A stretch of DNA of 64,000 bases from the NCBI GenBank assembly GCA_016180645.1, contig JACPAV010000002.1, forward strand, positions 174,628-238,627, read 5' to 3'. The translations under genes and the position numbers were made by a program. Origin of the DNA: Nitrospirota bacterium. GTDB lineage: Bacteria; JACPQY01. Below the pieces are notes generated by a model. It was not told where the DNA came from. It searched no databases and saw only the letters and a program-made list of their open reading frames with translations. Within the stretch, counting starts at the first letter, position 1. Every line of letters starts with the position of its first letter. Positions 1 through 64,000 of this stretch are shown here, piece by piece.

Positions 1-258
1 CCCGCGCCTGCGGGCCGCAAGGGAGAAATGGCCGGCATGGCACGCCACGTCAAGGACCGTCATCCTCTCAAGGGATCCCCCACAGATCGTGGTGAGGAGC
101 TCGAAGGCGACGTCCTCGATATAGAGCAGGCGGGCCCCGTCTTCCGCGGCGCGAGGCACGACCATGGTGCCGTCACGCTTGCGATGAACGATGTGATAAT
201 CGCTTTCAACCGTTTGACCGACAGGGGCGTCGGCTAAGTCCAGGTAGGGTAGTCTCAT
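1..258 (-). CDS. putative SAM-dependent methyltransferase, N-terminal fragment; gene continues beyond window start
   Basis: My own minus-strand translation from ATG at 258-256 runs MRLPYLDLADAPVGQTVESDYHIV...LERMTVLDVACHAGHFSLAARRRG with no stop before position 1. VLDVACHAGHFS resembles methyltransferase motif I. Start overlaps the upstream stop (ATGA). Absent from ORF track, probably because no stop lies in the window. Confidence 0.4.
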   Translation of the reverse strand, partial: MRLPYLDLADAPVGQTVESDYHIVHRKRDGTMVVPRAAEDGARLLYIEDVAFELLTTICGGSLERMTVLDVACHAGHFSLAARRRG

Positions 259-1061
259 CTGATTGCAACCTCCTTCGTGGGATCGGCGGCGTCGACGCGC
301 CCAGGCACTCTCAGAGTCGCGCGCGGGACCCTTCTCATCCAGGGAAACGAAATCAGGCCTCCCTTCACAAGAGCCTCGGCCCTCTCGAATTCAGGAAGGG
401 AGTCGATCGACATTGCCCTCTGCTCAGGCGTTTCATAGAGAAGCGTATTCCGGCTGCTCCGCCAGGAGTCCGTCTGCCGCCGAACGAATCCCGCCCGCCA
501 CAAGTAGAGCGACCCGTTGATCCGGTATACCGGCGGGACGTCCTGACGACGCGTGTAACGGGCCGCATCGCCAAAAAGGTTCGCGAGGCGCCCCTTCCTC
601 TCCACCACGCACACCCAGATCGGGTTGAAGTCGGGCTTGGACACGGCAAGGATTCCGTCCGCGTCAGGAGCGGCCTTGAGCTTGGTCAAGGCGCCGGACA
701 CGTCTTCAGGAAGCCGGCCTGGGGATGTGGGATCCAGGAGAAGCACAAACTCGTACGGGGAGCCTTCCTGCCCCTCGACCGTCGCCAAGGCATGGTGGAC
801 CACTTCCCACATGGGAGTATCGTCTTGGGCCAAGGCGGCCGGACGGATGAAGGGCACATCGGCGCCGAATTGCCGGGCCACCTCGGCGATGGCAGGCGAG
901 TCGGTCGAAACGACCAGCCGCTCGACCTCGGGACAAGACCGGCCGAAGAGCACGGAATGGCCGATGAGCGGCACCCCGGCGAGGGGCCTTATGTTTTTCC
1001 CCGGCAACCCTTTGGATCCCCCGCGCGCGGGGATAAGGGCGAGAAGTCTGCCCGGGCTCAC
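255..1061 (-). CDS. CMP-nonulosonate (acylneuraminate-type) cytidylyltransferase, NeuA family
   Basis: N-terminal LALIPARGGSKGLPGKNI motif typical of CMP-NeuAc/Leg/Pse synthetases; 268 aa. Confidence 0.75.
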   Translation of the reverse strand: MSPGRLLALIPARGGSKGLPGKNIRPLAGVPLIGHSVLFGRSCPEVERLVVSTDSPAIAEVARQFGADVPFIRPAALAQDDTPMWEVVHHALATVEGQEGSPYEFVLLLDPTSPGRLPEDVSGALTKLKAAPDADGILAVSKPDFNPIWVCVVERKGRLANLFGDAARYTRRQDVPPVYRINGSLYLWRAGFVRRQTDSWRSSRNTLLYETPEQRAMSIDSLPEFERAEALVKGGLISFPWMRRVPRATLRVPGRVDAADPTKEVAIR

Positions 1062-2086
1062 GGGTACTCAATCCTTTCCTCCCGCCCGGTACGGGAGGAA
1101 CGTCGCGCCGCGTCGCAAACGGCCAGGGCCTTCACCCCTTCGTTCGCCGTCGCCAGTTGCGCCGAGGCCCCAGGGTCCTTGCCGCCGTTCACGAAAGCCC
1201 GGTCTTGTGCCAGGAGCATGTCCTCCTTGGCCTGCGGGAAAGTCGTCACGTGCCGGTCTTCCCCAACTCGGGAAACCGCGGTCGTACCCGTGAGACCGTC
1301 CCACTCGATCGTGCCCTCGGAGCCGTGGGCGCGCATCATGCGCCTCCACGGTCGGGTGACATAGTCCAGCGTGAGCGAGACCATCCAGCCTCCCGGAGCC
1401 TCCCAAAGGAGGTCGGCCGACTCTTCAGACTCTATGCCCAACTGCTTCCCTTTCTTCAACTTCGCCTGAATGTGCGCGGGCCATCCGTACAGCCATCCCG
1501 CGTAGTCGATTTCGTGGATCAGATCCCTCAACACACCGCCTTCCCCTTCACGTGCCGAGTAGGTTGACCGATAAGGCCGCGCCGGCCTCCAATCCGGAAG
1601 ATAGGACTGGCATTCAATCCGTACGCTGTGCAAATCCCCGATTCGAGGGAGGATTCGCCGGAACGCGTTCAGGGAATCACAAAATCGCAAGGTGTTCCCG
1701 ATGAAGAGACTTCGGCCCAAATTCACGGCCCTCCTCCTGAGTGCCTCGGACCGAGGAGCGTCTTCCGCAAGGGGCTTCTCGATGAGCACATCCATCCCGG
1801 TCTCCAAGGCCGTCCAGCCGTCCTCATAGTGACAGCCTGTATCCGTTGCAATGACGGCGATCTTCGCGCCCTCGCGGGCGGCCTCCTGAAGATCCGAAGC
1901 CGTTTCCAGGCCAAGGGCCAGAAGCTCCGTCCGTCTTTCCTTCCTCCGCGGCACCGCAACGGGAACGGCCTCGCCCATCCGTCGGATCACTTCCAAATGC
2001 CGCAGCCCGATGGTGCCCGTTCCGCGAACAGCCACCCTCACGGGGGAGGCCGTCCCGTCTACGCCGCCAGGCTCTTGGGTGCGCAT
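1058..2086 (-). CDS. Gfo/Idh/MocA family NAD(P)-dependent oxidoreductase
   Basis: Rossmann VRVAVRGTGTIG near N-terminus and EKP motif. Track ORF runs to 2188 but that would overlap the upstream gene; internal ATG (MRTQEP) at 2086 chosen, no clear SD. Confidence 0.6.
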   Translation of the reverse strand: MRTQEPGGVDGTASPVRVAVRGTGTIGLRHLEVIRRMGEAVPVAVPRRKERRTELLALGLETASDLQEAAREGAKIAVIATDTGCHYEDGWTALETGMDVLIEKPLAEDAPRSEALRRRAVNLGRSLFIGNTLRFCDSLNAFRRILPRIGDLHSVRIECQSYLPDWRPARPYRSTYSAREGEGGVLRDLIHEIDYAGWLYGWPAHIQAKLKKGKQLGIESEESADLLWEAPGGWMVSLTLDYVTRPWRRMMRAHGSEGTIEWDGLTGTTAVSRVGEDRHVTTFPQAKEDMLLAQDRAFVNGGKDPGASAQLATANEGVKALAVCDAARRSSRTGREERIEYP

Positions 2087-2099
2087 CGCCCCGGAAATA

Positions 2100-3701
2100 T
2101 CAAGCGGCCGGTTTGTCCGCCGGCAGCGGCGGTGGGGAGGGGAAAGCGGACGCGGGAGGACGATCATGGCCGGTTTCGGCAACCCCATTTCCCCTCCCGG
2201 AGCGCCGATCGTTTCCTCTCTGCTCGACTTCGGCCAATCTCTTGAAATCGAACCTCACCATCAGTTCCCGAAGCCCGTAGAGTTCGAGGGCGCTGAACCG
2301 TTCCGAAATGACCGCCGAGATCTTTGTCGCGTCGCCCAAATCCAAAAGGAATGCCTCCAAGTCGCCTCCGTACTGCTCCAGGATTCGATCCTTGTAGACG
2401 GCGTACCACTCCGAGCCCGGATAAGGGGTGGCGAAGAATGGCTTGACCACGAGGCCCAGCTCCTCCCAGGCCTTCACGTTGTCCATCAACGAATCGAAAT
2501 CCTCCGTCGGAAAACCCATCATTTGATTGGGAATGGGCCGGATACCCGCATCGATGGTCCAGTGGAACGAACGGATGTTTGTCTCGGGAGTCGCTCCTTT
2601 ACCGAGCGTCTTGAGTATTCTCTTTGAGAAAGACTCATATCCATAGACCAGATGGGAGCAACCCGACTGCCGCATTTTCCTCAAGATCTCCGGGGTGCAG
2701 AGCGTCGCGTGGCTTGTTCCGCTCCAGTGCATCCCCTCGCAATCGGCGCCGTGCCTGACGCCCTCCCGGACGCATTTCGGTTGCAGCCCTTCGCCGATCC
2801 ACAAGTCGCAAATCGCGCTCAGCCAGGTCCTCCCGGATGTCTGATCCATCGTCATCAAGTTCTCATCAAGAAACCCGATAAAATCGACTTGGTATCGTTC
2901 CCGAAGGTGCCGGGCCAGGTTCACAACATAGCGCGGGCTGTGATACCGAATGTCACGCGTGTAGGAACCCGGCAGGTCAAAACTCACGTCCCGCTCTCCC
3001 TCCTGATTGATCACGTACTTCATGTCCCCGCTGAGCCCCAGATGAAAACAGAATTTGCACACCAACGAGCATCCGTAGGAGGCGTTGATGTCCAATCGCC
3101 GCCGGGCCATCATTCCTTCTTCCGAGAACAGGGCTTGGCTGTTGCGAAAATAAACCTCTTCGAGGGGAAAGAGATCGTAGGCCGGAAAGGGAAGAGTATC
3201 CAGGTCCCTGAGGAGATCTCTCGGACGCGTCATGGCCAGACGTCCATCGCCGGAACGATAGATCAGGCCGTCAATCCCGGAAGGATCGGGTTGGCCGCCG
3301 CCAAGCCGGGAGAGCAACTCCGGAAAGGTCTGAAAGGCTTCCCCCACTACGCCCAGGTCGAATTCAGGCAGGAGCCGCATGATTTCCCTCGGCATCGCCG
3401 TCAGGATCCCCCCGCCGAGCACCCTTAGAGCGCGTGGGGCGAATTCTTTGGATAGCCGGCCGATCTTCCTGACGTAGCCATAGGTCGTCGTGATCCCCCC
3501 GGTCGCCACCACGTCCCAACCATCCGCCTCCAGGACCTGCCTCAATACCTCGTCGCCCAGACGCCAAGCGTTGGCGTCGTACACCTGGACCTGGTGGCCG
3601 TTCCGCATCGCCAGGGCCGCCAGAAGGGCCATGCCGTACGGAACGTGGCGCGGAACGTCTTCCGCCCGCACGATAGGATTGATGAACAAGACTTTGGCCA
3701 T
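2100..3701 (-). CDS. B12-binding domain radical SAM enzyme (probable methyltransferase-type)
   Basis: N-terminal cobalamin-binding-like domain (MAKVLFINP...) followed by CSLVCKFC (CxxxCxxC) radical SAM cluster motif; 533 aa. Confidence 0.8.
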   Translation of the reverse strand: MAKVLFINPIVRAEDVPRHVPYGMALLAALAMRNGHQVQVYDANAWRLGDEVLRQVLEADGWDVVATGGITTTYGYVRKIGRLSKEFAPRALRVLGGGILTAMPREIMRLLPEFDLGVVGEAFQTFPELLSRLGGGQPDPSGIDGLIYRSGDGRLAMTRPRDLLRDLDTLPFPAYDLFPLEEVYFRNSQALFSEEGMMARRRLDINASYGCSLVCKFCFHLGLSGDMKYVINQEGERDVSFDLPGSYTRDIRYHSPRYVVNLARHLRERYQVDFIGFLDENLMTMDQTSGRTWLSAICDLWIGEGLQPKCVREGVRHGADCEGMHWSGTSHATLCTPEILRKMRQSGCSHLVYGYESFSKRILKTLGKGATPETNIRSFHWTIDAGIRPIPNQMMGFPTEDFDSLMDNVKAWEELGLVVKPFFATPYPGSEWYAVYKDRILEQYGGDLEAFLLDLGDATKISAVISERFSALELYGLRELMVRFDFKRLAEVEQRGNDRRSGRGNGVAETGHDRPPASAFPSPPPLPADKPAA

Positions 3702-3784
3702 CTAGTAGGTTCTCATGTCCGCTCCCCGCTCACCTGCGGAACGACAAGCCATGGGGCCGATGTGATCCGACGGCTCTCCGGTGG

Positions 3785-3979
3785 TCAGGAACCGGCCTCC
3801 CCGCTGTTCCCCGTGCCCGCATCCCCCTTGTAGATGAACTTCTTCCTGGAAACGAAGGAAATGCTTCCCCCCAATTTTTTCAGGGCTTCCCTCTCGAACG
3901 TCTCCGTCAAGTCGTCGGATGGTTCGCCGGCCCGCACGGGATTCTTCGGTGTGAAATTTCCTTTCAAGACTTCACGCAT
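3785..3979 (-). CDS. small 64-aa ORF, candidate leader-type peptide or small protein of unknown function
   Basis: ATG at 3979-3977 preceded by AGGAGAGGAGG about 6 nt upstream (strong Shine-Dalgarno). Peptide MREVLKGNFTPKNPVRAGEPSDDLTETFEREALKKLGGSISFVSRKKFIYKGDAGTGNSGEAGS. Track ORF extends to a GTG at 4030 that lacks an RBS. Confidence 0.4.
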   Translation of the reverse strand: MREVLKGNFTPKNPVRAGEPSDDLTETFEREALKKLGGSISFVSRKKFIYKGDAGTGNSGEAGS

Positions 3980-4117
3980 GGCTTTCCTCCTCTCCTGTCC
4001 TTTTCGGATTTCCGCAGCCGGCGGTTGCACAACCCCAGCCTATAGCTCCGCAGTGTCCCGTGCCGGCGCCGCCATCGCATCGGACTACAGCCCATCCTGA
4101 ACCGAACGGGGGAACGT

Positions 4118-4624
4118 TCAGCAGGGCTCGACGGACCGCGGCTCGACTTCAACCGCCACGGATTGACCGAGCAGGTCTATCGAGACGATCAGGACGCCTT
4201 TCTTGTCGCAGTTCCTGACGAACTGACCGGCCAGACCTCTCAGAGGACCCCGCGTTACACAGACCACATCCCCCCCCCTGAGATAGGGGTGGGGCCGGGG
4301 CAGACCGTTGCCTAGAAGTTGCCTGACGGCCCCAATCTGATCTTCCGGAATCGCCTCAGGCCGAGCGGGATCGTACCCGATCAAGTCCACCACTCCATGG
4401 GTTTTCTTTGCGTCAAGCCAGTCCTCATAGCTCTCCTCGCATTGGAGAAAAACGTACCCCGGGAAAAGTGGGCGATTCGTCTCTACCTCACGGGATCGAA
4501 TCCAGCGCGAAGCCCGATAGGTGGGGAAAAAAACCTCGGGGAATCGATTCTTCAGAGCACCGGCGACTGCGGCCTCGTGATTGGAGCGTGTCCTTGCTGC
4601 GTACCATTCCATGGTCACTCGCAA
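4118..4624 (-). CDS. NusG-paralog transcription antiterminator (RfaH/UpxY/LoaP-like)
   Basis: N-terminal NGN domain (WYAARTRSNHE...FPEVFFP) and C-terminal KOW-like segment (GDVVCVTRGPLRGLAGQFV); 168 aa; sits at head of a long polysaccharide-type operon. Confidence 0.75.
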   Translation of the reverse strand: MRVTMEWYAARTRSNHEAAVAGALKNRFPEVFFPTYRASRWIRSREVETNRPLFPGYVFLQCEESYEDWLDAKKTHGVVDLIGYDPARPEAIPEDQIGAVRQLLGNGLPRPHPYLRGGDVVCVTRGPLRGLAGQFVRNCDKKGVLIVSIDLLGQSVAVEVEPRSVEPC

Positions 4625-4674
4625 TTCCCTTTCGAAAACCCTATCTGCCTACAACTTCAAGTACTTTCCAGAGA

Positions 4675-4704
4675 TATTCTACCGTATATTGATCCAACGT
4701 GTCA
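4675..4704 (-). promoter_or_regulatory. sigma70-like promoter upstream of NusG-paralog: TTGACA-N18-TAGAAT
   Basis: Minus-strand reading gives TTGACACGTTGGATCAATATACGGTAGAAT in the AT-richer 170-bp gap between the KdsB-like gene and the NusG-paralog start. Confidence 0.4.
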
Positions 4705-4796
4705 AGTTGAAGGCTCCATTCCATGCCCTTTCCATCGTTCGTTAACTTAATAATAGATCGGCCTCAAATTGCAGAAAGTTTAGCCGCCGGCAGCGA

Positions 4797-5582
4797 TCAG
4801 GCGTATCCAAGAGACATGACCTGCCGCAGAACCTCGCCCTGCCGGATCTGCCCACTCAGGCAGCTCTCGACAAGCTGCGCGTCCTCTGGAATGTTGATCG
4901 ATGGAAAACCGCGCGAGAACTCGACCCCCCACAGAGGCTCGTCATGCTCGACCACCCGCGACTGATCGATGGATTCCAAGCATTCAAGAGGGGTGCGCTC
5001 CATCCGGGTGAATCGTCCCAGGAAGTTTCGATGGTAACCCAGGATTCCCAGGATTTTCCTGACCGGATCGAAGGCGCCGTTCCTGAGAGGGAGGCCCGAG
5101 AAATCTCGAGAGCAATACAGGACACGGCCTTTTCGGGAGACTACGCATTTGACCACCGTCCGGTCGGCCAACTCCTTTTTCTCATCGATCTTGGCCACGG
5201 CGTTCCAAGCCTGGATGTCCGGCCTTTCGCGAATGGCCGCGGTCATCCGAAGCAGGTCCTCGGGCAGGACCAGCGGCTCATCGCCCTGGATGTTGACGAC
5301 GTGGGTGCAACTCAGCCGCTCCGCGGCTTCCGCCACTCGGTCCGAGGCCGCCACGTGCGACGCGGACGTCATGGCGACCTTGGCGCCGAGCGGCTCGATC
5401 GCTTCCCGGATCCGCTCGTCGCACGTCGCCACAACCACCTCGCTGAAGCCGCCGCTCAGGACCGCCCGCCGACGCACATGCTCCACCATGGGCAATCCCC
5501 GAATCTCCAGGAGGGGTTTTCCGGGAAAACGACCGGAGGCCATCCTCGCAGGAATGACGGCGGCAATGCGAATCATCTCCAT
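4797..5582 (-). CDS. KdsB-family cytidylyltransferase (CMP-Kdo synthetase-like)
   Basis: AAVIPARMASGRFPGKPL motif typical of 3-deoxy-manno-octulosonate cytidylyltransferase family; 261 aa. Confidence 0.7.
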   Translation of the reverse strand: MEMIRIAAVIPARMASGRFPGKPLLEIRGLPMVEHVRRRAVLSGGFSEVVVATCDERIREAIEPLGAKVAMTSASHVAASDRVAEAAERLSCTHVVNIQGDEPLVLPEDLLRMTAAIRERPDIQAWNAVAKIDEKKELADRTVVKCVVSRKGRVLYCSRDFSGLPLRNGAFDPVRKILGILGYHRNFLGRFTRMERTPLECLESIDQSRVVEHDEPLWGVEFSRGFPSINIPEDAQLVESCLSGQIRQGEVLRQVMSLGYA

Positions 5583-5589
5583 TCTTCGA

Positions 5590-6345
5590 TTATTGCGGAA
5601 ACGCGCCGCAGTCTACATTGATGCATTGTCCGGTGATGGCGGACGCCGCGGGACTCACCAGAAAATGCACGAGTCGCGCCACCTCTTCGGCGATCGGAAG
5701 CCTTCCCAAGGCGGTTTGCTCCCCGGCAAAAGCCGCCAGGTAGGCTTTCACGGACGACCCCGCGGCCGGGGACGCGGGCTCCTCCAGTGCCCCGAGAAGA
5801 TGCTCGGTCTCGATGTAGACGGGGCACACCGCATTGACCCGTATTCCGCGAGGTCCCAGCTCCTTGGCCAATGCCTGCGTAAGGCCGTTCACCGCGAACT
5901 TGCTCGCGCAGTAAACGCTGTTGTTCGCACTCCCCCTCTTCCCCGCCAGGCTGGAAACGTTTACAATGGATCCTCCCGGGCGGATGAAGTTCGACACCTC
6001 GGCGCACCCCCACAAGGTTCCATAAACATTCGTCTCAAAGATCCCCGCCACAAATTCCGGATCCAGGTCACCCAGACTCCGCCATCGCGATCTCCCGGCG
6101 CAATTGACCCACACATCCACTCCCCCCCACCGCCTGACGATTTCGGACACGAAGCCCCCCACTTCCCCTCTATGTCGCACGTCCGCCTGAACATGCACCA
6201 TGCCGTCGGGGAGAGGGTCCGGCCTTGACGATCGCGAGCAGACTCCCACACGGTACCCTTCGGCCAGGAAAACGTCGGCGATGGCCCTTCCGATGCCGCG
6301 CGTGCCGCCCGTTACGGCCGCGATCCCTCCGGAACCCGCCTTCAT
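5590..6345 (-). CDS. short-chain dehydrogenase/reductase (SDR)
   Basis: TGGTRGIGRAI glycine-rich motif, NVSS and YCASK catalytic region. Start set to internal ATG (MKAGSGG) at 6345, giving a 4-bp overlap with the upstream stop. Confidence 0.7.
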   Translation of the reverse strand: MKAGSGGIAAVTGGTRGIGRAIADVFLAEGYRVGVCSRSSRPDPLPDGMVHVQADVRHRGEVGGFVSEIVRRWGGVDVWVNCAGRSRWRSLGDLDPEFVAGIFETNVYGTLWGCAEVSNFIRPGGSIVNVSSLAGKRGSANNSVYCASKFAVNGLTQALAKELGPRGIRVNAVCPVYIETEHLLGALEEPASPAAGSSVKAYLAAFAGEQTALGRLPIAEEVARLVHFLVSPAASAITGQCINVDCGAFPQ

Positions 6346-7082
6346 AGGGTCATCGCCGTGAAACCGCCATCGACCGAGATGACCGCTCCCGTGACGAATC
6401 GAGCCGCAGCGGAGGACAGCCAAAGGACGGCGCCCACCAACTCCTCGGGCCGGCCGAACCGTCCCATGGGCGTGTGACCCAGGATCCTGGCTTTTCGGTC
6501 GTCGTCGATGAAATGCTCCATGCTCCATGGTGTGGGAAAGAAACCCGGCCTCAGGGCGTTGACCCGGACGTCGTACGGCGCCCATTCTCGGGCGAGATTC
6601 TGCGTCAGATTGGTAATCGCCGCCTTCGCCGCTGAATAGACAAACGCCTTCGACAGAGGAGGGCCGGACGAGACGGAACTGAAATTAATGATGGAGCCGC
6701 CGCGTTGCCGGATCATCGTCTCTCCAAACACCTGGCACGCGTAGAGCGGTCCCACAAGATTGACCCCCATGATCCTCTCGATCTCCGCCGCTGAGATCTC
6801 CATGAACGAGGTCGGAGCATTCGTCCCGGCGGCATTGAGGAGGACATCCACCCGTCCAAACCGCCGAAGGATTTCATCGCGACACCGACCGAGATCGTTC
6901 TTGGAGGTCACGTCACACGGCAGGCACCGGGCATCCTTCGACCCCGCTCCCGCAACGTCAAGGACCACGACTTCCATCCCCGCCCCCCGCATGGCCTCGG
7001 TGAGAGCGGAACCCAGGTGCCCGTGCCCCCCGGCCACCACGGCCACCTTGCCCCTCAGAGCGAAGAGATCCTCCAGATTCAC
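6342..7082 (-). CDS. short-chain dehydrogenase/reductase (SDR)
   Basis: VAVVAGGHGHLGSAL glycine-rich motif and YSAAK catalytic region. GTG codon at 7082-7080 begins VNLEDLFALRGKV and overlaps the upstream TGA (GTGA), so the long N-terminal extension in the track is probably not translated. Confidence 0.65.
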   Translation of the reverse strand: MNLEDLFALRGKVAVVAGGHGHLGSALTEAMRGAGMEVVVLDVAGAGSKDARCLPCDVTSKNDLGRCRDEILRRFGRVDVLLNAAGTNAPTSFMEISAAEIERIMGVNLVGPLYACQVFGETMIRQRGGSIINFSSVSSGPPLSKAFVYSAAKAAITNLTQNLAREWAPYDVRVNALRPGFFPTPWSMEHFIDDDRKARILGHTPMGRFGRPEELVGAVLWLSSAAARFVTGAVISVDGGFTAMTL

Positions 7083-7936
7083 GGACGCGCGGGAAAGGGA
7101 CCGCCTTCGGCAGACCGCCCGGCCGAAGCCCGTCCCTTCTTCACGTGAACGACGGCCCCTTTGCCTCGGCACGCGCAAATGAGAGCCCGCATCCGCTCGC
7201 TCCATTTCCAGAGCACAAAAACGTCGGACGCTAGGACCGCAAAGGTGTATCCCATCTTGAGCACCCGTCCCACGCCCGCACGGGAGGGCGACACCAATTG
7301 CGTGCCGCACGCTTTTCCCCGTCGTCGGCACGCCTGAATGACCCGGGTGCACGCCTGGACGACTCGCCGGTCCTCCAATTGCCCGGGGATCCCCAGGGAT
7401 CCGGACAGGTCGTAGGGTCCCACCATCACGCCGTCCACCTCGGGGCAGGCCAGAAGCTCATCCGCGGCGTCCACTCCCTCGATGGACTCAATCTGAATGA
7501 TGATCGACGAACGCGCGTTCCAGTTCCTAACGTACTCTTCGAAACGGAACCCGTAACCTTGGGCGCGCGCTACGCCGTAGCTCCGTTTTCCCACCGGCGG
7601 GTACTTGCACCACTCGACCAGGCGTTCCACCTGCTCCCGAGTCGAGACTTGCGGCACGATGAGTCCGGCGGCTCCGGAGTCCAGCAGCCGCTTGGCTTGC
7701 TCCGAGTTATGGGAGGAGATTCGAGGAAGACAGGGCACCCCCGCCGCGTGGGCTGCCGCGATGATTCGTTGCGCCTGTTCCTGACCGATCGTACTGTGCT
7801 CAAGGTCAATGCCGAGGAAATCGAAACCCGCCAGGCCGAAGGTTTCCGCGATCGAGGGATGGGCGAGCGACATCCAGGCCCCGAAGACGGGGCTCCGCCG
7901 TTGGAAGATTTTCCCGTTCAGGGGGGGACGGGCCAC
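7079..7936 (-). CDS. HpcH/HpaI family class II (pyruvate) aldolase
   Basis: GLAGFDFLGIDLEHS and LDSGAAGLIVPQV segments characteristic of HpcH/HpaI aldolases; GTG start per my reading; 285 aa. Confidence 0.7.
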   Translation of the reverse strand: MARPPLNGKIFQRRSPVFGAWMSLAHPSIAETFGLAGFDFLGIDLEHSTIGQEQAQRIIAAAHAAGVPCLPRISSHNSEQAKRLLDSGAAGLIVPQVSTREQVERLVEWCKYPPVGKRSYGVARAQGYGFRFEEYVRNWNARSSIIIQIESIEGVDAADELLACPEVDGVMVGPYDLSGSLGIPGQLEDRRVVQACTRVIQACRRRGKACGTQLVSPSRAGVGRVLKMGYTFAVLASDVFVLWKWSERMRALICACRGKGAVVHVKKGRASAGRSAEGGPFPARP

Positions 7937-7942
7937 CGTCGT

Positions 7943-8275
7943 TCAGGCCGGTCGGCCGTTCCGTGTCCAACGCAACTGGAGCAGGCGTTTCCCGCCCGCC
8001 GGCCACTGTCTCAAGGCTTGGTCCAACGTGTAGACGGGATTCGCATCCCGGCGATCTTTCACCGCAACCGTCCCGGGCGCGTTCGTCTTGAGAAACACCC
8101 CGACCGCCGATTCGACGGCGCCCGATTCGGGACAATAGCAATCCTTCGGAAGAAACCGGTTGTGTGGGCCGCCCAGCACCATTCGGTTTCTGTAGATCCA
8201 TATTTCCGGGCCAGGTTGCCTCGGCCCAGGCCGACGCGGAAGTCGAACGCCTCCGCATGCTTCCGGTTCTGCCAC
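7943..8275 (-). CDS. hypothetical protein (about 110 aa)
   Basis: ORF fits the operon gap: 27 nt after the transaldolase stop and 6 nt before the HpcH start. No recognisable motif. An alternative ORF in another frame (8059-8302) overlaps it. Confidence 0.3.
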   Translation of the reverse strand: MAEPEACGGVRLPRRPGPRQPGPEIWIYRNRMVLGGPHNRFLPKDCYCPESGAVESAVGVFLKTNAPGTVAVKDRRDANPVYTLDQALRQWPAGGKRLLQLRWTRNGRPA

Positions 8276-8302
8276 TTTTGATACCAGCGGTGGGGCTCCA
8301 TC

Positions 8303-8998
8303 TCACTTCTTTTGAAGTCGGGTTCCGTCTTCCAGGAATTGCCGGACCGTCTCTTTGCTGTAGGGATGCACCAGGATCGTTTCCACCAGCGAGGGGACCA
8401 CCGTGACGATGTCCGCGCCGGCCTCAAACCACTCGATCACGTTCAACGCCTCCCGCGTGGACCCGGCGATAATTTTCGCCCCGTTCCCGAAGGCATCGAG
8501 CAGACTCCTCGTCCGCCGGATCTCCGTCCGGGAATCATATCCCATGTTGTTGACCCGCCCGCCGAAGATCGAAACATACGTTGCCCCGGCCATCGCGGCG
8601 AGCAGGCACTGTTGCGCGCTCAACATGGCCGTCACATTCACACGAATGTTTCCTTTCGATTCCAGCTCGTGCGCCAGTTTCAGGTATTCCGTTCCCCCGT
8701 TGGGTCCGTGGATGGGAATTTTCACGACCGCATTCTTGCCCCATCCCGCCATGAGGCGGGCCTGCTCCCGCATTTCGGCGGGGTCTCCCGCCGTCACCTC
8801 GAAGGAAACCGGCAAGGGGTCCACAAGGCGGGCCATCTCCCGGCAGTGCGTTTGCATGCCTTCCCAACCGCCCCCGATTCCATCTCTCAGAAGGATCGTG
8901 GGATTCGTCGTCACTCCGCGGATGATTCCCAGTCGATGGTACTTCTCAATTTCCTCCAGTTTGCCGGTATCGAGAAAAAGGCCCGTGAGCCGCGTCAT
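8303..8998 (-). CDS. transaldolase / fructose-6-phosphate aldolase (TalC/FSA) family enzyme
   Basis: GVTTNP motif and VVKIP lysine region. Start set to internal ATG (MTRLTGLFLDTG) at 8998, a 4-bp overlap with the upstream stop. Confidence 0.75.
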   Translation of the reverse strand: MTRLTGLFLDTGKLEEIEKYHRLGIIRGVTTNPTILLRDGIGGGWEGMQTHCREMARLVDPLPVSFEVTAGDPAEMREQARLMAGWGKNAVVKIPIHGPNGGTEYLKLAHELESKGNIRVNVTAMLSAQQCLLAAMAGATYVSIFGGRVNNMGYDSRTEIRRTRSLLDAFGNGAKIIAGSTREALNVIEWFEAGADIVTVVPSLVETILVHPYSKETVRQFLEDGTRLQKK

Positions 8999-9711
8999 GG
9001 CGCCGCTCCCACCGAGGCGCCCCCCGCCTCCCTGGAGGCGGATTTCGACTCGGACTCCCACCTGTTCCCCGCGATCGCGAGGCGCGGATCGCAAACCATG
9101 GCGTGCCACACCACGGACTGGAACGACTCCGTGTAGGGCGTCACGCTCTCAGCGTTGACCGTTGGGACAATCAAAACGATGTCCCCCCGCCTCGACGTGT
9201 GGCCGCCGTCGCGTCCGACGATGCCCAGGACGTCCATCCGGCGTCGCTTGGCCTCCTCGATGGCGTCCACCAGGTTCAAGCTGACTTGAGGTTCCACGCT
9301 CCCTCCCCCCACCGAAAGGACAAAGAGGACATCCCGCGGGCCGGCGTGACTCACGCCCAGCCACGCGGAAAAGACGGTCCGCCACCCCTCGTCATTGGTC
9401 CTCGCCGTCAATTCGGAAACGTTGTCCACGGGCGAATAGGCTTCGATTCCGGCCAACTTTCGGAAATCGTTCACGGCGTGACTGCAGTTTCCCGCACTCC
9501 CGCCGACACCGCACAAGAAAAGGCGTCCACCCGCTTCGCGAAGTCCCACCAGGCGTTCCACCATGCGATCCATCACGGAAACGTCGATTCGGCGGGCCAC
9601 CTGCGCAGCCTCCCGCATATAGCGCCGGAGATATCCGGAATCGCGGACCTTCCCTCGTGCGCCCGCGGCGCGGTTGTTCGTGCCCCGGTTGCGGCCTACG
9701 AGCATGCTCAT
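8995..9711 (-). CDS. SIS-domain sugar-phosphate isomerase (GmhA / phosphoheptose isomerase-like)
   Basis: GGRLFLCGVGGSAGNCSHAVNDF matches the SIS/GmhA nucleotide-sugar isomerase signature; 238 aa. Confidence 0.7.
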   Translation of the reverse strand: MSMLVGRNRGTNNRAAGARGKVRDSGYLRRYMREAAQVARRIDVSVMDRMVERLVGLREAGGRLFLCGVGGSAGNCSHAVNDFRKLAGIEAYSPVDNVSELTARTNDEGWRTVFSAWLGVSHAGPRDVLFVLSVGGGSVEPQVSLNLVDAIEEAKRRRMDVLGIVGRDGGHTSRRGDIVLIVPTVNAESVTPYTESFQSVVWHAMVCDPRLAIAGNRWESESKSASREAGGASVGAAP

Positions 9712-10790
9712 GCCTCGCTTCCCTTTCGCCCATCGGATTTCCTGCCGACCACCCGCGCAAAAGAGCTCATTCGCATCTCCTGGAGGAAGGACTGAAATGC
9801 TTCTTGCACCTCGGAACCGCTCTCCAGAAGCCGGCGCTCGAAGGGAGACAGGGGAATGGCCCCATCTTCTTGTGCGTGAACACGAACCGTCTCGATATCC
9901 AGAGCGCCCGGCGTGCTGACCTCGATCAATTCAAACCCTGTGGCCCGGAGGAGCTGCTCAAGCCCCGCAAGCCCAAAGCAATTCGTCCGATCCGGCGGAT
10001 AGAGATACTTGTTGCGCAATCCCAAGACGGTCATATCGAACCCCGAGCTGACCGCCGCCGTCAGAAAGAGGAGACCACCCTCCACCAAGCGTTCGCGGAC
10101 CCCGCGGAGGAGCCGGGCCGGGTCTCGCGCCCGGTCGAGCGCCTCCAGCAGAACCGCAACCCCCGCCCGCGCGACCGTTCTCCTCCGGGTGCCTTCTTCC
10201 AATTCCCGGACCTCGCTCCCCACGGCCGTTTCGGTCAATCGTGCCTCATCCACCGTTGACACTTCGGAAAACAGCCGCGACCCCCGGAGCAGGGGGGCCA
10301 TGTCGCCCGGCGGTATCCCCACATCCAGCGCGTGAGTTCGGCCCATTCCGTGAAGCCGCAGACTGTTCCGGATCCATTCGATCTTGGGGAGATACACCTT
10401 GTCCTGCCTCGAAGCCGCCAATCCCGGGGAGAATTCCAGGTTCCTCCGTCGTCCCTCTGCGGTGCTCCTCAAGACTTCCGCCCACCGATCGGCGTTGGGA
10501 ATCTCCTGAAGGAAGAATCCTCGGCAGCGGCCGCAGCCGGCGTACGGAAGTTGCTCCACCACCCCGATCGGCGCCAGGTCCAAGTGACACGCCGGACAGG
10601 AGGTTCGGGGTGTCCCCGACACCCGCAAGGCGTTTCTCACCGTGTCGATGCAGAACGACCGGTATCCGCCCAGCCGGTCCAGCGGCTTGACGGAAGACAG
10701 GGGAACCGCAAGACCGGATTGGACCGAGAAAGGGACCGGAGACAACGATTCAGGCGTGGGAGAAGCGGAGCGATATTCTTCACCCCACAT
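9708..10790 (-). CDS. putative SAM-dependent methyltransferase with N-terminal zinc-ribbon
   Basis: CPACHLDL...GCGRC (CxxC-N17-CxxC) followed by HALDVGIPPGD motif-I-like and downstream methyltransferase-like segments; resembles sugar C-methyltransferase architecture. Family assignment tentative. Confidence 0.5.
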   Translation of the reverse strand: MWGEEYRSASPTPESLSPVPFSVQSGLAVPLSSVKPLDRLGGYRSFCIDTVRNALRVSGTPRTSCPACHLDLAPIGVVEQLPYAGCGRCRGFFLQEIPNADRWAEVLRSTAEGRRRNLEFSPGLAASRQDKVYLPKIEWIRNSLRLHGMGRTHALDVGIPPGDMAPLLRGSRLFSEVSTVDEARLTETAVGSEVRELEEGTRRRTVARAGVAVLLEALDRARDPARLLRGVRERLVEGGLLFLTAAVSSGFDMTVLGLRNKYLYPPDRTNCFGLAGLEQLLRATGFELIEVSTPGALDIETVRVHAQEDGAIPLSPFERRLLESGSEVQEAFQSFLQEMRMSSFARVVGRKSDGRKGSEA

Positions 10791-12342
10791 AGGTCAACCT
10801 CCGGGTGACTTCGTCCTCGCCGTACATGATTTGGTAGTACTCGCGAGAAAGCCGCTCAAAGACCTTGTTTCCCAACTCATCGAAACTCTCCGCCCTTCGG
10901 ATATCGCCGGCGCGCGAAATCGGAAGTTTGACATGGAGCGGGAACGTTCGCTGCAGCCCAAGGATCTCCTTGGCCGAGAGGTAGGGGGCGGGCATGTCGA
11001 GAATGGACTCCCCGATGACGGACGTCGTCTGCCGTTCGGGATCCAGCCAACCCGCCCGGACCGCCGCATCTCGGAGCCCCGTGCCATGGTAGGGCACAAA
11101 AATATTGACGCTGACCGAGTCGAACGACCCGATTTCGCGATTCAGCGCGATGGTGTCGAAGAACAGTTCCCGCGTTTCAAACGGAAACCCCACCATGTTG
11201 TTGAGCGTAAACGGGATGCCCACTTTGGCCACGGTGGAACATTTCTCGAGGATTTTCGCGTTCGTCACGTGCCGCTCGATCACCTTCTTCCGAAACGCTT
11301 CATTTCCGTGCTCAAGGCCGAAAGAGATCCGGTAACATCCGACCTCTTGAAGCCAAGTCAGTTTCTCCTCATCGATGTCTTCGAGGCGCGTCTGGAACCA
11401 GAAGGGGATTTTGAAATCACGGTACATACGCGCGAAAGATGCGATTTCCGCCTTGGGGCGGGCCATGAACGCATCGTCCACGAAGTAGAAGAACTCCGGG
11501 GAATAGCGCCGGATCATCTGCTCCATCTCGTTTCGGAGGGTTTCCATGCTCTTCCGGCGGAGGAAGAAGCCCTGCTTCTTCTCCTTGGCGATCACGAGCT
11601 GCGTGGGTGAATTGCAGAAGGAGCAGGTATAGGGGCAGCCCCGGTAGGTCTCGATCGGGATGGTCTTCCATATCTTCTTTCCGAGGGGTCGGAAGAACCG
11701 CTTTTCGGAGAAGAGTGACCAATCGGGAAGGACCCGGTTGATGTCGACCAGCGGTCTCGGGAGGTTCCGCGCGAAGGCGCCGTCGGGCGTTCGAACCCAG
11801 GCGCCCGGCAGGGTCGCGAGATCGGCTCCTTGACGGACGCGCTCGCAGAATTCCACGAGGGTCTCCTCCCCTTCACCGGTTCCCATGACGGAAACTTGGG
11901 GGGCTGCGGCGACGATGTCGGGGGCCATGGTGGCAAATACGCCTCCAACGAGAGTCCGGATGTCCGGGTAGGTGGAGAGGATCTCCAGCATGCGTTTCGC
12001 CTGCGGCCAGGCATCCTCGACCAGTGTGCACAGGACGGCCGCGTGAGGCTTGAACGCGTCGAGCTTGCGGGCGAAATCTCCATCCAGATCTTCGCGGACG
12101 TCCGGGAAGATGTCGCCCGGCTCGAACCGCCGGCTGTTGACCATCTTGTTGGCGCGCGTGATGGGCAAGGCCTCCCCGAGAAACTCGATGGCGGGGCGAT
12201 AGGGCGTGGCATCGAAAAGATCGATTTCGTAGCCCTGATTCTTCAAGAGAGAAGTGAAGAGCGCGACGGCGTACGAAGGGGTAAGCATGAGGCTCAAATT
12301 GGGGTAGACCAGGAGTACGCGGAATCGGGTTTTCTCAATCAC
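10780..12342 (-). CDS. B12-binding domain radical SAM enzyme (second paralog)
   Basis: N-terminal RVLLVYPN B12-binding-like region and CPYTCSFC (CxxxCxxC) motif; 520 aa. Confidence 0.8.
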   Translation of the reverse strand: MIEKTRFRVLLVYPNLSLMLTPSYAVALFTSLLKNQGYEIDLFDATPYRPAIEFLGEALPITRANKMVNSRRFEPGDIFPDVREDLDGDFARKLDAFKPHAAVLCTLVEDAWPQAKRMLEILSTYPDIRTLVGGVFATMAPDIVAAAPQVSVMGTGEGEETLVEFCERVRQGADLATLPGAWVRTPDGAFARNLPRPLVDINRVLPDWSLFSEKRFFRPLGKKIWKTIPIETYRGCPYTCSFCNSPTQLVIAKEKKQGFFLRRKSMETLRNEMEQMIRRYSPEFFYFVDDAFMARPKAEIASFARMYRDFKIPFWFQTRLEDIDEEKLTWLQEVGCYRISFGLEHGNEAFRKKVIERHVTNAKILEKCSTVAKVGIPFTLNNMVGFPFETRELFFDTIALNREIGSFDSVSVNIFVPYHGTGLRDAAVRAGWLDPERQTTSVIGESILDMPAPYLSAKEILGLQRTFPLHVKLPISRAGDIRRAESFDELGNKVFERLSREYYQIMYGEDEVTRRLTYVG

Positions 12343-12381
12343 CGGCCATCGCCTCCGCGCGTCGCGTCCCGTCTCGACCGG

Positions 12382-13470
12382 TCATCGCGATTCGGCAAGG
12401 GTCGCAGACGGGCCCGGGCGCCGATCTCCCCAGATCCTCGGTCGACGGGGCTCTTGGGGTTCGAGGCCCGGCCGGCGTCCCACACAGGCATAGACTTCAC
12501 GCACGAGACTCATGATATGGGCGGCCTCCGGGAGCGTGCCGTGCGTTGGGGATCGCCCTTCGAGGATGGAGTCGACGAATTCAAACGTTTCTTTCTTCCA
12601 TGAATCGTCCCGATCGAAGTAGATGATTTCCTCCCGAGGATTGCCCAGGGCCAGCGCCTCGTCTTCGAATTGGCGCCGACCGACCACCAGTTGTTCCCGC
12701 CCATAACTGCCTGTCTGGGACAGGAGGCCCGAGAGAACCAAGTACCCGTCCCTGCACCCGACCTCGACTCGAAAGGTATGCTTCCAGAGGGTCGCGGACG
12801 AGTGCAGGAAAGCCGGGACTCCCCGTTCCGATTCGAGAAGCACGAAGGCATTGTCCTCCACCCCGCATCCCCAGAATGAATCGCGGAGAACGGCCTGAAC
12901 CACCCTCATCGGGCCGCAGAAAAATTGAAAGAGATCCAGCATGTGGACTCCCTGGTCCAGCAGGATTCCCCCCCCCGACACCTCGTATCGATTCCGCCAA
13001 TTTTCCCGATAGTTCAATCCGCCGGACTTGCCGTAGGTGGCCTTAAGGTGAATGACCTCCCCCAACCCGCCTTCTCCCAGAAATGCCTTCGCCGCCTGGA
13101 CGGATGGGTGGAGCCTGTGGTTGAACCCGAAGACGATCCTCCGACGGGTCTTCCCCGACACGGCCTCTGCGATCCGAGAAAAATCCTCCCAGTTCCGGCC
13201 CGGCGGTTTCTCACAAAAGACATTTCCGCACCGTTCCAACGCTTCCACGCAGAGGTCTACGGTCACATCGTTCGGTGTGCAGACAAACGCCGCGCCTACG
13301 TCGCTCCAGTCTACCTCCTCCGAGGACGTCACCCAGGCCACATCCCCGCCGGTCACCGGGACAGGACCGGCAGGCTCCACGATCCAGATCCTGCCGACGC
13401 GCGGATGTTCCCGGAGAACCCGATGGCGAATTTTCCCCATGTATCCGAATCCGAAAATGACGCAGTTCAC
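12382..13470 (-). CDS. Gfo/Idh/MocA family oxidoreductase (second paralog)
   Basis: MNCVIFGFGYMGKIRH Rossmann start, VCTPND and EKPPG motifs; 362 aa. Confidence 0.7.
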   Translation of the reverse strand: MNCVIFGFGYMGKIRHRVLREHPRVGRIWIVEPAGPVPVTGGDVAWVTSSEEVDWSDVGAAFVCTPNDVTVDLCVEALERCGNVFCEKPPGRNWEDFSRIAEAVSGKTRRRIVFGFNHRLHPSVQAAKAFLGEGGLGEVIHLKATYGKSGGLNYRENWRNRYEVSGGGILLDQGVHMLDLFQFFCGPMRVVQAVLRDSFWGCGVEDNAFVLLESERGVPAFLHSSATLWKHTFRVEVGCRDGYLVLSGLLSQTGSYGREQLVVGRRQFEDEALALGNPREEIIYFDRDDSWKKETFEFVDSILEGRSPTHGTLPEAAHIMSLVREVYACVGRRPGLEPQEPRRPRIWGDRRPGPSATLAESR

Positions 13471-15170
13471 GCCGCTCCTCCACGGTGCGTGAATCCCGCC
13501 GCCTCGAGAAAGGTCGAAATCGAACGCTCCGTCACGAGCCCCAAGTAGGTTTCAACATATTTCAGGGCATTCTCCCAAGCCCCGGGATCGGGCCTGTAGT
13601 CCGGCTGGAAGGCGGTGTCCAACACCTCGGCCAGCGCGCCGGGTGACTCCGTCCAAAGCCGCCATTCGTTCATGCCCGCAAGGGGATCGCCGGAATGGGC
13701 GGATTGGCCCCTCAGATAGACCGGCCGCAATCCCTGGAGCACCGCATGGAGCGCCGCGGAGGAGCCTCGATAGATGACGAAGGAAGACCGCGCAAAGTCC
13801 TCCTCGACCGGTCTCTCGGAGATCTCCAGATTGGGCCATTTCCGGGCGGACTCTCGTACGCTCGCCAAGACCCGGCGGTCTGGAAGCATGGGGTGTGCCC
13901 TGAGAATAAATTCGCGGTCCGGGAATCGGCGGGCGCACTCCTCCGCCGCGCGATAGAAATCGTCCACTTCCGTCTCCAATCCCTCCGGAACGAAGAGGAC
14001 CGCGCCGAGGTTGGACCGTGGCTGAGACGCTCCCGATCGGAGCCGCCGCCGACAACTTCCGAACCGAATCAGGTCAATTCCGTGGACGTCGTGTCCGGAA
14101 CGCATCGCGGCCAGGGTCTCTTCCCCCAGGCACAAGACCAAGTCGGGTGTGGAACCGGGCCCCAGTTCCTTCGTGGGTCGGATCAACGACAAGGACTCGG
14201 GAAAAAGCATCGTGTGCGCGTAGCCGGCAATTCGCGTGGCCGGCGAGATCTCCTTGATTCCCCGGCCCGCGCACTTCTCCCAACCGTGCCCTTCATAGAG
14301 GGTCAGGAACACGCGGGGACTCCATCGACGGGCGACCTCCCGGCCGATCCAGTAGAACAGGCCGTTGCGATGGGGAAGAAGCCCCAGGCAATCCTGACTC
14401 GCTTGGCGGCAGAGTCCGCGTTCCACGGGGTCGGTCGCGCGCGAGGCTTCCCGCGCCAATCGCCAGGACCATTTCGTTTGGAGGATGGCCATTTGAATCG
14501 GCGCCGACGGCGGCACGAGGGCCACTTCCGCCATCGCGTGCTTCTCCTTCGTCGACAGACGGGATCGGGCAAAAGCGTGAGGATCTCCGCTTGATCCGTC
14601 TCCGCATATCATCAGCGTCCGCACGCCCTTCCGCTCGAGCCTCCCTTGGAGATCACCAAAATAAAAATCGCTGCCGTCCTCCGCCCGGGCCGGGCCATAA
14701 CACCAAGTCTTGATTACAACGTCGAAGTTTCTTCGCGTAAGCTCTTGAATCTCGCGCCTCTGCGAGGCCCGGATTGTCCGAACGGTTTTCCCCGTGCGGA
14801 GCGCGAACCGCCACAGGGTCCGGGTTGAAGACCAAATGCTCCGGAGGGAAAAGGAACCGGCCTTCCCCGCGGCTTGGAGGACTGCATCCGGCCCGCCCTC
14901 CTGCGTCAGAACGGATTCCTGAACGGCGTGGACGGGATGTTTGAGATACAACCAGGGGATAGCCATGACGGGTAGGACCGGAAACCTTCGCCTGATCCGT
15001 TCAAGGACGAGACCCAATTGATGCAGGTCGGGGGACACCGCCGGACCCGATTCCCACCGTCCTGAAAGCTCGCGCCCGGCGCGATTCGGGACGGCCCCGC
15101 CCAACCCCCGCCCAACGGCGTCGGCCATGGCGGTGGGTGTTGAGAGTGGAGCTAGGTCCACCATCCCCAT
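13467..15170 (-). CDS. hypothetical protein, possibly TagF-like transferase (HP motif)
   Basis: 567 aa; contains FILRAHPMLPD resembling the HP motif seen in the two TagF-like paralogs at 34212-37046 and 38749-40122. No clear RBS; start uncertain. Confidence 0.35.
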   Translation of the reverse strand: MGMVDLAPLSTPTAMADAVGRGLGGAVPNRAGRELSGRWESGPAVSPDLHQLGLVLERIRRRFPVLPVMAIPWLYLKHPVHAVQESVLTQEGGPDAVLQAAGKAGSFSLRSIWSSTRTLWRFALRTGKTVRTIRASQRREIQELTRRNFDVVIKTWCYGPARAEDGSDFYFGDLQGRLERKGVRTLMICGDGSSGDPHAFARSRLSTKEKHAMAEVALVPPSAPIQMAILQTKWSWRLAREASRATDPVERGLCRQASQDCLGLLPHRNGLFYWIGREVARRWSPRVFLTLYEGHGWEKCAGRGIKEISPATRIAGYAHTMLFPESLSLIRPTKELGPGSTPDLVLCLGEETLAAMRSGHDVHGIDLIRFGSCRRRLRSGASQPRSNLGAVLFVPEGLETEVDDFYRAAEECARRFPDREFILRAHPMLPDRRVLASVRESARKWPNLEISERPVEEDFARSSFVIYRGSSAALHAVLQGLRPVYLRGQSAHSGDPLAGMNEWRLWTESPGALAEVLDTAFQPDYRPDPGAWENALKYVETYLGLVTERSISTFLEAAGFTHRGGAA

Positions 15171-15264
15171 GCGGTCGGGTGTGTGGATGGGATGGGAGAC
15201 GGAAGGCGTGCTCCGCGTCCCTGGCGCACTTTGTATCTTCGCATCATCCTTGAGCTTATCCTAG

Positions 15265-15293
15265 ATTATAGTTTCAGGTTGAGAGCCTGTCAA
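15265..15293 (-). promoter_or_regulatory. consensus sigma70-type promoter for the leftward operon: TTGACA-N17-TATAAT
   Basis: Minus-strand reading gives TTGACAGGCTCTCAACCTGAAACTATAAT, about 90 nt upstream of the ATG at 15170. Confidence 0.5.
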
Positions 15294-15357
15294 GGCGCGA
15301 TCCTTGTTTCCAAGCACCCCTAAAGTCGCGGCCCCAGCGTCCGAACATCCCCCTATA

Positions 15358-15378
15358 TGTTCGTTCATCAAACGAACA
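15358..15378. promoter_or_regulatory. perfect inverted repeat TGTTCGTT-CATCA-AACGAACA between divergent promoters (candidate operator)
   Basis: 8-bp arms are exact reverse complements with a 5-bp spacer; located between the two consensus promoters. Confidence 0.4.
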
Positions 15379-15398
15379 AACTTTAGGCTCGGGCCGGC

Positions 15399-15426
15399 TT
15401 GACACCGCGACATGCATCACTATAAT
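15399..15426 (+). promoter_or_regulatory. consensus sigma70-type promoter for rightward genes: TTGACA-N16-TATAAT
   Basis: TTGACACCGCGACATGCATCACTATAAT about 24 nt upstream of the GTG start at 15450, with GAAGG/AGGGAAG as possible SD. Confidence 0.5.
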
Positions 15427-15449
15427 TTTCCCCCTGAAGGCACAGGGAA

Positions 15450-16211
15450 GTGGCGCCGCTAGGAAAGAAGTCCGTACTGGTCCTCATACCCGCCCGAGGC
15501 GGGTCCAAAGGCATTCCCCACAAAAACATCGTTGATCTTTGCGGGTACCCCCTTCTGGCCTACGCGATCGCCGCCGCGCGAAAGAGCGCTTTCAACCCGC
15601 GGATCCTCGTCACCACGGACGACGAGGAAATCGCGAGAGTCGCGAGGTCGTTCGGCGCCGATGCGCCCTTTCTTAGACCCGCCGAACTGGGCCAAGACAC
15701 AAGTCCTCTCACGGTGGCCCAACTCCACGCCCTCCATTGGCTTCGCGAGCACGAAGGCTACAGGCCGGCGGCCACCGCCACCGTGCTTCCGACGTATCCG
15801 TTCGTTCGCGCGAAGACGATCGATCAGGTGATCGGGCATGCGTTGAAAGGTATGTCGGCCCGAACGGTGATTCGCACTCCGGCATCGAGTCGCCTCTTTT
15901 TTCTCGAGGATGAAGGAGTATTGAGCCGCGTCCAATTCCGAACGCGATCCAAGCGGTGGTATCTGGGTACGGCCGCCGCGGGGGCCGTGCGGTACTTCCC
16001 CTCCTTTGATCCCGCGGCCATGAACGAGCGCGAGATCCTCCGTCTCATGAAACGATATGCGACCCGTCTCCGGAACTTGGGGATCAACACCCGAGGGCAT
16101 GCCACCATCGAGGTGACTTGGGTTGAAGCCGTGGACATCGATACGCCTCGTGAGCTGACCCTGGCCCGAAAACTGATCGCCTCGGGCGTAAGGCCTGCCC
16201 TTCTTCAATGA
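15450..16211 (+). CDS. CMP-nonulosonate cytidylyltransferase, NeuA family (second copy)
   Basis: VLIPARGGSKGIPHKNI motif; GTG start; 253 aa. Confidence 0.75.
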   Translation: MAPLGKKSVLVLIPARGGSKGIPHKNIVDLCGYPLLAYAIAAARKSAFNPRILVTTDDEEIARVARSFGADAPFLRPAELGQDTSPLTVAQLHALHWLREHEGYRPAATATVLPTYPFVRAKTIDQVIGHALKGMSARTVIRTPASSRLFFLEDEGVLSRVQFRTRSKRWYLGTAAAGAVRYFPSFDPAAMNEREILRLMKRYATRLRNLGINTRGHATIEVTWVEAVDIDTPRELTLARKLIASGVRPALLQ

Positions 16212-16945
16212 GTGCGATCGATTCCACCCTGGTCTTTTGCGCCGTGGTTCGACCCGGCACGTTCTGGAGCGTAGGCCCCCACTGGCGGTCGGCCCTGGCC
16301 AACGTTACGGGCCGGGCCTTGGAAGTTCACCACACTCTCCACCCCTTCCGCACGAATTTCGTCAGCGACTCAATGGACATGCTCCGGGAAGCGGCCGGGC
16401 TCCTATCCGGCCATGGGGTCCGCTTTTGCCGTTCGAACTCGCCGGCCAAGGCCCTCCGACGGCTGGCGCCGAAGAAGACCGAGGGGACGCTGATGGTCGT
16501 AAACCCCTTCTTCTGCTTTATCGAGCCGGGGGCCCTCTTGACGGCCCTGCGGCGACAAGGGGAGGCCCAGCAAATCCATGCGACCGTCCGCCGGCCGGAT
16601 CCTCATCCCCTTCATTTCTGCCATGAACGACGGATTCCCCAGGGGCGGGGCAAGTACGTTTGCGCGATCCACACCAATCAGTGGTACAACTACAGCCTCT
16701 ACTTCTCTCACAAGGGCAAGAATTTCGAATTCCGCCGGCAGAACTACCCGACGGTGCATGAAGCATGCAGCGCCATGACCGTCTTTCCATACTCGCTCGT
16801 AAATTCGTGGGAGCGATCCCTGAGGTCCGGACGATTCCGCGCCCTTCGACTCGAGGAGCCCGCCAGTCTGGATGCCTCCTACGAGCGGGATTTCTTCCTG
16901 GCCCAAGTCCTGCTGGAGGGCCGCCGGGAGGGGACGGCGGCCTGA
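16208..16945 (+). CDS. hypothetical protein
   Basis: 245-aa ORF whose ATG overlaps the upstream stop (ATGA); no motif recognised. Confidence 0.35.
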   Translation: MSAIDSTLVFCAVVRPGTFWSVGPHWRSALANVTGRALEVHHTLHPFRTNFVSDSMDMLREAAGLLSGHGVRFCRSNSPAKALRRLAPKKTEGTLMVVNPFFCFIEPGALLTALRRQGEAQQIHATVRRPDPHPLHFCHERRIPQGRGKYVCAIHTNQWYNYSLYFSHKGKNFEFRRQNYPTVHEACSAMTVFPYSLVNSWERSLRSGRFRALRLEEPASLDASYERDFFLAQVLLEGRREGTAA

Positions 16946-16946
16946 A

Positions 16947-18119
16947 TCAGCCGGGTGCGTGGCGGCTTCCCGTCCGCTCGGACACCAGACGATCCAGCGC
17001 GCGAGCCAGGTCCGGGAAGCCGATTTTCGACATCCGATCCCGCGCCCTTTCACGGCCCTTCTTGCCCATGCGCTTCCGCGCGGCGGAATCGGTTAGGAGG
17101 AACCGCAGCCGGTCCGCCAACGCGTTTACCTCGCCTACGGGGAAGAGAAGTCCGTTCAGCCCTTCGATCACCCACTCACGGACGGATGGGATGTCGGCCG
17201 ATATCACCGGCAGACCGCAGCTCATGGCCTCCAGCATCGAAACGCCCGTGGCCTCCGACTCCACGCACTTGAGGTAGACGTCCGCCGCATTGTACAGGCC
17301 GGCCATCTCCTCGTGAGCGAGATGGCCCATGAAATCCACCCGATCGAGCGCGCCCAGGTCGGCGGCCAATCGCCGGAGTGAGGGCCTCAGGCTTCCATCC
17401 CCGCAGAAGACGAGCCGGCATCCAGGCACCCGCTTCGAGAGGAGGGCGAAGGCCCGGACGGCGTCCGCCGGGCGATAGAGCGGTTCCAGATGCCGCGCCA
17501 TCAGGATCACTTTCTGATTTCCCCAACGGTACCTTTTTCTCACGGCGTTGCGGAGGGAGAGGGAGGGTCGGAAACGAGTCACATCCACCAACGCGGCGAA
17601 TACCTGGGATCGATCGGCGGCCCCGCCCAGTCGGACGACCTCGCTCAGCACGTACTCATTGTCGGCAAGAATCAGTGAAGACCGGGCCAAGGTGAACCTC
17701 CCTAGACGTCGCACCCAGGCGCGGTCCTTGGCGCGAATCAGAATGTCGCTGCCGAACACCCAGAGAGAAACCGGCCGGTAGCCGGTGAGCGCGGGCCAGG
17801 AGCCGACCGCAGGGAACCAGCCGGTGTGGATCAAATCGGGTCCGAATTGTCGCGCGATCCGAAGATACCTCAACAGCGCAGGCAGCTTGCCCGCAAAGCG
17901 ACGCCCGGAGCGCCATACCCCTTCACCGCGGATGGCGTGGTACCCCAGCCAGGTTCGGGGCACGGCGGGAGGGCAGTGCTCCTTTCCCTCCTCCTGCAAG
18001 TAGACATAGTGGAGATCGAAGCCCTCTCCGAGAAGACCTTGCAGAAAGAACCGGTCGAACGGCACCCCCATCGAGAGGTACAGAATGCGCGCGCGGGCCT
18101 GCCGCTCCTCGCCGATCAA
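16947..18119 (-). CDS. glycosyltransferase, GT4-like (GT-B fold)
   Basis: C-terminal EAMSCGLPVI (E-x7-E type) region and GDGSLR segment; 390 aa. Confidence 0.7.
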   Translation of the reverse strand: MIGEERQARARILYLSMGVPFDRFFLQGLLGEGFDLHYVYLQEEGKEHCPPAVPRTWLGYHAIRGEGVWRSGRRFAGKLPALLRYLRIARQFGPDLIHTGWFPAVGSWPALTGYRPVSLWVFGSDILIRAKDRAWVRRLGRFTLARSSLILADNEYVLSEVVRLGGAADRSQVFAALVDVTRFRPSLSLRNAVRKRYRWGNQKVILMARHLEPLYRPADAVRAFALLSKRVPGCRLVFCGDGSLRPSLRRLAADLGALDRVDFMGHLAHEEMAGLYNAADVYLKCVESEATGVSMLEAMSCGLPVISADIPSVREWVIEGLNGLLFPVGEVNALADRLRFLLTDSAARKRMGKKGRERARDRMSKIGFPDLARALDRLVSERTGSRHAPG

Positions 18120-19324
18120 CCGATGGTCTGGAATTGGCGCACCAGTCTGCCCGCGTCGTCCGCCCAGGCGTATTGTTTTTCGACGGCCTCACGCCCACGG
18201 GAACCGAATTCCCGGAGGACCTTGGGCTCCGACAACAGGCTGAAGGCCTCGGCGAAGGAAGGTCCATCGAAGGAACACGACAGGCCGCACTCCGTCGATC
18301 GGAGGAGGGTCGAAACATGCCGCATGGCGGAGGAGAGGACGGGACGCGAAAAATACATGTACTCGAAAACCTTGCTGGGGGAGGTCTGATGCGTGAACGG
18401 ATTGACACGGAAGGGGATGAGGCACACTTTGCACGCCTCAATCAGCTCGCCGAACCGTTGCTTCTGAACCCAACCCAACGGGGTCACCGCCTCGTCCAGT
18501 TGCAAATGGGCGACAAGGGATCGAACCTCGGTCTCCTGCTCACCCGCGCCGGCCAGGAGGAGTTTCGGCCGCCTCGCTTTGGGAATGCCCGCGACGGCGC
18601 GAATCAGGCCCGGGATGTCCTTCATGAGATCGTAAGAACCGAGGTAGCCCAGATCGAAACTGAACGGAGCAAACTCGCGGCGGCCATTCGGGCGGGGCAG
18701 GTCTCCGGGTCGAGGGGTATTGCGCACCACCGCAAGCTTGTCCTTTGCGCAACCCCGGTCTGAAAAAACCGCGATGAGCGCTTCGTCAACCATCAGAATG
18801 CGGGTCGCGCCGAAAAAACATGATTGCTCGATTTCCTCCCACAGTCGGAAAACCTCTTCTCGCTGAGACCACCAAGGTGTCGTGGCCCCCCGGATCTCCG
18901 CCAAGGCCCTGACCATCTCCGGCCAGCCCTCATGATGATAGTCCACCACGACCGGGAGGGATCGTTCCACGGCAATGCGGCACACGACGGCGCTGAGGGG
19001 GAGATCGTTCACATGCAGCACATCCGGCTTCACCTCCCGCAAGAACCGCTCGATTTCCGGGACCCAGGGGGAACGGGGCGAAAGATACGTTTCGCTGAGA
19101 AATTCCAGTGTCCAGACCTTGGAGAAGCCCGCCGGAATCGGCAGCTCCGAATAGGCGGTCCCATCGGGCGAGACACCCGCGGACGCCGCCTCCCCTCCTC
19201 CGCACAAGACGAAAATGGAGTGCCCGGATTGTTTCAGTTCATCGAGGAGCTTCCGCAACCGGATATCCGAGGCCCATGGACGCTCAGATATGACACCGAT
19301 CCGCACGGCGGTTTCCTCTCTCAA
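18116..19324 (-). CDS. glycosyltransferase, GT4-like (GT-B fold)
   Basis: SPSKVFEYMYFSRPVLSS resembles the GT4 sugar-donor binding motif; 402 aa; 4-bp overlap with downstream gene. Confidence 0.6.
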   Translation of the reverse strand: MREETAVRIGVISERPWASDIRLRKLLDELKQSGHSIFVLCGGGEAASAGVSPDGTAYSELPIPAGFSKVWTLEFLSETYLSPRSPWVPEIERFLREVKPDVLHVNDLPLSAVVCRIAVERSLPVVVDYHHEGWPEMVRALAEIRGATTPWWSQREEVFRLWEEIEQSCFFGATRILMVDEALIAVFSDRGCAKDKLAVVRNTPRPGDLPRPNGRREFAPFSFDLGYLGSYDLMKDIPGLIRAVAGIPKARRPKLLLAGAGEQETEVRSLVAHLQLDEAVTPLGWVQKQRFGELIEACKVCLIPFRVNPFTHQTSPSKVFEYMYFSRPVLSSAMRHVSTLLRSTECGLSCSFDGPSFAEAFSLLSEPKVLREFGSRGREAVEKQYAWADDAGRLVRQFQTIG

Positions 19325-19371
19325 GTTTCATCCGACCGGAGGATACCCTCGATCGTGCCGGGACCGGCCGG

Positions 19372-20469
19372 CTAGTTTCCACGTGGGAAGCCCGGCGACT
19401 CCGCAAAAATATTGCGGTTGAGCGCCTCGCCCACGTAACCCGTGTACTCTCCCAACGATCCCAATCTCCTTGCGCCGGTATCGTCCCGGATGCCGTATCC
19501 AAGGCCGGTCAAGGCGTCCCATACTCGCTCAAGATTGTTTCGATACCGGCTCACTTCGATGTAGAGCCGCGGCCGGAATCGGGACAGGACCTGCGCGGCC
19601 CCTTCAAGAACATCCGCCTCGCCCCCATCGACATCGATCTTGATGAAATCGAGCCGATCCATCCCCCGTTCGGACACGAACGAGTCCAAAGTAATCTGGG
19701 GTACGATCTCCACGGGCCCCAGCGTTGCAATCTGCAGATAGTCCTGACCGGGAATCATCCCGTGTTCCCTGACCCATCGTTCGATCTCCCATCGGAACAT
19801 CCCCGTGATCAGGACGGTTGAGCCGGGACGGGGGCGGAAACCGTCCAGAAGATTGTAGACCGGCAGTCCCTCCAACGTCCCACCGGACTTCGCGTAGGTG
19901 TCCATGAACCCGAGAATGTTGTGAGACGGATCCGAGCGGAGAAACTGGAAAAGCTCGCGCGCAGATCCACCCGTGGAATAGATGTAGACGCCCGTCTTCA
20001 GCCGATCCGCAAGCAGACGGTTGACTTGCGGATCCCAGTGGGTCTCCGGCGAGCCATCGGTGTAGAAGCCTGCCGTCGATCCGGTCCACCCGGAGTGGAC
20101 CAACGTGGCCGACCCTTTCCTGGCCCCGACCGCCCCGCGCACCAACTGGACGCGAGGTCCGGCATCGTTGGCTTGAACATTCTGTATCAGAAGTCGGGAG
20201 TATGTGGAGGAAGGCTCGAAACTGTAGACCCGCCCCGCCGCGCCCACCCGCAGGGCGGCCGCTACGGTGAACCACCCGATGTTGGCCCCGATATCCACGA
20301 AGACCTCTCCGGATCTCAGTCTGGAGATGCACCCCCCCACGTCATCCGGGAGCGGACATTCCTGGACCAGGGGCGTTCCCGGACGGATGCACATGGATAG
20401 CCGGACCGACTCCAGCGCGACAGAATCCATATCAGACGGCCTCTCTCCGCCGACCACCCCATGGGTCAC
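19372..20469 (-). CDS. FkbM-family methyltransferase with an inserted Rossmann-like domain
   Basis: FVDIGANIGWFTV and DFIKIDVDGGE FkbM-type motifs, split by about 110 aa (VYIYSTGGSARELF...ILGFMD...VLITG) resembling a PglD/NeuD-type N-terminal nucleotide-binding domain. Confidence 0.6.
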   Translation of the reverse strand: MTHGVVGGERPSDMDSVALESVRLSMCIRPGTPLVQECPLPDDVGGCISRLRSGEVFVDIGANIGWFTVAAALRVGAAGRVYSFEPSSTYSRLLIQNVQANDAGPRVQLVRGAVGARKGSATLVHSGWTGSTAGFYTDGSPETHWDPQVNRLLADRLKTGVYIYSTGGSARELFQFLRSDPSHNILGFMDTYAKSGGTLEGLPVYNLLDGFRPRPGSTVLITGMFRWEIERWVREHGMIPGQDYLQIATLGPVEIVPQITLDSFVSERGMDRLDFIKIDVDGGEADVLEGAAQVLSRFRPRLYIEVSRYRNNLERVWDALTGLGYGIRDDTGARRLGSLGEYTGYVGEALNRNIFAESPGFPRGN

Positions 20470-20478
20470 GATTCACAT

Positions 20479-21297
20479 TCACCCCGCGAAGGAATCCCCG
20501 TCACGCTTCAAGAAAGCCGCGGAGTGCGGGCGAATTCCATGTCCACTCCGACCCGCGGGAAGTCCCGCCTCCGGGGCCAAGGCCGATGGGCCGAGAGCCT
20601 TTTCCACGAAGAACAGGAACCTTCGCGGATGCACGAGCGAAGGTACCTGCGAAGCCCGCAGCGAACGCTCGTTTTTCAGCGCAGGGTACTTTCGGATATG
20701 GTCGCGATGGACAAACAGCAAGATGTTCTGCGCATACCACCATTCCACGCGCGGATCCGACCAGATACGCGGCCGGATACAATCCAGTGCCGAGAATCCG
20801 GCGCGATCAAACAGCCTGGCCCACCACATCGGCCACCGTTCGTGCACGTGCTCCGGCCCACCCTGAAAGGGCGAGGCTGCCGAGAAGAGCACCACTGGCG
20901 CGTGCCGTGTCAGGCTCCGCACGAGATTCGCGCCTCCCTTTGGCGCCAAGTGCTCGCCGACCTCCACGGAGACGGCCAGATCGAACCGCTCATGAAGGCG
21001 GATGGGCTCCGCCAAGTTCCCCGGGCGAAAGAACTCGTAAGGCAGGTGGAATGTTTCAGCCGTGACATAGGGACCGTCCACCCCCACCAGCCGCTCCGCT
21101 CCGTATTTCCTGAAGGCATGGAGCCACTTGCCGTCGTTGCAGCCCAGATCGAGGACGGATTTGGGTGCTATCCATTTCATCACCATGGGAACGACAACGT
21201 CCTGAGAGCCCAGCCGGGGAGGGCCGCATAACTTGGGCGCTGTCAGGAACTCCTGCGTGTAGTAGGGCGAAACGGATCCGCTCGCCGATCTCGTCAT
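20479..21297 (-). CDS. class I SAM-dependent methyltransferase
   Basis: VLDLGCNDGKWL motif I and downstream acidic motif; 272 aa. Confidence 0.6.
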   Translation of the reverse strand: MTRSASGSVSPYYTQEFLTAPKLCGPPRLGSQDVVVPMVMKWIAPKSVLDLGCNDGKWLHAFRKYGAERLVGVDGPYVTAETFHLPYEFFRPGNLAEPIRLHERFDLAVSVEVGEHLAPKGGANLVRSLTRHAPVVLFSAASPFQGGPEHVHERWPMWWARLFDRAGFSALDCIRPRIWSDPRVEWWYAQNILLFVHRDHIRKYPALKNERSLRASQVPSLVHPRRFLFFVEKALGPSALAPEAGLPAGRSGHGIRPHSAAFLKRDGDSFAG

Positions 21298-21331
21298 GGC
21301 AGCCCCCCTCCCGGAATATGCTTCTGCGCGC

Positions 21332-22762
21332 TCATAATGCAGCCTCCTCCGCTAAATGATCCTCCGTGGGGAGAGACCTCTCCCAATCCGTCTCCGCGGG
21401 CATCGGCTCGGCGGAACCCAATCCCAGGGCGAAGTACTCCAGCCCCGCTCGGCCTTCGAGTTGCCGCCGGAGAACTCTCCAAGCGTCCACGACAACGCTC
21501 GGAAACCCCGGGGTCCCCCATGACTTCAGGTCCATGCTCATGAACTCGTCCATCGGGTGACACACCACCACCCCTCGCGCTCCCCGCACCGCCTGCTCCA
21601 GTGAGTCGGCGTACGTCACCGCAGTGCCCAGGAGACCCCGGGCGGATTCGATGGCCAGAGCGTCATAGACCACGACGCGCCGACCCGAAGAGGCCAGGCG
21701 CCGGGCAATCGCCAGCCCCTGCGACTCCTCCACCACCATCGTGTTCGGTTTGTAGGCCAAGCCCAGAACCGCCACCGTGTCCTCCGGAGCAAGTTTCGAC
21801 TGCACCAGAGCCACGATTCTCTCCACCTGGCGCCGATTGAATCGATCCGTGGCCAGCGGCAGGCTGTCCGGACACCCGAGCTTCTTCTGAAGAAAACTTA
21901 TCGCCAGGTTGTCGCGAGGAAAACACGGGCCTCCGTACCCCATCCCCCCTTTCAGGAACCGCGGACCGATGCGCGAATCGCGGCCCAGGGCCTGTGTGAC
22001 GGTATCCACGTCCCCTCCCGGCAATTTCTCGCAGATTTCAGTCAACATGTTGGCAAAGCTGATCTTCATCGTGACGTACGTGTTCACCGCCAATTTCGCC
22101 AGCTCGGCATTCTCGAAATTCATCCGCACGACCGGAGGATCATTCTGGAGCCGGCGCCGGTACAAATCCTCGAGCCACCGGCCAGCGCGCTCGTCCCCCT
22201 GACCGATCAGAACGAAATCGGGGTTCAGAAAATCGTGGATCACGCTCCCCAACGCGATGAATTCCGGGCTGTAGCACAGGCCGAAATCGGAACCGCAGAT
22301 CCGGCCTGAACTGCGCTCCAGGAGCCGACGTATCGGCCCCCGGGTGGCGCCCGGCAGAACCGTGCTGCTGATGACAAACAGGTGGTAGCCCCGCTTCCGG
22401 GAGAGGGCCTCCCCCGCTTTCTCCAGCGCCGGCTCCAGGAATCTCAAAGAGAACCCCCCATCCGCGTCGGAGGGCGTCGGGAGAACAAAGAACGTGACCT
22501 GGGTCCCGCGGACCGCTTCGGCCAGATCGGCGGTGGCGGTCAGGCGGCTCCTGGAATCCGCGATTGCCTCTCCAAGTCGGGGCTCGTACAGAGGGGCTTT
22601 CCCTTCCCGAATCGATTGCACAACATCGGGACGGATGTCCACGCCCACCACGGTCGATCCTCGCCAGGCCATGCAGGCCGCCATACACGCCCCCAATTTC
22701 CCAAGACCGACCACGGATACGGGATCGAGGCATTCCGCGGGGGGGACCCCTTCGTCACGCAT
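21332..22762 (-). CDS. nucleotide-sugar dehydrogenase (UDP-glucose/GDP-mannose dehydrogenase family)
   Basis: N-terminal VVGLGKLG Rossmann motif, GGPCFPRD catalytic-cysteine region, C-terminal UDP-binding domain. Start set to ATG (MRDEG) at 22762. Confidence 0.75.
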   Translation of the reverse strand: MRDEGVPPAECLDPVSVVGLGKLGACMAACMAWRGSTVVGVDIRPDVVQSIREGKAPLYEPRLGEAIADSRSRLTATADLAEAVRGTQVTFFVLPTPSDADGGFSLRFLEPALEKAGEALSRKRGYHLFVISSTVLPGATRGPIRRLLERSSGRICGSDFGLCYSPEFIALGSVIHDFLNPDFVLIGQGDERAGRWLEDLYRRRLQNDPPVVRMNFENAELAKLAVNTYVTMKISFANMLTEICEKLPGGDVDTVTQALGRDSRIGPRFLKGGMGYGGPCFPRDNLAISFLQKKLGCPDSLPLATDRFNRRQVERIVALVQSKLAPEDTVAVLGLAYKPNTMVVEESQGLAIARRLASSGRRVVVYDALAIESARGLLGTAVTYADSLEQAVRGARGVVVCHPMDEFMSMDLKSWGTPGFPSVVVDAWRVLRRQLEGRAGLEYFALGLGSAEPMPAETDWERSLPTEDHLAEEAAL

Positions 22763-23888
22763 CGTTGACCCCCTCCGCGAACGGTTCGAGAGGCACGGCG
22801 CCCGCGAAAGGAACTTTTCCACCTGCCGTTTCAACCTGCGCGGAATGGGCCACCCGTCGCCTCGCGCCGACGGATTTCACCTCCCGCCACCGGGCCACAA
22901 GATCCCGCGCGCGTTCGAGATACGTGTGGTCCGCTCTCACTCGCCTGCAACCCGAACGCGCTATCTTCTCACGCTCCGAATCCCGCTCCAGATAGTGACG
23001 GACGAGAGAGGGGATCTCCGCAGGATCCCGGTAGGTCACCACGTCCCTTCCGGCGTCGAAGAAGCGCGCCAATTCCTCTTTGTGCGGGGTGACCACCATG
23101 CACCCGTTCCCCATCGCCTGGAAAACCCGATCCGAAATCACGCCATCCTCATCGTTGGCGTCCACGCAGATCCGGGTTTCGCCGTACATCCCATAGACGG
23201 CCCGAGTGTCTTCCAGACGCCCCCGGTAGGATTGGCGCAGGCCTGAGCGGTCGATCGCGGGCTGCCCCGCGGACCCAAACAGATCCAGCCCCAGCGATTG
23301 AAGATTCAACAGCGCCCGCTGCCTCCATCCCCCCTCCTCGCGCACGTTTCCCACGAAGGCCACCTTTCTGACCCGGCCCTCTCCGGGCGGAACGGAAATG
23401 AGGCTGTCGAACGCGTTTGGAAGATAGAAGGCCCGGCCCGCGAGCGCGCGAACCCGCGTCGCATCCTGCTCCCGGTGCATCGCGAAACAGTTCCGTTCGG
23501 ACCCCACCAACACCTGGAATATTCGACTCCGAATCGAGCCGTCCCCTCGAAGATACCCCGACACGAGATCGTCCACGTAGGTCACGCTCCGGAACCCCCA
23601 GGCGTCAAAGAGCGAGCAGAGCCTTCCGCGATTCTCGGCGACGAGGCATGCGTTCAGATTGCACCCCAGAACAAAGTCGACCTCGGCTCGTTCAAGATAC
23701 CGCCTGAGCGCGCCCAGAAGGGACTCACGATGCGCGGCCAGAAGCGAGAGAAGCTTCGAACGATCGAACAGGTGGACCCGGTGTCCTCCCACGCCCAGGG
23801 CGCGCGCCAACCCCCCGATGATTCCCGCCTCCGCGTACCAACTCGACGGATCCGTGATGACCGCGACGGAAAGTTTCCTATGAGGCAT
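22755..23888 (-). CDS. CgeB-family glycosyltransferase-like protein
   Basis: C-terminal DRVFQAMGNGCMVVT segment typical of CgeB/DUF3880-type GT1-like proteins. Start set to ATG (MPHRKLSVAVI) at 23888; the track's 5-prime extension is less plausible. Confidence 0.5.
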   Translation of the reverse strand: MPHRKLSVAVITDPSSWYAEAGIIGGLARALGVGGHRVHLFDRSKLLSLLAAHRESLLGALRRYLERAEVDFVLGCNLNACLVAENRGRLCSLFDAWGFRSVTYVDDLVSGYLRGDGSIRSRIFQVLVGSERNCFAMHREQDATRVRALAGRAFYLPNAFDSLISVPPGEGRVRKVAFVGNVREEGGWRQRALLNLQSLGLDLFGSAGQPAIDRSGLRQSYRGRLEDTRAVYGMYGETRICVDANDEDGVISDRVFQAMGNGCMVVTPHKEELARFFDAGRDVVTYRDPAEIPSLVRHYLERDSEREKIARSGCRRVRADHTYLERARDLVARWREVKSVGARRRVAHSAQVETAGGKVPFAGAVPLEPFAEGVNDA

Positions 23889-24110
23889 AGATCCGAAAAA
23901 AGCTTGGAAAACAGAAATCCCAGGTCTCGGATCCAAGCCGGACCGTGAAGGGAGGAATGGGCCGCGTTTCACCCGCCTTCCCCCCCATGATGCCCCGCTC
24001 CTTCAAGGACCGGGCCAGTTCCGCGGAGGCATCCGCGACGGGCGATCCTCCTTTCCGCCGTAAAGGTTCCCCCCGAGCCGCACTTGGTCTGGAACGGAAG
24101 ATCCGGCGTT

Positions 24111-25148
24111 TCATAGCCGGCGATACTCGACCATGAGGGCATCCACGATCTTGCGGGGGTGCCAGTGCTGAACCATGAACTCCCGCGAGTTCCTTCCGGT
24201 TTCCATGCGATGGTCCCCATCCGAGATCAGCCGCCCGAGCACGGTTTCAAGCTCGGCCGAATCCCCCGCGGCCAGCCAAGGCAGTGCATCGGTTCCCGCA
24301 AACCGCGCCGCCTCCGAGCGGGTCCTCTCCGCCAGACGGGCAATGGTGGGGGTGCCTTGGCTCAAAGCTTCGAGCGACGACACGCCGAAGTATCCCTGCA
24401 AATGATCGAAAAAGATGTGGCAGTTTCGCTTCCGCTCCAGGCACTCGGAGTGGGGGACGTTTTCAATGAGGTCGAGGTCCAGGAAACCGTTGTATCGGGC
24501 CTTGAGACCCGCGTAGACGCGCACCAGGAGTTCGGTGTCCTTGATCTCCTTCTTGGTCGGCGACTGACCGATTCTTACTCGTGACTCGTGAGTCGCGACT
24601 CGTGACTCGTGGGGAAGGTAGAGTGGATCGTCGATGGGAACGAGATTGGGTATCCACGTGGCCTCCGGAAGAAAATCCAAGAGGTCCGGCGTGCTGACCA
24701 GAAATGTTCTTCGAGAACTCTGCGCGCGGAATCGAGCCGGATCGGATCGAAGGGGCTCGCCATGTTGATGGTAGATCGCCCTTTTCCCCTTCATGAAATC
24801 CTTGGCCCTGAAAGGACCCAGAGGCGTTTCCTCATCGGCAAAGGCGTGAAAGTGAAAGAGATCGGCATCGCGGAGAACCTGTTCGATCTCCTCCACGTTC
24901 GAGGTTCGATGACCTCCACGAAGGGGGAAATGCCGCGGGAGGGCAGGAGCCCGGAGCGGCCGTTCGACATCCGACGATTCCGGAACATGGATGTCCTTCC
25001 TGTAGTTGAAGTTGTATTTGACGGCCGTGGTCACCAGACGGCAGGAATGTTCGGTGTGACGGTTGATCGCATCGGTGAAGGCGATCCCCATCCCGGCGGG
25101 ATCATTGGTGCAAATCATGAGGATGCGCATCCCAATTCCCCTCGGCAC
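24111..25148 (-). CDS. glycosyltransferase-like protein carrying an in-frame heptanucleotide repeat
   Basis: C-terminal SSLEALSQGTPTIA region resembles a GT-B donor-binding motif; contains HESRVATHESRV encoded by the tandem heptamer array. Confidence 0.5.
   Translation of the reverse strand: MPRGIGMRILMICTNDPAGMGIAFTDAINRHTEHSCRLVTTAVKYNFNYRKDIHVPESSDVERPLRAPALPRHFPLRGGHRTSNVEEIEQVLRDADLFHFHAFADEETPLGPFRAKDFMKGKRAIYHQHGEPLRSDPARFRAQSSRRTFLVSTPDLLDFLPEATWIPNLVPIDDPLYLPHESRVATHESRVRIGQSPTKKEIKDTELLVRVYAGLKARYNGFLDLDLIENVPHSECLERKRNCHIFFDHLQGYFGVSSLEALSQGTPTIARLAERTRSEAARFAGTDALPWLAAGDSAELETVLGRLISDGDHRMETGRNSREFMVQHWHPRKIVDALMVEYRRL
24577..24611. repeat. tandem heptanucleotide array (ACTCGTG x2, AGTCGCG, ACTCGTG x2) inside a coding region
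   Basis: Five adjacent 7-nt units read directly; central GAGTCGCGACTC is palindromic; encodes HESRVATHESRV in frame. Confidence 0.7.
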
Positions 25149-25152
25149 GTCC

Positions 25153-27099
25153 TCAGAGAAAGCGGCTCAGGCGGCTGAGGGCCTCCAGCGCCCGTTTCCC
25201 TTTCCACTGGTGGCCGCGCCAGATCTCGGGGACGAACCCCTCGTCGTAGTCTTTCAATTCGCCGAATACGGCTTCGAAGGGAATCTCACCCTCGCCGATT
25301 TGGACTCCCTCCCCATGCACGCCATGGGCGTCCGCCACGTGCAAGTGGCGAATGTAGGGCCTCACCGCGCGGACGAAAGAAACAATGTCCTTGCCGACGT
25401 GCTTGCAGTAGAGCTGGGCATGCGACGTATCCAAACAGATGTTGAACTTCGTTTCCGCGCAAAACGCGGCGATCTCTTCGGGATTCAGAAAAAGGTAGCC
25501 CGTCCATTGGCCCCCGAAATACCACGGAAAGGGCGGCAGGTTCTCGAGGAGGACTTCCACTCCGGTCGTGTCAAGCCGGCGGAGGGAGTCGATGAATCGG
25601 CCCGACATTCCATTCGCGCCGGGATATCCATTCAGACTCATCCCCCCCGGATGGAGGATCACTTTGGGCTTCGACCCGTGATTGAAGGAAGGACCCATCT
25701 TCCGAGCCATGTTGATCACGCGCTGAGCCACGGAAATCGAGCACTGGCGGGTGGCCATGTCTTTCGATGCCAGATCGAGAATGACGTCTCCGTCGTACTC
25801 GGGGGCATGAACGACAAGGTTCTGGGGAAATCGACCCGGGGGCGGCTCGATCTCCAAGTCGCGGTCCGTCATGTGGAATTCGAAGAGGTCGGGCTTGTAT
25901 TCGACAAACTTGTCCACGTCCGTCACCCGGACGATCAAGCCCCACTTCTTGGAGCTGACGGGGCGGGCCATCGGCGCCTCCGGCTCCCTCAGATCGTCCT
26001 CCACAAAAAGCTCACCCGCCATCATGTCCCGATGTGCGGTTCTCCCGATGAGCTGGTCGGCCAGATGGGGCGAGAGGCCTTTCCCCGGCCCCATGACGGT
26101 GATTTTGTCCTGCGTGATGACCTCGCCGATCTTGATATCGGCGGCGGCCACGAGGCTCTTGGCGAACAGCTCCCGATTGAGCTGTTCTCCCTGAGTCATT
26201 CGCTTGACGCCGGTGCCCAAGCACTCCTCCACAACGCGTATCCCATGAACCAAGCGGGCAAATTCATCTTTCTCGAGACTGACTTTGTGGTCGGGCCCCC
26301 ACGCCGTCCGATCATGCGTGAAATGTTTTTCGACAATCCGCGCGCCGCGCGCGACGGCGGCGAGTGAAACTTCGATCCCGCGGTCGTGCCCCGAGTAGCC
26401 TACGGTGACCCCGAACTTCTGGAGTTCATCCATGACTTTCAGATTCACTTCCCGGTAGAGGGCCGGATACAGGCTTACGCAATGGAGAATGGCGAATTCG
26501 GCTCTTTTCGATTTGAGGAAGTTCACCGTGCCTTCGATTTCCGGCATGAGCGACATCCCGGTGGAGAGAAGAAGCGGTTTCCCATGGGCGGACATTCTCG
26601 CCAGCAGCGGCCAATTGGTGAGATCCGCCGACGAGACCTTGAAGGCCTGCACCCCCAGTTGGGCGACAAAGTCCACGCTGGGCGGATCGAAGGCCGTGCA
26701 CAGAAGTTCGATTTCCAGCTCCCGACAGCGTTCGGCCAGCCGCGAGTAGGCTTCTTCATCCAGCTCCACCCGGCGGAGGATCGGGATCATGTACTGAAAG
26801 TGTCTCTCGTGCTGGATCACCTGCTCCAGCACGTCGGAGGTGTAAAGGGATTTCAGATCGCGCTTTTGGAACTTGACGGCATCGGCGCCTGCCGCCTTGG
26901 CGTCCTCAATCAGGCGAAGAGCAAGGTCCTCGCTCCCATTATGATTGATTCCTATTTCGGCGATGACGAAGGTTCGCTGCCCTTCGCCGATGAGCCGCCG
27001 GCCTATCCTAAGAGGATCCGGCACGCTCCGCTCCAGCCAAGGAAGGCGCGGTCCCTCACGCCATGGGGCCACGACGGCCCCGCGCCGACAGGCGCACAT
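25153..27099 (-). CDS. NeuB-family nonulosonate synthase fused to a C-terminal xylose-isomerase-like TIM-barrel domain
   Basis: N-terminal FVIAEIGINHNGS and SAF-like IKIGEVITQDKITVMGPGKG of NeuB-type synthases; C-terminal about 300 aa with LLENLP, DTSHA, HLHVAD, GEGEIPF resembling sugar-phosphate isomerase/epimerase TIM barrels; 648 aa. Confidence 0.65.
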   Translation of the reverse strand: MCACRRGAVVAPWREGPRLPWLERSVPDPLRIGRRLIGEGQRTFVIAEIGINHNGSEDLALRLIEDAKAAGADAVKFQKRDLKSLYTSDVLEQVIQHERHFQYMIPILRRVELDEEAYSRLAERCRELEIELLCTAFDPPSVDFVAQLGVQAFKVSSADLTNWPLLARMSAHGKPLLLSTGMSLMPEIEGTVNFLKSKRAEFAILHCVSLYPALYREVNLKVMDELQKFGVTVGYSGHDRGIEVSLAAVARGARIVEKHFTHDRTAWGPDHKVSLEKDEFARLVHGIRVVEECLGTGVKRMTQGEQLNRELFAKSLVAAADIKIGEVITQDKITVMGPGKGLSPHLADQLIGRTAHRDMMAGELFVEDDLREPEAPMARPVSSKKWGLIVRVTDVDKFVEYKPDLFEFHMTDRDLEIEPPPGRFPQNLVVHAPEYDGDVILDLASKDMATRQCSISVAQRVINMARKMGPSFNHGSKPKVILHPGGMSLNGYPGANGMSGRFIDSLRRLDTTGVEVLLENLPPFPWYFGGQWTGYLFLNPEEIAAFCAETKFNICLDTSHAQLYCKHVGKDIVSFVRAVRPYIRHLHVADAHGVHGEGVQIGEGEIPFEAVFGELKDYDEGFVPEIWRGHQWKGKRALEALSRLSRFL

Positions 27100-27144
27100 T
27101 TGTCTCCCAGCGTGAGGGGCCGACTTTGCATCGGCGTATTCGCG

Positions 27145-27759
27145 CTACAGCTGAATGACACAAATCCCTCCCTGTTCCAGCCCCTTGACCTGTTCCAGGA
27201 TCTCGTTCTTGCGCGCGAAGGAGGTGATGATCACGCCGTCCGGGCTCAGCTCCCTGATGGAATCCGGACGCGAGACCTTCCATTGCCCGAAGGATTGCCC
27301 CCATTTGCGTTCATCGTTGTCCACCACGCCAACAATCTCCACCGGAACGTTGCGAAGGGCCGCGCTGACCACTTCTCCCGTTTCCGAGGCCCCAAACAGA
27401 ACCACTCGGCGGATATGCCCGTTCAGATGTTTCTGTACCGCCCGCTGGATGGCGCCCTTGATGTACGAATAAGCCCGCACCAGCTCGACGGACGACTCCA
27501 TCAGAAAATTCATCCTGGCTTCGTTCCCCAGTGGAGTGACTTGGTACGTCATCCTCTTTCTTGAGAGTTCCTCCTTGGCAATCCACCCCTTCCGGATGCC
27601 TTCGTCGATGTAGTAATTGACTTGGGCGCTGGAGACGCCGACCAGTCCGGACAACTTGTGTTGGCTCAAGTTCGGATTCTCGCTGAGAAAATTCAGGAGA
27701 TAGAGCAACTTAAACTTGTGTGTGGGTTTCCAGCATGAGAAGCTGGAGAATTCTTTCAT
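27145..27759 (-). CDS. winged-helix transcriptional regulator with C-terminal Rossmann/CoA-binding-like domain (Rex-like architecture)
   Basis: N-terminal wHTH-like segment (LSQHKLSGLVGVSSAQVNYYI) and C-terminal RVVLFGASETGEVV...VGVVDNDERKWG. Start set to ATG (MKEFSSF) at 27759; first gene after the AT-rich gap. Confidence 0.45.
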   Translation of the reverse strand: MKEFSSFSCWKPTHKFKLLYLLNFLSENPNLSQHKLSGLVGVSSAQVNYYIDEGIRKGWIAKEELSRKRMTYQVTPLGNEARMNFLMESSVELVRAYSYIKGAIQRAVQKHLNGHIRRVVLFGASETGEVVSAALRNVPVEIVGVVDNDERKWGQSFGQWKVSRPDSIRELSPDGVIITSFARKNEILEQVKGLEQGGICVIQL

Positions 27760-27842
27760 GTCTATTCGCAATCCTTCCTTAGTTGCGGCCCTTTCGGCAC
27801 CGGGGATTATCCCCCGGATGCTATCCTTAGCAATTCCTTTGA

Positions 27843-27871
27843 GTCTATTACAACATATGGTGGTTTGTCAA
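27843..27871 (-). promoter_or_regulatory. possible promoter for the regulator gene: TTGACA with weak -10 (TAATAG)
   Basis: Minus-strand TTGACAAACCACCATATGTTGTAATAG; overlaps the 10-mer AACGAACAAA shared with the 15371 operator region. Confidence 0.25.
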
Positions 27872-28120
27872 GCGAACGAACAAAGGAACAAGCCCCCTGC
27901 CAGGTTTCGGCAGGGGGCCCAAGGATCAACACCAACCATCCACAGATTCTCTTTCAAGTTTCGTTTGTTAACTTACTGAACAATATCGGACAGAGCTGCA
28001 ATAACTTTAGGGAGAAGTGAGGACGCGATTGTTCATGAAACAATACCAATATTGTATTGAAATTAAATATATATCTAATCGATTGGCGGAGCCTCAAGGT
28101 TCCGCAATTGAACGATTTCT

Positions 28121-29983
28121 CTACGCGCGAGAGGAGCGCATGCTCTGCTGCAGTTCAAACAGGGCATGCTCAACCAGCCTTCCCATCAACGGGATGTCTC
28201 CCACAAGATTCACAAGGAATGCCTGCCCCGATTCCAGGTGCCGCGCAAGCTGCTCCGAGCCCGACGTTGATTCGCGCCAGGGCCGAAGAACCCGCCGGAC
28301 CAAGGGTTTCGCCACCGCTGAAATCAGCCTGGAGGGAGCCGCCCGATCGGCCACATCGCTGACGAAACTGCCGATCCGCAGCCTTCGTTCCTCCAAGATC
28401 GAGGCGGCGTCTCCATCCGCGGGCCGGCGCCCTATCTCCCCCCACCTCTCGAAGAGATCTCCCATCCGGGCTGAAAATGAGTGGAGTGCTGTTCTTTCTT
28501 CCACAAGGGAGTCGTACAGCCGGCACAGGCTCTCGCGATCCACGGGGGCATCCGCGAGAAAATTCCCGGAAAGATCTCCTCCATTCCAAGCGCTGTCCCG
28601 CGGCAATGCGGCGACCTCGGACCGCAATTCGTCCAGCGTCATCCGCACCGATCCTCCGGTCTCACCACCCGCCACATCACTCAACACGACTTTGAATCCC
28701 CCCCCCTGCCGGTAGCCCGCCCCCATCTCCAAAAGGAAGCGCCTATCCGCCAATCGGTCGTACGCGCTGGGATCGGAAGCATCGGCCGGGTCGAGGTCGA
28801 CCCAGAACGTGCGGTCAAACCATGCCCCGCAAAGAACCGCGGCATCCACGGGGGCGGAGAGACCGAGAGGAAGGTGGAGAGCAGTCGAATCACCCGACAC
28901 CACCCTCTCCATCCATGCGCCAAGATCATCCTGCGCGCGCGCATACACCACCGGTCGCTCAGGGGAATCTTTGAAGGCCAGGGGATCGGCGTCCAAGGGG
29001 AGCACGGCCAGCGCCGGGTCACGAGGGGAACGGGCATCCGCCCCGAAGCGCAAGCGCGGTTGGATTCCCGATGCCGTGCCGGACGTCGCCGTCCCCTCCG
29101 CTCCGCTCCACGGACGGCGAAATGAATTTTCATAGGGTCCTGTCGCCGCGACCACGGTTCGCGCTTCGATCGCTCCCATCAGATCCGCCGGAAGACGACC
29201 GGCGCAGCCGCTGTTCAACACCACCGCGTTCAGCCAGACCTGCCGATCGGGCCGGGGCTGGACCCCGCGGCCTTTCCACAGCCACGGCAGATTCTCGAGC
29301 GAGCGGAGCAGGATCCGACGGGATTCGGTTGCCGGGATTTCCACCTGTCGCCTGAACAGGGACAACCGGCAAGCCGCTCTGCCTTGGATTCTCGCCACCC
29401 TGTCGGTGAACGATTTTGCATAGCCGGGAAGAATCAACCACGAGACCCGGAGGCCGATCCGAAGTGAAGCGTCCATCGCCTTGTTGAAGTGGGGTTCATC
29501 GTGAACGAGTACCAACCGATCTGGCACAAAGAGGCTTCCGTAGTCAATCCGGCCCATGAGGTCGGCCAGCAGGGCTCGGTCCGGCTCATACAGGATGACC
29601 TTCGCGGAGGTCCGGTCCAGAAGTTCGCGCACGTGGTAGCCCAAGCCAAGACCCACCACGAGGACCAACTCCGCACCGGTATCCACCGCCGTCTGGACAA
29701 GTCCCTTGGCCTCGAGCACAGGATGGAAGGGGCTGTGGAGGAATTCGCTCTTGTACTTGAGCGTCGGCGGTCCGGCGCGGGAGGGCAGGATGTCAACCGC
29801 CCCGACTTCACCATCGCCAAGCTCCGGGATCGAACCTCGGACAACTCGGCGGAACGCTTCGGAGTTGCTCGCCCAGCGGAGCCGGCGACGCGGGGATCCG
29901 GTCGCCGTTCCGTTGACCGTCTCCGGCGCGGAGCCGCCGGGGAGGCGTTCAGCGAGCGGCAGGTTGCCGGCCGAGCGGCTCAT
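28121..29983 (-). CDS. Maf-like (motility-associated-factor / DUF115 type) putative nonulosonate transferase, paralog 2
   Basis: ELVLVVGLGLGYHVREL aligns with VDVVVMMGVGLGYDLKE of the adjacent paralog. Start uncertain: track start 30052 overlaps the upstream gene; ATG at about 29983 chosen. Confidence 0.4.
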   Translation of the reverse strand: MSRSAGNLPLAERLPGGSAPETVNGTATGSPRRRLRWASNSEAFRRVVRGSIPELGDGEVGAVDILPSRAGPPTLKYKSEFLHSPFHPVLEAKGLVQTAVDTGAELVLVVGLGLGYHVRELLDRTSAKVILYEPDRALLADLMGRIDYGSLFVPDRLVLVHDEPHFNKAMDASLRIGLRVSWLILPGYAKSFTDRVARIQGRAACRLSLFRRQVEIPATESRRILLRSLENLPWLWKGRGVQPRPDRQVWLNAVVLNSGCAGRLPADLMGAIEARTVVAATGPYENSFRRPWSGAEGTATSGTASGIQPRLRFGADARSPRDPALAVLPLDADPLAFKDSPERPVVYARAQDDLGAWMERVVSGDSTALHLPLGLSAPVDAAVLCGAWFDRTFWVDLDPADASDPSAYDRLADRRFLLEMGAGYRQGGGFKVVLSDVAGGETGGSVRMTLDELRSEVAALPRDSAWNGGDLSGNFLADAPVDRESLCRLYDSLVEERTALHSFSARMGDLFERWGEIGRRPADGDAASILEERRLRIGSFVSDVADRAAPSRLISAVAKPLVRRVLRPWRESTSGSEQLARHLESGQAFLVNLVGDIPLMGRLVEHALFELQQSMRSSRA

Positions 29984-31817
29984 TTTCCAGCGGGGTGTCC
30001 TCAATATCGGAAAGCGCCTCCTCGATTCGGGGCGCCAGGATCTCGCAGCCATCCACAGCCTGGGAGACCCACTCCTCCAGTCGTTTGAGCGTATCCTCGT
30101 AATGAACCGTCCGCCCTCCGGCGCATCCCCTGACGCACCACTCGGCCACCAGAGATTCTCCCATGACGTGGTAGTTGAGTAGGAAGCTGGACGAAACGTA
30201 GTCGGAGATGTCGTCCAAGAGCGCCTCCACGAGGGCCTGCTCGCCGAACATCCCCGCCAATCGATGAATCGTGGTCTCGCCGCTCCGGTACCGCTGGACG
30301 CGTTCCATCTGTTCTTCCAGCAGCGGCCTGAGTTCCCGCACCCGAAACGCTTCGGCGCGCAACAGCTCCCTCAGCGCTCTCAGCTTGTCTCCATGCAACA
30401 GCGGCGACATCGTCCGACGGAAAAAGGATTTGTCCACCTTCCGCCCGAGATATCGGGGAGCGGCCTCTTCGAGCGGAACGTGCTGGAACCCCTCAATCCA
30501 GACGCCGTCGCCGGTGGCGTTGACAAGTGTAATGCCCCGGGCCGACGTCCGGGCGGCCAATTCGAACCAGTTGACCGTTTTCTCGAACTGCCTCCACGTG
30601 AGCACTTCGCCGCCCTTGTATCCCTTCACGGTGGTGAACTGGGGATCATCCTTCAGCGCCTTCGGGGGGGGCAAGGCATGCTCTCTCGAAACGCCCCGGG
30701 CGTGGGTCCGCCCGCCGGGAAAGGAGAGATCCTGCCCGGCCATGAGAATCCGATCGCATCCGAGCCGCATGGCAAAGCTGAAAGCCGTGGTGGACACGGA
30801 ATAGGCATGCGGCAACACGGCGTTGAATCCCGTCAGGTTGAAAAGCGGACGCTCGAAGGGGCTGGAGGATTCGACGTACAACCAGATCCGCGTGAGCGGG
30901 AGGTCGAACAACTTGGGGCACACCTTGAGGGGGAAGATCGCGGAAAGGGTTTCCGGAAGGTCCACCTCATCGAAGAAATCCGTCACATCGATCGCCTCAT
31001 CGCTGAAGACAAAGTCCGGGACCACTCCAGACCGTAGGAGGGGTTTGAGAGACGCATCCGTGGCCAGGAGGATCGCGCGTTCCTGCACCTCCTTCAAAAG
31101 CGGCAGATGACCGGCGAGGGACGGTCCCGCACCGATGATGATGGCCGGCAACCCCATCCCGCTCCCCTCCAATGCGGCCGCCATCGGGTATTCGACGACC
31201 CGATGGAGATTCAGGAGGTTGGTCCCCACCCATTCCCGTGCGCGGTTCTTCCAAATGCCGAGGCACATCCTCGAATTCTCGATGTCCACCGTGAAATTGG
31301 CGACAAGTTCCCGCACCTGCTCGGGGAAGAGGATCTCGTGCGCGGCGCCCACGAAAATTCTTCCCTCCAGCCCCAGCCGGAACCAGACGCGGAACGCCAG
31401 GGCCAATTCCTCCGATTTGCGGGTCAGGAACACGCGGTCCTGACGGAAGAGGTCCGAAAAGTCGTGGATCATCAGCGCGACTTTCAACAGGGGGAGTTCC
31501 GGTTCGAGAATGAGCAGGTCCTTTCCGGTCTCCCTCGATGCCTCCTTCAAATCGTAGCCGAGGCCGACTCCCATCATGACCACAACATCCACTCCCTCGC
31601 TCCTGAAGGCCATCCAGCGGGCCCGGGCCTCGGCCCCCGGATGTTCACGGCTGTGGAGAAGCACTCCCTTCCACGAGAGCGTCCACTGCCCGTTCGCGCT
31701 CTCCTCCAGGAGATGCAGCGGTGCTTCAGCTTCCTCAAGCTCCGCGGCCAGCTCCGGAAAGCGGGGCCGGAGGGCCGCCAGGTTCTTGTGAAGGCGCTCG
31801 AGGCTGGGCTTAAGCAT
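29949..31817 (-). CDS. Maf-like (motility-associated-factor / DUF115 type) putative nonulosonate transferase, paralog 1
   Basis: LPAIIIGAGPSLAGHL (GxGPSL) motif characteristic of Maf/MptE-like glycosyltransferases. Start set to ATG (MLKPSLERL) at 31817. Confidence 0.55.
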   Translation of the reverse strand: MLKPSLERLHKNLAALRPRFPELAAELEEAEAPLHLLEESANGQWTLSWKGVLLHSREHPGAEARARWMAFRSEGVDVVVMMGVGLGYDLKEASRETGKDLLILEPELPLLKVALMIHDFSDLFRQDRVFLTRKSEELALAFRVWFRLGLEGRIFVGAAHEILFPEQVRELVANFTVDIENSRMCLGIWKNRAREWVGTNLLNLHRVVEYPMAAALEGSGMGLPAIIIGAGPSLAGHLPLLKEVQERAILLATDASLKPLLRSGVVPDFVFSDEAIDVTDFFDEVDLPETLSAIFPLKVCPKLFDLPLTRIWLYVESSSPFERPLFNLTGFNAVLPHAYSVSTTAFSFAMRLGCDRILMAGQDLSFPGGRTHARGVSREHALPPPKALKDDPQFTTVKGYKGGEVLTWRQFEKTVNWFELAARTSARGITLVNATGDGVWIEGFQHVPLEEAAPRYLGRKVDKSFFRRTMSPLLHGDKLRALRELLRAEAFRVRELRPLLEEQMERVQRYRSGETTIHRLAGMFGEQALVEALLDDISDYVSSSFLLNYHVMGESLVAEWCVRGCAGGRTVHYEDTLKRLEEWVSQAVDGCEILAPRIEEALSDIEDTPLENEPLGRQPAAR

Positions 31818-32877
31818 ATCCGCCGCCCCTGAAGAGGGAGGCCTCCTTGAGAACGTCGCGCCATTGGGCGACGAAGCGGTCCATGGAAAACTGACTCTCA
31901 ACCGTCCGGCGCGCCTCCCCTCCCATCCTCGCCGCCTCTTCGGAAGAGTCGAGCAACTCGCGGAGGCGAGATCGTAGCGCGCCGACGTCCGACGTAATGT
32001 ATCCATTCACGCCGTTCCTGATCGGCGAGGACGTATTCCACGTCGAGAGGACCGGCGTGCCCGCGGCCATGGCCTCCAACATGCAAAGCGTGTACCCGTC
32101 CTCCAGCCCCTCCACGGTCGTGTTCACGAACAGACGCGCGCTTCGATAAATATCCTTCAGTTCATCGAACGACGAGGCCGATTCACTTTTCACGCCCTGG
32201 TCGTTATCCCCCACCACGCGGAGCGGAAATCCGTCGCAAATGGCCAGGAGGTCCCGCAGGCCCTCTTTCGCGCGGGAAAGGCCGTTGCACACCCTCAGCG
32301 CGCTCGCCACTTCGCCCGTGTGGTCGGGAAAATCGGAAATGTCGATGCCGTGCACAATCACGCGCGAGGGGCATCGCAGCCCCCAGTTCTTCCGCTTGAA
32401 CTCCGAGATAAAAACAAAGAAGACATTTCCGGATTTCAGGAAAAGCCTCTGCAGAGATCTCAGGAATTCCCGCTTCCGGAGGGCCTGGCCGAGAAGGTCC
32501 GTTTCGGAATAGGGGAACGCATTATGGAACACGAGCACTTTCCCGGAAGGGCTCGCGATGCACGCCAGGAGATCCTCCACATCGTGGCAAACGATCGCAT
32601 CATAGTAGGCGTCTCGGCTCCGTTCCTTCATGTCGCTCTCGGAGATCAGCCGGGCGTTGGGAGGAAGCGGGCGAAGTCGGGGATTCCACGCGCGCACGTA
32701 GCCCAAGCTGGGAATGTGCCGTTCGCAGATATCGAATTCGTGTCCCGTCCTTGCGAGGTTGCACAGATACGGTTCGTGCCGGCAGAAGGTCAGTATCCGG
32801 AGGGTTCGACGCGAGGCCCCGATGACGTTTCCATTCGTCGTCCCGGAAGCGAAGCGGAGGGGGCGCGTCGTACCCAT
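31810..32877 (-). CDS. glycosyltransferase, GT4-like
   Basis: CMLEAMAAGTPVLST motif. Start set to ATG (MGTTRPL) at 32877, adjacent to the upstream stop. Confidence 0.6.
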   Translation of the reverse strand: MGTTRPLRFASGTTNGNVIGASRRTLRILTFCRHEPYLCNLARTGHEFDICERHIPSLGYVRAWNPRLRPLPPNARLISESDMKERSRDAYYDAIVCHDVEDLLACIASPSGKVLVFHNAFPYSETDLLGQALRKREFLRSLQRLFLKSGNVFFVFISEFKRKNWGLRCPSRVIVHGIDISDFPDHTGEVASALRVCNGLSRAKEGLRDLLAICDGFPLRVVGDNDQGVKSESASSFDELKDIYRSARLFVNTTVEGLEDGYTLCMLEAMAAGTPVLSTWNTSSPIRNGVNGYITSDVGALRSRLRELLDSSEEAARMGGEARRTVESQFSMDRFVAQWRDVLKEASLFRGGGYA

Positions 32878-34190
32878 CAGACCGGAGCGCGGAGTTTGTC
32901 CCCGAGGATGAACGAGGCCATTTGGAAACACTCAAGCTGCTCCGGGGAGACGGGCGGTCCGGACATCAGGTCCGTGACGACGGCCTGGTAGTAGGCCTCC
33001 GCCCGCCCCGGGTCCTGTCCCGAGAGGAGCAAGGCCAGAATCCAGGCCGCGATCGGGCGATCACCGGGCTGCCCCATCGCTTCCGTGAGATGTTGAATGG
33101 CCGCGGCGGGCTGCCGCTTCAAGATTGAAAGGAGCGCCAGGTAGGGAGACACACCTGCCTTGCCGCCGGCCTGCGCGGCCTTCGTCAGCAGTCCGGCCGC
33201 CAGATCCATGCGCTCTGCGAAAACGGGCGAGTCCGGGTAGACCAGCATGAGGCAGGTTTTTCCCAGAAGAGAGTATTCCCGCGCGGACCAGACACGAGGC
33301 ACATGATCGAGGAGGGCGCGTTGCAGCACCTCCGCCGCCTCCCGCGCGCGGTGATCAGACGTGTGCCGCTCCATGACCTTGCGCCGGCCGGCCTCCGCGA
33401 TGGCCGCCCGGTCCGTCTCATGTTCGAGGTAGTAGCGGATGAGCTCCGCTACCTGGTCCGCATCACCGTGACGGTAAATCACTAGATCCCGGCCTGGCTC
33501 GAACAGGTCCGCTTGGCCGTTCTCCAATTCTTCGGCGAGCAGCATTCCTCCGCATGCCATCGCCTCGAAGGTCCGCTGATTCAAGTCTCGATTGACCGAT
33601 TCGTTCAGGATGATCTTCGATCGATTGTAGGTCTCCGCATAGGCTCCGCTGTCGACCACGAATCGAATGCTGCCGTTCAACCGGACTTTGAGCCGATCGA
33701 GGAAAGCAACCCGATGGGGATGGATCCGCGGATCCAGCTTTCCCACGAAGCAGGCGTCGATGTCGCGCGGGAGGCCAAGATCCTTGTCGGTGCCTGCCGA
33801 GCAGGCCAGTGGAAGCCAGGAGGCCGATACCGCGCCCCATTGCCTGAACGGTTCCACGTAGTCCTTCTGGGCCACGAACAGCACATCGAAAAGCGGGGCA
33901 TAGTTCCTCTGCCACGCGAAATTGAGATGGGAATCCACCGCGTAGTACGCTTTCAATTGCGGAACGCGGTCCATGTCCCGCCATAGATGCTTGACGCCCC
34001 TCTCAATGAACAGGAGGACCTCCGGCTCGAAGAAATCCTTCCGACAGCGGGCGACCACCGTTTCCAATGAAGGATGGAGCTCGTTGCAGATAATTTGGAA
34101 CCGATCCTCCCATCGGCCGCAGGTCACCACCTCATGCTCCCGGCGCAGTTCATCCACGAGAGCGGGATTGTCCAGGACCAGAATCTTCAA
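32877..34190 (-). CDS. CgeB-family glycosyltransferase-like protein
   Basis: NQRTFEAMACGGMLL segment typical of CgeB-type proteins; TTG start preceded by GGGGAGG SD per my reading; 437 aa. Confidence 0.55.
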   Translation of the reverse strand: MKILVLDNPALVDELRREHEVVTCGRWEDRFQIICNELHPSLETVVARCRKDFFEPEVLLFIERGVKHLWRDMDRVPQLKAYYAVDSHLNFAWQRNYAPLFDVLFVAQKDYVEPFRQWGAVSASWLPLACSAGTDKDLGLPRDIDACFVGKLDPRIHPHRVAFLDRLKVRLNGSIRFVVDSGAYAETYNRSKIILNESVNRDLNQRTFEAMACGGMLLAEELENGQADLFEPGRDLVIYRHGDADQVAELIRYYLEHETDRAAIAEAGRRKVMERHTSDHRAREAAEVLQRALLDHVPRVWSAREYSLLGKTCLMLVYPDSPVFAERMDLAAGLLTKAAQAGGKAGVSPYLALLSILKRQPAAAIQHLTEAMGQPGDRPIAAWILALLLSGQDPGRAEAYYQAVVTDLMSGPPVSPEQLECFQMASFILGDKLRAPV

Positions 34191-34204
34191 TCGACCTCCC
34201 CGTT

Positions 34205-34225
34205 CCCCTCCTTACGAAGGAGGGG
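34205..34225 (-). other. intercistronic stem-loop CCCCTCCTT-ACG-AAGGAGGGG spanning the upstream stop codon
   Basis: Perfect 9-bp inverted repeat with 3-nt loop; contains the TAA stop of the 944-aa gene and lies about 15 nt upstream of the SD of the next gene; one arm is itself SD-like. Confidence 0.4.
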
Positions 34226-37046
34226 AACCTCCTTCGTCCAGCCGGCGAGGAAAGACATCTGCCCCCTCCTCCCCTTTGTGCGGGGAGGCCGGGGGGGGTG
34301 GAGCTTCCGAGACTCGAACCAAGAGCCTCCGCGCGCCCCCGTGCCCCGGGTTCAGGGCCAGGAGCCGCTTGATTTCATCCATGCAGTCGGTTTCCTGCCC
34401 CGTTTCGGAAAGGAAAAGGATCAGGAGGTACCGGACCTCGTAGTCGGCGGCATGGAGGGCCAGGTAGTTCCTCAGGTGGCGAAGGGCCTCGCGCTTGTGT
34501 TCCATGGAAGCGGCACACGAGGCGAGGCCGATGACCGCCCGGCGATGATCACCGTTCCCGTCGATGAGGCCGCAGAAAATATCGCGGGCTCGGGCGTGGT
34601 CTTTCAGTTGAACCCGGAGCGCTGCAATTTCAACCAGCCGATCCGGGTCGCTCCCGGCTTCGCGGGCCAACTCGTCGACTTCGTGAGATACCTTGCCGGC
34701 GCCTTCCGACACGATCCTCACCTGAAGCAGCCCCACGCGACCGGCGAAGGATTCAGGGTCCACCGCGAGGAGGGATTCGAAGGCCCGCGCCGCTTCGTCC
34801 ATCCTCGCCGCCGCCAGCTTGCCCTCTCCGAGCAGCAAGTAGTACTCGCATAGCCGTCGCTCATGCAGCGAGAAGCGGGAGGAGACATGGGAAAGCACCT
34901 GAAAGGCCTTCGCAAGTTTCTTGGAACCCAGCAGGGCTCGCACCAGGGCCAGGTGGGATTCCGGCTTAGTTTCGTCGAGTCGAACGGCTTCCTCGAACTT
35001 CTTGGCCGCCTCATCCCACTGGGCCGAGTCCAGATGGGCTCGGCCTTCCGAGAGCAGGCGGGCAATGACCTGCTGCCTCGGGCGCGCCCGGAGGAGGTAC
35101 TGGAACGTCCTCATTTCATCGGCTGCGTTTTCCGCGTCGCTCCGCAGCTCCGCGGCAACCTTCTGAAGGCCCGGCAGGATGGCGTGCGGCGGCGTGGTAC
35201 GCGCGCCCATTTCCTCGATCACCCAGCCGGTGGTTTCGAACAGGCTCCGAATTTCCTGGAGCGTGAAAAATCGCACGTGGTCCCGATCCAGAATCCCCTC
35301 CTCCGCGTAGGACCATCGTCCGGACAGGAGTTGGCCGATCACGGACCAGTGGCCGACGTTCGGGACACTGGATACGACGCACCCCTGGGGCGTGAGCCGG
35401 GCCTGAAGGCCTTCGAGCAGGCCCCACGGGTCGTCAAGGTGCTCCAACACGTCGGACAGAACGATACAATCGAAGGTCTCGTCGCCCAGCGTCTTCGGGT
35501 CCCGCGCGTCCCCCGTGATCACCCGGTCCAATCGGCGCGCGGCCTCTGCCGCTGCTTCTTCCACCATCTCCACTCCCGTGATATGGACCCACGGTCGTCG
35601 GGTTTTCAGGTACGCACCGAAGCCGCCGGTGGCGCATCCGACATCGAGGATCCGTTCGGCCTCCCGCGGGATGAGCGGCTCGACTTCTTCCCTCGAATGC
35701 GAGTAGTAAACGAATGACCTCCCGCGAAAACTGCGGGTCTCCATCATCCCCATGGCCAGATGGGCCGTCCGCTCCGCCGCCTTGCCGTCGTCCATGTAAT
35801 TCAGTTCGTAGATGGAACGAGGACGCTTCAGCTCGAACTCCTGCGCGAGGGCGGCATCGTACAGTACGCGCCGTATCGCCTCGGCCAGGCCCGGAGCGTC
35901 CGTCACCTGGAGCACCGGATCGTGCGGCTGAAAAAGGGGATCGTGATAGCGCACGACCGGGAGGTTGATCACCGGTTTGCCGCACAAGATGCCGGCGACC
36001 CCCAGGAGGGAGTCCGCGCACACGACGGCATCCGAAACGTAGACGATGGGCTCGGGGTTCGCATCTCTTTCCACGATGCGGACGCGGGCCACTCCGGCCG
36101 AATCCGCCTTCCGGCGATACCACTCCTTTCCCTTCTGATCCGAGGGATGCAGCTTCACCAACCAGTCGCAGGATTCCGACTCCAAAGCCCGCGCCGCCTG
36201 GAGGAAGAGATCGTAGGCGCGCTCGACGAGAGCCGGGTCCGAGTGCGTGGACAGGCCGTGGGTCCAGGTCGAACAGTAGAGAACGATTTTCCGATCCGGC
36301 TGGAGATCGAACTTCTGCCGGAGAGCCGCCGCCCGTCCGCTGTTCCGTAGAGAATGATAGACGTCCCAGTAGGGGGCGCCGGTCACCACGATATTCTTAG
36401 GATCGTTTCCCCACCGAAGATACCACTGCCGGGTCCGCTCCCCCTGCACGGCGATCCGGTCCGCCCAGATCCGATCGTGGGCGTTGTGGAAAAGCGCCCC
36501 CATGCCGTGGAGCATGTGGAGCACGGGGATACCCCGTTTCCTGAAGAAGAGCGCGAGGGTCTTTCCATCGAGTAGGACGTCTTCCCAAAGGAGGGCGAGT
36601 TGGGGGCGATATCGCTGGACGGCCTGGTCGAGCATTTCAACCAGCAGAATTTGCTCCCGGATGCGTTCCCGCTTGAAGTGTTCCGCCGCCAATTGGGCGG
36701 CCACAACCCACGGTTCGGGCCAACCGAGATTCGTGGGCCAGAATCCGGGGAGTGGACGTTTCTCGTAGTCGTCCAAGATGCCCGCCATGGAAGGATTGAG
36801 CGACGCCTCGCGCACGTCCTTTTCCAGCTCGGGGACAACGGACACGCAATCCACTCCCACCTTCGTGAGCGTGGAAAAGATGTTTTCGCCGTAGACGAGA
36901 TAGGTGCTCGGACGGATCCGCTCGATTTCCTGGATCACCGGCAGGTACGCCGTGCCCACATAGGTGAAGATGGCGGGCTTGTCAACCACGGGTCGCCTCG
37001 CGTGGGGGGGGGGAAGAAATGGGAACAAGCTTGGAAAAGACGGCAA
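34212..37046 (-). CDS. multidomain protein: TagF-like (HP motif) transferase domain + class I SAM methyltransferase + TPR repeats
   Basis: CSTWTHG and LVKLHPSDQ resemble CDP-glycerol glycerophosphotransferase motifs; RILDVGCATGGFGAYL methyltransferase motif I; C-terminal TPR-like helical repeats; 944 aa. Start uncertain; G10 tract near 5-prime end. Confidence 0.5.
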   Translation of the reverse strand: MPSFPSLFPFLPPPHARRPVVDKPAIFTYVGTAYLPVIQEIERIRPSTYLVYGENIFSTLTKVGVDCVSVVPELEKDVREASLNPSMAGILDDYEKRPLPGFWPTNLGWPEPWVVAAQLAAEHFKRERIREQILLVEMLDQAVQRYRPQLALLWEDVLLDGKTLALFFRKRGIPVLHMLHGMGALFHNAHDRIWADRIAVQGERTRQWYLRWGNDPKNIVVTGAPYWDVYHSLRNSGRAAALRQKFDLQPDRKIVLYCSTWTHGLSTHSDPALVERAYDLFLQAARALESESCDWLVKLHPSDQKGKEWYRRKADSAGVARVRIVERDANPEPIVYVSDAVVCADSLLGVAGILCGKPVINLPVVRYHDPLFQPHDPVLQVTDAPGLAEAIRRVLYDAALAQEFELKRPRSIYELNYMDDGKAAERTAHLAMGMMETRSFRGRSFVYYSHSREEVEPLIPREAERILDVGCATGGFGAYLKTRRPWVHITGVEMVEEAAAEAARRLDRVITGDARDPKTLGDETFDCIVLSDVLEHLDDPWGLLEGLQARLTPQGCVVSSVPNVGHWSVIGQLLSGRWSYAEEGILDRDHVRFFTLQEIRSLFETTGWVIEEMGARTTPPHAILPGLQKVAAELRSDAENAADEMRTFQYLLRARPRQQVIARLLSEGRAHLDSAQWDEAAKKFEEAVRLDETKPESHLALVRALLGSKKLAKAFQVLSHVSSRFSLHERRLCEYYLLLGEGKLAAARMDEAARAFESLLAVDPESFAGRVGLLQVRIVSEGAGKVSHEVDELAREAGSDPDRLVEIAALRVQLKDHARARDIFCGLIDGNGDHRRAVIGLASCAASMEHKREALRHLRNYLALHAADYEVRYLLILFLSETGQETDCMDEIKRLLALNPGHGGARRLLVRVSEAPPPPASPHKGEEGADVFPRRLDEGGSPPS

Positions 37047-37209
37047 TCAATTCCTGTAGCAGGTCGTATTCAAGCGTGGCGGCCAGCGGGACGCCCTTGT
37101 ACGTAAGCGAACGCGCCACCGCGGGGTCCGTGCTCCACGCCAGGAGGTACTCATCCACCGTGAGGTCCAGCCGGCACCCCGTGCAGAGCGGCATCTCCTT
37201 CCACATCAT
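36982..37209 (-). CDS. small zinc-ribbon-like protein, paralog B (5-prime end possibly disrupted)
   Basis: Homologous by eye to the 40109-40351 ORF (shared CxxC...CxxC, W, LEY, KL positions). Only the second CxxC lies after the first ATG at 37209; the first knuckle is upstream with no canonical start and abuts the heptamer arrays. Confidence 0.3.
   Translation of the reverse strand: MMWKEMPLCTGCRLDLTVDEYLLAWSTDPAVARSLTYKGVPLAATLEYDLLQELIAVFSKLVPISSPPPREATRG
37004..37013. repeat. homopolymeric G10 tract (C10 on coding strand) in the 5-prime region of the TagF-like/MTase/TPR gene
   Basis: Read directly; encodes the PPP of FPFLPPPHARR. Confidence 0.6.
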
Positions 37210-37250
37210 TTCCGCGGTCCGGTGGTGACACCAGCCACAGGAAGGGCTGA

Positions 37251-37313
37251 GTGCCGAGTGCCGAGTGCCGAGTTTCTCGGACTCAGGACTCGGGACTCGG
37301 GACTCGGGACTTT
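37251..37313. repeat. twin heptanucleotide tandem arrays: (GTGCCGA)x3 and (GGACTCG)x4 flanking GTTTCTC
   Basis: Read directly; immediately downstream of the PIG-L stop. The two arrays are imperfect inverted copies of each other. Confidence 0.7.
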
Positions 37314-37319
37314 CGTTGC

Positions 37320-38003
37320 TCACTGTTCGATGCTCCTCACCAGCACGAATGCCTCTGCCGCGCCCAGCCCACAGTGGATGCCCCACTTCTTCGCATAAAC
37401 ACGCAACGATTCCGGCGACCGGGGATGGCCGTTGGCGCCGACCTCGCCCCGGTACTGCAAGAAGGCGTGAATCTTGGTTTCCAAAGTCCGGGAAATATCG
37501 CTGAAGGCGTTCGGCGTGAACGTGTTCTGCGCCCCGTAGATGTTCCACTCGGTCGAAGAGGGCGTTTCAAACGCGAAGATCCTTCTTACGGTTTCCCCGT
37601 GAATCGGCCGGAAGGCGGTCAACACAGCCTGATAGGTAATGCGGTGGTCCACGTTCAGGTCTCCCCAGAAATGGGTGTAGACGACTTCAGGGCGAAACTG
37701 TTTCTTGATCCGTTCAATGGTCTTGACCATGTCGAGGAGAGACATCGTATCGAAACGATTGTCGGGCAGGCCGAGGAAATGCACCCGCTCCACCCCCAGA
37801 ATGTCCGCGCTCCGGCGGCAGTACGTTCGAAGCGCCGAGACCAGCCGCTTGGGTGCGTGTTCCCGTCGTTCGAATCGCGCCGTGGCGCCTTCTCCCAGGA
37901 TGACCGTGTGGATCCGGTGCCCCTTGCGGGCCAGGCGGGCCATGGTGCCGCCGCAGCCAAGCACTTCATCATCCGGATGGGCGGCAACGACCAATACATT
38001 CAT
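37320..38003 (-). CDS. PIG-L/LmbE family N-acetyl-sugar deacetylase
   Basis: MNVLVVAAHPDDEVLGCGGT with the HPDDE zinc-binding motif; ATGA overlap with upstream gene; 227 aa. Confidence 0.7.
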   Translation of the reverse strand: MNVLVVAAHPDDEVLGCGGTMARLARKGHRIHTVILGEGATARFERREHAPKRLVSALRTYCRRSADILGVERVHFLGLPDNRFDTMSLLDMVKTIERIKKQFRPEVVYTHFWGDLNVDHRITYQAVLTAFRPIHGETVRRIFAFETPSSTEWNIYGAQNTFTPNAFSDISRTLETKIHAFLQYRGEVGANGHPRSPESLRVYAKKWGIHCGLGAAEAFVLVRSIEQ

Positions 38004-38752
38004 GCGGACACTCCCGATCGGATGATTTCCAGCGCCCGCGGACCCTCGTTGAGCATCAGATCGATGACAGACATGTTCGGAATGAAGGGATCGAAGCCTT
38101 GCCGATACGTAGGGTGCTGATAGTCTTGAAAAATAACCGCAATTTTCTCCCTATTGAAGGCCTCAAGGTCCATGTAGAGCCGTCCATGGGTACCCGCGTA
38201 GTATGTATCAGCTTGGAAATGCTTGCAGATCGAGACAAGCCGATGTGTGGCTAGTTCCTTTACATTCAATCGGTCGGTTGGACCGATTGAATCGGTCGAT
38301 CGGACCGATTCGATCGATCGATCGGTCAGTCTCAAGTCTGAACTCCTATACGTTCGAGGGGTAAGATTCATGCATCGAGAGACAACCTCGATAGACTTGA
38401 GACAGAGCAGGGACAGGTTCGAGCCTGACTCGGCGTAGATCGAACCGATGGGGGCTTCATACTCGGAGTAGAACGGGGCCTTCCTGTAGTTTGACTCGAT
38501 CGCTTTCAGGTGCTTCCGCCGCCAGGGCGAGCGCTCGTCCGTTTGGGTTTCGTTGATGGTTTGTCCGAAGTGGTGCTGGACCGGCACGGTGAGCCATTGC
38601 CATCCCTCGGCCGTGCGGATCTTGTTCCGGTTCTGCCAATCGTTCTTCGTGTATTGCACATCGTCGAGAAACACGAACACATCGGCACGGTCCATCTTCT
38701 CGAAATACCCGAGCCACGGGAGGTACTGCGGCTGGTGGATGGAGACGATCAT
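38000..38752 (-). CDS. WbqC-like family protein, paralog 1
   Basis: MIVSIHQPQYLPWLGYFEKMDRADVFVFLDDVQY matches the WbqC-like N-terminus. Start set to ATG at 38752 (ATGA overlap); carries an about 19-aa in-frame insertion relative to paralog 2. Confidence 0.65.
   Translation of the reverse strand: MIVSIHQPQYLPWLGYFEKMDRADVFVFLDDVQYTKNDWQNRNKIRTAEGWQWLTVPVQHHFGQTINETQTDERSPWRRKHLKAIESNYRKAPFYSEYEAPIGSIYAESGSNLSLLCLKSIEVVSRCMNLTPRTYRSSDLRLTDRSIESVRSTDSIGPTDRLNVKELATHRLVSICKHFQADTYYAGTHGRLYMDLEAFNREKIAVIFQDYQHPTYRQGFDPFIPNMSVIDLMLNEGPRALEIIRSGVSA
38265..38330. repeat. array of alternating-orientation 8-mers GACCGATT/AATCGGTC forming overlapping perfect palindromes, in frame inside WbqC-like paralog 1
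   Basis: CAATCGGTC-GGTTG-GACCGATTG, GACCGATT-G-AATCGGTC, AATCGGTC-GATCG-GACCGATT and GACCGA-TCGATCGATCGA-TCGGTC read directly; encodes TDRSIESVRSTDSIGPTDR. Confidence 0.7.
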
Positions 38753-40122
38753 GGGAGTGGCAAGTGGTGAGTGGCGAACGGCGAGTCGAGGGGGCCACGG
38801 CTCGGTTCTTTTGGCCCTTCGCTCGTCGCTCCTCGCTCGCTCCTCGTTGCTCGTTGCTCGTTGCTCGTTGCTGTCATGGCGTCCACCAACGCGCACACCC
38901 GGTCCGTGGCGCGTCCGTCGTTCAAGGCATTGAGGGTCAGGAGATCCGCCTCTCTCAACATCTCCTCCTCCATCGTCCTCGGTGCGCGAAGGGCCTCCAT
39001 GGTTTTCCGAAAGACCTCTTCCTCAGTGCGCGCTTTGAGGATCGAGGCCGCATCATTGAAGATCGTCTCCGGCACATGGAGCGAGAGCGACATAACCCGG
39101 GCGCCGTAGATCAGCGCCTCGACGGCCATCGTCGATTGAAAGCAAATCACCACGTCCGACGCCCTGAGCAGCGGCGCCAGCGCGGGCGCCAAGGAAAGGT
39201 GTCGCGGGTAGGTCGAGTGGACCCGGAGACCCTCGGCTTGAGCCAGCGCCTCATACTCTTTGTCCGCATAGGGATCGGAGGGATGGGGTTTCAAAACCAA
39301 CTGGAAGGCCCGGGCCTTTTGGGCCCGAGCGAGCGCGCGGAACGTATCGGCCATGACGTCTCCCGGCCGATAGGAATGCTCCCGGAGGTACAGACCGCTC
39401 CGCCACGTGGTGGCCAGACACACCACGGGGAGACCGCTCTGCAGCCCGATCTCGCGCAACGCCCTCGACTTCTCCCATTCGCCGCGGAGGCGGTAGTGCA
39501 GGTCCATGACGACCGATCCCGTGACGGCCAATCGATCTTCCGCCACGCCCGCCCGCCGGTACCAATTCCGGCAGCGCTCCCCGAACACAGACATGATGTC
39601 CGCATACACACGGTCATGCAGATTGGCCAGTCCGGGCAGCCCATGCGCGAGGCAGAGGCTGGGAACGCCATAGGCCCTCGCCAATTGAATCGCCACCCGC
39701 TGGAGGGGCCGGACGTCGTTGTCCACCATCAGCAGGCCCAATCCGCCCTCGACCGCCATTCTCTTGACGGCCACCGCAATGCCCAGCATCTGGCGGCTCA
39801 GGTTGGAGAACCGTGGCGCGAGACTCTCGTAGATTTTCACATCGGCGTATCCCCGCTCGGACAAGGCCGCCTCGAAGCCCATCGCCAAGCGGGCGCAGTC
39901 CTCCGGACTCTTCTCCAGGACGTAGCGGTCGATCGCCGCCAAGTCGCCCGGATCGAACAACGTCTCCAGGGAGGCCACGCTCCCCCCCCCCGATTTCCGG
40001 ATGAAATCGTAGGTCGTCGGGTTCACCACGAGGTCGTGCCGGGATGCCAATCTCCGGCAGAGGTGCTCATACCTCTGGTTCAGCAGCGCGAGAATTCGGA
40101 CCGGCACGTCAGGACCCTCCAT
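38749..40122 (-). CDS. TagF-like (CDP-glycerol glycerophosphotransferase-type, HP motif) putative transferase, paralog 1
   Basis: VVCLATTWRSG (PTWR-like) and QLVLKPHPSDP motifs; 457 aa. The C-terminal about 45 aa is encoded by heptamer arrays and may not be native; G10 tract near 5-prime end. Confidence 0.5.
   Translation of the reverse strand: MEGPDVPVRILALLNQRYEHLCRRLASRHDLVVNPTTYDFIRKSGGGSVASLETLFDPGDLAAIDRYVLEKSPEDCARLAMGFEAALSERGYADVKIYESLAPRFSNLSRQMLGIAVAVKRMAVEGGLGLLMVDNDVRPLQRVAIQLARAYGVPSLCLAHGLPGLANLHDRVYADIMSVFGERCRNWYRRAGVAEDRLAVTGSVVMDLHYRLRGEWEKSRALREIGLQSGLPVVCLATTWRSGLYLREHSYRPGDVMADTFRALARAQKARAFQLVLKPHPSDPYADKEYEALAQAEGLRVHSTYPRHLSLAPALAPLLRASDVVICFQSTMAVEALIYGARVMSLSLHVPETIFNDAASILKARTEEEVFRKTMEALRAPRTMEEEMLREADLLTLNALNDGRATDRVCALVDAMTATSNEQRATRSERGATSEGPKEPSRGPLDSPFATHHLPLP
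38755..38873. repeat. two heptanucleotide arrays (GAGTGGC-like x3-4 and GCTCGTT x4 exact plus degenerate copies) at the TagF-like/WbqC junction
   Basis: GCTCGTTGCTCGTTGCTCGTTGCTCGTT read directly at about 38847-38873; degenerate units extend upstream to about 38821; second array at about 38755-38790 directly upstream of the WbqC ATG. Confidence 0.7.
39982..39991. repeat. homopolymeric C10 tract (G10 on coding strand) in the 5-prime region of TagF-like paralog 1
   Basis: Read directly; encodes the GGG of IRKSGGGSVAS. Confidence 0.6.
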
Positions 40123-40351
40123 CCGGCGGGGAGAAGCGCGCCCCCAACTTCTCCATCGTCAACATGAAGATCTCGTACTCCAAGGCCCCCGCGAAGCTCT
40201 CCCCATCCCAGCGAAGGATGTCTTCCGCGGCTTCGCTCGCGCTCCATTCCGACAGCGCCGCGAGGACCTCCTGGTCGGTATGGCAGAGTTCACACACGGT
40301 GCCGTTCAGGCGCGACCCTCCAAGACCGCAGCGTTCGCACCTATCCTGCAT
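40109..40351 (-). CDS. small zinc-ribbon protein, paralog A
   Basis: MQDRCERCGLGGSRLNGTVCELC with two CxxC knuckles; 80 aa; lies between WbqC-like paralog 2 and TagF-like paralog 1. Confidence 0.4.
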   Translation of the reverse strand: MQDRCERCGLGGSRLNGTVCELCHTDQEVLAALSEWSASEAAEDILRWDGESFAGALEYEIFMLTMEKLGARFSPPDGGS

Positions 40352-41117
40352 GGCCTGCCGCCTCCCATGCGCTCTGCGTCGGGGCCCGACGCGCCTCAGA
40401 AGCCCGAAATGCGGGCCTCCGACCGGAACGAAGGATCTCCAGGCTCGCGGGACCGCAGTTCAGGAGCAGGTCCACCGCCGAGAGGTGTGAAACGAAGCCC
40501 TCGAATCGTTGGGGATAGACGGGGTGATCGTAGTGGTGGAAGCGCAATCGGACCCCCGAGTCCGAAAAGATTTCGGAATGTTGAAGATACGCTCGCGCGC
40601 CAAGCGGGGAGAGGTACTCATCCGCCCCCAGGCTCTCGCAAATGGAGACAAGGTAGTCCACCCGGTCCACTTGCTCCACGTCCAACTCGGAAGCCCGGAT
40701 GAACGGCGTGCGAATTCCCAACCGCGCCGCCAGCGCTTCCACAAGCGGAATCGTCACCTCCACCAAGCGGTCTTCCTCCGACCGTGCAAGCAGCGTGGAG
40801 AGAAGGGCATCGCCATGATCCCTCCACGACTCCGCGCGGCGATAGGCAACTTCGATCGATCGCGCGTGCCGGCGGATCCATTTCCCCTGAACGATCCTCG
40901 CCTCGCGGAGGGATTGGCCCAGCGGGTCCTTCCGCGTGAGCGGCAGCGTCAGCCAGCACCAGCCTTGGTCGGTTCGGATGCGGTTCCGGTGATGCCACGA
41001 ATGCCGCACGCGCTGCACCGTGTCCAGAAACACGAAGGTGTCGACCTGGTCGATCATGTCGAAATATCCAAGCCAGGGCAGGTAGTGCGGTTGGATGATG
41101 GCCACCGTCTTTCTCAT
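40341..41117 (-). CDS. WbqC-like family protein, paralog 2
   Basis: MRKTVAIIQPHYLPWLGYFDMIDQVDTFVFLDTVQ; start set to ATG at 41117. Confidence 0.65.
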   Translation of the reverse strand: MRKTVAIIQPHYLPWLGYFDMIDQVDTFVFLDTVQRVRHSWHHRNRIRTDQGWCWLTLPLTRKDPLGQSLREARIVQGKWIRRHARSIEVAYRRAESWRDHGDALLSTLLARSEEDRLVEVTIPLVEALAARLGIRTPFIRASELDVEQVDRVDYLVSICESLGADEYLSPLGARAYLQHSEIFSDSGVRLRFHHYDHPVYPQRFEGFVSHLSAVDLLLNCGPASLEILRSGRRPAFRASEARRAPTQSAWEAAGHAG

Positions 41118-41154
41118 CACCCGGCTCCCCTGTCGCATGACACCTGACGCATGA

Positions 41155-41844
41155 CTATTTTCGCCCCTCCACCAGCCAGTCCGAATCGGTCCGACCCGGC
41201 GCGCTTCCCACCTTCGCATATCCGATAAACCGCTGACGAAACCCGGCCGTCAGCGCATCGACGGCCGCCGCGTCGACAAACGTCACCGACATCCCCTCCT
41301 CACCGGTCTCGTTCGAATTCATGAGAAAGCAATGGGGAGCCAGCTCCCGCCCCCGCCCGTATCGGGAGTCATCCGTTCCCCGCAACGAGAAGAAGGCCCA
41401 CCCCCCCGGTTTCAAGAGTCGACGAATTTCCATGATGCCCGCGGCGGTCTCCTCGGGCCTGCCGTAGTAGAGGACGCCATAGCAGATGACCGCATCGAAG
41501 GCGTCCGACTTGAGAGGCACGTCCAGGAAGGTGCCCACGGCCAGCCGCCCGGGACTCCTCTCCGTTCGGATGCATCGGCGCAGGGAACGTCTCGCTCCAT
41601 CGATCCCGACGACGTCGAATCCTTCTCTTTTCAGCATCACGAGGTGCCGTCCTCCGCCGCATCCGAGGTCCAGAACGCGCTTCGGCCGCCGACGATTCCA
41701 AGAGCGAACGAGCCTCCGAGATACGAACCGGACGACATGATCGACAGGGTAGCGGGGGACCTTGTCGAGATTCTCCCGCGCGTAGAAGATTTCCCAGGGA
41801 GTGCCGGTGTTGTTCCTCTCTTGAACCGGTGTGGCGATCCCCAT
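41155..41844 (-). CDS. class I SAM-dependent methyltransferase
   Basis: RVLDLGCGGGRH motif I and DAVICYGVLYY; start set to ATG (MGIATPV) at 41844. Confidence 0.6.
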   Translation of the reverse strand: MGIATPVQERNNTGTPWEIFYARENLDKVPRYPVDHVVRFVSRRLVRSWNRRRPKRVLDLGCGGGRHLVMLKREGFDVVGIDGARRSLRRCIRTERSPGRLAVGTFLDVPLKSDAFDAVICYGVLYYGRPEETAAGIMEIRRLLKPGGWAFFSLRGTDDSRYGRGRELAPHCFLMNSNETGEEGMSVTFVDAAAVDALTAGFRQRFIGYAKVGSAPGRTDSDWLVEGRK

Positions 41845-41855
41845 GGTGGACACTT

Positions 41856-42941
41856 TCAGCGGGCGGAATTCGGTCCCGTCATGCGGAGCCCTATCCGGAG
41901 CAGCCCGCTGATCCTCGCCACCGACTTGGGCGGGAGGGCAGGATAAACGGGGATCGAAAGCGTCGTCTCGACCACCTTCTCGGCTTGGGAAAAACCTGCC
42001 GGATCCTGGCCAAGATATCGGTGGAGGAGTTCGAACCTCCGAATGGGAACCACGGTTTTCACGCCGCGGGTCTCGAGCCATTTTCTCAGGCGGTCCACCC
42101 GCCGGGACGGCGCGCGCAGCACGTACCGATAGAAGGTGGAACGGGTCCCGGCCGTTTCGAAGGGTCCGTGGGTATCGCTTCCCAACGGCAATGCCCGCAA
42201 GTAGAGGGAAGCGGCGCGGCGCCGGCGGCGGATCATCTCGGGGAGCTTGCGAAGCTGCACGCGCCCCACGGCCGCCGCGACGTCTGTCATCGCATAGTTG
42301 TATCTTACCTTGTAGGTCGGCCGCTGGTCGTAATCCCGAAGGTCTCGCGCCTGCTCAGCCCATTCCTTTCTTCGGGTAACCAGCATCCCGCCGTGACCCG
42401 TGGTCATCATCTTGGTGGCATGGAAGGAGAAGATGGAGATGTCGCCCGTAATCCCGACCCGGCGACCGCCGATCTCCGCCCCGATGGCCTGGGCACAATC
42501 TTCGATGACCGGAACGCCGAGCCGACGCACGGCATGAATGCCGGCGGGGAATCCAAACAGGTGCGGTACCACCACGACTTTCGTCCGGCGACGCAGCTTC
42601 TTCTCCACGTGATCGGCGGTCAGGTTGAAATCGCGGTCATTCACGTCGACCAGGACCGGCTTCGCGCCCACGTAGAACGCCGCGTTGAGGAGAGCTGAAC
42701 ACACGTAGGTGGGCATGATGACTTCGTCCCCACGGCCCACCCCCAGAATCTGCAACGCCAAGTGAAGCGCAGCGCTCCCACTGCTCAGAGCGACACCGTG
42801 ACAGCCCTTCCCAATCCAAGACGCAAGCTCCCGTTCAAAGGCCGCCACCTCCGGCCCGGGGGCGGGCCAGCGACGCAGAATGACCCGTCGGACGGCGTCG
42901 GCCTCTTCCTTCCCGATCCAAGGTTGATTGTGGGGAATCAT
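41856..42941 (-). CDS. pseC: DegT/DnrJ/EryC1/StrS-family PLP-dependent sugar aminotransferase (PseC-like)
   Basis: FSFHATKMMTTGHGGM contains the PLP-lysine region; context with PseB/PseI/PseG-like genes supports PseC; 361 aa. Confidence 0.7.
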   Translation of the reverse strand: MIPHNQPWIGKEEADAVRRVILRRWPAPGPEVAAFERELASWIGKGCHGVALSSGSAALHLALQILGVGRGDEVIMPTYVCSALLNAAFYVGAKPVLVDVNDRDFNLTADHVEKKLRRRTKVVVVPHLFGFPAGIHAVRRLGVPVIEDCAQAIGAEIGGRRVGITGDISIFSFHATKMMTTGHGGMLVTRRKEWAEQARDLRDYDQRPTYKVRYNYAMTDVAAAVGRVQLRKLPEMIRRRRRAASLYLRALPLGSDTHGPFETAGTRSTFYRYVLRAPSRRVDRLRKWLETRGVKTVVPIRRFELLHRYLGQDPAGFSQAEKVVETTLSIPVYPALPPKSVARISGLLRIGLRMTGPNSAR

Positions 42942-43005
42942 CCTGCGTATAACAGGTAACAGTATACTTTATGAGGATCAACCCGTAGGCTAATAAAGTA
43001 TACTG

Positions 43006-43704
43006 TCACCTGTTATACTCCTCGTAGACTTCGAGCCGCAGGTAGTAACGCTTTCCGTTCACCTCGACGAATGCATTGTCATACGGCGGAAACGTGAGGG
43101 CCCGGAGCCGATTGATGAGATCGGCGCCCCGATACGTTCGATCCAAATCAATTCGCATCAGCTCCCAGAACTCCTGATCCCGATGGTAGGTGCCCTCGCC
43201 GGAAGAAACGTCCAGCGGATTCCCCTCCCCGGATCGAATCAAGGGCCAGTGCTCCCGGAAGAGGTCGAATCCGGCGGCCTCAAGTTTCTCGTAGAGAGAT
43301 TTCCCCGTGTCGCTGAATTCAACCGCCACGCGACGTCGAGCGAAGATCGGCCCGCTGTCCACGCGACGGACCATCTTGTGAATGGAAACGCCCGCCGGCG
43401 TATTGTCGAGGATGCTCCACGCGTTGGTGTAAGTCCCCCGATTATGCGGCAGGTAGGACGTGTGCACATTGATGCATCCCAGCGGTGGCATCTCCAGATA
43501 CTTGGGCGGCACGAGAAATCGGAATCCGCAACTCACCACCAGGTCGGGCCTGAGTCGGCGGAGAAGAGGCAGTTGTTCCCGGCGCGTCAATACACAGGCA
43601 ATCTGCTCCCCTTGCTCCGCCAGCCAGCCGAGAATTCGGCTCCCGAGCCCGTTCAGGCCCAGAAAAACAAGAGTGGGGCCGGATTTGGGAGACGGACTAC
43701 GCAT
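43006..43704 (-). CDS. formyltransferase (Fmt/ArnA N-domain family)
   Basis: VVSCGFRFLVPPKYLEMPPLGCINVHTSYLPHNRG matches the formyl-transferase HxSLLPxxRG region; start set to ATG (MRSPSPK) at 43704. Confidence 0.6.
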   Translation of the reverse strand: MRSPSPKSGPTLVFLGLNGLGSRILGWLAEQGEQIACVLTRREQLPLLRRLRPDLVVSCGFRFLVPPKYLEMPPLGCINVHTSYLPHNRGTYTNAWSILDNTPAGVSIHKMVRRVDSGPIFARRRVAVEFSDTGKSLYEKLEAAGFDLFREHWPLIRSGEGNPLDVSSGEGTYHRDQEFWELMRIDLDRTYRGADLINRLRALTFPPYDNAFVEVNGKRYYLRLEVYEEYNR

Positions 43705-44716
43705 GACCGGCCACCCCGGAGGAAGTCTCCAGATGTTCGGCCACCCGTTCGACCCCACGGCCGTCCAGCCGGAACCGACCTGTCTCGCTGATCCTTCTTC
43801 GCAGCGTCGCCGATCGAACAAGTTCATCCAGCCGTTCCGGCACCGAGTTTTCATTGCCGGCGCGAAGCGCCAGACCTTGCTTGTCCATCGCATCCAGGAA
43901 AATGGAATGGCCCGGCGTGGGATCGACCAATACGGCGGGCACGCCCATGGTAGCCAGCTCGTACATCGTTACGCCGACTGCTCCCACGGCCGCGTCTGCC
44001 CGCAGGACGAGAGGAACGATGGAGACCACATTTCGGATCGTCTTCACATTTCCGGGAAGGCTCCGATCCCGATTCAGAGTCCCGCGATAACCGGGGCCCA
44101 GGAGGGATACAAATCGGACGCGCGCAAAGCGCCGGGCCAGTACCGGCACGAGCCGGCCTGCCATGTCCTGCGGGTCGCTCCCCCCGAAGGTCACCAGCAC
44201 CTGCCGCACGTTTTTTCGCAGACGATAACGAGGTCGAGCCCGCGCCCACTGGGGCTTCAGCAGGGCATATCGAAGACCCATCAATCGAACTTGACGGCGT
44301 TTGCGCACGATTTCATCGCGCCAGAGCACGTGGCCGTTTACCAGAACATCGGCCGGCGTACAGTCCGCGTCCCAGTCGTCGATCACCACCAATCGCCCGA
44401 CCTTCTCGCCCCACGCACTCAGGAGCCTCTCGTCCCTCCGGGGAATGTCAACGACCAAAGTCTCCACCCGGTCCCGTCGGATCGCGGCGCCCAGCGAGGT
44501 CTGGTTCCTCAGCCGGGTGAAGCGCGGAGCGGCCGCGGCAAAGAACCGTGCGGCCAGAAGGTCATGCTCCGAATAGAAACGAACCCCTCGGCCCCGCCGG
44601 ACACACACCTCCGCAAGGGCCAGCGCGCGCGAAACGTGTCCGAATCCTATGCGCGGCCCGGCCTGGACGTAGAAGCCCAGGGTCCCTCCGCGCGCGTCAT
44701 CGGCTGAGAATCGCAT
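43697..44716 (-). CDS. PseG-like UDP-sugar hydrolase (MurG-like GT-B fold)
   Basis: N-terminal GFGHVSRALALAE (GxGHxxR) typical of PseG; C-terminal GT28-like domain; 339 aa. Confidence 0.6.
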   Translation of the reverse strand: MRFSADDARGGTLGFYVQAGPRIGFGHVSRALALAEVCVRRGRGVRFYSEHDLLAARFFAAAAPRFTRLRNQTSLGAAIRRDRVETLVVDIPRRDERLLSAWGEKVGRLVVIDDWDADCTPADVLVNGHVLWRDEIVRKRRQVRLMGLRYALLKPQWARARPRYRLRKNVRQVLVTFGGSDPQDMAGRLVPVLARRFARVRFVSLLGPGYRGTLNRDRSLPGNVKTIRNVVSIVPLVLRADAAVGAVGVTMYELATMGVPAVLVDPTPGHSIFLDAMDKQGLALRAGNENSVPERLDELVRSATLRRRISETGRFRLDGRGVERVAEHLETSSGVAGHA

Positions 44717-45389
44717 CGAACATGTATGGGGTTTGCCAGGGGGAACCGCTCAGTTTCTGAACGTGGACGGTGAAGCCGGCGCTCTGGCCCGCCTCCGTGA
44801 ACTCCTGCCGGTGGAACCACAGCGCCCGTCGATTTCGATCCCGGATGTGTTCCTTCGTGGAGTCATCGGCGCCCAGCCGGTCGATGCCTTCGAAGTAGGC
44901 GTCCCTCTTTTCGGCGTCGAGAATCCATCCCGCCCAAAGCGCCCCGCCCCGCCGGATGACCTGCGCCAGTCCAAGGAAAACCCGGCGTACGTCGTCGAAT
45001 CCGTCCAGACATTGGAGCACACCCACGAGGAGCACCTTTGTGAACATGGGCTGCCGGAGAGGAAGTTGTCGCACATCGGCGGCAAAAAGATGAACATTGC
45101 GCGACCCGTTCTGCATGGCACGGGCCTGTGACAACATCGAGGGGATGAGGTCACAGGCCCATATCTCCCTAACCCACGGGGCAAGCGCGAGAGCGATGAG
45201 CCCATTCGCGCACCCTGCATCTAGAACGACATCCTGGCGATCAACCTTCAGTCCGCGGGCAATGCCCGCAACCATGTGCAAGAATTCCGATGGCCTGTTC
45301 GACGGCCGGCCGCCGACCGCCAGCTCACTGGGCAGCGCCGATCGCTCCGTCCAGTGCTCTTTCCAGAAGTGATTCTCCATCCCCCCCAT
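44697..45389 (-). CDS. class I SAM-dependent methyltransferase
   Basis: VVLDAGCANGLI motif I; begins ATG-GGGGGGG-ATG, a G7 tract immediately after the start codon. Confidence 0.6.
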   Translation of the reverse strand: MGGMENHFWKEHWTERSALPSELAVGGRPSNRPSEFLHMVAGIARGLKVDRQDVVLDAGCANGLIALALAPWVREIWACDLIPSMLSQARAMQNGSRNVHLFAADVRQLPLRQPMFTKVLLVGVLQCLDGFDDVRRVFLGLAQVIRRGGALWAGWILDAEKRDAYFEGIDRLGADDSTKEHIRDRNRRALWFHRQEFTEAGQSAGFTVHVQKLSGSPWQTPYMFDAILSR

Positions 45390-45398
45390 TGCGATAGC

Positions 45399-46220
45399 CT
45401 ACGCCCGCGCTTCCTCGAACGGGCTCCCCACGGTCCGACCCGCCGGCGTCACCTTGTACACCATCTTCAACCGCGTATGTCGGACATCCCGGTTCAAGTC
45501 CCGCACCTCGGGGTGTGCATCCAGCCATCGGATCGCCTCGACCGCATCCACCGGCCGACCTGGCTCGTAGAGGGCATCGAACACCCCGCGCAGAACCTCG
45601 TAGTCCTGGCCTCGATCCAGCGTCAGTCTCACATCGCCGCGGGCCAGTTCCGGCGTCCGTGCCGGCAAATTCGTCACGCTGAACGTTTCGGGATTCTCCA
45701 GGATCAAGCTGGTCACATGCTCCCGATGCTGGGGCTGGAGGTCGAACTTTTCCTGAGCCAGCAAGGCCTCCCGGCGGATGACTTCCCCTCCCAAACCGAG
45801 GGCCGCCCCGCGGGAAAGCGTTTCGTACCCCGTGTCACCGCAATTATGGGTGTAGTCCGCTCCCGACTTGAGGTGATGCTCCACACAGAGGTCCAGACCG
45901 GGTACGTCGATCAATGGGCAATCGCTCGTAACCCGCACGATGTGGTCTGCCGCAAATCTTTCCGCCGCGCGCGTGTATCGCCCAAGCACGTTGAGCTCTC
46001 CCCCCATCACAATCGGCCAGCCGCGCAGACCGGCGAGCGCGCGAAGGGGTCTGTCGCGATCGACACCGGTGGTCGCCAAGACCGCCGCATCGAGGGTCCG
46101 CGAAGCCGCAAGCCGCTCAAAAATGTGTTCGACGACGGACTTCCTCGCCAGGGGCAAAATCACCTTTCCCGGCAGACGGGTGCTCCCCATCCGCGCTTGT
46201 ACCACCGCCACCACCTTCAT
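45399..46220 (-). CDS. cytidylyltransferase-domain protein (SpsF/PseF-like)
   Basis: MKVVAVVQARMGSTRLPGKVI N-terminal motif of the SpsF-type CTP-transferase family; 273 aa. Confidence 0.6.
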   Translation of the reverse strand: MKVVAVVQARMGSTRLPGKVILPLARKSVVEHIFERLAASRTLDAAVLATTGVDRDRPLRALAGLRGWPIVMGGELNVLGRYTRAAERFAADHIVRVTSDCPLIDVPGLDLCVEHHLKSGADYTHNCGDTGYETLSRGAALGLGGEVIRREALLAQEKFDLQPQHREHVTSLILENPETFSVTNLPARTPELARGDVRLTLDRGQDYEVLRGVFDALYEPGRPVDAVEAIRWLDAHPEVRDLNRDVRHTRLKMVYKVTPAGRTVGSPFEEARA

Positions 46221-46224
46221 TCCG

Positions 46225-47277
46225 TCACTCCAAATCCGAGAGATGAACCAAGTCGTCCGGAAGAATGGCGCGTCTCGATCGTCGCCCGATCACCTTGCCC
46301 ACCTCCGAGGGGGAAAGTCCCGTTCCCGGACGCTTCAACGCGATCATGTCGCGGCCGATGACCATCCCCGGATCGATGGCCACGCGAGCGACAATGCTTC
46401 GCCGGCAGAGTTTCTTCATGTCCTGCTCCTCCGGACCGGGAGCGATGCGGCCTCCGCCGAGCATAAGTTCGGTTTGGCGTACCGCCTTGACCAAGGCCCG
46501 CAGCTCCGACGGATCGCAGGAGAAGGCGTGGTCCGGCCCGGCGAGCGACTTGTCCAGTGTGAAATGCTTCTCGATCATCACCGCGCCCAGGGCCGTGGCG
46601 AGGCGCGCCGCCTCGATGCCTTCCGTATGGTCCGAATAACCGACCGGGTAGGGAAAGAGCCGTCGCAGGCCGGAGATCCTTCGCATGTTGCAGGCCAGGT
46701 CGGGCGTGGGGTAGAGGGACACGCAGTGAAGGAGGACGATCTGCGAATTGCGGCTCGAACGCACGGCGCGGATGGCGTCGCGGATCTCCGCTTCGGAAGC
46801 CATGCCCGTCGAAAGGATCATGGGCAGCCTGAACCGGGCCAGATCCTTGAGGAGGGGGAGATTCGTCAGATCGTCCGATCCGACTTTGACGCACGGAACC
46901 TCCGTTTCAATCAGGGCTTCGACGGCATCCACGCTCGAAGGCGTGGAGAAAAACAGGACCCCCGCATGATCCGCCTCCGCCTTCAGGTCCGCCAGAAGCG
47001 GCAATGGAAGCTCATACCGGCGGAACATCTCGCGCATGGATTCAGTGATGGTGTTTCCCTTGGACACATACGTGTAGGTCGTGCCGCCATCCCCCACGAA
47101 ATCGTCCGCAAAAAAAGTCTGAAACTTTACCGCATCGACTCCACACTCCGCAGCTGTGCGGATCATCGCTTTGGCGGTTTCGGGGTCACCGTTGTGGTTG
47201 ATGCCGACCTCGGCCACGATGAGCGTCGGCTGCCCGCGGCCGATCAGCCGGTTCCCCAGCGCCACAGTGGTCTTCAT
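46225..47277 (-). CDS. pseI: NeuB-family nonulosonate (pseudaminic-acid-type) synthase
   Basis: LIVAEVGINHNGD and SAF-like domain; start set to ATG (MKTTVALG) at 47277 overlapping the PseB stop (ATGA). Confidence 0.7.
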   Translation of the reverse strand: MKTTVALGNRLIGRGQPTLIVAEVGINHNGDPETAKAMIRTAAECGVDAVKFQTFFADDFVGDGGTTYTYVSKGNTITESMREMFRRYELPLPLLADLKAEADHAGVLFFSTPSSVDAVEALIETEVPCVKVGSDDLTNLPLLKDLARFRLPMILSTGMASEAEIRDAIRAVRSSRNSQIVLLHCVSLYPTPDLACNMRRISGLRRLFPYPVGYSDHTEGIEAARLATALGAVMIEKHFTLDKSLAGPDHAFSCDPSELRALVKAVRQTELMLGGGRIAPGPEEQDMKKLCRRSIVARVAIDPGMVIGRDMIALKRPGTGLSPSEVGKVIGRRSRRAILPDDLVHLSDLE

Positions 47278-48290
47278 GTCACCCGTGCCTCCATTTCCAC
47301 GTTCTGACTCTTCCCGTTTGCGCGGGAGGCCACGAAAGTTTTCATCTCCTCCGCCTTCAGCCACCACTCATTGGTGTTGCTCGCATAACGGAAATCGTCG
47401 GGCAGCAGCCGCCCCTCGCGGGTTCGCTCCGGGTTCCACCATGGGAACTCCGGCTCTACCACGAAGTAGGAATCAAACTCGCGGGCGTGGCGGGCTTCAT
47501 CCTCGGTGAGAAGCACTTCGTGAAGTTTCTCGCCGGGGCGGACCCCCACTTCGGAAATTTGGGCTTCGGGCGCCACGCTGCGCGCCAGGTCAAGCACCTG
47601 CATGCTTGGAATTTTCGGCACAAAGATTTCCCCGCCCTTCATCCGTTCCAGGCATTCAAGGACGAATTGCGCGGCGCGGTCCAACGTGATCCAGAACCGC
47701 GTCATGCGCCGGTCCGTGATCGTCAAGACCCCCTTCATCCTTTGCAGTAGGAATAACGGGAGAACGCTTCCACGACTGCCAACCACGTTCCCATACCGGA
47801 CAACGGAAAACCGCGTTCCCCCCTGCCCGCCGTACGAGTTCCCTTGGATGAAGATTTTCTCCAGACAAAGTTTCGTCGCGCCGTAGAGATTCACCGGGTT
47901 GACCGCCTTGTCCGTGCTCAGGGCCACCACTTTCTTTACGCCACAATCGATGGCGGCCTCCATGACGTTCTCGGCGCCGAGGATGTTCGTCTTGACGGCC
48001 TCGAAAGGGTTGTATTCGCAAGCGGGGACCTGCTTGAGGGCGGCGGCGTGAATCACGAAGTCCACCCCCTCCATGGCGCGACGCAGCCGGTCCACGTCGC
48101 GGACATCTCCGAGCAGGAACCGCAGGGCCGGATGAGCCAGCTGCCGTCCCATGTCGTGTTGTTTGAGCTCGTCCCGGCTGAGGATGCGAACGGCCTTGGG
48201 AGGACCCGCCCTCAGGAGGAGTTGGGCAAACTCCCTTCCGAAGGAACCCGTTCCCCCGGTCACGAGAAAAGTGGTGTCATCCAGATTCAT
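47274..48290 (-). CDS. pseB: UDP-N-acetylglucosamine 4,6-dehydratase (inverting), PseB/FlaA1 family
   Basis: FLVTGGTGSFG, SRDELKQ, HAAALKQVPACEYNP, YGATKLC, TDRRMTRFWITLD, GGEIFVPKIPSM all match the PseB/FlaA1 family; 338 aa. Confidence 0.85.
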   Translation of the reverse strand: MNLDDTTFLVTGGTGSFGREFAQLLLRAGPPKAVRILSRDELKQHDMGRQLAHPALRFLLGDVRDVDRLRRAMEGVDFVIHAAALKQVPACEYNPFEAVKTNILGAENVMEAAIDCGVKKVVALSTDKAVNPVNLYGATKLCLEKIFIQGNSYGGQGGTRFSVVRYGNVVGSRGSVLPLFLLQRMKGVLTITDRRMTRFWITLDRAAQFVLECLERMKGGEIFVPKIPSMQVLDLARSVAPEAQISEVGVRPGEKLHEVLLTEDEARHAREFDSYFVVEPEFPWWNPERTREGRLLPDDFRYASNTNEWWLKAEEMKTFVASRANGKSQNVEMEARVT

Positions 48291-48393
48291 CCGCTCTTCC
48301 CCTTTCGCGAGGTTACGCCCCTCGTAGGCAACGAACGCACCTCTCCGTCAGGCGATATGCGCCCAATGGTTGATGATGGCGGTTGGACGGAGG

Positions 48394-48861
48394 CTACTTG
48401 CCGGCGGCAGCCGCCAAAGGAACGGGATCGATCATCACATCTGAGTGCCCGTTTCCCGTGGCCGGTTCCGGCTCGCGAATCATGTCCGCCACCCGGCGGG
48501 CGACGGCGGCGGCGATCCGGTCCACCAACGACTCGGGCAGTCCCGTCGTATCCACATGACCGTTGCCGTTCCCGTTGGACTTGCCGTTGGAGTGGCCGTT
48601 CCCGTTCATCCCGGCTGCGACTTCTTGCGAAGCTTCCACCGTGAGAGTATCGAGGAACCGCTTCGCGCCCTGAATGCTGTAGCCGTCTTCCTTGAGCAGC
48701 TTCTTGATCAGGGCCACGCGCGAAACATCCTCATCCGAGTAGAACCGGTGTTTCCCCTGGGAACGGGAGGGGGCGAGCAGCTCGCCGAACTCCTTCTCCC
48801 AGTACCTCAGCGTGTGGGAGAGAACTCCCGTGCGCTGGCTTACTTCTTTGATTCTGTACAT
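48394..48861 (-). CDS. MerR-family transcriptional regulator (HspR-like) with C-terminal Asn-Gly repeat
   Basis: MYRIKEVSQRTGVLSHTLRYWEKEFG HTH; strong AAGGAGG SD upstream; C-terminal NGNGHSNGKSNGNGNGH low-complexity region. Confidence 0.7.
   Translation of the reverse strand: MYRIKEVSQRTGVLSHTLRYWEKEFGELLAPSRSQGKHRFYSDEDVSRVALIKKLLKEDGYSIQGAKRFLDTLTVEASQEVAAGMNGNGHSNGKSNGNGNGHVDTTGLPESLVDRIAAAVARRVADMIREPEPATGNGHSDVMIDPVPLAAAAGK
48560..48607. repeat. hexanucleotide tandem repeat (CCGTTG/CCGTTC units) encoding the Asn-Gly repeat
   Basis: About eight 6-nt units read directly; in frame, so copy-number change would alter repeat length without frameshift. Confidence 0.6.
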
Positions 48862-49371
48862 GCAAACACCTCCTTGTGTTGCGTCAAAATTGATCGCCGC
48901 GAGATGCTCCCAAGCACCACGGATCCCTGTAGTTCATATTCGCCCTTCCATAGTAGAACGGACTTCATGCCCCTTCTTGGATTTACTATCGGATAGTTTC
49001 ATAAAACACTTTAGTGTGAGCAAGTGGCGTTCCAACTGGACCGAGCGAAAAAGCTTGTAAGTTCATTGCGATAGAGGTCGGATAGGCGGAGCGGCGCGAA
49101 GGTCGGCAATTCCTGCCAACCTCCAGTGAAAATTCGCCCTGGGCTTGAATGTCCGATAGCACACTCAGAGTCACCCTCCTCACCCGCCAACCTGACGCCT
49201 CTTCGCCCCTTCCCCACCTTCGGGCCACGTCAACCTGACGCAGGCTTCAGGCCGCGCGCTGATTCCCCAGTCATGACATGCCCTCATTCGCCGCTGCGAT
49301 GGCATCAGCGTTGCGCTCATGAGGAGCAGAAAAGAATCTAGAACGGAAAGCCAAAAGAAAGGAGCACAAAC

Positions 49372-49803
49372 ATGTTGGTACGATGGATCCCCGCTGCGGA
49401 GGGGTCGGATTTGAATCGGGCGATGGACCGATTTTTCGGCCGCCCCTTGTTCAACCTCTTTGACGGCGCGGACACCGAATTGCCGCGAGCGGACGTTTCG
49501 GAAACCGAGGACGCGTATCAGTTTGAGATCGACGTTCCGGGATTGGACAAGAACGACCTCAAAGTGGAGTTGAAGGAGAGCGTCCTCACCGTCTCCGGCG
49601 AGTACAAAGAGGAGAAGGACGAAAAGAACAAGGCCTATCTGTCGCGCGAGCGGCTGCTGGGTCGATTCGCCCGGTCCTTCGTGGTCCCCGGCGATATTGA
49701 CGACAAGAAACTGAAGGCCGAATTCAAATCCGGCATTCTCCGCATCCTTCTCCCCAAGACGGAACGTGCGCGGAGCCGCGAAATCCCAATCCAGGTATCG
49801 TAG
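49372..49803 (+). CDS. Hsp20/alpha-crystallin family small heat-shock protein
   Basis: YQFEIDVPGLDKNDLKVELKESVLTVSGE and GILRILLPK are alpha-crystallin-domain signatures; AAGGAG SD 7 nt upstream; 143 aa. Confidence 0.85.
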   Translation: MLVRWIPAAEGSDLNRAMDRFFGRPLFNLFDGADTELPRADVSETEDAYQFEIDVPGLDKNDLKVELKESVLTVSGEYKEEKDEKNKAYLSRERLLGRFARSFVVPGDIDDKKLKAEFKSGILRILLPKTERARSREIPIQVS

Positions 49804-49824
49804 TCTTCCTGGCGTTCACACCGT

Positions 49825-49905
49825 AGGGGGCGGGGCTTCGGCCTTCGAAGCCGCTTCGGCGAAGCAGGCCCGACCCGCCCCCTCCGCCTTCCTTCGCACT
49901 TTTTC
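49825..49905 (+). terminator. GC-rich stem-loop (AGGGGGCGGG ... CCCGCCCCCT) followed by a T-rich stretch; possible bidirectional terminator
   Basis: Perfect 10-bp inverted repeat with nested smaller hairpins, then CTTTTTCT about 15 nt downstream; lies between convergent hsp20 and higA. Confidence 0.3.
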
Positions 49906-50039
49906 TGGGGACACCATGCCAATTCTTGCGAAATGAGTGAGGTGCTCCCCGGATTCGTCCCGGATTCCCCGATGGCCGGCCCGCTGTCAAGTTATGGTCA
50001 GGTTTACTGACCTAAACAATATCGTAAGTGGGTGGGCGA

Positions 50040-50351
50040 TCAGGCGGCTACCGCCTCCGACCGGCTCAGCACCCGTGCCCGCCGCCAGGATCTCGATTCT
50101 CGGCAGGCGTGCCAGAGATCGTAATTGCGCTGTAGGTTGAGCCAGAGCTCCGGCGAGGTGCCGAAGGCCCTGGACAGGCGCAATGCCATGTCCGTGGTCA
50201 CGGGCGCGTGCTCATTAATGATCTTGGAAAGCGTCTTGCGCGAAACCCCCAATGCCGAGGCGGCCCCGGAGACCGTCAAGGAAAGAGGCTCGAGATAATC
50301 TCTCTTGAGGATCCCACCGGGGTGCGTGGGCGGTCGCTTTCTCGGAATCAT
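50040..50351 (-). CDS. higA: HigA-type antitoxin (XRE-family HTH)
   Basis: LSLTVSGAASALGVSRKTLSKIINEHAPVTTDMALRLSRAFGTSPELWLNLQ is a typical HigA HTH; 103 aa; directly downstream of the toxin gene. Confidence 0.75.
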   Translation of the reverse strand: MIPRKRPPTHPGGILKRDYLEPLSLTVSGAASALGVSRKTLSKIINEHAPVTTDMALRLSRAFGTSPELWLNLQRNYDLWHACRESRSWRRARVLSRSEAVAA

Positions 50352-50366
50352 GGGGTCTCGCTCAGT

Positions 50367-50645
50367 TCAGTGGTAGTCGACATAGTCCACCTCGGAGGCG
50401 CCGCCGTCCTCCCAGCGGAAGGTGACGCGCCAGTTGCCGGAAACTTTCAGCGACCAATGCCCCTTCAAGTCACCCTTCAACGGGTGGAGATTGGAGCCGG
50501 GGTAATCCATGTCCTGGGGCCTCACGGCGGCGTTGAGCCGGTCCAGGATGTCCGCCAGCTTGCCCGCGTGAGCGGGTTGGATGCCCTTTTTCGATCCATC
50601 ATAGAAGAATGTTTCCAAGCCCTTGTGCCGGAAGCTCTTGATCAA
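50367..50645 (-). CDS. higB: HigB-type toxin (RelE/ParE superfamily)
   Basis: MIKSFRHKGLETFFYDGSKKGI...LKGDLKGHWSLKVSGNWRVTF matches HigB killer proteins; TTG start per my reading; 92 aa. Confidence 0.75.
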   Translation of the reverse strand: MIKSFRHKGLETFFYDGSKKGIQPAHAGKLADILDRLNAAVRPQDMDYPGSNLHPLKGDLKGHWSLKVSGNWRVTFRWEDGGASEVDYVDYH

Positions 50646-50651
50646 TGTCCA

Positions 50652-50680
50652 CAGTGTAACCTATAGGGTTACGTTGTCAA
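50652..50680 (-). promoter_or_regulatory. candidate higBA promoter (TTGACA-N16-TACACT) with operator palindrome GTAACC-TATAG-GGTTAC
   Basis: Read directly, immediately upstream of higB; palindrome overlaps the spacer and -10. Confidence 0.35.
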
Positions 50681-50835
50681 GCGCGGGGCGAGCCGGATCG
50701 GGCTGTGAAGTATGGTGTTCTACGGGGGATCGCCGGCACCGTATGCTCGCGTTTAGAGATATTAACCCGTTCATGGCCTACACCCCCCCGTCTTGTGATG
50801 CTCTCCATCTTGGGAACGACAGGTCTCCATTTCCA

Positions 50836-51540
50836 TCATTCTCCTGCATCAGATCGAAAAACATAGTGGACTCCCAACCCCACTAGCCAGGACTTTGAGT
50901 AGACGTCCCCGTCCACGAGAATCAAGCGGTAGGTGACTGGCAAACTCATCCTAACCAGCTTGTGGGCCTCGTACTCGAAGCCACCGGTCATCGAGACAGA
51001 CATTCCCATACGCTGGGAGTATCCCGTGCCAAGAACAATACCACCTCCCGCGGCCAACTCGCCTGCGAACCCGGGCAACCCGCCCCCCCATGGACTCACT
51101 GGTCCATTGATAGAAGATGGATCCGACGTGAAACCAATCAAAGACGCCGGATTCGATTCTTCCAAGAAAAGGAGGGCGGGCCCTGCGCCGGCACGAAGGA
51201 ACGGCAGGATCTCCACTGTTCTGTAGCTCAGTTGGACGCCGAGGTTTGAGTCCAGAGCATGGATATCGCTTCCGCGTACCACAACGGGCGCCACTGGATG
51301 TAAGATACGCATCCCACCAGCGAGATGAGTGTACCCGAGGTCGATAAAGCCACCGAGCAGCGCCGCCTTGCTTGGTTGTACCGAGAGGCCCGCTCGGAGG
51401 GTCATCACCTTCTCAATCCCGGGGGGAGTCTCGGCGTCCCCAATACCATATTCGTGCACCCCTCCACTAACAACCAGTGAGTTCGCTGCGCGAGGCGTCG
51501 CAATCAACATCATGAGGAAAAGGGGTGTGCCGAACTTCAA
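50836..51540 (-). CDS. putative outer-membrane beta-barrel-like protein (low confidence)
   Basis: Gly/aromatic-rich alternating pattern and C-terminal aromatic-rich end (VHYVFRS); signal-like PLFLMMLIATPRAANS; start ambiguous (TTG at about 51540 or ATG at about 51513); lower-GC region. Confidence 0.3.
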   Translation of the reverse strand: MKFGTPLFLMMLIATPRAANSLVVSGGVHEYGIGDAETPPGIEKVMTLRAGLSVQPSKAALLGGFIDLGYTHLAGGMRILHPVAPVVVRGSDIHALDSNLGVQLSYRTVEILPFLRAGAGPALLFLEESNPASLIGFTSDPSSINGPVSPWGGGLPGFAGELAAGGGIVLGTGYSQRMGMSVSMTGGFEYEAHKLVRMSLPVTYRLILVDGDVYSKSWLVGLGVHYVFRSDAGE

Positions 51541-52250
51541 GGGTTTGAACTCCCAACCGTCCACAGCAAACCAATCCCGATGTCGAACATCTCGATATCC
51601 CTCCCACCAGCCATGACACGTCGGTATACCATCGGTAGTCTGGCATGCCATTGATTGGAACAGTTGACCTGGATTCCGGTAGTGAGTTCGGCCACGGGGT
51701 GGAATCCCGCTTCCTGTACCTCTGAGGCTGCACCCGCCGATAGAGGCATCACCAGCTTCGCCGATGTATTGACGTAGGACAGGCCCCCCCCAAGAGCAAG
51801 AAAGGGCGCGATCCTTGCTTCAGTCGGGTGGTACCAGATCCCAATAGTTGAAGGCAGTTCAAGTGTATGCTGGCTGGCAGAGAGTTGCACCTGAGAGTTT
51901 TCTCCACTAGTAGCAGAGGCGCCTAGTGAGAGCCCAAGGGCAGCAGTGCCGAGCAATCTCCGTTCCACGTGAATCCGGAATGCGTAGCCCACGCCTGCAA
52001 CTGAGTCATAAGAACCGATCGGTACTGCCAAGCCAGCGTACCCAATGCCTAGGCTGGTGGCAGGGGAATCGCCTACCGCAATTCTCGGCAATCCGTGATA
52101 GAGCAGGGCTAGGAGGAATAACAATACTGTGTTTCTAATCAAGTCTCTCTCGATGGATGGATTTGGAAAGTGCAGCCTAATGTTTCCTGACCATGGTCCC
52201 ATCCAAAATAGTCCGTGCATATCGTAGTTGGTCAGTGGCCTATTGCGCAA
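51537..52250 (-). CDS. putative outer-membrane beta-barrel-like protein (low confidence), tandem paralog or frameshifted partner of the downstream ORF
   Basis: Signal-like TVLLFLLALLYHGLPRIAVG followed by a Gly/Ala/Ser-rich region; stop overlaps the putative start of the next ORF; lower-GC region. Confidence 0.3.
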   Translation of the reverse strand: MRNRPLTNYDMHGLFWMGPWSGNIRLHFPNPSIERDLIRNTVLLFLLALLYHGLPRIAVGDSPATSLGIGYAGLAVPIGSYDSVAGVGYAFRIHVERRLLGTAALGLSLGASATSGENSQVQLSASQHTLELPSTIGIWYHPTEARIAPFLALGGGLSYVNTSAKLVMPLSAGAASEVQEAGFHPVAELTTGIQVNCSNQWHARLPMVYRRVMAGGRDIEMFDIGIGLLWTVGSSNP

Positions 52251-52378
52251 GCCCGTACTGATCTAGTATGCGGAGGTGCAAGTCCAATGGTATTGGGGTC
52301 TGGCTTGCTATATTGACTTATTCGAGAAGGACAGAAGGGGAATCGGAAGGAAAAACATATAGGCTGCGTGTTCCACTA

Positions 52379-54037
52379 CTACACTTTGACGTCCCGGTCT
52401 TTCCAGTAGCGGTCGCGGAGCTCTCGCTTGAGGACCTTGCCGGAGGGATTGCGCGGAAGATCGTCGACGAACTCGACTGTTTTCGGCTTCTTGTAGCCGG
52501 CGAGCTTCGCCTTGCAGAATTGGATGAGAGCCTCGGCCGTTGGTTTTGACCCGCTGCGGGGGACCACGAACGCCTTGAGCGCCTCGCCCCACTCCTCGTC
52601 CGGCACTCCGATCACGGCGACGTCGTCCACGTCGGGATGCTCGCGGAGCGCCACTTCAATTTCCGCCGGATAGATGTTCACTCCCGCGGAGAGCACCATG
52701 TCGCTCTTGCGGTCCACGATGGTGAGGAACCCCTCCTCATCCATGACGCCCACGTCCCCCACGCTGAAATACTTCCCGCGGAAGCATTTCTTGGTTTCCT
52801 CCGGGAGTTCGTTGTATCCGTCGATCAGGGCCGAGCTGTAGGCGAATATTTCCCCTCGCTCTCCCGGTCCCACTTCGCGGCCCTCGTCGTCGTACAGCTT
52901 GACTTTGTTTCCCGGCGCAATCCGGCCGACGGACCTTGATTTCCTGCGGACATCCTGCGGGTAGAGGATCGTATTGATCCCCGCCTCGGTCGACCCGTAG
53001 AACTCATAGAGCACCTCACCGAACCGGTCGAGGGTCTTCAGCTTCGCATCGGCGGGAAGCGGAGCCGCCGACGAGATGATCGCGCGCAGGCTGGAGGTGT
53101 CATATTTCTTGAAGACCTCCTCGGGCAGCTTGAGGATGGCTTGGAGCATGTAGGGAACCAGGAACACGCTGGTCACTTTCTCCCGATGGATGGTCGCCAG
53201 CACTTCTTCGGGATCAAACTTCTTCATGATGACGAGAGGAACGCCCACGATAAGATTCATCGAGGCCAGCGCGATGGGAGCCCCGTGGTAGAGCGGGCAG
53301 ACTACAAGATGGACGTCATCCGCGTTGAATCCAAATTCGCTGATCATGACCATTCCCATGGTCACGGCCTTCTTCACGTTTCGCACGGCCCCCTTGGGCC
53401 GGCCCGTCGTCCCGGATGTGTAGAGGAGCCCTTTCGGTTCCACCTTGTGCGCCTTCTTCGTGGCTTCGGGTGGAAGCGCCGGTTCCTTGTCGATCATCAA
53501 CGCCGCATAGCTGGGGTCGTCGAGGTCCATTTCCTCGGAGGAATACCAGTGCTTGACCTCCGGCAGGCGCTTCTTGAGTTCCCGGACCGTCTCTGTCAGG
53601 TCCTCACTGTAGAAAACGATCCGGCTCTTGGAATCCTTGAGGATGTATTCGGCTTCCGCGGTCTTCAGACGGTAGTTGATGAGCACGCCGTCCGCCTGGA
53701 TAGAGTTGAAGGCCGCGATGAGTTGCGGGTACGAAAACGTGTTTCGGCTGAAAATCGCCATGGGCACCTGCGCCCGGATGCCGATGTCCCACAGGCCCCG
53801 CGAAAGGCACCCAACCCGCTCGGCGAATTCCGAAAAGCGCAACCGCCGGTCGCCGCACACCAAAACAATCCGGTCCGGCTCGATGCCCGCGCGCGCCTGG
53901 ATCAGATCCAGCAGGCTCCCCCGGCCCATCATTCGCTGCGCGAGGAGGCGCAAGAATTCCCCATGACCCAGACGGCCTCGGAACTGCTTCGCTCCGCGGC
54001 GGACGCTCCGCGCTAGATTCACGTAATAGTCAAGCAT
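52379..54037 (-). CDS. acyl-CoA synthetase / AMP-dependent ligase (ANL superfamily)
   Basis: LLYTSGTTGRPKG AMP-binding motif, YGSTE, and C-terminal PRNPSGKVLKREL; 552 aa. Confidence 0.8.
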   Translation of the reverse strand: MLDYYVNLARSVRRGAKQFRGRLGHGEFLRLLAQRMMGRGSLLDLIQARAGIEPDRIVLVCGDRRLRFSEFAERVGCLSRGLWDIGIRAQVPMAIFSRNTFSYPQLIAAFNSIQADGVLINYRLKTAEAEYILKDSKSRIVFYSEDLTETVRELKKRLPEVKHWYSSEEMDLDDPSYAALMIDKEPALPPEATKKAHKVEPKGLLYTSGTTGRPKGAVRNVKKAVTMGMVMISEFGFNADDVHLVVCPLYHGAPIALASMNLIVGVPLVIMKKFDPEEVLATIHREKVTSVFLVPYMLQAILKLPEEVFKKYDTSSLRAIISSAAPLPADAKLKTLDRFGEVLYEFYGSTEAGINTILYPQDVRRKSRSVGRIAPGNKVKLYDDEGREVGPGERGEIFAYSSALIDGYNELPEETKKCFRGKYFSVGDVGVMDEEGFLTIVDRKSDMVLSAGVNIYPAEIEVALREHPDVDDVAVIGVPDEEWGEALKAFVVPRSGSKPTAEALIQFCKAKLAGYKKPKTVEFVDDLPRNPSGKVLKRELRDRYWKDRDVKV

Positions 54038-54049
54038 GTGACTGGAGTG

Positions 54050-55150
54050 CTACCTTGCGTAGGAAGTGGAATCAAGTGAATCGCGACGGCGGGCCGACGA
54101 TGAGCGGAATTCCCTCAGGTGTCGTTGCACTTCCTCCAACACTTTTTGAAGATTCGGTTTGCCATCCACGAATTTCCTCTGGAAGTCTTCCGATACACGC
54201 CTGAACTCCTCCTCGGCCGGGCCGTCGAGCTGCAATACTTGCACACCCCTCTTGCTGATGCCCTTGAGCGCCGTCTCTTCGTCCCTCCGCATGATTTCGA
54301 ACAGCTTGGGAAGTGCCACTTCCACTTCGGCCAGGATCAATTTGCGCACGCCCTCCGGGGCTTGGTCCCATTGCTTCCTCCCCGTCACCAACACGGCCTG
54401 CGCAAACACGCCGCCGAGCCTCGTCACGTACCCGACATCGCGATACCAGCCCAGAACCACCGCACCCAGGGCGTTGGCGAAAACGACTTCCAGACGATCC
54501 GCGCGTAGGGCCTCCTGCACCTGGGCCAGAGGGAGTGGAACGGTCTGAATGCCAAGATACTCCGCGAAGGCCGGGAGAATCCGTTCGCCCGGCCATACCC
54601 AGATCTTCCGCTTCTTGAACTCTTCGAACGTGGGAACGGGAACACGGGTAAACAACAAACCCGATCCGATGTCCGCCCACACGATCAGACGGAAACCTAC
54701 ACGGCTGAACGCCTCAGCAATGGTGTCGTTCATCTTGTTTCGGACGTACTCGATCTCCCTCTCGTTGCGGAAAAGATAGGGAAGGAGGAGGACCGTGAAC
54801 TCCGGAGAGATCTCCCCGATGCCGGAGAGGGTGAACACGCCCGCGGACAAATCGCCCTTCCGGACCATTTCCACCATGGCAGGTTCGTCGCCAAGCACGC
54901 CGCTCGCATGAAGTTTGAAACGGACCTGCCCCTTGCTCAGCGCCTCCACGTGATCCGTCGCTTCCTTGAGGATCTTCATGTAAGGGGAGTTGCCGGGGGC
55001 GATGGTGCCGAGTGAAAACTCCCAGGACTTTTGGGCTTGGCCGTAGGCGGAGAGGGGTAAAAGGAGCGTGGCGGCCGCGAACAGCAGACACAGGACTGAG
55101 GGCCGAGGGCTGAGGACTGAGCGGTGGAGATCCGCCAGTCTGCAACTCAT
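54050..55150 (-). CDS. TRAP-transporter solute-binding protein (DctP/TatP-like) with signal peptide
   Basis: N-terminal hydrophobic signal (VLCLLFAAATLLLPLSAYG) and DctP-family fold features; 366 aa; heptamer-like repeat lies in the signal-peptide n-region. Confidence 0.65.
   Translation of the reverse strand: MSCRLADLHRSVLSPRPSVLCLLFAAATLLLPLSAYGQAQKSWEFSLGTIAPGNSPYMKILKEATDHVEALSKGQVRFKLHASGVLGDEPAMVEMVRKGDLSAGVFTLSGIGEISPEFTVLLLPYLFRNEREIEYVRNKMNDTIAEAFSRVGFRLIVWADIGSGLLFTRVPVPTFEEFKKRKIWVWPGERILPAFAEYLGIQTVPLPLAQVQEALRADRLEVVFANALGAVVLGWYRDVGYVTRLGGVFAQAVLVTGRKQWDQAPEGVRKLILAEVEVALPKLFEIMRRDEETALKGISKRGVQVLQLDGPAEEEFRRVSEDFQRKFVDGKPNLQKVLEEVQRHLREFRSSSARRRDSLDSTSYAR
55091..55125. repeat. 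degenerate heptanucleotide array (AGGACTG, AGGGCCG, AGGGCTG, AGGACTG, AGCGGTG)
   Basis: Read directly at the 5-prime end of the TRAP binding-protein gene. Confidence 0.5.
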
Positions 55151-55159
55151 CGCTCAATC

Positions 55160-56053
55160 CTAGAAGATCTCATCCTTCCTCTTCTGGAGATCCGCCGCCA
55201 TTTGCTTGGCCAGTTGATTCAGGACGCCCGCCTCGGGCAGAAGTTCGTCCGGCGCCTCGAGAACGGCCCTCAGGTCCTCGTCGAACTGCTTTTCGTCGTT
55301 CATCAGCGTGTCGTAGTATTGCGCCCGGAGCACACGGATCATGAGAAATCGACCCTGAGTCGCCTTGAGCGCTTCCTCGAATTGCAACCGCGCCTGATCG
55401 GCCCCCCCCCCGGCCACGGCGGGAAGCGTCGCGTAAAAGACACCAAGGAAAACCCGCGGGCTGCTGAAGAAGTAGTCCGGATCCACCTGATTCACGCGGA
55501 ACAGGAGCGCCCGCACATCCGGAAGGTCGAACAGGGAGTCCACATCCATGAGATGGAGATTCACGTACGCGGCCCATGCCGTGAGCGTCCAGAACATGGC
55601 GTCCATGTCCTCCTTGTCAAGTCGCCTGACCGCAAGATCGAACGCCTCGCCTTTCTCGAGCGCTTTCGCGAACCCACGATGGGTCTTGAGCGCGCGCAAG
55701 CCGAAATCCCTCGCCTTGATGTACATGGCCGAGGCCCGCGATGGATCCGTTCTCTCAAGAAACGCCTGCGCGTAGCCTGCGAACGACCGGCAGGCCAGAA
55801 CGAGGAGGTCCCGGTGCTCCGGGTTCTGTTCCACCATCGCTTCGAGGAGCAGGAGGCTCGTAGGGGCGGCATCCCGTAGGAGAGCCAGATCAGTCTGCCG
55901 CTCGGCCACAGCCGAGAGGGCCTGGAGCTGACCGATGATCTGGTTCGCAGCCATCCGGCGGACGGCGCCGCACGAAGACGTAAAGAGTGATGAGTAAAGG
56001 GTGATGAGGAGGAGCAGAGGCCGTACGACTTGCCGGGGCTTCACATCACTCAT
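55160..56053 (-). CDS. TatT-like TPR lipoprotein associated with TRAP transporters
   Basis: Lipoprotein-like signal (LLLLITLYSSLFTSSC) and helical TPR-like body; adjacent to the TRAP binding protein; contains a G10 tract encoding AGGGA. Confidence 0.5.
   Translation of the reverse strand: MSDVKPRQVVRPLLLLITLYSSLFTSSCGAVRRMAANQIIGQLQALSAVAERQTDLALLRDAAPTSLLLLEAMVEQNPEHRDLLVLACRSFAGYAQAFLERTDPSRASAMYIKARDFGLRALKTHRGFAKALEKGEAFDLAVRRLDKEDMDAMFWTLTAWAAYVNLHLMDVDSLFDLPDVRALLFRVNQVDPDYFFSSPRVFLGVFYATLPAVAGGGADQARLQFEEALKATQGRFLMIRVLRAQYYDTLMNDEKQFDEDLRAVLEAPDELLPEAGVLNQLAKQMAADLQKRKDEIF
55402..55411. repeat. homopolymeric C10 tract (G10 on coding strand) inside the TatT-like gene
   Basis: Read directly; encodes GGG in AVAGGGADQ. 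Confidence 0.6.
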
Positions 56054-56060
56054 CACGCTT
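55981..56060. repeat. 14-mer direct repeat (TAAAGAGTGATGAG / TAAAGGGTGATGAG) plus inverted GTGATGAG/CTCATCAC copies at the TatT start
   Basis: Read directly; spans the start codon and signal-peptide region of the TatT-like gene and the gap before purS. Confidence 0.5.
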
Positions 56061-56075
56061 CACCCATCTCGCCGC

Positions 56076-56321
56076 TCAGTCCTGGATATCAAATGTGTAG
56101 TCCTCGATCACCTGATTCGCGAGGAGCTTGCGGCACATCTCGTCCACCTTCGAACGGGCATCCTCCCGGCCCAACGAATTCTCGAGGTCGATCAGGAAAA
56201 TCTTTCCCTGACGGCAATCTTCCACCATCCCGAATCCAATCGATTGGAGAACCCCCTTGATGGCCTCGCCCTGCGGATCGTACAGCCCGGGTTTGAGAAA
56301 GACTTGAACGCGCGCTTTCAT
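56076..56321 (-). CDS. purS: phosphoribosylformylglycinamidine synthase subunit PurS
   Basis: 81-aa protein MKARVQVFLKPGLYDPQGEAIKGVLQSIGFGMVEDCRQGKIFLIDLE matches PurS. Confidence 0.75.
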   Translation of the reverse strand: MKARVQVFLKPGLYDPQGEAIKGVLQSIGFGMVEDCRQGKIFLIDLENSLGREDARSKVDEMCRKLLANQVIEDYTFDIQD

Positions 56322-56330
56322 GGTCAGGTT

Positions 56331-56942
56331 TCAGGCCGGGGTGGCAGGCTTTTCCTTCGGAGAGCCGAACTTTCCTTCGGTCCCCTCGATCAGTTTTCGA
56401 ATGTTCTCCCGGTGGCGCAGGTAGATGATGAGGGCGATCAGGAGCGCGAGGACGGTCAGAAACTTGTCATCGCGGATGATCCACAGTGCAACCGGGAAAG
56501 CCGTCGCCGCCGAGAGGGAACCCACCGACGAATATCGAAAGATCGCAAACATGACGAGCCACACACCCGCGGCGATCAGGGCGACGCTGGGCTGTATGCC
56601 GAGGAAGACGCCGAACGCCGTCGCCACCCCCTTGCCGCCCTTAAGCTTGAGAAAAACAGTGAACACATGACCGCAAAAGGCCGCCAGAGCCGCCGCCGCG
56701 ATCCACAAGGAACTGAAATCCATAATGCGCGCGAGGACCACCGGCAGCACGCCCTTGAGGAGGTCGCCGATCAAGGTCACCGCCCCCAAAGCTTTCCCGA
56801 GATTGCGCGTGACGTTGGTGGCTCCGATGTTCCCGCTCCCCACGGTCCGGATATCGATGCCTTTCGCCTTCGCAAGAAGCAAACCGGTGGGAATGGATCC
56901 CAACAGATAGGCCAGAAGTACGACGGCGATCTCCTTCGCCAT
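56331..56942 (-). CDS. plsY: glycerol-3-phosphate acyltransferase PlsY (acyl-phosphate dependent)
   Basis: IRTVGSGNIGATNVTRNLGK signature and multi-pass hydrophobic profile; 203 aa. Confidence 0.85.
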   Translation of the reverse strand: MAKEIAVVLLAYLLGSIPTGLLLAKAKGIDIRTVGSGNIGATNVTRNLGKALGAVTLIGDLLKGVLPVVLARIMDFSSLWIAAAALAAFCGHVFTVFLKLKGGKGVATAFGVFLGIQPSVALIAAGVWLVMFAIFRYSSVGSLSAATAFPVALWIIRDDKFLTVLALLIALIIYLRHRENIRKLIEGTEGKFGSPKEKPATPA

Positions 56943-57187
56943 GCGGCTGCTATATCACTACTCCGGACGGCGGAGCAAATGGGAGGAAGTATCCGACACC
57001 CCGGCGCCGATCTGTTTGAGGAGGATCGGACTGCGCGCGAACGGCGATTTCGTTTCACTGGACGACCGCACGACGAGCGCCCCGATCAACTCCTCTCTGA
57101 TTCAGTCGCAGGCTTGCGGCAACACCGGCTTGTGAGGTAGACAATCACCCGGAACCTCGGCACAGATGGCCGGGGCCGTTTTTCCTC

Positions 57188-58777
57188 ATGCCGACGAAAC
57201 TGCTGCTACGAATGTTCTGCGCCCTCACGGTTGCCGCGGGTTCCTGCGGCGATCCCACCTCCTCGAAGGGCCCCGGCTGGGACGCTTTGGAACGCTGGGA
57301 TGCGCTGCCGGTTCTGGGAAACGGCGCCTACCGCCAGTTCTCCAGCTACGATCGGCTCAAACGGACGGACTATCCCGTCGCCGATCCAGGCAATAAGGAC
57401 GCAAACAATTTTCTCGCCGTATGTGCTAGGCAGGAGACCCCCCCTCTCACCGAACAGGACGACCCGGGTCTATGCGACGCAGGCCTGGAGGGATTCCTCA
57501 TCGCCCGTGTCTCCGGGCAAAGCGGATTCGTTTCCCGCCTCTGGCTGACCGCCGCGCCGTTCTATTCGAATGAAACCATCCGCATCTACGCCGATGATCT
57601 CACGCGGCCCGCCTATGAGGGTCGTCCGGCCGATTGGGCAAACCGAACGGATCCGATCTTCACCGAGCCCCTGGCCGGACCGCGCTCGGGCGCCGTGGTC
57701 AGTTATAGGCCCATTCCCTTCAAGCACGATCTGCGGGTCTACCTCGACAAGCTGCTCCCGGTCGGGCTTTACTTTTACCAGGTCGACACCCAACTCGATC
57801 TCCCGGTGGAGGACACGTTCGCGGCGGTGCCCCTCGCGCCCGCCAATCTCGCCCGGTACGACGTTCTCCTCAACAGTCCGGGTTCCGGAACGGAGTCGCG
57901 ACGTGCCGGCGAGACGAACTCCCGAAGCGCGTCCCTCGAGCCGTCCGAGGGTACGACGGTCTTTGACCTCAAGGGCCCGGGCACGATACGCAAACTCAGC
58001 TTTTCGCTCGATGCAACCACACTCAGCCAACTCCGATCCCTGACTTTGGGCATCCGGTGGGATGAAGAAACCGAATACTCGGTTCAACTCCCCCTTTCAG
58101 CTTTCTTCGGCAACCATCTTTCGATCCAGCCCTATTCAACCCTGCCCATGGAAATTCAACGGCAGAGCAACACGCTCACTCTCTCGACCTATTTCCCAAT
58201 GCCATTCCAGAAGGCGGCCGAGATTCGGTTGATGAATGCAAGTGGCTCGCCGGTATCCTTCGCGGCATTGGCCCGCGTCGAGCCGCGAACGCCGACAGCC
58301 GAGTGGGGCTATTTCGGCACCGAATTCAATGAAACGGTCGGACCCTTCCAACCAAACCTGAAACATCCGATTGTTTCGCTTGATGGACGGGGCAAATACG
58401 TGGGGACGTTCATGTTCATGGAAGGCCACAAAGACGTCCAAACGGTGATCGCCGACGCCTTCAACTTCCTCGAGGGCGACGAATTCGGAACGATCGACGG
58501 CGAGCTGCGGATTCCCGGAACAGGCACGGAGGACTATTTCAACGCCGGCTTCTATTATCTCAAGGGTCTGTTTGATTCTCCCTTCGCCGGGTTGAATCAC
58601 AAGCAGACGACGGAAGACGGCCGGTCAGGCGCCATCTCCACCTATCGCTGGCACGTGTTGTCGGATGAAATCAATTTCTCCCGCTCCTTCGACCTCAACA
58701 TCGAGTATGGCGCCAACCGCCCCGACCTCGCCGATCGCTACGCGTCGGTCGCCTACTACTACCTGAGTCGCCCTTGA
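57188..58777 (+). CDS. secreted lipoprotein, possibly DUF2961/glycoside-hydrolase-like
   Basis: Signal peptide with lipobox-like VAAGSC; 529 aa; weak resemblance to DUF2961-type proteins; family call tentative. Confidence 0.35.
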   Translation: MPTKLLLRMFCALTVAAGSCGDPTSSKGPGWDALERWDALPVLGNGAYRQFSSYDRLKRTDYPVADPGNKDANNFLAVCARQETPPLTEQDDPGLCDAGLEGFLIARVSGQSGFVSRLWLTAAPFYSNETIRIYADDLTRPAYEGRPADWANRTDPIFTEPLAGPRSGAVVSYRPIPFKHDLRVYLDKLLPVGLYFYQVDTQLDLPVEDTFAAVPLAPANLARYDVLLNSPGSGTESRRAGETNSRSASLEPSEGTTVFDLKGPGTIRKLSFSLDATTLSQLRSLTLGIRWDEETEYSVQLPLSAFFGNHLSIQPYSTLPMEIQRQSNTLTLSTYFPMPFQKAAEIRLMNASGSPVSFAALARVEPRTPTAEWGYFGTEFNETVGPFQPNLKHPIVSLDGRGKYVGTFMFMEGHKDVQTVIADAFNFLEGDEFGTIDGELRIPGTGTEDYFNAGFYYLKGLFDSPFAGLNHKQTTEDGRSGAISTYRWHVLSDEINFSRSFDLNIEYGANRPDLADRYASVAYYYLSRP

Positions 58778-58848
58778 ATCCCTCCGGCCTCGGATTCGCG
58801 GCCGTTTCCCGGATTGTCGAATTGTATTCTTTAGGATACAATTACTCC

Positions 58849-59322
58849 ATGCGTCCATGGCACTTGACGCTTCGCCGTCTACGACTTGAGCTGGGCCTCA
58901 CTCAGGAGCAATTGGCCCGGCGGGCGGGCATGGCCAGACCTTCGCTCACAAGGGTTGAACGGGGGCAGAAGGACCTGACGGTCTCTTCGCTCTTGCGGCT
59001 TTCCCAGGCGTTGGGAATGGATCCCGCGCGATTTTTCGAGGAGGCGCCCGCGCCGAAACCCCTGGGGCGGCATGGCATCGACCGGATCGCAAGAGCGGTT
59101 GTGGCGGGGCATGGCGGAGACCGCAAAGAGGAATCTCACTTGATTCAAGGCCTTGCCTATCAACTTCGCCCCTCCCTTGAGGCTTCAAAGGCCCCCGGGG
59201 CGGCCGCCGCCCGGCGAGCGGCCCGACGAAACTACGAGGCGATCCGCCAGGAGTATCGGCCGGAGGACCTCGAGAAACTCATGCGGCGGGTCCACGCTCT
59301 CCTCGCCGCGCTGCCGGCATGA
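58849..59322 (+). CDS. XRE-family helix-turn-helix transcriptional regulator
   Basis: LRRLRLELGLTQEQLARRAGMARPSLTRVERGQKDLTVSSLLRLSQALGMD is a classic XRE HTH; start set to internal ATG (MRPWHLT). Confidence 0.6.
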   Translation: MRPWHLTLRRLRLELGLTQEQLARRAGMARPSLTRVERGQKDLTVSSLLRLSQALGMDPARFFEEAPAPKPLGRHGIDRIARAVVAGHGGDRKEESHLIQGLAYQLRPSLEASKAPGAAAARRAARRNYEAIRQEYRPEDLEKLMRRVHALLAALPA

Positions 59323-59939
59323 CACGCCGTCAGCTCGACCGATTCCTCCGGGCCCTGTCAGAACGAGTTCCCTTCCATGCCTCGCTGATTCTGACGGGTG
59401 GAGTCGCAGCCGGAATCCTCGGTCGGGTACGTCCAACGGAAGATATCGATTTCGAGGCGCGATCAAGGGACCGGAGGCGGCAGGAGGAACTGGAGCGGCA
59501 GATTCAAGCCACCGCCCGGGAGACCGGTACGGCCGTGCAGTACTCGGAGGATATCGACCGTTGGTCTTCGATCACCTTGCCGGACCACCGCAGCACGGCG
59601 CGTCGATGGAAGGCCTACGGCCGATTGCGGGTCGACGTGCTCCATCCTCTTGTCCTTGCCGTGCCGAAACTCGCCCGTGGCACGGAAGACGACCTGCGGG
59701 ACGTCGTCGCGTGTTTCAAGAAGCAAAGAGTGTCCTGGCGTTCGGCCGCTTGCACCTTCGGTCTTGCCGCCCGGCGCAGTCCGCGATCCACCGCTCTGAC
59801 ACTCTACGCCCGCCGCGTGGAGTACTTCTTTGATCGATTCGGTTCCAGAATCTGGGGATCTCGTTTCAGAAGTCCGGACGCGCAATCGCTTTTCCGCCGC
59901 CACGCCCGGCGCAGGAGTCGGATCAATCGGAGGGCGTAA
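59319..59939 (+). CDS. hypothetical protein with nucleotidyltransferase-like motif
   Basis: LILTGGVAAGILGRVRPTEDIDFE resembles the GG...D.D nucleotidyltransferase-fold signature; ATG overlaps the stop of the XRE gene. Confidence 0.35.
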   Translation: MTRRQLDRFLRALSERVPFHASLILTGGVAAGILGRVRPTEDIDFEARSRDRRRQEELERQIQATARETGTAVQYSEDIDRWSSITLPDHRSTARRWKAYGRLRVDVLHPLVLAVPKLARGTEDDLRDVVACFKKQRVSWRSAACTFGLAARRSPRSTALTLYARRVEYFFDRFGSRIWGSRFRSPDAQSLFRRHARRRSRINRRA

Positions 59940-61503
59940 ACCGCCGTTCGACCGTCTTCCCATCCAGCACGGATCGCACCTCACCCTCGGCTGCCTTGTC
60001 CGAGAAGGTCAAATCCACCGTCAACGTGCCCGAGTGCTTTCCTGACAACTCCACCTTCTCGTTGAATCGAGCGTCGGTAAGAAGGGTGCGAAATTGTTGT
60101 GTCCCGTTGAGCACCTCATCTCCGTTCTCGCTGTAATCCCCGTACTCAATGGTCATTTGTCCTGCAGGGAGAGAGCCGGAGAAAACGATCTTGACCGTGC
60201 CGCCGCGGGCGCCGGAGAGAGTCGTTTCAAGCGGTGGAGGATTCGGCGCGTAGTCGCTCAAGAAGGGAGCCCAATCGAGACTGGGCGATCGAATCCCAAT
60301 CGGGACCGCAGCGTGGGAGGAGCGGAGCGTAATGAGACGGATTCGCGTTTGGTCGTCACTCCTCGGGATGAACTCGCCGACCACCAACCGCCGCCCGTCA
60401 GGTGCCCAACGAGGTGCATCGCCGACAAACCATTCATCTCCGGGATCGTCGAGAGGAATACCCGCGGAACCGTTCGCGTCCCCCTCCGCCGAAAAAAGGA
60501 CGGCGGAGCGTCTTGCCGAACGGCGACTGGTCCCACTCCCGGCCAGTTGATAAGCAACAACAGGCAGCGTCTGTAGAAAATCGCCAAACGGTGGCAACGG
60601 AAGCGTCGCAAATGCCTCCAGCACATTCCGTCCCCGGCTCGTGGCGGTAACAAAGGATGAGCCGTCCGGGGACCAGTGCCCGTCCTCGTCCCAATCCGGA
60701 TGGAAGGTGTGACGGGTCACCTCGCCGGTCTCAAGATCCATCAGATAGTCGTCCAGATTCATCGACTGATCCCGCGTTGCGGAGAAGGCCAGGGCAGTAC
60801 CCCCATGCGAAATGTCCTTCGTCTCGTAGAAGGCGCCCCGCACGCGAATGTCGTCGGCCGAATTCTTGGTTATTCCCCTCGGTGCGCCTACCACACGCGG
60901 CCCGCTCACCCGGAATCGTCCATCTACTCTGATCAAATCACCGATCAGCATCAGAAAACCGTCCGTGCGGACCTTGGTCCACGCAATCCTTCCGCCATCG
61001 GGGGAGATGGACGGCCAGCGATCCTGGAGTGTCCCTTCCCCCTCGCTCAAACCATCCAGCAGGTACTCCCCGGTCATCGAGGGACTCTCCTCCAGCAAGG
61101 GTCGGTCGCCACCGAGCACATACGTTTGCAACTCCCAGGCGGTGCCTTTGCCGGGATTGGAATGGATGAAGACATCTCTCCCATTCGGATGGGGCACGGG
61201 CCGCTCCCGATTCCGCGCCGGCAACGCGCACGTGAGGCATCGAAACTGTGAGGAGGCCAGGTTCAGGATCGCCAGATCCTGCCGGGACGGGTTGTCATCG
61301 GGCAGGAACACAACAAGGAGATGGTCATCGTCCAGCCACACGGGATCGCGCCACCCGGCCACCCCTTCCGGTCGGGCCAAGACGACGCTGGATTCCACCT
61401 CGCGGGACGTTTGGGGTTTTGCGCACCCCATCGCCGCGCATCCGAGGATCCAGGCAAAAGGCAATGCCAGTGAGAACAGAGTCCCGGTCCCCCGTGGCCG
61501 CAT
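59923..61503 (-). CDS. TolB-like beta-propeller lipoprotein (PD40 repeats)
   Basis: Lipoprotein-type signal (LFSLALPFAWILGC) and repeated SPDG/WSPDGS/WAPDGRRL motifs; 526 aa. Confidence 0.55.
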   Translation of the reverse strand: MRPRGTGTLFSLALPFAWILGCAAMGCAKPQTSREVESSVVLARPEGVAGWRDPVWLDDDHLLVVFLPDDNPSRQDLAILNLASSQFRCLTCALPARNRERPVPHPNGRDVFIHSNPGKGTAWELQTYVLGGDRPLLEESPSMTGEYLLDGLSEGEGTLQDRWPSISPDGGRIAWTKVRTDGFLMLIGDLIRVDGRFRVSGPRVVGAPRGITKNSADDIRVRGAFYETKDISHGGTALAFSATRDQSMNLDDYLMDLETGEVTRHTFHPDWDEDGHWSPDGSSFVTATSRGRNVLEAFATLPLPPFGDFLQTLPVVAYQLAGSGTSRRSARRSAVLFSAEGDANGSAGIPLDDPGDEWFVGDAPRWAPDGRRLVVGEFIPRSDDQTRIRLITLRSSHAAVPIGIRSPSLDWAPFLSDYAPNPPPLETTLSGARGGTVKIVFSGSLPAGQMTIEYGDYSENGDEVLNGTQQFRTLLTDARFNEKVELSGKHSGTLTVDLTFSDKAAEGEVRSVLDGKTVERRFTPSD

Positions 61504-61512
61504 GGTGCGGAC

Positions 61513-63015
61513 TTACTTTTTCTTCTTCTTGCGTTCGCGGGGGGATACGTAGCGCGGTTCACCGTCGCCGTCGTACAGCGAGCCCGCCACGTAGGACATG
61601 AGGATCTGGTGCAGGTTCACACTCGCCTTGAGGCGTGTGAGGTAGGACCAGAAACCGACCACGGTGCGGTCGATGAACACAAATTCGGGTTGGTACTGGG
61701 GGAGGAACTTGTTGCGGAGGATGTGCTTCGCCCCCTCCGTGCCCATCTTGAGCACGTCGAGTGAGGCGACCTGATAAGGGCGGTCCTCCAAAACCGGCGT
61801 GAGGTACATCCGGCTCATCGGCCAGAGAAGTTCGGGATCCTCGCCCTCCTTCAGGAAGCCCACCTTCACGTAGTATTCCGCGGCAGACTCCCGATCCTCC
61901 TCCATAACGGCCCGAAGCAGACCTGCCAGATCTTTCACAAAAGCTCCGGGATAGCGCCGCACACACCCAAAATCGAGTACACCGAAGCGTGGCAGGCCGC
62001 TGCGCTCTCCGGGCTTCGCCGGAAGAATGAGGTAGTTCCCTGGGTGGGGGTCGCCGTGAAGCAACCCGAAATGGAAGAATTGGCGCCAGAAGAAGTGGGC
62101 TAGTTTTTCGGCCAGCCACGCATTGCAGGCCTGCGCGTCCGCACCGATCCGGATCGGAAGACCATCGCGGGAGGGATTCATCACCCACGTGATGAAATCC
62201 GCGATCGGCATGCCTTCCAGAAGCTCCATCGTGAGGACGCGTTCCGTTGAGTATTCTTCGTACATCCGGGGAACGACAATTTCTTCATCGTCCTTGAACA
62301 GCTTCTTGAACTCCCTGGCGTTCTTCAACTCCAGCTCGTAATCGATCTCACGGTAAAGATTTTCGGCGATTTCTTCGTACACGTTCGAAAGGTCGAGTTT
62401 GCGCTCGCGCAGGAGATCCGCCGCGATTCCCTTGAGCATGCCGATGCCGGACTTGAGGACGCCCAGATCGGACTCCACGAGCTTGAGAGCGCCGGGGTAC
62501 TGGATTTTCACGGCCACTTCCGTGCCGTCTTTCAATACGGCCTTGTGAACCTGTCCCAAAGATGCGGCGGCGAACGCATGGGTCTCGAAGTGCTTGAAGA
62601 CTTTTTCAGGAGGCGCTTTGAATTCCTTCTGAATCTGTTTCTTGATCTGCGCGTAAGGCATGGGCGGAACGCTGCTGTGCAGCCCCGCCAGGGCGCGCAG
62701 GTATTCCCCCGGGAGAAATTCCTGTTGCGACAGCATTTGTCCCACCTTGAGCAGGGGACCCTTGAGTTGCTTGAATACTCCCAGAATGCGCTCGGCGTTC
62801 TTCAGGTGCTTGGCGAGAAGTGCGGTCTCGCGTTTGTCCGGGTCGATGAACCGCGACGTGGCCTTGTGCAGGAGATAGCTGGCGGAGACCTGCGTGGAAA
62901 GCGCACCCAGACGCAACATCCGGCCGAGACCGGATCGGGGCCCACTCGATCGGGTTTCTTTCTCGTCAGAATCGGGCATCGTGGAATGGTATCCTCGATT
63001 GTCCACGAATTCCAC
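61513..63015 (-). CDS. ABC1/UbiB-family atypical protein kinase
   Basis: AAASLGQVHKAVLKDGTEVAVKIQYPG and HGDPHPGN motifs typical of the UbiB/ABC1 family; poly-Lys C-terminus; 500 aa. Confidence 0.8.
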   Translation of the reverse strand: MEFVDNRGYHSTMPDSDEKETRSSGPRSGLGRMLRLGALSTQVSASYLLHKATSRFIDPDKRETALLAKHLKNAERILGVFKQLKGPLLKVGQMLSQQEFLPGEYLRALAGLHSSVPPMPYAQIKKQIQKEFKAPPEKVFKHFETHAFAAASLGQVHKAVLKDGTEVAVKIQYPGALKLVESDLGVLKSGIGMLKGIAADLLRERKLDLSNVYEEIAENLYREIDYELELKNAREFKKLFKDDEEIVVPRMYEEYSTERVLTMELLEGMPIADFITWVMNPSRDGLPIRIGADAQACNAWLAEKLAHFFWRQFFHFGLLHGDPHPGNYLILPAKPGERSGLPRFGVLDFGCVRRYPGAFVKDLAGLLRAVMEEDRESAAEYYVKVGFLKEGEDPELLWPMSRMYLTPVLEDRPYQVASLDVLKMGTEGAKHILRNKFLPQYQPEFVFIDRTVVGFWSYLTRLKASVNLHQILMSYVAGSLYDGDGEPRYVSPRERKKKKK

Positions 63016-63088
63016 AGCGCCGCCTCCAAGCCGTTCCAGTCCGCGAACTGATTTTGAGGCCCCCCGCCCTCGCGGGGGGCTTCTCGTC

Positions 63089-64000
63089 TCAGAGCTTTCT
63101 GGAGCGGAAATCCTTCAGCCGATGAAGAACCGCCTCGAGGATGCTTTTCGGATACAGCTTGCCCGCATAGTCGTTCCATCCCTTGCGGCCAAGGGATTCG
63201 AATTCAGCCATCGCCTCGGGCGAGGGCATCACCACCTGAATGCCCGAGCGGATCAATCCCCTCAAAGCGGTGTCATCGTCGGCCCGTGCGCGGGCGACCA
63301 TCTTGGGAGTGTACTTGCGCAAGGTGTCCGTCAGGATCCCTTGAAGATCGGCGGGCAATTCGTCCCACATTTTCTTCGAGCCGACCAGGGCCACGGGAAC
63401 ATACGAGAAGTTCAGGCGCGTCATGTATCGCACGTTTTTCTGGAGTTGAAATACGAGCAGGAAAAGCGGATTGATGAAAGCGGAATCCACCATCCCCGTC
63501 TGGAAGGCCTGGACCAGGTTCGTGACATCGATGGGGACACCCTTCATGGGAAACACGCGGAGAAACTCGTTGGCCAGGGGGATCTCCGACCACATCCAGA
63601 CCTTTCGAGAGGCCATATCCGAGACGGAAGCCACCGGCTGACTGGAGAAGAATTGGGTGAACCCGCCTACGTCGAACCAAAGCAAGAGCACCATTCCCTG
63701 TTTCTCAAACGCTCCGGCGAACGCTTCGAAAAGTCCCTCTCGCGCGTAGTCCACCTCTTCGTACGAGCGAAAGAGGAAGGGGAGAGACAGAACGGCCGTA
63801 TCCGGAACCACCGTTCCCATACCGCCGCTGAGGGCCACCGCGTCCACTTGGCCGATCCGGAGTTTCCGGATCATGTCGGTCTCTCCCCCAAGGACCCCGC
63901 CCGTGTAGAGAAGAAACTTCAGTCGCCCGCGGCTCTTCTCTTCGGCTTCCTGAAACCCCCCTCGTGCTTCATGAACGAGGGAAGATCCCTCGGGGGCCAA
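63089..64000 (-). CDS. TRAP-transporter solute-binding protein (DctP family), 5-prime end beyond window
   Basis: DctP-like fold features; no signal peptide in window and the ORF reaches the window edge, so the gene is truncated by the window. Confidence 0.55.
   Translation of the reverse strand: MAPEGSSLVHEARGGFQEAEEKSRGRLKFLLYTGGVLGGETDMIRKLRIGQVDAVALSGGMGTVVPDTAVLSLPFLFRSYEEVDYAREGLFEAFAGAFEKQGMVLLLWFDVGGFTQFFSSQPVASVSDMASRKVWMWSEIPLANEFLRVFPMKGVPIDVTNLVQAFQTGMVDSAFINPLFLLVFQLQKNVRYMTRLNFSYVPVALVGSKKMWDELPADLQGILTDTLRKYTPKMVARARADDDTALRGLIRSGIQVVMPSPEAMAEFESLGRKGWNDYAGKLYPKSILEAVLHRLKDFRSRKL

What the first reader, a model, noticed from the sequence alone, without database searches (positions are those of the whole stretch)
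15171..15449. Divergent pair of consensus sigma70 promoters with a perfect palindrome between them
TTGACA-N17-TATAAT on the minus strand (about 15265-15293) and TTGACA-N16-TATAAT on the plus strand (about 15399-15426) flank TGTTCGTT-CATCA-AACGAACA (about 15358-15378). Perfect consensus hexamers are uncommon in GC-rich genomes and suggest strong, regulated expression of both arms of the glycan island from one control region.
Basis: seen in the sequence. Interest (0 to 1): 0.5.

Follow-up and report, generated by a model that had tools for sequence, protein, structure and literature searches.

The report
Divergent consensus promoters with shared operator
A 279-base gap in a flagellin-sugar gene island of an uncultured Nitrospirae bacterium holds two textbook-perfect promoters pointing in opposite directions, and between them a palindrome that recurs at other promoters of the island; this is an ordinary kind of control region in an unusually clean form.

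Summary
The only two perfect TTGACA-N16/17-TATAAT matches in the 64-kb window both lie in the gap 15171-15449, one per strand. About 5e-5 are expected in a gap this size. Each is well placed to drive its flanking gene. All five matches of at least 10/12 in the window are intergenic, and their position and strand suit a downstream gene, so these are very probably real housekeeping-sigma promoters.

The palindrome 15358-15378 is exact. Taken alone it is unremarkable: about 0.2 such inverted repeats are expected per gap. It does, however, match a box, YGTTC-N7-KAAC-RAAC. That box also sits after a conserved sigma-28-type promoter and over the -35 of the promoter of a wHTH+Rossmann (MarR/Rex-like) regulator gene 12.5 kb away. 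It also occurs beside the homologous gene on contigs from two related organisms.

The palindrome lies inside a larger 69-bp dyad (15319-15387), whose left half looks like a sigma-28-type promoter.

The palindrome overlaps neither consensus promoter (about -65 and -110). The "right arm" is only a two-gene unit. The gap cannot be compared across relatives.

Verdict: a real divergent promoter region with a probable shared operator, of a known kind. Interest is low to moderate.

The parts
15265..15293 (-). P(-): perfect sigma-70-type promoter TTGACA-N17-TATAAT. The -35 is at 15293-15288 and the -10 at 15270-15265. The predicted start site is about 15258. It is predicted to drive the leftward operon that begins with the 567-aa gene.
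15399..15426 (+). P(+): perfect sigma-70-type promoter TTGACA-N16-TATAAT. The predicted start site is about 15433, giving a leader of about 17 nt with GAAGG 9 nt before GTG 15450.
15358..15378 (.). It comprises overlapping copies of the island box YGTTC-N7-KAAC-RAAC: exact at 15359-15378 (-) and 15362-15381 (+), and with one mismatch at 15358-15377 (+).
15319..15387 (.). A 69-bp hyphenated dyad, CCTAAAGT-N15-CGAACAT-N8-ATGTTCG-N16-ACTTTAGG, centred at about 15353. It shares its inner right arm with the palindrome. The 105 bp between the two -35 hexamers fold as single-stranded DNA with z = -2.85.
15321..15347 (+). Sigma-28 (FliA)-like element TAAAGT-N13-TCCGAACA. Its 8-mer CCTAAAGT and its TCCGA sit at the same spacing as in the conserved sigma-28-type promoter at 28011-27983 (-). 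The 3' part of the -10 deviates (ACA in place of TAT). The box follows 10 nt further downstream than in the canonical module.
   Evidence: nhmmer E = 0.31, third best hit in the window
13467..15170 (-). First gene of the leftward operon. It is 567 aa (553 aa if it starts at 15128, as NCBI calls it), has no Pfam domain, and shows a faint match to TIGR04326 surface-carbohydrate biosynthesis proteins. It is followed, with overlaps or short gaps, by a GFO/IDH/MocA oxidoreductase, a B12-radical SAM enzyme, a methyltransferase and a SIS-domain protein (to 8995).
15450..16945 (+). The rightward two-gene unit: a PseF-like cytidylyltransferase (15450-16211) and a 245-aa protein with no family match (16208-16945). 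Its stop lies 1 bp from the stop of the convergent glycosyltransferase gene 16947-18119 (-), with no terminator between them.
27842..28011 (-). Related control region 12.5 kb away, read on the minus strand in this order: a sigma-28-type promoter (28009-27983), a box (27982-27963), about 40 nt of transcribed sequence, an intrinsic terminator (27921-27889), a second box with one mismatch (27882-27863) overlapping the -35 of a 10/12 sigma-70-type promoter (27871-27842). The sigma-28 promoter, the first box and the 16-mer before the terminator are conserved in L008 and L009.
27145..27771 (-). Candidate binder of the box: a 204-208-aa protein with a winged-helix domain (MarR_EPS-like) and a Rossmann-like domain. 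Its best whole-chain fold matches are Rex-family repressors.

Best explanation
The gap 15171-15449 is a back-to-back divergent promoter region in a nonulosonic-acid and Maf (flagellin-glycosylation type) gene island of an uncultured Nitrospirae bacterium. Two consensus promoters for the housekeeping sigma factor fire outwards, with start sites about 175 bp apart.

P(-) restarts transcription of the leftward biosynthetic operon, which runs at least 15170 to 8995. P(+) drives a two-gene unit, a PseF-like cytidylyltransferase plus an unknown protein. That unit is the only plus-strand unit found inside the island, which is otherwise on the minus strand and spans about 47 kb.

The untranscribed 105 bp between the two -35 hexamers carry a palindromic double copy of an island-specific operator box, YGTTC-N7-KAAC-RAAC. 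A dimeric DNA-binding regulator most likely binds it. The best candidate is the island's own wHTH+Rossmann (MarR/Rex-like) protein, whose own promoter region carries the same box twice. This would link both units to the same signal, possibly a nucleotide or nucleotide-sugar, as the regulator gene.

Shown: the motifs, their statistics, their geometry, and the recurrence and conservation of the box. Inferred: promoter activity, protein binding, the identity of the binder, and the sign of regulation.
For: Promoters: these are the only two 12/12 matches in 64 kb, against 0.00 in shuffles. The expectation is 4.6e-5 per gap, and TATAAT is otherwise absent from the window. All five matches of at least 10/12 are intergenic, carry a perfect TTGACA, and are placed and oriented to serve a downstream gene. 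The sequence is identical in independent assemblies from two runs. No plasmid or vector match was found.

Context: the island holds two NeuB genes, at least four CTP_transf_3 genes, Maf/MptE-like genes, DegT, glycosyltransferases and a NusG paralogue. The source is a Nitrospirae MAG.

Operator: the box was defined from four sites outside the gap (window 27963-27982; L008 6087 and 6166; L009 501). It matches the gap exactly in two registers, against 0.00 exact matches in 100 shuffles. With up to one mismatch there are 6 matches against 0.25-0.47 expected, and 5 of the 6 are in the two control regions. The box next to the regulator gene is conserved across three organisms at 66-68% protein identity.

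Regulator: the model has pLDDT 85. Its best whole-chain fold matches are Rex-family repressors, its N-terminal domain is MarR-like, and its C-terminal domain resembles the Rossmann fold of nucleotide-sugar dehydrogenases. It also scores against TIGR04176 MarR_EPS, below that family's cut-off.
Against: There are no transcription data. The gap itself cannot be compared across species, because neither flanking gene has an orthologue above about 41% full-length identity, and the distant homologues sit in a different gene order. The palindrome alone is at chance frequency. The box pattern was chosen post hoc: the N7 positions shared by the other sites are not shared by the gap. An unbiased profile of the orthologous modules finds the gap only at E = 0.31. 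The box lies at about -65 and -110, outside both core promoters, so how it would control perfect-consensus promoters is unclear. L009 lacks a second box at its regulator promoter. The link between this particular protein and the box rests only on adjacency.
Confidence: 0.6

Rival explanations
1. This is a dual-sigma hub. The 69-bp dyad is not only an operator. It contains one sigma-28 (FliA)-type promoter, and possibly two face-to-face. The plus-strand one is TAAAGT-N13-TCCGAACA at 15321-15347, with a start site near 15355. It reads through the box and P(+) into the cytidylyltransferase gene. The unit would then have a housekeeping promoter plus a flagellar late-class promoter in tandem. This resembles the tandem upstream of the NusG paralogue (sigma-28-like 4782-4755, then a sigma-70-like 11/12 match at 4705-4676). 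The box would act as a roadblock or operator at about +3 to +27 of the sigma-28 transcript.
For: CCTAAAGT occurs three times in the window against 0.31 expected: twice in the gap as an inverted repeat, and once as the -35 of the conserved sigma-28-type promoter. TAAAGT-N13-15-CGA occurs only at 15321 and 28009, both times as TAAAGT-N13-TCCGA. The -10-to-(-35) distance between the tandem promoters is 51 nt in the gap and 49 nt upstream of the NusG paralogue. The gap is the third best window hit of the profile built from sigma-28 modules. In the gap the box starts 10 nt further from the -10 than in the canonical module, which is one helical turn. Maf genes imply a flagellar context.
Against: The -10 is TCCGAACA rather than GCCGATAT/A, only 5 of 8. 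At that stringency (9/12) the window has fewer matches than shuffles give: 12 against 21. The minus-strand partner matches the -10 consensus at only 4 of 8, with spacing off by one. Face-to-face overlapping promoters would exclude each other. No flagellin or fliA gene was seen in the window or in the 8.5 kb beyond it.
Confidence: 0.3
2. The promoters exist for transcriptional-interference reasons, and the palindrome is incidental. The plus-strand two-gene unit faces oncoming transcription from the upstream minus-strand genes, with no terminator at the 1-bp convergent junction. It therefore needs a maximal-strength promoter to be expressed. Because collisions stop read-through, the downstream minus-strand genes need their own strong promoter. 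On this reading no dedicated regulator acts at the palindrome.
For: The stop codons of 16208-16945 (+) and 16947-18119 (-) are 1 bp apart, and no terminator-like site lies at the junction. The unit is the only plus-strand unit found inside the minus-strand island. The palindrome alone is at chance frequency.
Against: This does not explain the recurrence of the box at the regulator gene and in related organisms, nor the CCTAAAGT inverted repeat. Interference itself is inferred only from gene geometry.
Confidence: 0.2
3. It is a chance or artefactual feature: AT-richer intergenic DNA that happens to contain consensus hexamers, or a vector or assembly artefact.
For: The gap is AT-richer than its surroundings (54% against about 61% G+C). 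The source is a metagenome-assembled genome.
Against: Even at the gap's own composition, the expectation is 4.6e-5 perfect promoters per gap, and two are present in outward orientation. The sequence is identical in assemblies from independent runs. There is no plasmid match, and no inverted repeats of an invertible element flank the region.
Confidence: 0.02

Closest known systems
Back-to-back divergent sigma-70 promoter regions with a shared operator between them (for example the E. coli divergent regulatory regions reviewed by Beck and Warren, 1988; from my own knowledge)
   Same: Two outward-facing -35/-10 promoters lie about 100 bp apart at their -35 elements, with a dyad-symmetric site in the shared upstream DNA, serving two functionally related transcription units.
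   Different: Both promoters are 12/12 consensus, which is very rare among characterised natural promoters (textbook knowledge; no such promoter is among the classic E. coli compilations). The host is an uncultured Nitrospirae bacterium. The operator overlaps neither core promoter. No regulator has been demonstrated.
MarR-family and Rex-family repressors with palindromic operators at their own and their target promoters
   Same: The candidate binder has a winged-helix domain plus a Rossmann-like domain, as Rex does. The box is an inverted repeat (GTTC/GAAC) with half-site centres 11 bp apart. It occurs over the -35 of the regulator's own promoter, the classic geometry of autoregulation.
   Different: Sequence similarity to MarR_EPS is below the family cut-off (35 bits against 88). 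There is no sequence-level match to Rex. The box differs from the Rex operator TTGTGAA-N4-TTCACAA (from memory). Binding has not been tested.
Sigma-28 / FliA (sigma-D) late flagellar promoters, TAAA-N15-GCCGATAA/T
   Same: The modules at 28009-27983 (-), L008 6059-6085 and L009 474-500 fit the consensus at 11-12 of 12 positions. The gap element shares CCTAAAGT and TCCGA at the same spacing.
   Different: The gap's -10 ends in ACA in place of TAT. No FliA gene or flagellin gene was available to anchor the regulon.
LexA/SOS boxes built from GTTC/GAAC (Gram-positive GAAC-N4-GTTC; alphaproteobacterial and Acidobacterium GTTC-N7-GTTC; from memory)
   Same: The tetranucleotides are the same, and one variant has the same N7 spacing.
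   Different: Here the orientation is GTTC-N7-GAAC, inverted and with the opposite polarity to the Gram-positive box, and not a direct repeat. The context is glycan and flagellar genes, with no DNA-repair genes nearby.

Membership tests
Sigma-70-type (housekeeping) promoter | -35 TTGACA and -10 TATAAT hexamers separated by 16-18 bp | tested here: met
   12/12 on both strands, with spacers of 17 and 16
Sigma-70-type (housekeeping) promoter | Located upstream of a gene, oriented towards it, at a plausible distance | tested here: met
   The P(+) -10 ends 23 nt before GTG 15450. The P(-) -10 ends 95-137 nt before ATG 15170 or 15128. All five matches of at least 10/12 in the window are intergenic and placed and oriented to serve a downstream gene.
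Sigma-70-type (housekeeping) promoter | A transcription start site 6-9 nt downstream of the -10, used by the housekeeping holoenzyme | not testable with these tools
   No transcriptome data for this uncultured organism
Operator of a dimeric HTH regulator (MarR/Rex-like) | Dyad-symmetric site with half-sites about one helical turn apart | tested here: met
   GTTC-N7-GAAC lies within the perfect 8-N5-8 palindrome
Operator of a dimeric HTH regulator (MarR/Rex-like) | The same motif recurs at other promoters, including the regulator's own, more often than chance | tested here: met
   3 exact matches against 0.00 in shuffles. With up to one mismatch, 6 against 0.25-0.47. Sites lie at 27963-27982 and 27863-27882 next to gene 27145-27771, and at L008 6087 and 6166 and L009 501. 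Caveat: the pattern was chosen post hoc.
Operator of a dimeric HTH regulator (MarR/Rex-like) | Conservation of the site in orthologous regions of related genomes | tested here: inconclusive
   Conserved for the site next to the regulator gene. The gap itself has no orthologous region in any collection searched.
Operator of a dimeric HTH regulator (MarR/Rex-like) | Demonstrated protein binding | not testable with these tools
   Needs EMSA, footprinting or DAP-seq
Sigma-28 / FliA promoter | TAAA-N15-GCCGATAA/T, with the CGA core at offset 21 from the T of TAAA | tested here: inconclusive
   Plus strand: TAAAGT-N13-TCCGAACA, with the -35 perfect, CCGA at the right offset and 5 of 8 in the -10. 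That score class is not enriched over shuffles. The specific 13-base agreement with the conserved promoter at 28009 is unique in the window. Minus strand: 4 of 8, with the offset out by one.
Invertible promoter (phase-variable inverton) | Promoter segment flanked by good inverted repeats, with both orientations found in the population | tested here: not met
   Only weak flanking inverted repeats (78-80%). The orientation is the same in all independent contigs.
Rfam RNA families / riboswitch leader | A match to a curated covariance model | tested here: not met
   Nothing meaningful at E of 10 or less in 14800-15800 and nothing at gathering score in the whole window. The P(-) leader folds no better than shuffles, z = 0.23.

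The most novel reading that the evidence does not exclude
The gap is a symmetric, three- or four-promoter, dual-sigma switch. Two perfect housekeeping promoters point outwards, and one or two sigma-28-type promoters are embedded face-to-face between them. All are gated by a palindromic double operator for a Rex-like sensor of a nucleotide or nucleotide-sugar. This would couple flagellin-glycan precursor synthesis to flagellar assembly in Nitrospirota. The same regulator would also gate a conserved sigma-28-driven, terminated RNA of about 85 nt upstream of its own gene.
Probability: 0.12. Interest if true: 0.55.

Novelty: new member of a known kind. Interest (0 to 1): 0.3.

Why it matters
If confirmed, the region would supply two natural, maximal-consensus promoters and a candidate operator-regulator pair from Nitrospirota, a phylum with almost no experimentally mapped promoters. 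It would also give a first handle on how a large flagellin-glycosylation island is controlled there: housekeeping and sigma-28-type promoters, a NusG paralogue, and a wHTH-Rossmann regulator. The concept is standard bacterial gene regulation. The value is as a clean, testable example and as potential parts for synthetic biology, not as a new principle.

Tried and rejected
1. Cross-species comparison of the gap failed. The 567-aa protein has no relative between 41% and 100% identity. The cytidylyltransferase has none above about 40% full-length identity. The four genome loci with distant homologues (L004-L007) have a different gene order and contain neither the palindrome nor its AACGAACA half-site.

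2. The Logan contigs L001-L003 are identical to the window, so they give independent assembly support but no evolutionary information.

3. Rfam searches found nothing relevant in the gap or in the window. The P(-) leader has no unusual fold.

4. I first read the 3-mismatch palindrome hit at 27862-27882 as chance and as part of a terminator tail. I later re-read it as a one-mismatch copy of the box overlapping a -35.

5. GTTC-N11-GAAC alone is not enriched (2 against 0.72 expected), so I dropped it in favour of the fuller box.

6. No homology beyond the motifs was found between the gap and the NusG-upstream region.

7. The metagenome scan for the conserved sigma-28-driven RNA module gave 40 hits, none preceded by a sigma-28-type promoter and all looking random.

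8. Inverton, vector contamination and LexA box were all rejected (motif architecture).

9. No motif is shared between the P(-) leader and the other leaders, so nothing suggests a NusG-paralogue recruitment (ops-like) site.

10. The 50-aa ORF 15261-15413 (-) starts upstream of P(-) and spans the untranscribed spacer, so I do not consider it a gene.

11. Two literature searches produced nothing specific to this arrangement.

Full report
**Observation.** The region 14900-15700 was read directly. The minus strand carries TTGACA (15293-15288), 17 nt, then TATAAT (15270-15265). The plus strand carries TTGACA (15399-15404), 16 nt, then TATAAT (15421-15426). TGTTCGTT-CATCA-AACGAACA occupies 15358-15378.

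The two promoters are the only perfect matches in the 64-kb window, with 0.00 expected from 100 dinucleotide shuffles. Analytically, 0.0026 are expected per window and 4.6e-5 per 279-bp gap, even at the gap's own composition. TATAAT occurs just twice in the window on either strand, both times here. Of the 15 TTGACA copies, 6 fall in the roughly 10% of the window that is intergenic. The promoter observation is confirmed and is far beyond chance.

The palindrome by itself is not. The window holds 49 perfect inverted repeats with 8-bp arms and loops of 12 nt or less, which is about 0.2 per gap of this size.

**Context.** The window comes from an uncultured Nitrospirae MAG. The flanking protein is NCBI HYT87_00835 on a 369,728-bp contig. 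The gap sequence is identical in independently assembled Logan contigs from two sequencing runs.

Positions 1 to about 47400, plus at least 8.5 kb beyond the left edge (L012), form a nonulosonic-acid and Maf island. It contains:
- two NeuB genes;
- at least four CTP_transf_3 cytidylyltransferases;
- DegT aminotransferases;
- PseB-like dehydratases;
- B12-radical SAM enzymes, methyltransferases and glycosyltransferases;
- Maf/MptE-like proteins;
- a NusG paralogue.

This is the gene content of a flagellin-glycosylation island. Almost everything is on the minus strand. The only plus-strand unit found within the island is 15450-16945: a PseF-like cytidylyltransferase and a 245-aa protein with no family match. 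Its stop codon is 1 bp from the stop codon of the convergent glycosyltransferase gene 16947-18119, with no terminator between them.

To the left of the gap, the 567-aa gene starts an operon. NCBI calls this gene as 553 aa from 15128. The operon's genes overlap or nearly abut down to at least 8995.

**Are the promoters real?** Four lines of evidence say yes.
- Geometry fits. The P(+) -10 ends 23 nt before GTG 15450, with GAAGG 9 nt upstream of the start codon. The P(-) -10 ends 95-137 nt before the start of the 567/553-aa gene.
- A scan of the whole window for matches of at least 10/12 found only five, against 2.8 +/- 1.5 in shuffles. All five are intergenic, all have a perfect TTGACA, and each is placed and oriented to serve a downstream gene: 4705-4676 (NusG paralogue), the two in the gap, 27871-27842 (wHTH regulator) and 50680-50653 (higBA). 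This organism's housekeeping holoenzyme evidently uses the canonical hexamers.
- Neither promoter has an extended -10 TG. Both share ACTATAAT.
- There is no plasmid or vector match. No flanking inverted repeats suggest an invertible element, and the orientation is the same in all contigs.

**What the palindrome is.** A search for relatives of the island's winged-helix gene (27145-27771) found homologues at 66-68% identity on contigs L008 and L009-L011. On L008 the surrounding genes (Maf-like genes, the regulator, a NeuB fusion) are in the same order as in the window. On L009 the regulator is likewise followed by the NeuB fusion.

Aligning the DNA upstream of this gene in the three organisms revealed a conserved non-coding block. 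It contains, in order:
- a sigma-28/FliA-type promoter, CCTAAAGT-N11-xG/TCCGATAT, matching 11-12 of 12 consensus positions;
- immediately after it, a conserved box (T/C)GTTCAGTAA(G/C)T(T/G)AAC(A/G)AACG;
- a variable stretch;
- an invariant 16-mer, TTGGTGTTGATCCTTG;
- a hairpin (a strong intrinsic-terminator match in the window);
- in the window and L009, a sigma-70-type promoter for the regulator gene.

L008 has a second copy of the box just upstream of the regulator's promoter. From these four sites outside the gap, the box reads YGTTC-N7-KAAC-RAAC.

In the window this pattern has three exact matches, against 0.00 in shuffles. The third is the site after the sigma-28 -10 (27963-27982). Allowing one mismatch adds 15358-15377, 27863-27882 and one site in coding DNA, making 6 against 0.25-0.47 expected. 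The site at 27863-27882 overlaps the -35 of the regulator's own promoter and corresponds in position to L008's second copy. A partial copy (TAAGTTAACGAACGA) follows a sigma-28-like promoter upstream of the NusG paralogue.

The palindrome is therefore best read as a palindromic double copy of an island-specific cis element.

Two caveats apply. I chose which columns to specify after seeing the gap. An unbiased nhmmer profile of the three orthologous modules ranks the gap third in the window, but only at E = 0.31.

**Larger symmetry and the sigma-28 question.** The palindrome is embedded in a 69-bp hyphenated dyad: CCTAAAGT (15319-15326), N15, CGAACAT, N8, ATGTTCG, N16, ACTTTAGG (15380-15387).

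CCTAAAGT occurs three times in the window against 0.31 expected, and the third copy is the -35 of the conserved sigma-28-type promoter. TAAAGT-N13-15-CGA occurs only at 15321 and 28009, both times as TAAAGT-N13-TCCGA. The left half of the dyad thus looks like a sigma-28-type promoter reading towards the cytidylyltransferase gene. Its box is displaced 10 nt, one helical turn, further downstream than in the canonical module.

Against this reading, the -10 is TCCGAACA, only 5 of 8. That score class is not enriched over shuffles (12 observed against 21). The minus-strand partner matches at 4 of 8 with a one-base spacing error. No flagellin or fliA gene was within reach. I rate a functional sigma-28 promoter here at about 0.3.

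The 105 bp between the two -35 hexamers are more self-complementary than shuffles (z = -2.85), consistent with the nested dyads.

**Candidate binder.** The 204-208-aa protein encoded at 27145-27771 has an N-terminal HTH_24/MarR_2 domain and a weak match to TIGR04176 MarR_EPS (35 bits, cut-off 88). Its C-terminal domain is Rossmann-like, resembling the NeuD N-terminal domain.

An AlphaFold model built from six sequences has pLDDT 85. Its best whole-chain PDB matches are Rex-family repressors, which share the winged-helix plus Rossmann architecture. The TM-scores are low because the domain orientation differs. The N-terminal domain matches MarR proteins. The C-terminal domain matches the Rossmann domain of a UDP-sugar dehydrogenase, with TM 0.60 normalised to the target and rmsd 2.7 Å.

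Three things make this protein the best candidate: boxes beside or upstream of its own promoter in the window and L008, a box within its upstream region in all three organisms, and an inverted repeat with half-site centres 11 bp apart. Nothing demonstrates binding.

**Mechanism.** Two consensus housekeeping promoters fire outwards. P(-) re-initiates the leftward biosynthetic operon, and P(+) drives the inverted two-gene unit.

The box palindrome is centred at 15368, about -65 from the P(+) start and about -110 from the P(-) start. It overlaps neither core promoter. It could act in one of three ways:
- as an upstream (class-I-like) site;
- together with the outer dyad;
- as a roadblock for the putative sigma-28 transcript.

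The convergent junction without a terminator suggests one reason both promoters are maximal. P(+) must fire against oncoming transcription, and the downstream minus-strand genes then need their own promoter. This is inference from geometry alone.

**Comparison, novelty and verdict.** This is a member of a well-known kind: a back-to-back divergent promoter region with an intervening operator. Three things are unusual:
- both promoters are 12/12 consensus, which is very rare among characterised natural promoters (textbook knowledge);
- the host phylum is uncharted for promoter mapping;
- the promoters are combined with sigma-28-type elements.

The promoters and a regulatory palindrome hold up. 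"Both arms of the island" and simple control of both consensus promoters by the palindrome do not. Interest is 0.3, and the novelty class is a new member of a known kind.

Noticed in passing
window 28011-27885 (minus strand); L008 6057-6165; L009 472-600: A conserved sigma-28-type promoter is followed by a transcribed stretch of about 85 nt and then a hairpin; in the window this is a strong intrinsic-terminator match (14-pair stem, 27921-27889). The stretch has a conserved 5' part and an invariant 16-mer, TTGGTGTTGATCCTTG, just before the hairpin. The block lies upstream of the wHTH regulator gene in three related organisms. It could be a FliA-dependent small RNA or an attenuated leader. There is no Rfam match. 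The fold z-score is -2.4.
   Followed up: partly
window 42949-43017: A long hairpin with arms of about 25 bp (TATAACAGGTAACAGTATACTTTAT...ATAAAGTATACTGTCACCTGTTATA) lies between ORF 43006-43893 (-) and the DegT gene 41856-42941 (-). Its loop carries GTTGATCCT, the same 9-mer as in the invariant block of the sRNA-like element. That 9-mer also occurs three times in L009 (549, 3627, 3190).
   Followed up: no
window 4118-4624 (-), promoters at 4782-4755 and 4705-4676 (-); L012 4102-4596: A specialised NusG paralogue (Pfam NusG NGN domain, 164-168 aa) sits inside the glycan island. It is preceded by a tandem of a sigma-28-like promoter and an 11/12 sigma-70-like promoter, and by a partial copy of the box. 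It may act as an operon-specific antiterminator of the RfaH/UpxY/LoaP type.
   Followed up: partly
window 16943-16949: The stop codons of the convergent genes 16208-16945 (+) and 16947-18119 (-) are 1 bp apart, with no terminator. Convergent transcription and antisense read-through are therefore likely.
   Followed up: partly
window 28121-30052 (-) and 29949-32006 (-); L008 2447-6043: Two adjacent large Maf/MptE-like ORFs. The first has no family match in the window, but its L008 counterpart has a faint Maf_flag10_N hit. A third MptE-like gene lies beyond the left edge of the window (L012 14886-15989). Several flagellin glycosyltransferase paralogues are likely.
   Followed up: no
window 49013-48986 (-) and 48394-48861 (-): A sigma-28-like match (ACTAAAGT-N14-TCCGATAG, 10/12) lies upstream of a MerR/HspR-like gene. 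That gene is divergent from an Hsp20 gene (49372-49803).
   Followed up: no
window 15248-15153 (minus strand): The P(-) leader contains a 31-codon ORF (ATGATGCGAAGA...TAG). It starts about 11 nt after the predicted start site and ends just inside the start of the 567-aa gene. It has no convincing ribosome-binding spacing, so a leader peptide is only a possibility.
   Followed up: no
window 50040-50645 (-), 58774-59939 (+): Two toxin-antitoxin-like pairs lie outside the island. One is a higBA-type pair with a 10/12 promoter at 50680-50653. The other pairs an Xre-type HTH protein with an AbiEii-like nucleotidyltransferase.
   Followed up: no

What the first reader, a model, noticed from the sequence alone, without database searches (positions are those of the whole stretch)
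24577..24611. Five-unit heptanucleotide tandem repeat inside a glycosyltransferase-like gene: candidate slipped-strand frameshift switch
ACTCGTG-ACTCGTG-AGTCGCG-ACTCGTG-ACTCGTG is read in frame as HESRVATHESRV. Because the unit is 7 nt, gain or loss of one unit would frameshift the gene. Short-sequence-repeat contingency switches are well known in surface-glycan genes of host-associated bacteria; here the repeat is a GC-rich heptamer, which is unusual.
Basis: partly seen in the sequence, partly recalled or inferred. Interest (0 to 1): 0.55.

Follow-up and report, generated by a model that had tools for sequence, protein, structure and literature searches.

The report
Short heptamer microsatellite in glycosyltransferase linker
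The 5-unit, 7-base repeat is real and sits in frame in a floppy linker of a sugar-transferase gene from a groundwater Nitrospirota bacterium, but it looks like one of many tolerated heptamer microsatellites in this genome rather than an active on/off switch.

Summary
Window 24577-24611 holds ACTCGTG x5 with a variant middle unit AGTCGCG. It reads in frame on the minus strand as HESRVATHESRV (codons 180-191) in a 339/345-aa protein with a GT-B/GT4-like fold, inside a nonulosonic-acid/glycan gene cluster. Gain or loss of 1-2 units would truncate the protein; gain or loss of 3 keeps the frame.

The switch interpretation has little support:
- The longest perfect run is about 2 units, whereas known heptamer switches carry 13-53.
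- Two assemblies from other sequencing runs of the same groundwater population carry the identical array, and neither contig breaks at it.
- No truncated alleles appear in the protein database.
- The array is one of 5-6 period-7 arrays in the window (4 strong ones against 0.03 expected by shuffling). That is about six times the density in 1.8 Mb of background loci. Most of the others lie between genes or at gene ends.
- It encodes a low-confidence, length-variable interdomain linker.

One point is notable. The closest ortholog (74% aa identity) carries a different heptamer array (CGGTCGA x4.7) at the same linker position. Silent sites between the two genes are near saturation, so this site keeps generating or homogenising 7-nt arrays.

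Best reading: a tolerated long simple-sequence repeat of the well-known heptanucleotide class. Active phase variation is unproven and unlikely. Interest is low to moderate.

The parts
24577..24611 (-). Focal heptanucleotide array. On the coding strand it reads CACGAGT CACGAGT CGCGACT CACGAGT CACGAGT and encodes H180-V191 (HESRVATHESRV), which is the whole interdomain linker.
   Evidence: Identical in L150 and L151.
24111..25130 (-). Host gene, a GT-B/GT4-like glycosyltransferase. It is 339 aa from the MRILMIC start used by database entry P0001; the longest ORF runs to 25148 (345 aa). The gene is intact and conserved on both sides of the array.
24900..24974 (-). Loop-1 insertion (about residues 59-83, SDVERPLRAPALPRHFPLRGGHRTS), absent from most homologs, with pLDDT below 50. 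It holds degenerate heptamer remnants (ATCGTCG GATGTCG; ATCGAAC CTCGAAC). The ortholog L001 has an ATCGACC x4.1 array at this loop. Contigs from three runs break here.
37249..37311 (.). Intergenic pair of partly complementary heptamer arrays (GAGTGCC x3.6, then ttct, then GGACTCG x4.7) between the PIG-L gene and the next gene. It forms a long imperfect hairpin.
   Evidence: Fold z = -3.5. Identical in L147 and L148.
38755..38872 (.). Two heptamer arrays (GAGTGGC-type at 38755-38786; TCGCTCG/GTTGCTC x7.7 at 38819-38872) between, or within the C-terminal tail of, an epimerase-like ORF and the WbqC start at 38752. Two independent contigs end at 38869 and 38872.
55092..55121 (-). Heptamer array (AGGACTG x4.3) inside the N-terminal, pre-signal-peptide region of a DctP TRAP solute-binding protein.
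   Evidence: Identical in L152; L153 starts inside it.

Best explanation
The array is a tolerated, in-frame heptanucleotide microsatellite of the 'long SSR' class. It most likely arose by replication slippage in a lineage that is prone to making 7-nt arrays. It persists because it lies in a structurally permissive spot: the length-variable, non-conserved linker between the two Rossmann-like domains of a GT-B glycosyltransferase. There it simply encodes spacer residues.

Only arrays that keep the frame and carry no stop codon in any sense phase survive in a coding region, and this one meets both conditions. The two substitutions in the middle unit leave only about 2 perfect units on each side, so present-day slippage should be rare. 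The gene behaves as a stable ON allele.

Over evolutionary time the site is dynamic: the nearest ortholog has a different heptamer array at the same position.

Shown: the array exists and is in frame, the frameshift geometry, the linker location, the genome-wide enrichment of period-7 arrays, the invariance in independent assemblies, and the different-unit array in the ortholog. Inferred: slippage as the origin, the low current mutability, and neutrality.
For: (1) Period 7 is specifically enriched. There are 4 strong arrays against 0.03 expected in shuffles. Density is 6.25 per 100 kb against 1.06 per 100 kb in 1.79 Mb of homolog loci.
(2) The other arrays are intergenic or at gene termini. 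Relatives L001 and L002 also carry heptamer arrays with varied units.
(3) The array-encoded residues replace a linker that varies from 8 to 17 aa and is not conserved in 22 homologs. Mean pLDDT for residues 181-190 dips to 67, in a model averaging 88.9.
(4) Among 120 homolog proteins and 143 homolog loci, only this gene and its nearest relative carry a within-gene heptamer array.
(5) The array is identical in L150 (SRR12113385) and L151 (SRR12113431), within 12.2 kb and 8.7 kb of 100% identity, and neither contig breaks at it. Arrays at 37249-37311 and 55092-55121 are also invariant.
(6) Published work reports heptanucleotides as the most abundant long-SSR class, mostly intergenic, sometimes as inverted pairs. 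Position is conserved but sequence and length vary between related species. Polymerase slippage is the proposed cause (PMC4692102 and PMC4679880).
(7) The sense-strand unit CACGAGT has no stop in any phase, whereas the antisense unit contains TGA (read directly from the sequence).
Against: - The comparison contigs have zero SNPs against the window, so they come from one population, probably one groundwater site. Consensus assemblies cannot exclude minority length variants.
- Two orthologs with heptamer arrays ending at the same codon is more than a uniform neutral model predicts. It could reflect selection to keep a mutable tract.
- Three of 12 independent contig ends fall on other heptamer arrays (38869, 38872, 55111). 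That hints that some arrays in this genome are heterogeneous in the population.
- The gene is in a surface-glycan cluster, the classic setting for contingency loci.
Confidence: 0.68

Rival explanations
1. Genuine contingency (phase-variation) locus. Slipped-strand mispairing adds or removes one 7-nt unit, switching the glycosyltransferase OFF or ON and so varying a surface glycan, for example against phage or grazers in groundwater.
For: - Gain or loss of 1-2 units truncates the protein before the nucleotide-sugar-binding domain.
- The gene lies in a NeuB/glycan cluster.
- In-ORF heptamer switches exist: NeuO AAGACTC and H. influenzae hmw1a (AATTTTG)14.
- The nearest ortholog keeps a heptamer array at the same site although silent sites are near saturation (third-codon identity 0.50), and each array is 86-92% internally periodic.
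- Contigs break at other arrays.
Against: - The longest perfect run is 2.1 units. This is below the threshold of 3 or more uninterrupted units, and proven heptamer switches have 13-53 units.
- The allele is identical in two assemblies from other runs, with no contig break at the array.
- Both orthologs are in frame, and no truncated fragments appear among 665 homologs. By contrast 65.6% of neuO alleles are OFF.
- The array is mid-gene and is one of many heptamer arrays that are mostly non-coding.
- The organism is probably free-living.
Confidence: 0.13
2. Linker-length tuner. In-frame changes of 3 units (7 aa) alter the interdomain linker length from 4 to 18 aa and modulate the open/closed dynamics or activity of the GT-B enzyme, as NeuO activity rises with repeat number.
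For: - Gain or loss of 3 units preserves the frame.
- Linker length varies naturally from 8 to 17 aa in the family.
- NeuO repeat length is reported to affect catalytic activity.
Against: - No length variants were observed.
- Three-unit slippage on a tract with only 2 perfect units is improbable.
- No evidence shows that linker length matters in this family.
Confidence: 0.05
3. Nucleic-acid structural or regulatory element. The central 12-nt palindrome GAGTCGCGACTC forms a hairpin or cruciform or a protein-binding site within the coding region.
For: - The variant middle unit creates a perfect 12-nt palindrome.
- Other heptamer arrays in the window do form a strong hairpin (z = -3.5).
Against: - Folding the focal array on either strand is no better than shuffles (z = -0.10 and +0.12).
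- The ortholog's array has a different sequence.
Confidence: 0.03
4. Chance similarity or assembly artefact.
For: None beyond the short length (35 nt).
Against: - TRF score is 56.
- Shuffles give 0.03 arrays per window.
- The same sequence appears in independent assemblies.
- The ORF is intact and conserved on both sides.
Confidence: 0.01

Closest known systems
Long simple-sequence repeats with heptanucleotide units (Mrazek et al. 2007 class). Examples: Xanthomonas GGGAATC, Nostoc GGGGA(T/C)T, Calothrix/Anabaena heptamers, Beggiatoaceae/cyanobacterial TAACTGA.
   Same: - Head-to-tail 7-nt units of a few copies.
- Period 7 is specifically over-represented in the genome.
- Mostly intergenic or close to start and stop codons.
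- Some occur as inverted pairs that form hairpins.
- Position is conserved but unit sequence and length differ between relatives.
   Different: - No single dominant unit here. Units are diverse (ACTCGTG, GAGTGCC, GGACTCG, GTTGCTC, AGGACTG; in relatives ACGGTCG, ATCGACC, GATCGAC).
- They are not G-quadruplex forming.
- The focal copy is inside a conserved enzyme gene, which is the rarer situation.
- The host is a Nitrospirota MAG. I found no description of such repeats in that phylum.
E. coli K1 neuO, a phase-variable sialic-acid O-acetyltransferase with 5'-AAGACTC-3' heptanucleotide repeats in the ORF.
   Same: - A 7-nt unit within a coding sequence of a nonulosonic-acid/surface-glycan-related gene.
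- The protein is full length only in one of three copy-number classes.
- The repeats are translated.
   Different: - neuO has 3-53 (typically about 20) perfect repeats at the 5' end.
- 65.6% of its genome copies are OFF, and switching has been measured.
- Here there are 5 units with an interruption, mid-gene, invariant in all assemblies, with no OFF alleles.
Haemophilus influenzae hmw1a/hmw2a heptanucleotide SSRs (promoter, 13-38 copies; one in-ORF (AATTTTG)14).
   Same: Heptanucleotide SSR associated with a surface-structure gene. The in-ORF case causes a frameshift.
   Different: Those tracts are much longer and perfect, in a host-adapted pathogen, with documented inter-strain variation.
Neisseria pglE glycosyltransferase heptanucleotide phase variation (recalled from memory, not checked here).
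   Same: A heptamer repeat inside a glycosyltransferase ORF.
   Different: As I recall it, a long perfect tract with demonstrated ON/OFF variation. No such evidence exists here.

Membership tests
SSR-mediated phase-variable (contingency) locus | Tandem repeat with a unit length not divisible by 3, inside the ORF, so that unit gain or loss shifts the frame | tested here: met
   The array starts at codon 180 in phase 0. Changes of -2, -1, +1 or +2 units give stops at 188-230 aa; changes of 3 units stay in frame.
SSR-mediated phase-variable (contingency) locus | Long uninterrupted tract that supports high slippage rates | tested here: not met
   The longest perfect periodic run is about 15 nt (2.1 units) on each side of the variant unit. 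The permissive screening threshold is 3 or more uninterrupted units, and proven heptamer switches have 13-53.
SSR-mediated phase-variable (contingency) locus | Copy-number polymorphism, including OFF alleles, among strains or populations | tested here: not met
   The array is identical in L150 (SRR12113385) and L151 (SRR12113431), and neither contig breaks at it. No truncated near-identical proteins among 665 homologs. No allele found in JGI metagenomes. Power is limited: one clonal population, consensus level only.
SSR-mediated phase-variable (contingency) locus | Experimentally measured reversible switching | not testable with these tools
   Needs read-level data or reporter assays.
SSR-mediated phase-variable (contingency) locus | Gene affects a surface or exposed structure | tested here: met
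   GT-B/GT4-like fold. Neighbours are a NeuB/AP_endonuc_2 fusion, Glyco_trans_1_2, UDP-glucose dehydrogenase, WbqC and PIG-L. The actual glycan and its location are inferred.
Heptanucleotide long-SSR class (genome-wide 7-nt arrays) | Head-to-tail 7-nt units, several copies | tested here: met
   TRF gives period 7, 5.0 copies, score 56.
Heptanucleotide long-SSR class (genome-wide 7-nt arrays) | Period 7 over-represented relative to other periods and to chance in the same genome | tested here: met
   4 arrays against 0.03 in shuffles, and none at periods 5, 6 or 8-12. About six times the background density. Only 64 kb of the genome was available.
Heptanucleotide long-SSR class (genome-wide 7-nt arrays) | Predominantly intergenic or gene-terminal location | tested here: met
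   Arrays at 37249-37311, 38755-38872 and 55092-55121 are intergenic, in a C-terminal tail or in an N-terminal region. The focal array is the exception, being internal but in a non-conserved linker.
Sequence-specific heptamer families (cyanobacterial STRR, TAACTGA, GGGAATC) | One dominant unit sequence shared by the arrays of a genome | tested here: not met
   Units differ between all arrays in the window and in L001 and L002. The window and L001 units are not significantly similar (p about 0.12).
GT-B fold glycosyltransferase (GT4-like) | Two Rossmann-like domains joined by a linker, with structural similarity to solved GT4 enzymes | tested here: met
   AF2 pLDDT 88.9, pTM 0.87. Foldseek matches MshA, PimA and BshA at E 1e-11 to 1e-10 with TM about 0.6.
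GT-B fold glycosyltransferase (GT4-like) | Pfam/NCBIfam glycosyltransferase domain at curated threshold | tested here: not met
   No Pfam or NCBIfam hit for this protein. A few homologs carry PF00534. The PDB profile search hits PglA at E 1.4e-3. The family is divergent and uncurated.

The most novel reading that the evidence does not exclude
A free-living groundwater Nitrospirota keeps frameshift-prone heptamer tracts at fixed permissive loops of glycan-biosynthesis genes. The same glycosyltransferase linker carries a different heptamer array in each of two diverged lineages, and other arrays in the cluster coincide with assembly breaks. These tracts would act as low-rate contingency or evolvability loci that vary surface glycans under phage or grazer pressure, extending SSR phase variation beyond host-adapted bacteria.
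Probability: 0.1. Interest if true: 0.55.

Novelty: new member of a known kind. Interest (0 to 1): 0.27.

Why it matters
If the ordinary reading holds, it matters mainly as a caution: a non-triplet repeat inside a glycan gene is not enough to call a contingency locus. It also shows cleanly how lineage-specific heptamer slippage colonises permissive protein loops. Two orthologs carry different 7-nt arrays ending at the same codon, and each is 86-92% periodic although silent sites between the genes are near saturation. If the switch reading were true, it would be a rare example of SSR phase variation of a surface glycan in a free-living environmental bacterium. That is directly testable with the public reads of this groundwater series.

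Tried and rejected
- Exact-protein look-ups of the 345-aa and 339-aa products found no contigs.
- A flank-plus-gap DNA pattern for alleles with other copy numbers found nothing in JGI metagenomes.
- Scans for relatives in GTDB genomes and JGI metagenomes returned only relatives at 51% identity or less. The source genome and close strains are absent there, so those loci served as background.
- L002, L003 and L004, three samples of the next ortholog's population, are 100% identical and show no array polymorphism.
- A hairpin or regulatory structure at the focal array is rejected (z about 0).
- Homology between the window unit and the L001 unit is not significant (p about 0.12).
- Heptamer arrays appeared to cluster within 400 nt of homologs of this gene in Desulfobacterota. 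This is not significant once their intergenic preference is allowed for (3 of 8 against an expected fraction of 0.15, p = 0.11).
- A look-up of the epimerase-like ORF, meant to read through the 38819-38872 array from the other side, found nothing.
- A literature search for heptamer repeats in Nitrospira/Nitrospirota returned nothing specific.

Full report
**Observation.** Window 24577-24611 (+) reads ACTCGTG ACTCGTG AGTCGCG ACTCGTG ACTCGTG. TRF reports period 7, 5.0 copies, 85% matches, score 56. The array lies on the antisense side of minus-strand ORF 24111-25148. On the coding strand it starts at nt 538 (codon 180, phase 0) and is translated as HESRVATHESRV. Arrays of this strength are not expected by chance: 4 period-7 arrays occur in the window against 0.03 per dinucleotide-preserving shuffle, and periods 5, 6 and 8-12 show none. 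The middle unit differs at two positions. That leaves only about 2.1 perfect units on either side and creates a 12-nt palindrome, GAGTCGCGACTC.

**The host gene.** The ORF has no Pfam or NCBIfam hit. It has 665 homologs. The 100% match (P0001, 339 aa) is annotated 'glycosyltransferase [Nitrospirota bacterium]' from a single 369,728-bp contig. A profile of 23 homologs weakly matches the nucleotide-sugar-binding half of GT4 enzymes (PglA E 1.4e-3, PimB'). An AlphaFold2 model (pLDDT 88.9, pTM 0.87) matches GT-B/GT4 structures (MshA, PimA, BshA) at E about 1e-11. Neighbours are a NeuB/xylose-isomerase-like fusion, a Glyco_trans_1_2 protein, UDP-glucose dehydrogenase, and further along PIG-L, WbqC, methyltransferases and more glycosyltransferases. 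So 'glycosyltransferase-like gene in a surface-glycan (nonulosonic acid) cluster' is supported.

**Where the array sits in the protein.** In the 23-sequence alignment the array-encoded residues fill exactly the segment between the conserved blocks VPIDDPLYLP and VRIGQSPTKK. In homologs this segment is 8-17 residues long and not conserved. In the model it is coil, with a pLDDT dip to a mean of 67 for residues 181-190, just before the first strand of the C-terminal domain. A second lineage-specific insertion (about residues 59-83, pLDDT below 50) occupies another loop. Sequence on both sides of the array is conserved and in frame, so the gene is an intact 'ON' allele.

**Frameshift geometry.** Simulated gain or loss of 1 or 2 units gives stops at 188-230 aa, before the conserved FDHxQGY/GVSSLE region. 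Gain or loss of 3 units stays in frame.

**Genome context: one of many heptamer arrays.** The window contains these further period-7 arrays:
- 37249-37273 plus 37279-37311, an intergenic, partly complementary pair that folds into a long hairpin (z = -3.5).
- 38755-38786 plus 38819-38872, between or within the C-terminal tail of an epimerase-like ORF and the WbqC start.
- 55092-55121, in the pre-signal-peptide N-terminus of a DctP protein.

The focal array itself has no significant fold (z about 0 on both strands). Array density is 6.25 per 100 kb in the window against 1.06 per 100 kb in 1.79 Mb of loci around homologs from other phyla. Period 7 is also the leading non-triplet class in that background. 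Units differ from array to array, so this is not a sequence-specific family such as TAACTGA or GGGAATC. Published surveys, as summarised in PMC4679880 and PMC4692102, report heptanucleotides as the most abundant long-SSR class in most genomes. They describe them as mostly intergenic, sometimes as inverted pairs, and conserved in position but variable in sequence and length between related species. Polymerase slippage is the proposed cause.

**Orthologs.** The nearest ortholog is P0002 on contig L001 (74% aa identity). It has a different heptamer array at the same site: GAA CGG TCG ACG GTT GAC GGT CGA CGG TCG ACG GTG, encoding ERSTVDGRRSTV (ACGGTCG x4.7). It ends at the same Val codon before (K/R)IGQSPT. 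L001 has a second array (ATCGACC x4.1) in loop 1. The next ortholog (P0003; L002-L004, syntenic) has a plain 8-aa linker (LRDRPNGQ) but carries intergenic heptamer arrays. None of the other 118 listed homologs shows 7-residue periodicity, and none of the other 141 homolog loci has an in-gene heptamer array. Between the window and L001 genes, third-codon identity is only 0.50, which is near saturation. Yet each array is 86-92% internally periodic. So the arrays are either younger than the split (recurrent birth at a permissive site) or continually homogenised by slippage. The two units are not significantly similar (p about 0.12), so I cannot distinguish these. Either way the site is dynamic on evolutionary time.

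**Strain and population test.** Exact look-ups of neighbouring proteins recovered contigs of the same population from other sequencing runs:
- L147/L149 (SRR12113425) covers window 24933-38872.
- L148 (SRR12113385) covers 29441-38869.
- L150 (SRR12113385) covers 12755-24952.
- L151 (SRR12113431) covers 16252-24952.
- L152 (SRR12113385) covers 42379-57644.
- L153 (SRR12113431) covers 52249-55111.

All are 100.000% identical to the window with no gaps. The focal array is present, identical and read through in both contigs that cover it. The arrays at 37249-37311 and 55092-55121 are also identical.

Three caveats apply:
- The contigs carry no SNPs, so they represent one clonal population.
- The runs neighbour SRR12113421, a Modesto (California) groundwater sample of 2018, so they probably share a site.
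- One of the runs may be the MAG's own source.

Minority length variants cannot be excluded.

**Contig ends.** Three of 12 contig ends fall on heptamer arrays: 38869 and 38872 at the end of the longest perfect array, GTTGCTC x4.3, and 55111. None falls on the focal array. Three further ends fall inside loop 1 of the focal gene (24933, and 24952 twice). This may mean that some arrays, but not this one, are heterogeneous in the population. I could not test this further.

**Comparison with known switches.** NeuO (AAGACTC) has 3-53 repeats, with 20 the commonest. Of 64 genome copies, 65.6% are OFF, and switching is measurable. H. influenzae hmw1a/hmw2a carry 13-38 copies, and an in-ORF (AATTTTG)14 tract is frameshifted in one strain. 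Even a permissive SSR screen requires 3 or more uninterrupted units. The focal array meets the geometric criterion and the surface-gene criterion. It fails the tract-length criterion and the polymorphism criterion.

**Conclusion.** The finding is real. It is best explained as a tolerated heptanucleotide microsatellite encoding the interdomain linker of a GT-B glycosyltransferase, in a Nitrospirota lineage rich in 7-nt arrays (confidence about 0.68). Rival readings:
- Active phase variation is possible but unsupported (about 0.13).
- A linker-length tuning role (about 0.05).
- A nucleic-acid structural role (about 0.03).
- Artefact or chance (about 0.01).

Novelty is a new member of a known kind. 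The most interesting residue is the recurrence of different heptamer arrays at the same two loops in two orthologs, which public reads from the groundwater series could probe directly.

Noticed in passing
L001 995-1027 and 659-687 (Logan SRR22388141 contig; gene 507-1493): The closest ortholog of the focal gene has two heptamer arrays inside the gene. ACGGTCG x4.7 sits at the same linker site and ends at the same codon as the window array. ATCGACC x4.1 sits in loop 1. The units differ from the window's unit, and both arrays are in frame.
   Followed up: yes
window 24933-24952 (inside the loop-1 insertion of the focal gene, codons about 66-72): Contigs from three different runs stop here. L149 ends at 24933, and L150 and L151 start at 24952, a 20-nt overlap. 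The stretch is 70-75% GC and contains the recurring 14-mer listed below. Possible causes are population heterogeneity or a coverage drop.
   Followed up: partly
window 24935-24948, 29777-29790, 41930-41943 (+ strand): The 14-mer GCGGGAGGGCAGGA occurs three times exactly, all on the + strand. There are 9 matches with 2 or fewer mismatches against 1.6 expected, and 0 of 100 shuffles reach 9. The flanks share no similarity. It may be a strand-skewed over-represented oligomer of unknown role.
   Followed up: partly
window 38869-38872 and 55111: Three independent contig ends coincide with heptamer arrays: the right end of GTTGCTC x4.3, and inside AGGACTG x4.3. No 31-mer in these arrays is repeated within the window, so copy-number heterogeneity in the population is a plausible cause.
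   Followed up: partly
window 37240-37320: An intergenic pair of partly complementary heptamer arrays forms a long imperfect hairpin. As single-stranded DNA on the minus strand it folds at -17.5 kcal/mol (z = -3.5), with one C.C mismatch per heptad. It lies directly after the PIG-L stop codon, and gene callers extend a 113-aa ORF through it.
   Followed up: partly
window 38749-38896: The 457-aa epimerase-like ORF reads through both heptamer arrays as a low-complexity C-terminal tail. Its TGA overlaps the WbqC ATG (ATGA). Whether the arrays are translated or are 5'-UTR/intergenic sequence is unresolved.
   Followed up: no
window 55092-55121 (gene 54050-55150, minus strand): A heptamer array lies inside the N-terminal n-region of the signal peptide of a DctP TRAP solute-binding protein (MSCRLADLHRSVLSPRPSVLCLLF...). 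This is another coding-region array in a permissive segment.
   Followed up: partly
L002 3224-3598: The syntenic cluster of the next ortholog has a 23S-rRNA-intervening-sequence protein gene (PF05635) inserted between the NeuB fusion and the glycosyltransferase. It is flanked by heptamer arrays at 3184-3216 and 3610-3633. The window has no such gene.
   Followed up: no
L026 9924-9955, L038 9667-9747, L005 2048-2075, L047 9585-9609, L002 3610-3633: Heptamer arrays lie 11-392 nt upstream of homologs of this glycosyltransferase in several Desulfobacterota genomes and in L002. The enrichment is not significant once intergenic preference is considered (p = 0.11).
   Followed up: yes
window 25153-27099: This gene encodes a NeuB (nonulosonic acid synthase) fused to a xylose-isomerase-like TIM-barrel domain (AP_endonuc_2). 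The fusion is conserved in the ortholog cluster L002.
   Followed up: no

What the first reader, a model, noticed from the sequence alone, without database searches (positions are those of the whole stretch)
25153..27099. NeuB-type nonulosonate synthase fused to a xylose-isomerase-like TIM-barrel domain
The N-terminal about 350 aa carry NeuB/SAF signatures. The C-terminal about 300 aa carry motifs of the sugar-phosphate isomerase/epimerase TIM-barrel family (LLENLP, DTSHA, HLHVAD, GEGEIPF). A single polypeptide coupling nonulosonate synthesis to an isomerase/epimerase-type domain is an unusual architecture; it may epimerise or dehydrate the substrate or product. It is separate from the standalone NeuB at 46225-47277.
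Basis: partly seen in the sequence, partly recalled or inferred. Interest (0 to 1): 0.5.

Follow-up and report, generated by a model that had tools for sequence, protein, structure and literature searches.

The report
Sialic-acid synthase fused to TIM barrel
One real gene joins a sialic-acid-type sugar synthase to a metal-binding barrel domain; the fusion is common in microbes and was already noted in Serratia (where the gene is needed to make the sugar KDN), and the extra domain probably removes a phosphate from the new sugar rather than isomerising it.

Summary
Window 25153-27099 (-) is one uninterrupted ORF (likely start GTG 27024, 623 aa) with NeuB, SAF and AP_endonuc_2 (xylose-isomerase-like TIM barrel) domains, and all quoted motifs are present.

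The architecture is not rare. Thousands of database proteins in many phyla have it, with or without an N-terminal CBS domain, and a split two-gene form exists. It has been noted before: Serratia marcescens KL1/KL2 NeuB carries an extra COG1082 domain and is required for KDN capsule synthesis (PMC9000132). The function of that domain was left open.

By profile search the barrel is closer to MJ1311 and endonuclease IV than to ketose epimerases. Seven of the nine endonuclease IV metal ligands are kept in the window type.

The fusion's commonest neighbour is a CMP-ulosonate cytidylyltransferase. No NeuC- or PseG-type hydrolase lies nearby. The closest TIM-less NeuB relatives carry a KdsC/KDN-9-P-phosphatase gene within 1.5 kb in 42 of 57 cases, against 0 of 38 fusions.

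My best reading (about 0.45) is a bifunctional ulosonate-9-phosphate synthase/phosphatase.

Verdict: a new member of a known but biochemically uncharacterised kind, of moderate interest.

The parts
25153..27024 (-). Coding sequence of the NeuB-SAF-TIM fusion protein (623 aa from GTG 27024; the longest ORF extends to ATG 27099; stop codon 25153-25155)
   Evidence: P0001 is 100% identical, 623 aa; GGAGCGGAG upstream of the GTG
26203..26913 (-). NeuB (PEP-aldose condensing) TIM-barrel domain, ORF residues 63-299. Carries KFQKR (76-80), LHCVS (205-209), GYSGH (234-238) and EKH (257-259)
   Evidence: Pfam PF03102 E 4e-79. All N. meningitidis NeuB catalytic and metal residues are conserved. Foldseek places 1xuu first
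25987..26160 (-). SAF / antifreeze-like domain, residues 314-371. The position of NmNeuB Arg314 is Gly337, with Lys340 nearby (GPGKG)
   Evidence: Pfam PF08666; alignments
25945..25986 (-). Inter-domain linker, residues about 372-385, poorly conserved and of lower model confidence
   Evidence: pLDDT 65-72 for these blocks
25156..25944 (-). C-terminal metal-binding (beta/alpha)8 barrel, residues about 386-648 (AP_endonuc_2 superfamily, MJ1311/endonuclease-IV-like). Conserved residues: E407, D414, H431, H483, E519, D557, H560, H585, H587, D590, E597, E625, H630
27145..27771 (-). Conserved upstream partner: a 208-aa winged-helix plus small Rossmann-like (PglD-N-like) protein, probably a regulator
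   Evidence: It is 33% identical to the cassette protein of L002 and present in 9 of 38 fusion loci
24111..25130 (-). Conserved downstream partner: a protein of about 339 aa of unknown family (faint GT-B C-terminal-half signal). Its start lies 22 nt after the fusion's stop codon
   Evidence: It is 43% identical to the L002 cassette protein and present in 7-8 of 38 loci. No Pfam, NCBIfam or PDB sequence hit; weak Glycos_transf_1 signal in homologues
15450..16211 (+). Candidate CMP-ulosonate cytidylyltransferase for the product: the best window match to the cassette enzyme. It is not adjacent; three more CTP_transf_3 genes lie at 255-1061, 4797-5582 and 45399-46220

Best explanation
The gene encodes a bifunctional enzyme of 3-deoxy-nonulosonic (sialic-acid-like, probably KDN-type) acid synthesis.

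Step 1 (well supported). The N-terminal NeuB+SAF module condenses phosphoenolpyruvate with an aldose.

Step 2 (inferred). That aldose is a phosphorylated sugar taken from central metabolism, such as mannose-6-phosphate, as in animal NANS and the Bacteroides KDN-9-P synthase. It is not a free sugar released from a nucleotide sugar.

Step 3 (inferred; the core of the proposal). The C-terminal barrel is a metal-dependent phosphoesterase related to MJ1311 and endonuclease IV. It removes the terminal phosphate from the ulosonate-9-phosphate. In the closest TIM-less relatives this job is done by a separate KdsC-type HAD phosphatase.

Step 4 (supported by context). The free acid is activated by a CMP-transferase and passed to glycosyltransferases of the surrounding island.
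For: Module 1. NeuB E 4e-79. All NmNeuB catalytic and metal residues are retained: E25, K53, Q55, K129, S132, S154, Y186, S213, H215, E234, H236, D247.

Barrel. A profile of the subfamily hits MJ1311 at 2.6e-19 and endonuclease IV at 4.6e-12 to 1e-3, but ketose 3-epimerases only at >=2e-4. Seven of the nine endonuclease IV Zn-ligand positions are kept in the window type: H431, H483, E519, D557, H560, H587, E625. Non-nuclease phosphodiesterases exist in this superfamily (CbiR, PMC7733943).

Context. CTP_transf_3 lies within 10 kb in 28 of 38 fusion loci and is often the adjacent gene. No NeuC/WecB or PseG homologue sits beside any fusion, although the same seeds do find them beside canonical NeuBs in L056, L090 and the window's own Pse cluster.

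Displacement. The most similar TIM-less NeuBs (40-45% identity) have a KdsC/KDN-9-P-phosphatase gene next door (KdsC 1e-29; BT1713/3e81 4e-28). The gene is within 1.5 kb in 42 of 57 cases against 0 of 38 fusions (Fisher p 1e-14). The four fusion loci that hold a HAD gene have it beside a second, TIM-less NeuB. No TIM barrel occurs in the HAD-linked loci.

Substrate type. The fusion's NeuB domain scores higher against database-verified animal Neu5Ac-9-P synthases (median 188 bits) than against NmNeuB (140), CjPseI (106) or the window's own standalone NeuB (158). It shares GYSGH with NANS. The Arg314 present in the three free-sugar-type NeuB/PseI sequences compared is absent from the fusions and from NANS.

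Genetics in a relative. The S. marcescens neuA + neuB(+COG1082) pair is required for KDN, with no neuC or phosphatase gene described (PMC9000132). The known KDN route runs through KDN-9-P (PMC6200933).

Modularity. A split form exists, NeuB-SAF followed by the TIM gene with an overlapping ATGA.

Against: Two endonuclease IV ligands (D229, H231) are Gly in this family. In the CBS-type half of the family H483 and E519 are Asn and Gln, so an endonuclease-IV-like multinuclear site is not universal.

The HAD/TIM complementarity is largely a contrast between two clades, so the p-value overstates independent events. The grouping of fused, HAD-linked and NANS sequences in an NJ tree has weak bootstrap support (21-37%).

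The KFQKR/GYSGH motifs also occur in one NeuC-linked NeuB (L056).

The Desulfobacterota-type cassette contains a Gmd/LegB-like SDR. If that enzyme is a 4,6-dehydratase it would give a 6-deoxy sugar that cannot carry a 6-phosphate.

In this window no CMP-transferase is adjacent.

I could not obtain the Serratia sequence, so I could not verify that it belongs to the same subfamily.
Confidence: 0.45

Rival explanations
1. One reading: the barrel is a sugar or sugar-phosphate isomerase, epimerase or dehydratase. It would remodel either the aldose before condensation or the nonulosonate afterwards.
Against: Profile E-values favour MJ1311 and endonuclease IV by 8-15 orders of magnitude over epimerases. 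E519 is Gln in 120 of 120 CBS-type fusions and in about half of the representatives, which is hard to reconcile with a conserved two-Glu epimerase mechanism. The NCBIfam epimerase and isomerase scores are far below their cut-offs (12-18 bits against 305-353). The minimal neuA + neuB-TIM pair suffices genetically for KDN in Serratia, and KDN needs no epimerisation beyond what central metabolism supplies. This reading does not explain the HAD/TIM complementarity.
Confidence: 0.2
2. The barrel is a hydrolase acting before condensation. It would free the aldose from a nucleotide sugar, a sugar-1-phosphate or a sugar-6-phosphate, making it a functional analogue of NeuC, LegG or PseG. It would then hand the free sugar to the NeuB domain.
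For: No NeuC or PseG homologue lies in any of the 38 fusion loci. The metal site is endonuclease-IV-like. The Desulfobacterota/Planctomycetota cassette carries a Gmd/LegB-like extended SDR that should act on an NDP-sugar. Fusion would help channel a free reducing sugar.
Against: Many loci, including the Chloroflexota type, Ensifer and this window, have no NDP-sugar-modifying enzyme next to the fusion. The nearest TIM-less relatives use a KdsC-type phosphatase, an enzyme class whose characterised members act on the ulosonate phosphate after condensation. The NeuB domain resembles phosphosugar-using NANS more than free-sugar NeuB, and lacks Arg314.
Confidence: 0.2
3. The barrel has some other role: it is regulatory or structural, or it catalyses a reaction unrelated to the ulosonate pathway.
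For: MJ1311, the closest solved relative, has no assigned function. CBS regulatory domains are fused to many family members.
Against: About a dozen polar residues at barrel-end positions are invariant over hundreds of sequences, which is typical of a catalytic metal site. This barrel subfamily is found almost only fused to, or next to, NeuB.
Confidence: 0.1
4. Assembly or frameshift artefact: in reality these are two separate genes.
For: A natural split form exists elsewhere (L007).
Against: The reading frame is continuous. An identical 623-aa protein is in NCBI. Thousands of independent homologues share the architecture.
Confidence: 0.01

Closest known systems
Serratia marcescens KL1/KL2 capsule NeuB (Anderson et al. 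2022, PMC9000132)
   Same: Described as a pfam03102 NeuB with an additional COG1082 'sugar phosphate isomerase/epimerase' domain. It is encoded next to a neuA cytidylyltransferase, with no neuC described, which matches the commonest context found here. It is required for sialic acid synthesis; the strains make KDN plus about 5% Neu5Ac.
   Different: I could not retrieve the sequence, so membership of the same barrel subfamily and the type (H/E or N/Q, with or without CBS) is unverified. It sits in a capsule locus of an enterobacterium, not a Nitrospirae island with Maf genes. In this window the nearest cytidylyltransferase is about 9 kb away. The paper assigns no function to the extra domain.
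Bacteroides thetaiotaomicron KDN-9-P synthase plus KDN-9-P phosphatase (BT1713, PDB 3e81), and animal NANS plus NANP
   Same: The proposed chemistry is the same: PEP + aldose-6-phosphate gives ulosonate-9-phosphate, then the free acid, then the CMP-acid (PMC6200933). The fusion's NeuB domain is more similar to verified NANS than to the free-sugar NeuB and PseI enzymes compared. The closest TIM-less relatives have a BT1713/KdsC-type gene adjacent.
   Different: In those systems the phosphatase is a separate HAD-fold protein. Here the candidate phosphatase is an unrelated (beta/alpha)8 metallo-barrel fused to the synthase. Substrate and product are untested.
MJ1311 of Methanocaldococcus jannaschii (PDB 3wqo, 'D-tagatose 3-epimerase-like protein')
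   Different: It is standalone and of unknown function. It keeps D-E-H where this family has G596-E597-G598.
Endonuclease IV (Nfo) and CbiR, phosphodiesterases of the AP_endonuc_2 superfamily
   Same: Same fold. Seven of the nine Zn-ligand positions are conserved in the window-type barrel. CbiR shows that the superfamily includes small-molecule phosphodiesterases (PMC7733943).
   Different: The equivalents of D229 and H231 are Gly. There is no evidence of DNA binding. The NCBIfam CbiR hit is negligible (15 bits against a cut-off of 105). Half of the family has Asn/Gln at two ligand positions.
Neisseria meningitidis NeuB and Campylobacter PseI (free-sugar nonulosonate synthases)
   Same: Same two-domain NeuB+SAF fold (TM about 0.8 on the target) and the same catalytic and metal residues.
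   Different: Only 29-32% identity. The fusion scores below the NCBIfam NeuB and PseI equivalog cut-offs. The Arg314 equivalent is Gly. T56-H57 is replaced by K-R and D214 by G. These enzymes have no C-terminal barrel.

Membership tests
NeuB / sialic-acid synthase family (PF03102 + SAF) | NeuB domain above the Pfam gathering score, followed by a SAF/antifreeze-like domain | tested here: met
   NeuB 265.8 bits (cut-off 22.1); SAF 35.2 bits (cut-off 21)
NeuB / sialic-acid synthase family (PF03102 + SAF) | Catalytic, PEP-binding and metal-binding residues of NmNeuB (E25, K53, Q55, K129, S132, S154, Y186, S213, H215, E234, H236, D247). The residue roles are from memory; the numbering was checked against the 1xuu alignment | tested here: met
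   All are conserved in 38 of 38 fused sequences, including the window
NeuB / sialic-acid synthase family (PF03102 + SAF) | Arg314 of the SAF domain (its importance in NmNeuB is recalled from memory; PDB 4ipi and 4ipj are R314A and R314K mutants) | tested here: not met
   Gly337 in the window protein. The fusions have GPGKG or SPGQG, and verified NANS has GEPKG. NmNeuB, CjPseI and the window's standalone NeuB have Arg
N-acetylneuraminate synthase / pseudaminic acid synthase equivalogs (NCBIfam TIGR03569, TIGR03586) | Score at or above the curated equivalog cut-off | tested here: not met
   351.3 against 399.65 (NeuB_NnaB); 243.3 against 340.25 (PseI)
Xylose isomerase-like TIM barrel superfamily (PF01261, AP_endonuc_2) | Pfam match above the gathering score, and a (beta/alpha)8 fold matching solved members | tested here: met
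Ketose 3-epimerases / sugar-phosphate 3-epimerases (DTE, DPE, UlaE) | Glu-Asp-His-Glu metal tetrad in which both Glu act as catalytic bases (mechanism from memory) | tested here: inconclusive
   E519, D557, H587 and E625 are present in the window type. E519 is Gln in 120 of 120 CBS-type fusions and in 72 of 129 representatives
Ketose 3-epimerases / sugar-phosphate 3-epimerases (DTE, DPE, UlaE) | Significant family-level sequence match | tested here: not met
   NCBIfam fructoselysine 3-epimerase 14.7 bits (cut-off 305), L-ribulose-5-P 3-epimerase 11.7 (317), hydroxypyruvate isomerase 17.9 (353). Profile against PDB gives epimerases at >=2e-4 but MJ1311 at 2.6e-19
Endonuclease IV (Nfo) | Nine residues forming the trinuclear Zn site (E. 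coli H69, H109, E145, D179, H182, H216, D229, H231, E261; list from memory, motifs read in the alignments) | tested here: not met
   Seven of nine are kept (H431, H483, E519, D557, H560, H587, E625). D229 and H231 correspond to G596 and G598. The CBS type also changes H483 and E519
Endonuclease IV (Nfo) | DNA-binding groove and AP-endonuclease activity | not testable with these tools
   No model coordinates were accessible. The context is entirely glycan biosynthesis
KdsC / KDN-9-P phosphatase (HAD type C0) | HAD Rossmannoid fold with the DxD motif | tested here: not met
   The C-terminal domain is a TIM barrel. Only a functional analogy is proposed
NeuB+COG1082 fusion of S. marcescens KL1/KL2 (KDN synthesis) | NeuB domain plus an additional COG1082/AP_endonuc_2 domain in one polypeptide | tested here: met
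   compared with the description in PMC9000132
NeuB+COG1082 fusion of S. marcescens KL1/KL2 (KDN synthesis) | Sequence orthology to the Serratia protein | not tested
   The sequence was not obtainable
NeuB+COG1082 fusion of S. marcescens KL1/KL2 (KDN synthesis) | Adjacent neuA (CMP-transferase) gene | tested here: not met
   In the window the nearest CTP_transf_3 is about 9 kb away and on the opposite strand (15450-16211). It is met in 23 of 38 related loci within 3 kb
NeuB+COG1082 fusion of S. marcescens KL1/KL2 (KDN synthesis) | The product is KDN | not testable with these tools
   Needs biochemistry or glycan analysis

The most novel reading that the evidence does not exclude
The C-terminal barrel defines a previously unrecognised class of sugar-acid phosphate phosphatase, built on the endonuclease IV/MJ1311 branch of the xylose-isomerase-like TIM-barrel superfamily. 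On this reading it displaced the KdsC-type HAD phosphatase non-orthologously and became fused to the synthase. The result would be a single-polypeptide 'aldose-6-P + PEP to free KDN-like nonulosonate' enzyme used by thousands of bacteria and some archaea. It would also give the first functional lead for MJ1311-like proteins.
Probability: 0.4. Interest if true: 0.55.

Novelty: new member of a known kind. Interest (0 to 1): 0.38.

Why it matters
If the barrel is the missing phosphatase, a two-gene module (neuA plus the neuB-TIM fusion) would be a complete route from central metabolites to a CMP-activated KDN-type sialic acid. That would explain how Serratia bloodstream isolates and many environmental bacteria decorate capsules, flagella or EPS without NeuC or a HAD phosphatase. 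It would add a new small-molecule phosphatase activity to a superfamily usually annotated as 'sugar isomerase/epimerase' or 'AP endonuclease'. It would also correct a widespread generic annotation, 'N-acetylneuraminate synthase family protein'. For this particular window the gene itself is an ordinary member of that large family.

Tried and rejected
- **Frameshift or two-gene artefact:** rejected.
- **Full-length Foldseek:** dominated by NeuB, DAHP synthase and KDO8P synthase barrels and uninformative for the C-terminal domain. I therefore modelled the C-terminal domain alone.
- **Model coordinates:** not available offline, so I could not inspect metal-site geometry or the inter-domain interface.
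- **NeuC/WecB, PseG and Epimerase_2-like genes next to fusions:** none found, even at E 0.01.
- **Gmd-like SDR of the cassette:** absent from this window.
- **Serratia NeuB sequence:** attempts through cluster look-up, plasmid tblastn and a proteobacterial-query homologue search all failed.
- **Literature:** searches for NeuB with a xylose-isomerase-like domain, for MJ1311 and for a BT1713 paper returned nothing useful. My statement that MJ1311 conserves the endonuclease IV ligands comes from reading the alignment plus memory.
- **NJ phylogeny:** weak support for joining fused, HAD-linked and NANS sequences (21-37%), so I do not rest the argument on it.
- **KFQKR/GYSGH motifs as a strict phosphosugar marker:** rejected, because the NeuC-linked L056 also has them.
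- **Downstream 339-aa partner against PDB:** no hit.
- errored because of wrong coordinates.
Full report
**Observation.** The window holds one uninterrupted minus-strand ORF at 25153..27099 (648 aa). An identical protein of 623 aa is in NCBI as 'MAG: N-acetylneuraminate synthase family protein [Nitrospirae bacterium]' (P0001). That length corresponds to a GTG start at 27024, which is preceded by GGAGCGGAG. Pfam finds NeuB (residues 63-299, E 4e-79), SAF (314-371, 2e-8) and AP_endonuc_2, the xylose-isomerase-like TIM barrel (428-638, 5.5e-27). AlphaFold2 with 63 homologues models both halves well (mean pLDDT 88.9, pTM 0.72), joined by a lower-confidence linker. It is not a frameshift artefact, because all 120 best-listed homologues share the length and the NeuB+AP_endonuc_2 domain order, most with SAF too.

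**How common is it?** The architecture is not rare.
- The first search gave 2522 hits at E<=1e-10.
- A scan of one genome per GTDB species confirmed 591 relatives. Full-length fusions occur in Desulfobacterota, Chloroflexota/Anaerolineales, Planctomycetota, candidate-phyla-radiation bacteria, Elusimicrobia, Verrucomicrobia, Bdellovibrionota, Fibrobacteria and Actinomycetota (Phycicoccus sonneratiae, Pseudoclavibacter helvolus). They also occur in Desulfamplus magnetovallimortis and the haloarchaeon Natronococcus roseus.
- A longer CBS-NeuB-SAF-TIM variant (about 750 aa) saturates a second search, with 7996 of 8000 candidates at E<=1e-30. It includes Xanthomonas campestris, Comamonas aquatica, Parvularcula marina, Methylobacillus and marine Synechococcus.
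- The barrel on its own defines a small subfamily: 665 clusters at 50% identity out of 1.84 billion proteins. It occurs almost only fused to NeuB, as TIM-CBS, or standalone at about 275 aa.
- In the one standalone case with readable context, the barrel gene follows a NeuB-SAF gene with an overlapping ATGA (L007).

**Prior knowledge.** Anderson et al. 2022 (PMC9000132) report that S. marcescens KL1/KL2 capsule loci begin with neuA and neuB. [quoted passage not shown] They show that neuB is required for sialic acid production and that the strains make KDN, with about 1:20 Neu5Ac. The extra domain's role was left open, and I found no follow-up. I could not retrieve the Serratia sequence, so equivalence rests on the architecture as described.

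**The NeuB half.** All residues that I recall as catalytic, PEP-binding or metal-binding in N. meningitidis NeuB are conserved in all 38 fused sequences examined. The numbering was verified on the 1xuu alignment. The residues are E25, K53, Q55, K129, S132, S154, Y186, S213, H215, E234, H236 and D247. The protein is nevertheless not a standard NeuB or PseI.
- It falls below both NCBIfam equivalog cut-offs.
- T56-H57 is K-R and D214 is G.
- Arg314 is Gly337, within GPGKG. NmNeuB, CjPseI and the window's own standalone NeuB all keep the Arg.
- My recalled human NANS sequence proved 96-97% identical to entries named N-acetylneuraminate-9-phosphate synthase, so I then used those verified sequences. 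The fusion's NeuB domain scores a median 188 bits against them. It scores 169 against Leptospira NeuB, 158 against the window's standalone NeuB, 140 against NmNeuB and 106 against CjPseI.
- NANS shares GYSGH and also lacks Arg314.

A profile of the subfamily is more discriminating. MJ1311 scores 2.6e-19 and M. tuberculosis endonuclease IV 4.6e-12. Other endonucleases IV score about 1e-6, and epimerases only >=2e-4. In those alignments seven of the nine endonuclease IV zinc ligands have counterparts: H431, H483, E519, D557, H560, H587 and E625. D229 and H231 correspond to G596 and G598, which flank the invariant E597.

Across the whole family there are two flavours.
- Window type: H483/E519/N520, in 120 of 120 sequences.
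- CBS type: N483/Q519/T520, in 120 of 120 sequences.
- Representatives are split about evenly between the two.
- The universal core is E407, D414, H431, W526, D557, H560, H585 (sometimes Y), H587, D590, E597, E625, W627 and H630.

E519 corresponds to one of the two catalytic Glu of ketose 3-epimerases (mechanism from memory). Its replacement by Gln in half of the family argues against a conserved epimerase mechanism. The same variation also means that a strict endonuclease-IV-type trinuclear site is not universal. Small-molecule phosphodiesterases do exist in this superfamily (CbiR, PMC7733943).

**Genomic context.** The window is a roughly 48-kb minus-strand glycosylation island. It contains:
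- a pseudaminic-acid-like gene set at 37320-48290, including PseB, a PseC-like gene, a PseG-like gene and the standalone NeuB;
- two Maf paralogues;
- many glycosyl- and methyltransferases;
- four CTP_transf_3 genes.

The fusion is flanked by two conserved partners. Upstream is a winged-helix/Rossmann-like protein (27145-27771). Downstream is an unknown protein of about 339 aa (24111-25130). In Desulfobacterota and Planctomycetota the cassette runs wHTH, a Gmd/LegB-like SDR, the fusion, the unknown protein and a CMP-transferase, often beside Maf. This window lacks the SDR.

Over 38 non-redundant fusion loci, the only widely shared neighbour is the CMP-transferase. It lies within 10 kb in 28 of 38 loci and within 3 kb in 23 of 38, and is often the adjacent gene. 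The same pairing occurs on an Ensifer canadensis megaplasmid. Chloroflexota loci add a GFO/MocA oxidoreductase, an adh_short dehydrogenase, PAPS synthesis, sulfotransferases and a KpsS-like protein. They carry no NDP-sugar dehydratase or aminotransferase. No NeuC/WecB or PseG homologue lies beside any fusion, even at E 0.01. The same seeds do detect them beside canonical NeuBs in L056, L090 and the window's Pse cluster.

**Key comparative result.** The genome scan also returned the most similar TIM-less NeuBs (40-45% identity, about 290 aa). Their adjacent gene is a KdsC/KDN-9-P-phosphatase-type HAD enzyme (KdsC 1e-29; B. thetaiotaomicron KDN-9-P phosphatase 3e81 4e-28).
- Such a gene lies within 1.5 kb of 42 of 57 TIM-less NeuBs and of 0 of 38 fusions (Fisher p 1.4e-14).
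- The four fusion loci that contain a HAD gene have it beside a second, TIM-less NeuB.
- No barrel of this subfamily occurs in HAD-linked loci.
- The known KDN route is Man-6-P + PEP to KDN-9-P, then KDN, then CMP-KDN. It is documented in B. thetaiotaomicron, a haptophyte and humans, whereas most bacteria condense a free sugar (PMC6200933).

There are three caveats. The contrast is largely between two clades. An NJ tree gives the fused clade 53-60% bootstrap and the HAD-linked clade 99-100%, but their union, with NANS included, gets only 21-37%. The KFQKR/GYSGH motifs are not exclusive to these clades (L056).

**Interpretation.** Shown here:
- a genuine, conserved NeuB-SAF-barrel fusion;
- an intact synthase active site;
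- a conserved polar, metal-type site in the barrel;
- an association with CMP-transferases;
- the absence of NeuC/PseG- and HAD-type partners.

Inferred:
- The synthase uses a phosphorylated aldose.
- The barrel hydrolyses the resulting ulosonate-9-phosphate, taking the place of the KdsC-type phosphatase. I put this at about 0.45.

Rivals:
- a hydrolase that frees the aldose before condensation, which would suit the cassettes holding a 4,6-dehydratase-like SDR (about 0.2);
- some other role (about 0.1);
- an artefact (about 0.01).

**Verdict.** The finding is real. It is a new member of a large, already annotated family that has been noted in the literature, and the function of the second domain has not been established. 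Interest is moderate. The value lies in a concrete, testable hypothesis for that domain, not in the rarity of the architecture.

Noticed in passing
window 1-48300: The whole stretch is one minus-strand glycosylation island. It holds a pseudaminic-acid-like set (PIG-L 37320-38003, WbqC x2, a PseC-like gene 41856-42941, formyltransferase 43006-43893, a PseG-like gene 43697-44716, CMP-transferase 45399-46220, NeuB 46225-47367, PseB 47274-48290). It also holds two Maf paralogues, four CTP_transf_3 genes, two B12-binding radical SAM enzymes, an HpcH/HpaI aldolase, a SIS protein and GFO/MocA and adh_short oxidoreductases. I identified no flagellin gene among the ORFs I annotated in the window.
   Followed up: partly
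window 27145-27771 (-): A 208-aa protein with a winged helix (MarR/EPS-regulator-like) plus a small Rossmann-like domain resembling the N-terminus of NeuD/PglD. It is a conserved upstream partner of the fusion in 9 of 38 loci, and may be a sugar-nucleotide-sensing regulator.
   Followed up: partly
window 24111-25130 (-): A conserved protein of about 339 aa lies directly downstream of the fusion (43% identical to the cassette protein in Desulfatiferula). It has no Pfam, NCBIfam or PDB sequence match and only a faint GT-B C-terminal-half signal in homologues. Its function is unknown.
   Followed up: partly
window 28121-30052 and 29949-32006 (-): Two Maf-like (MptE-like / Maf_flag10_N) paralogues whose longest ORFs overlap by about 100 nt. 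The first matches only the N-terminal Maf domain, and weakly.
   Followed up: no
window 34212-37046 (-): A 944-aa multidomain protein combining a Capsule_synth/Glyphos_transf-like region, a SAM methyltransferase and TPR repeats.
   Followed up: no
TIM domain, ORF residues 483 and 519-520 (window 25540-25545 and 25651-25653): The barrel subfamily has two correlated flavours: H483/E519/N520 (window type) and N483/Q519/T520 (CBS-bearing type). This suggests a change in metal number or preference with an otherwise invariant core.
   Followed up: partly
L014, L016, L020, L025, L026, L028, L029, L038 (Chloroflexota/Anaerolineales): The fusion sits with an ATP-sulfurylase/APS-kinase, sulfotransferases, adh_short, GFO/MocA, a CMP-transferase and a KpsS-like 544-aa protein. 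This hints at sulfated ulosonate-containing polymers; compare the sialylated and sulfated EPS of granular sludge (PMC10483923).
   Followed up: partly
L031 (Natronococcus roseus); L017, L023, L027 (candidate phyla radiation): The full-length fusion is present in a haloarchaeon and in several ultra-small CPR bacteria, which implies wide horizontal spread.
   Followed up: no
L052 10001-12751: A TIM-less NeuB lies immediately upstream of a NeuB-TIM fusion (a tandem pair). The barrel there matches in two overlapping pieces, which may reflect a frameshift or an assembly error.
   Followed up: no
L004 10001-11869: An isolated copy of the fusion lies beside a DDE transposase and an integrase fragment, with no glycan genes nearby.
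   Followed up: no
L041 10001-11302: A Rhodospirillaceae NeuB that clusters with the fused clade but retains only about 77 aa of barrel-like sequence. It may be a decayed fusion.
   Followed up: no
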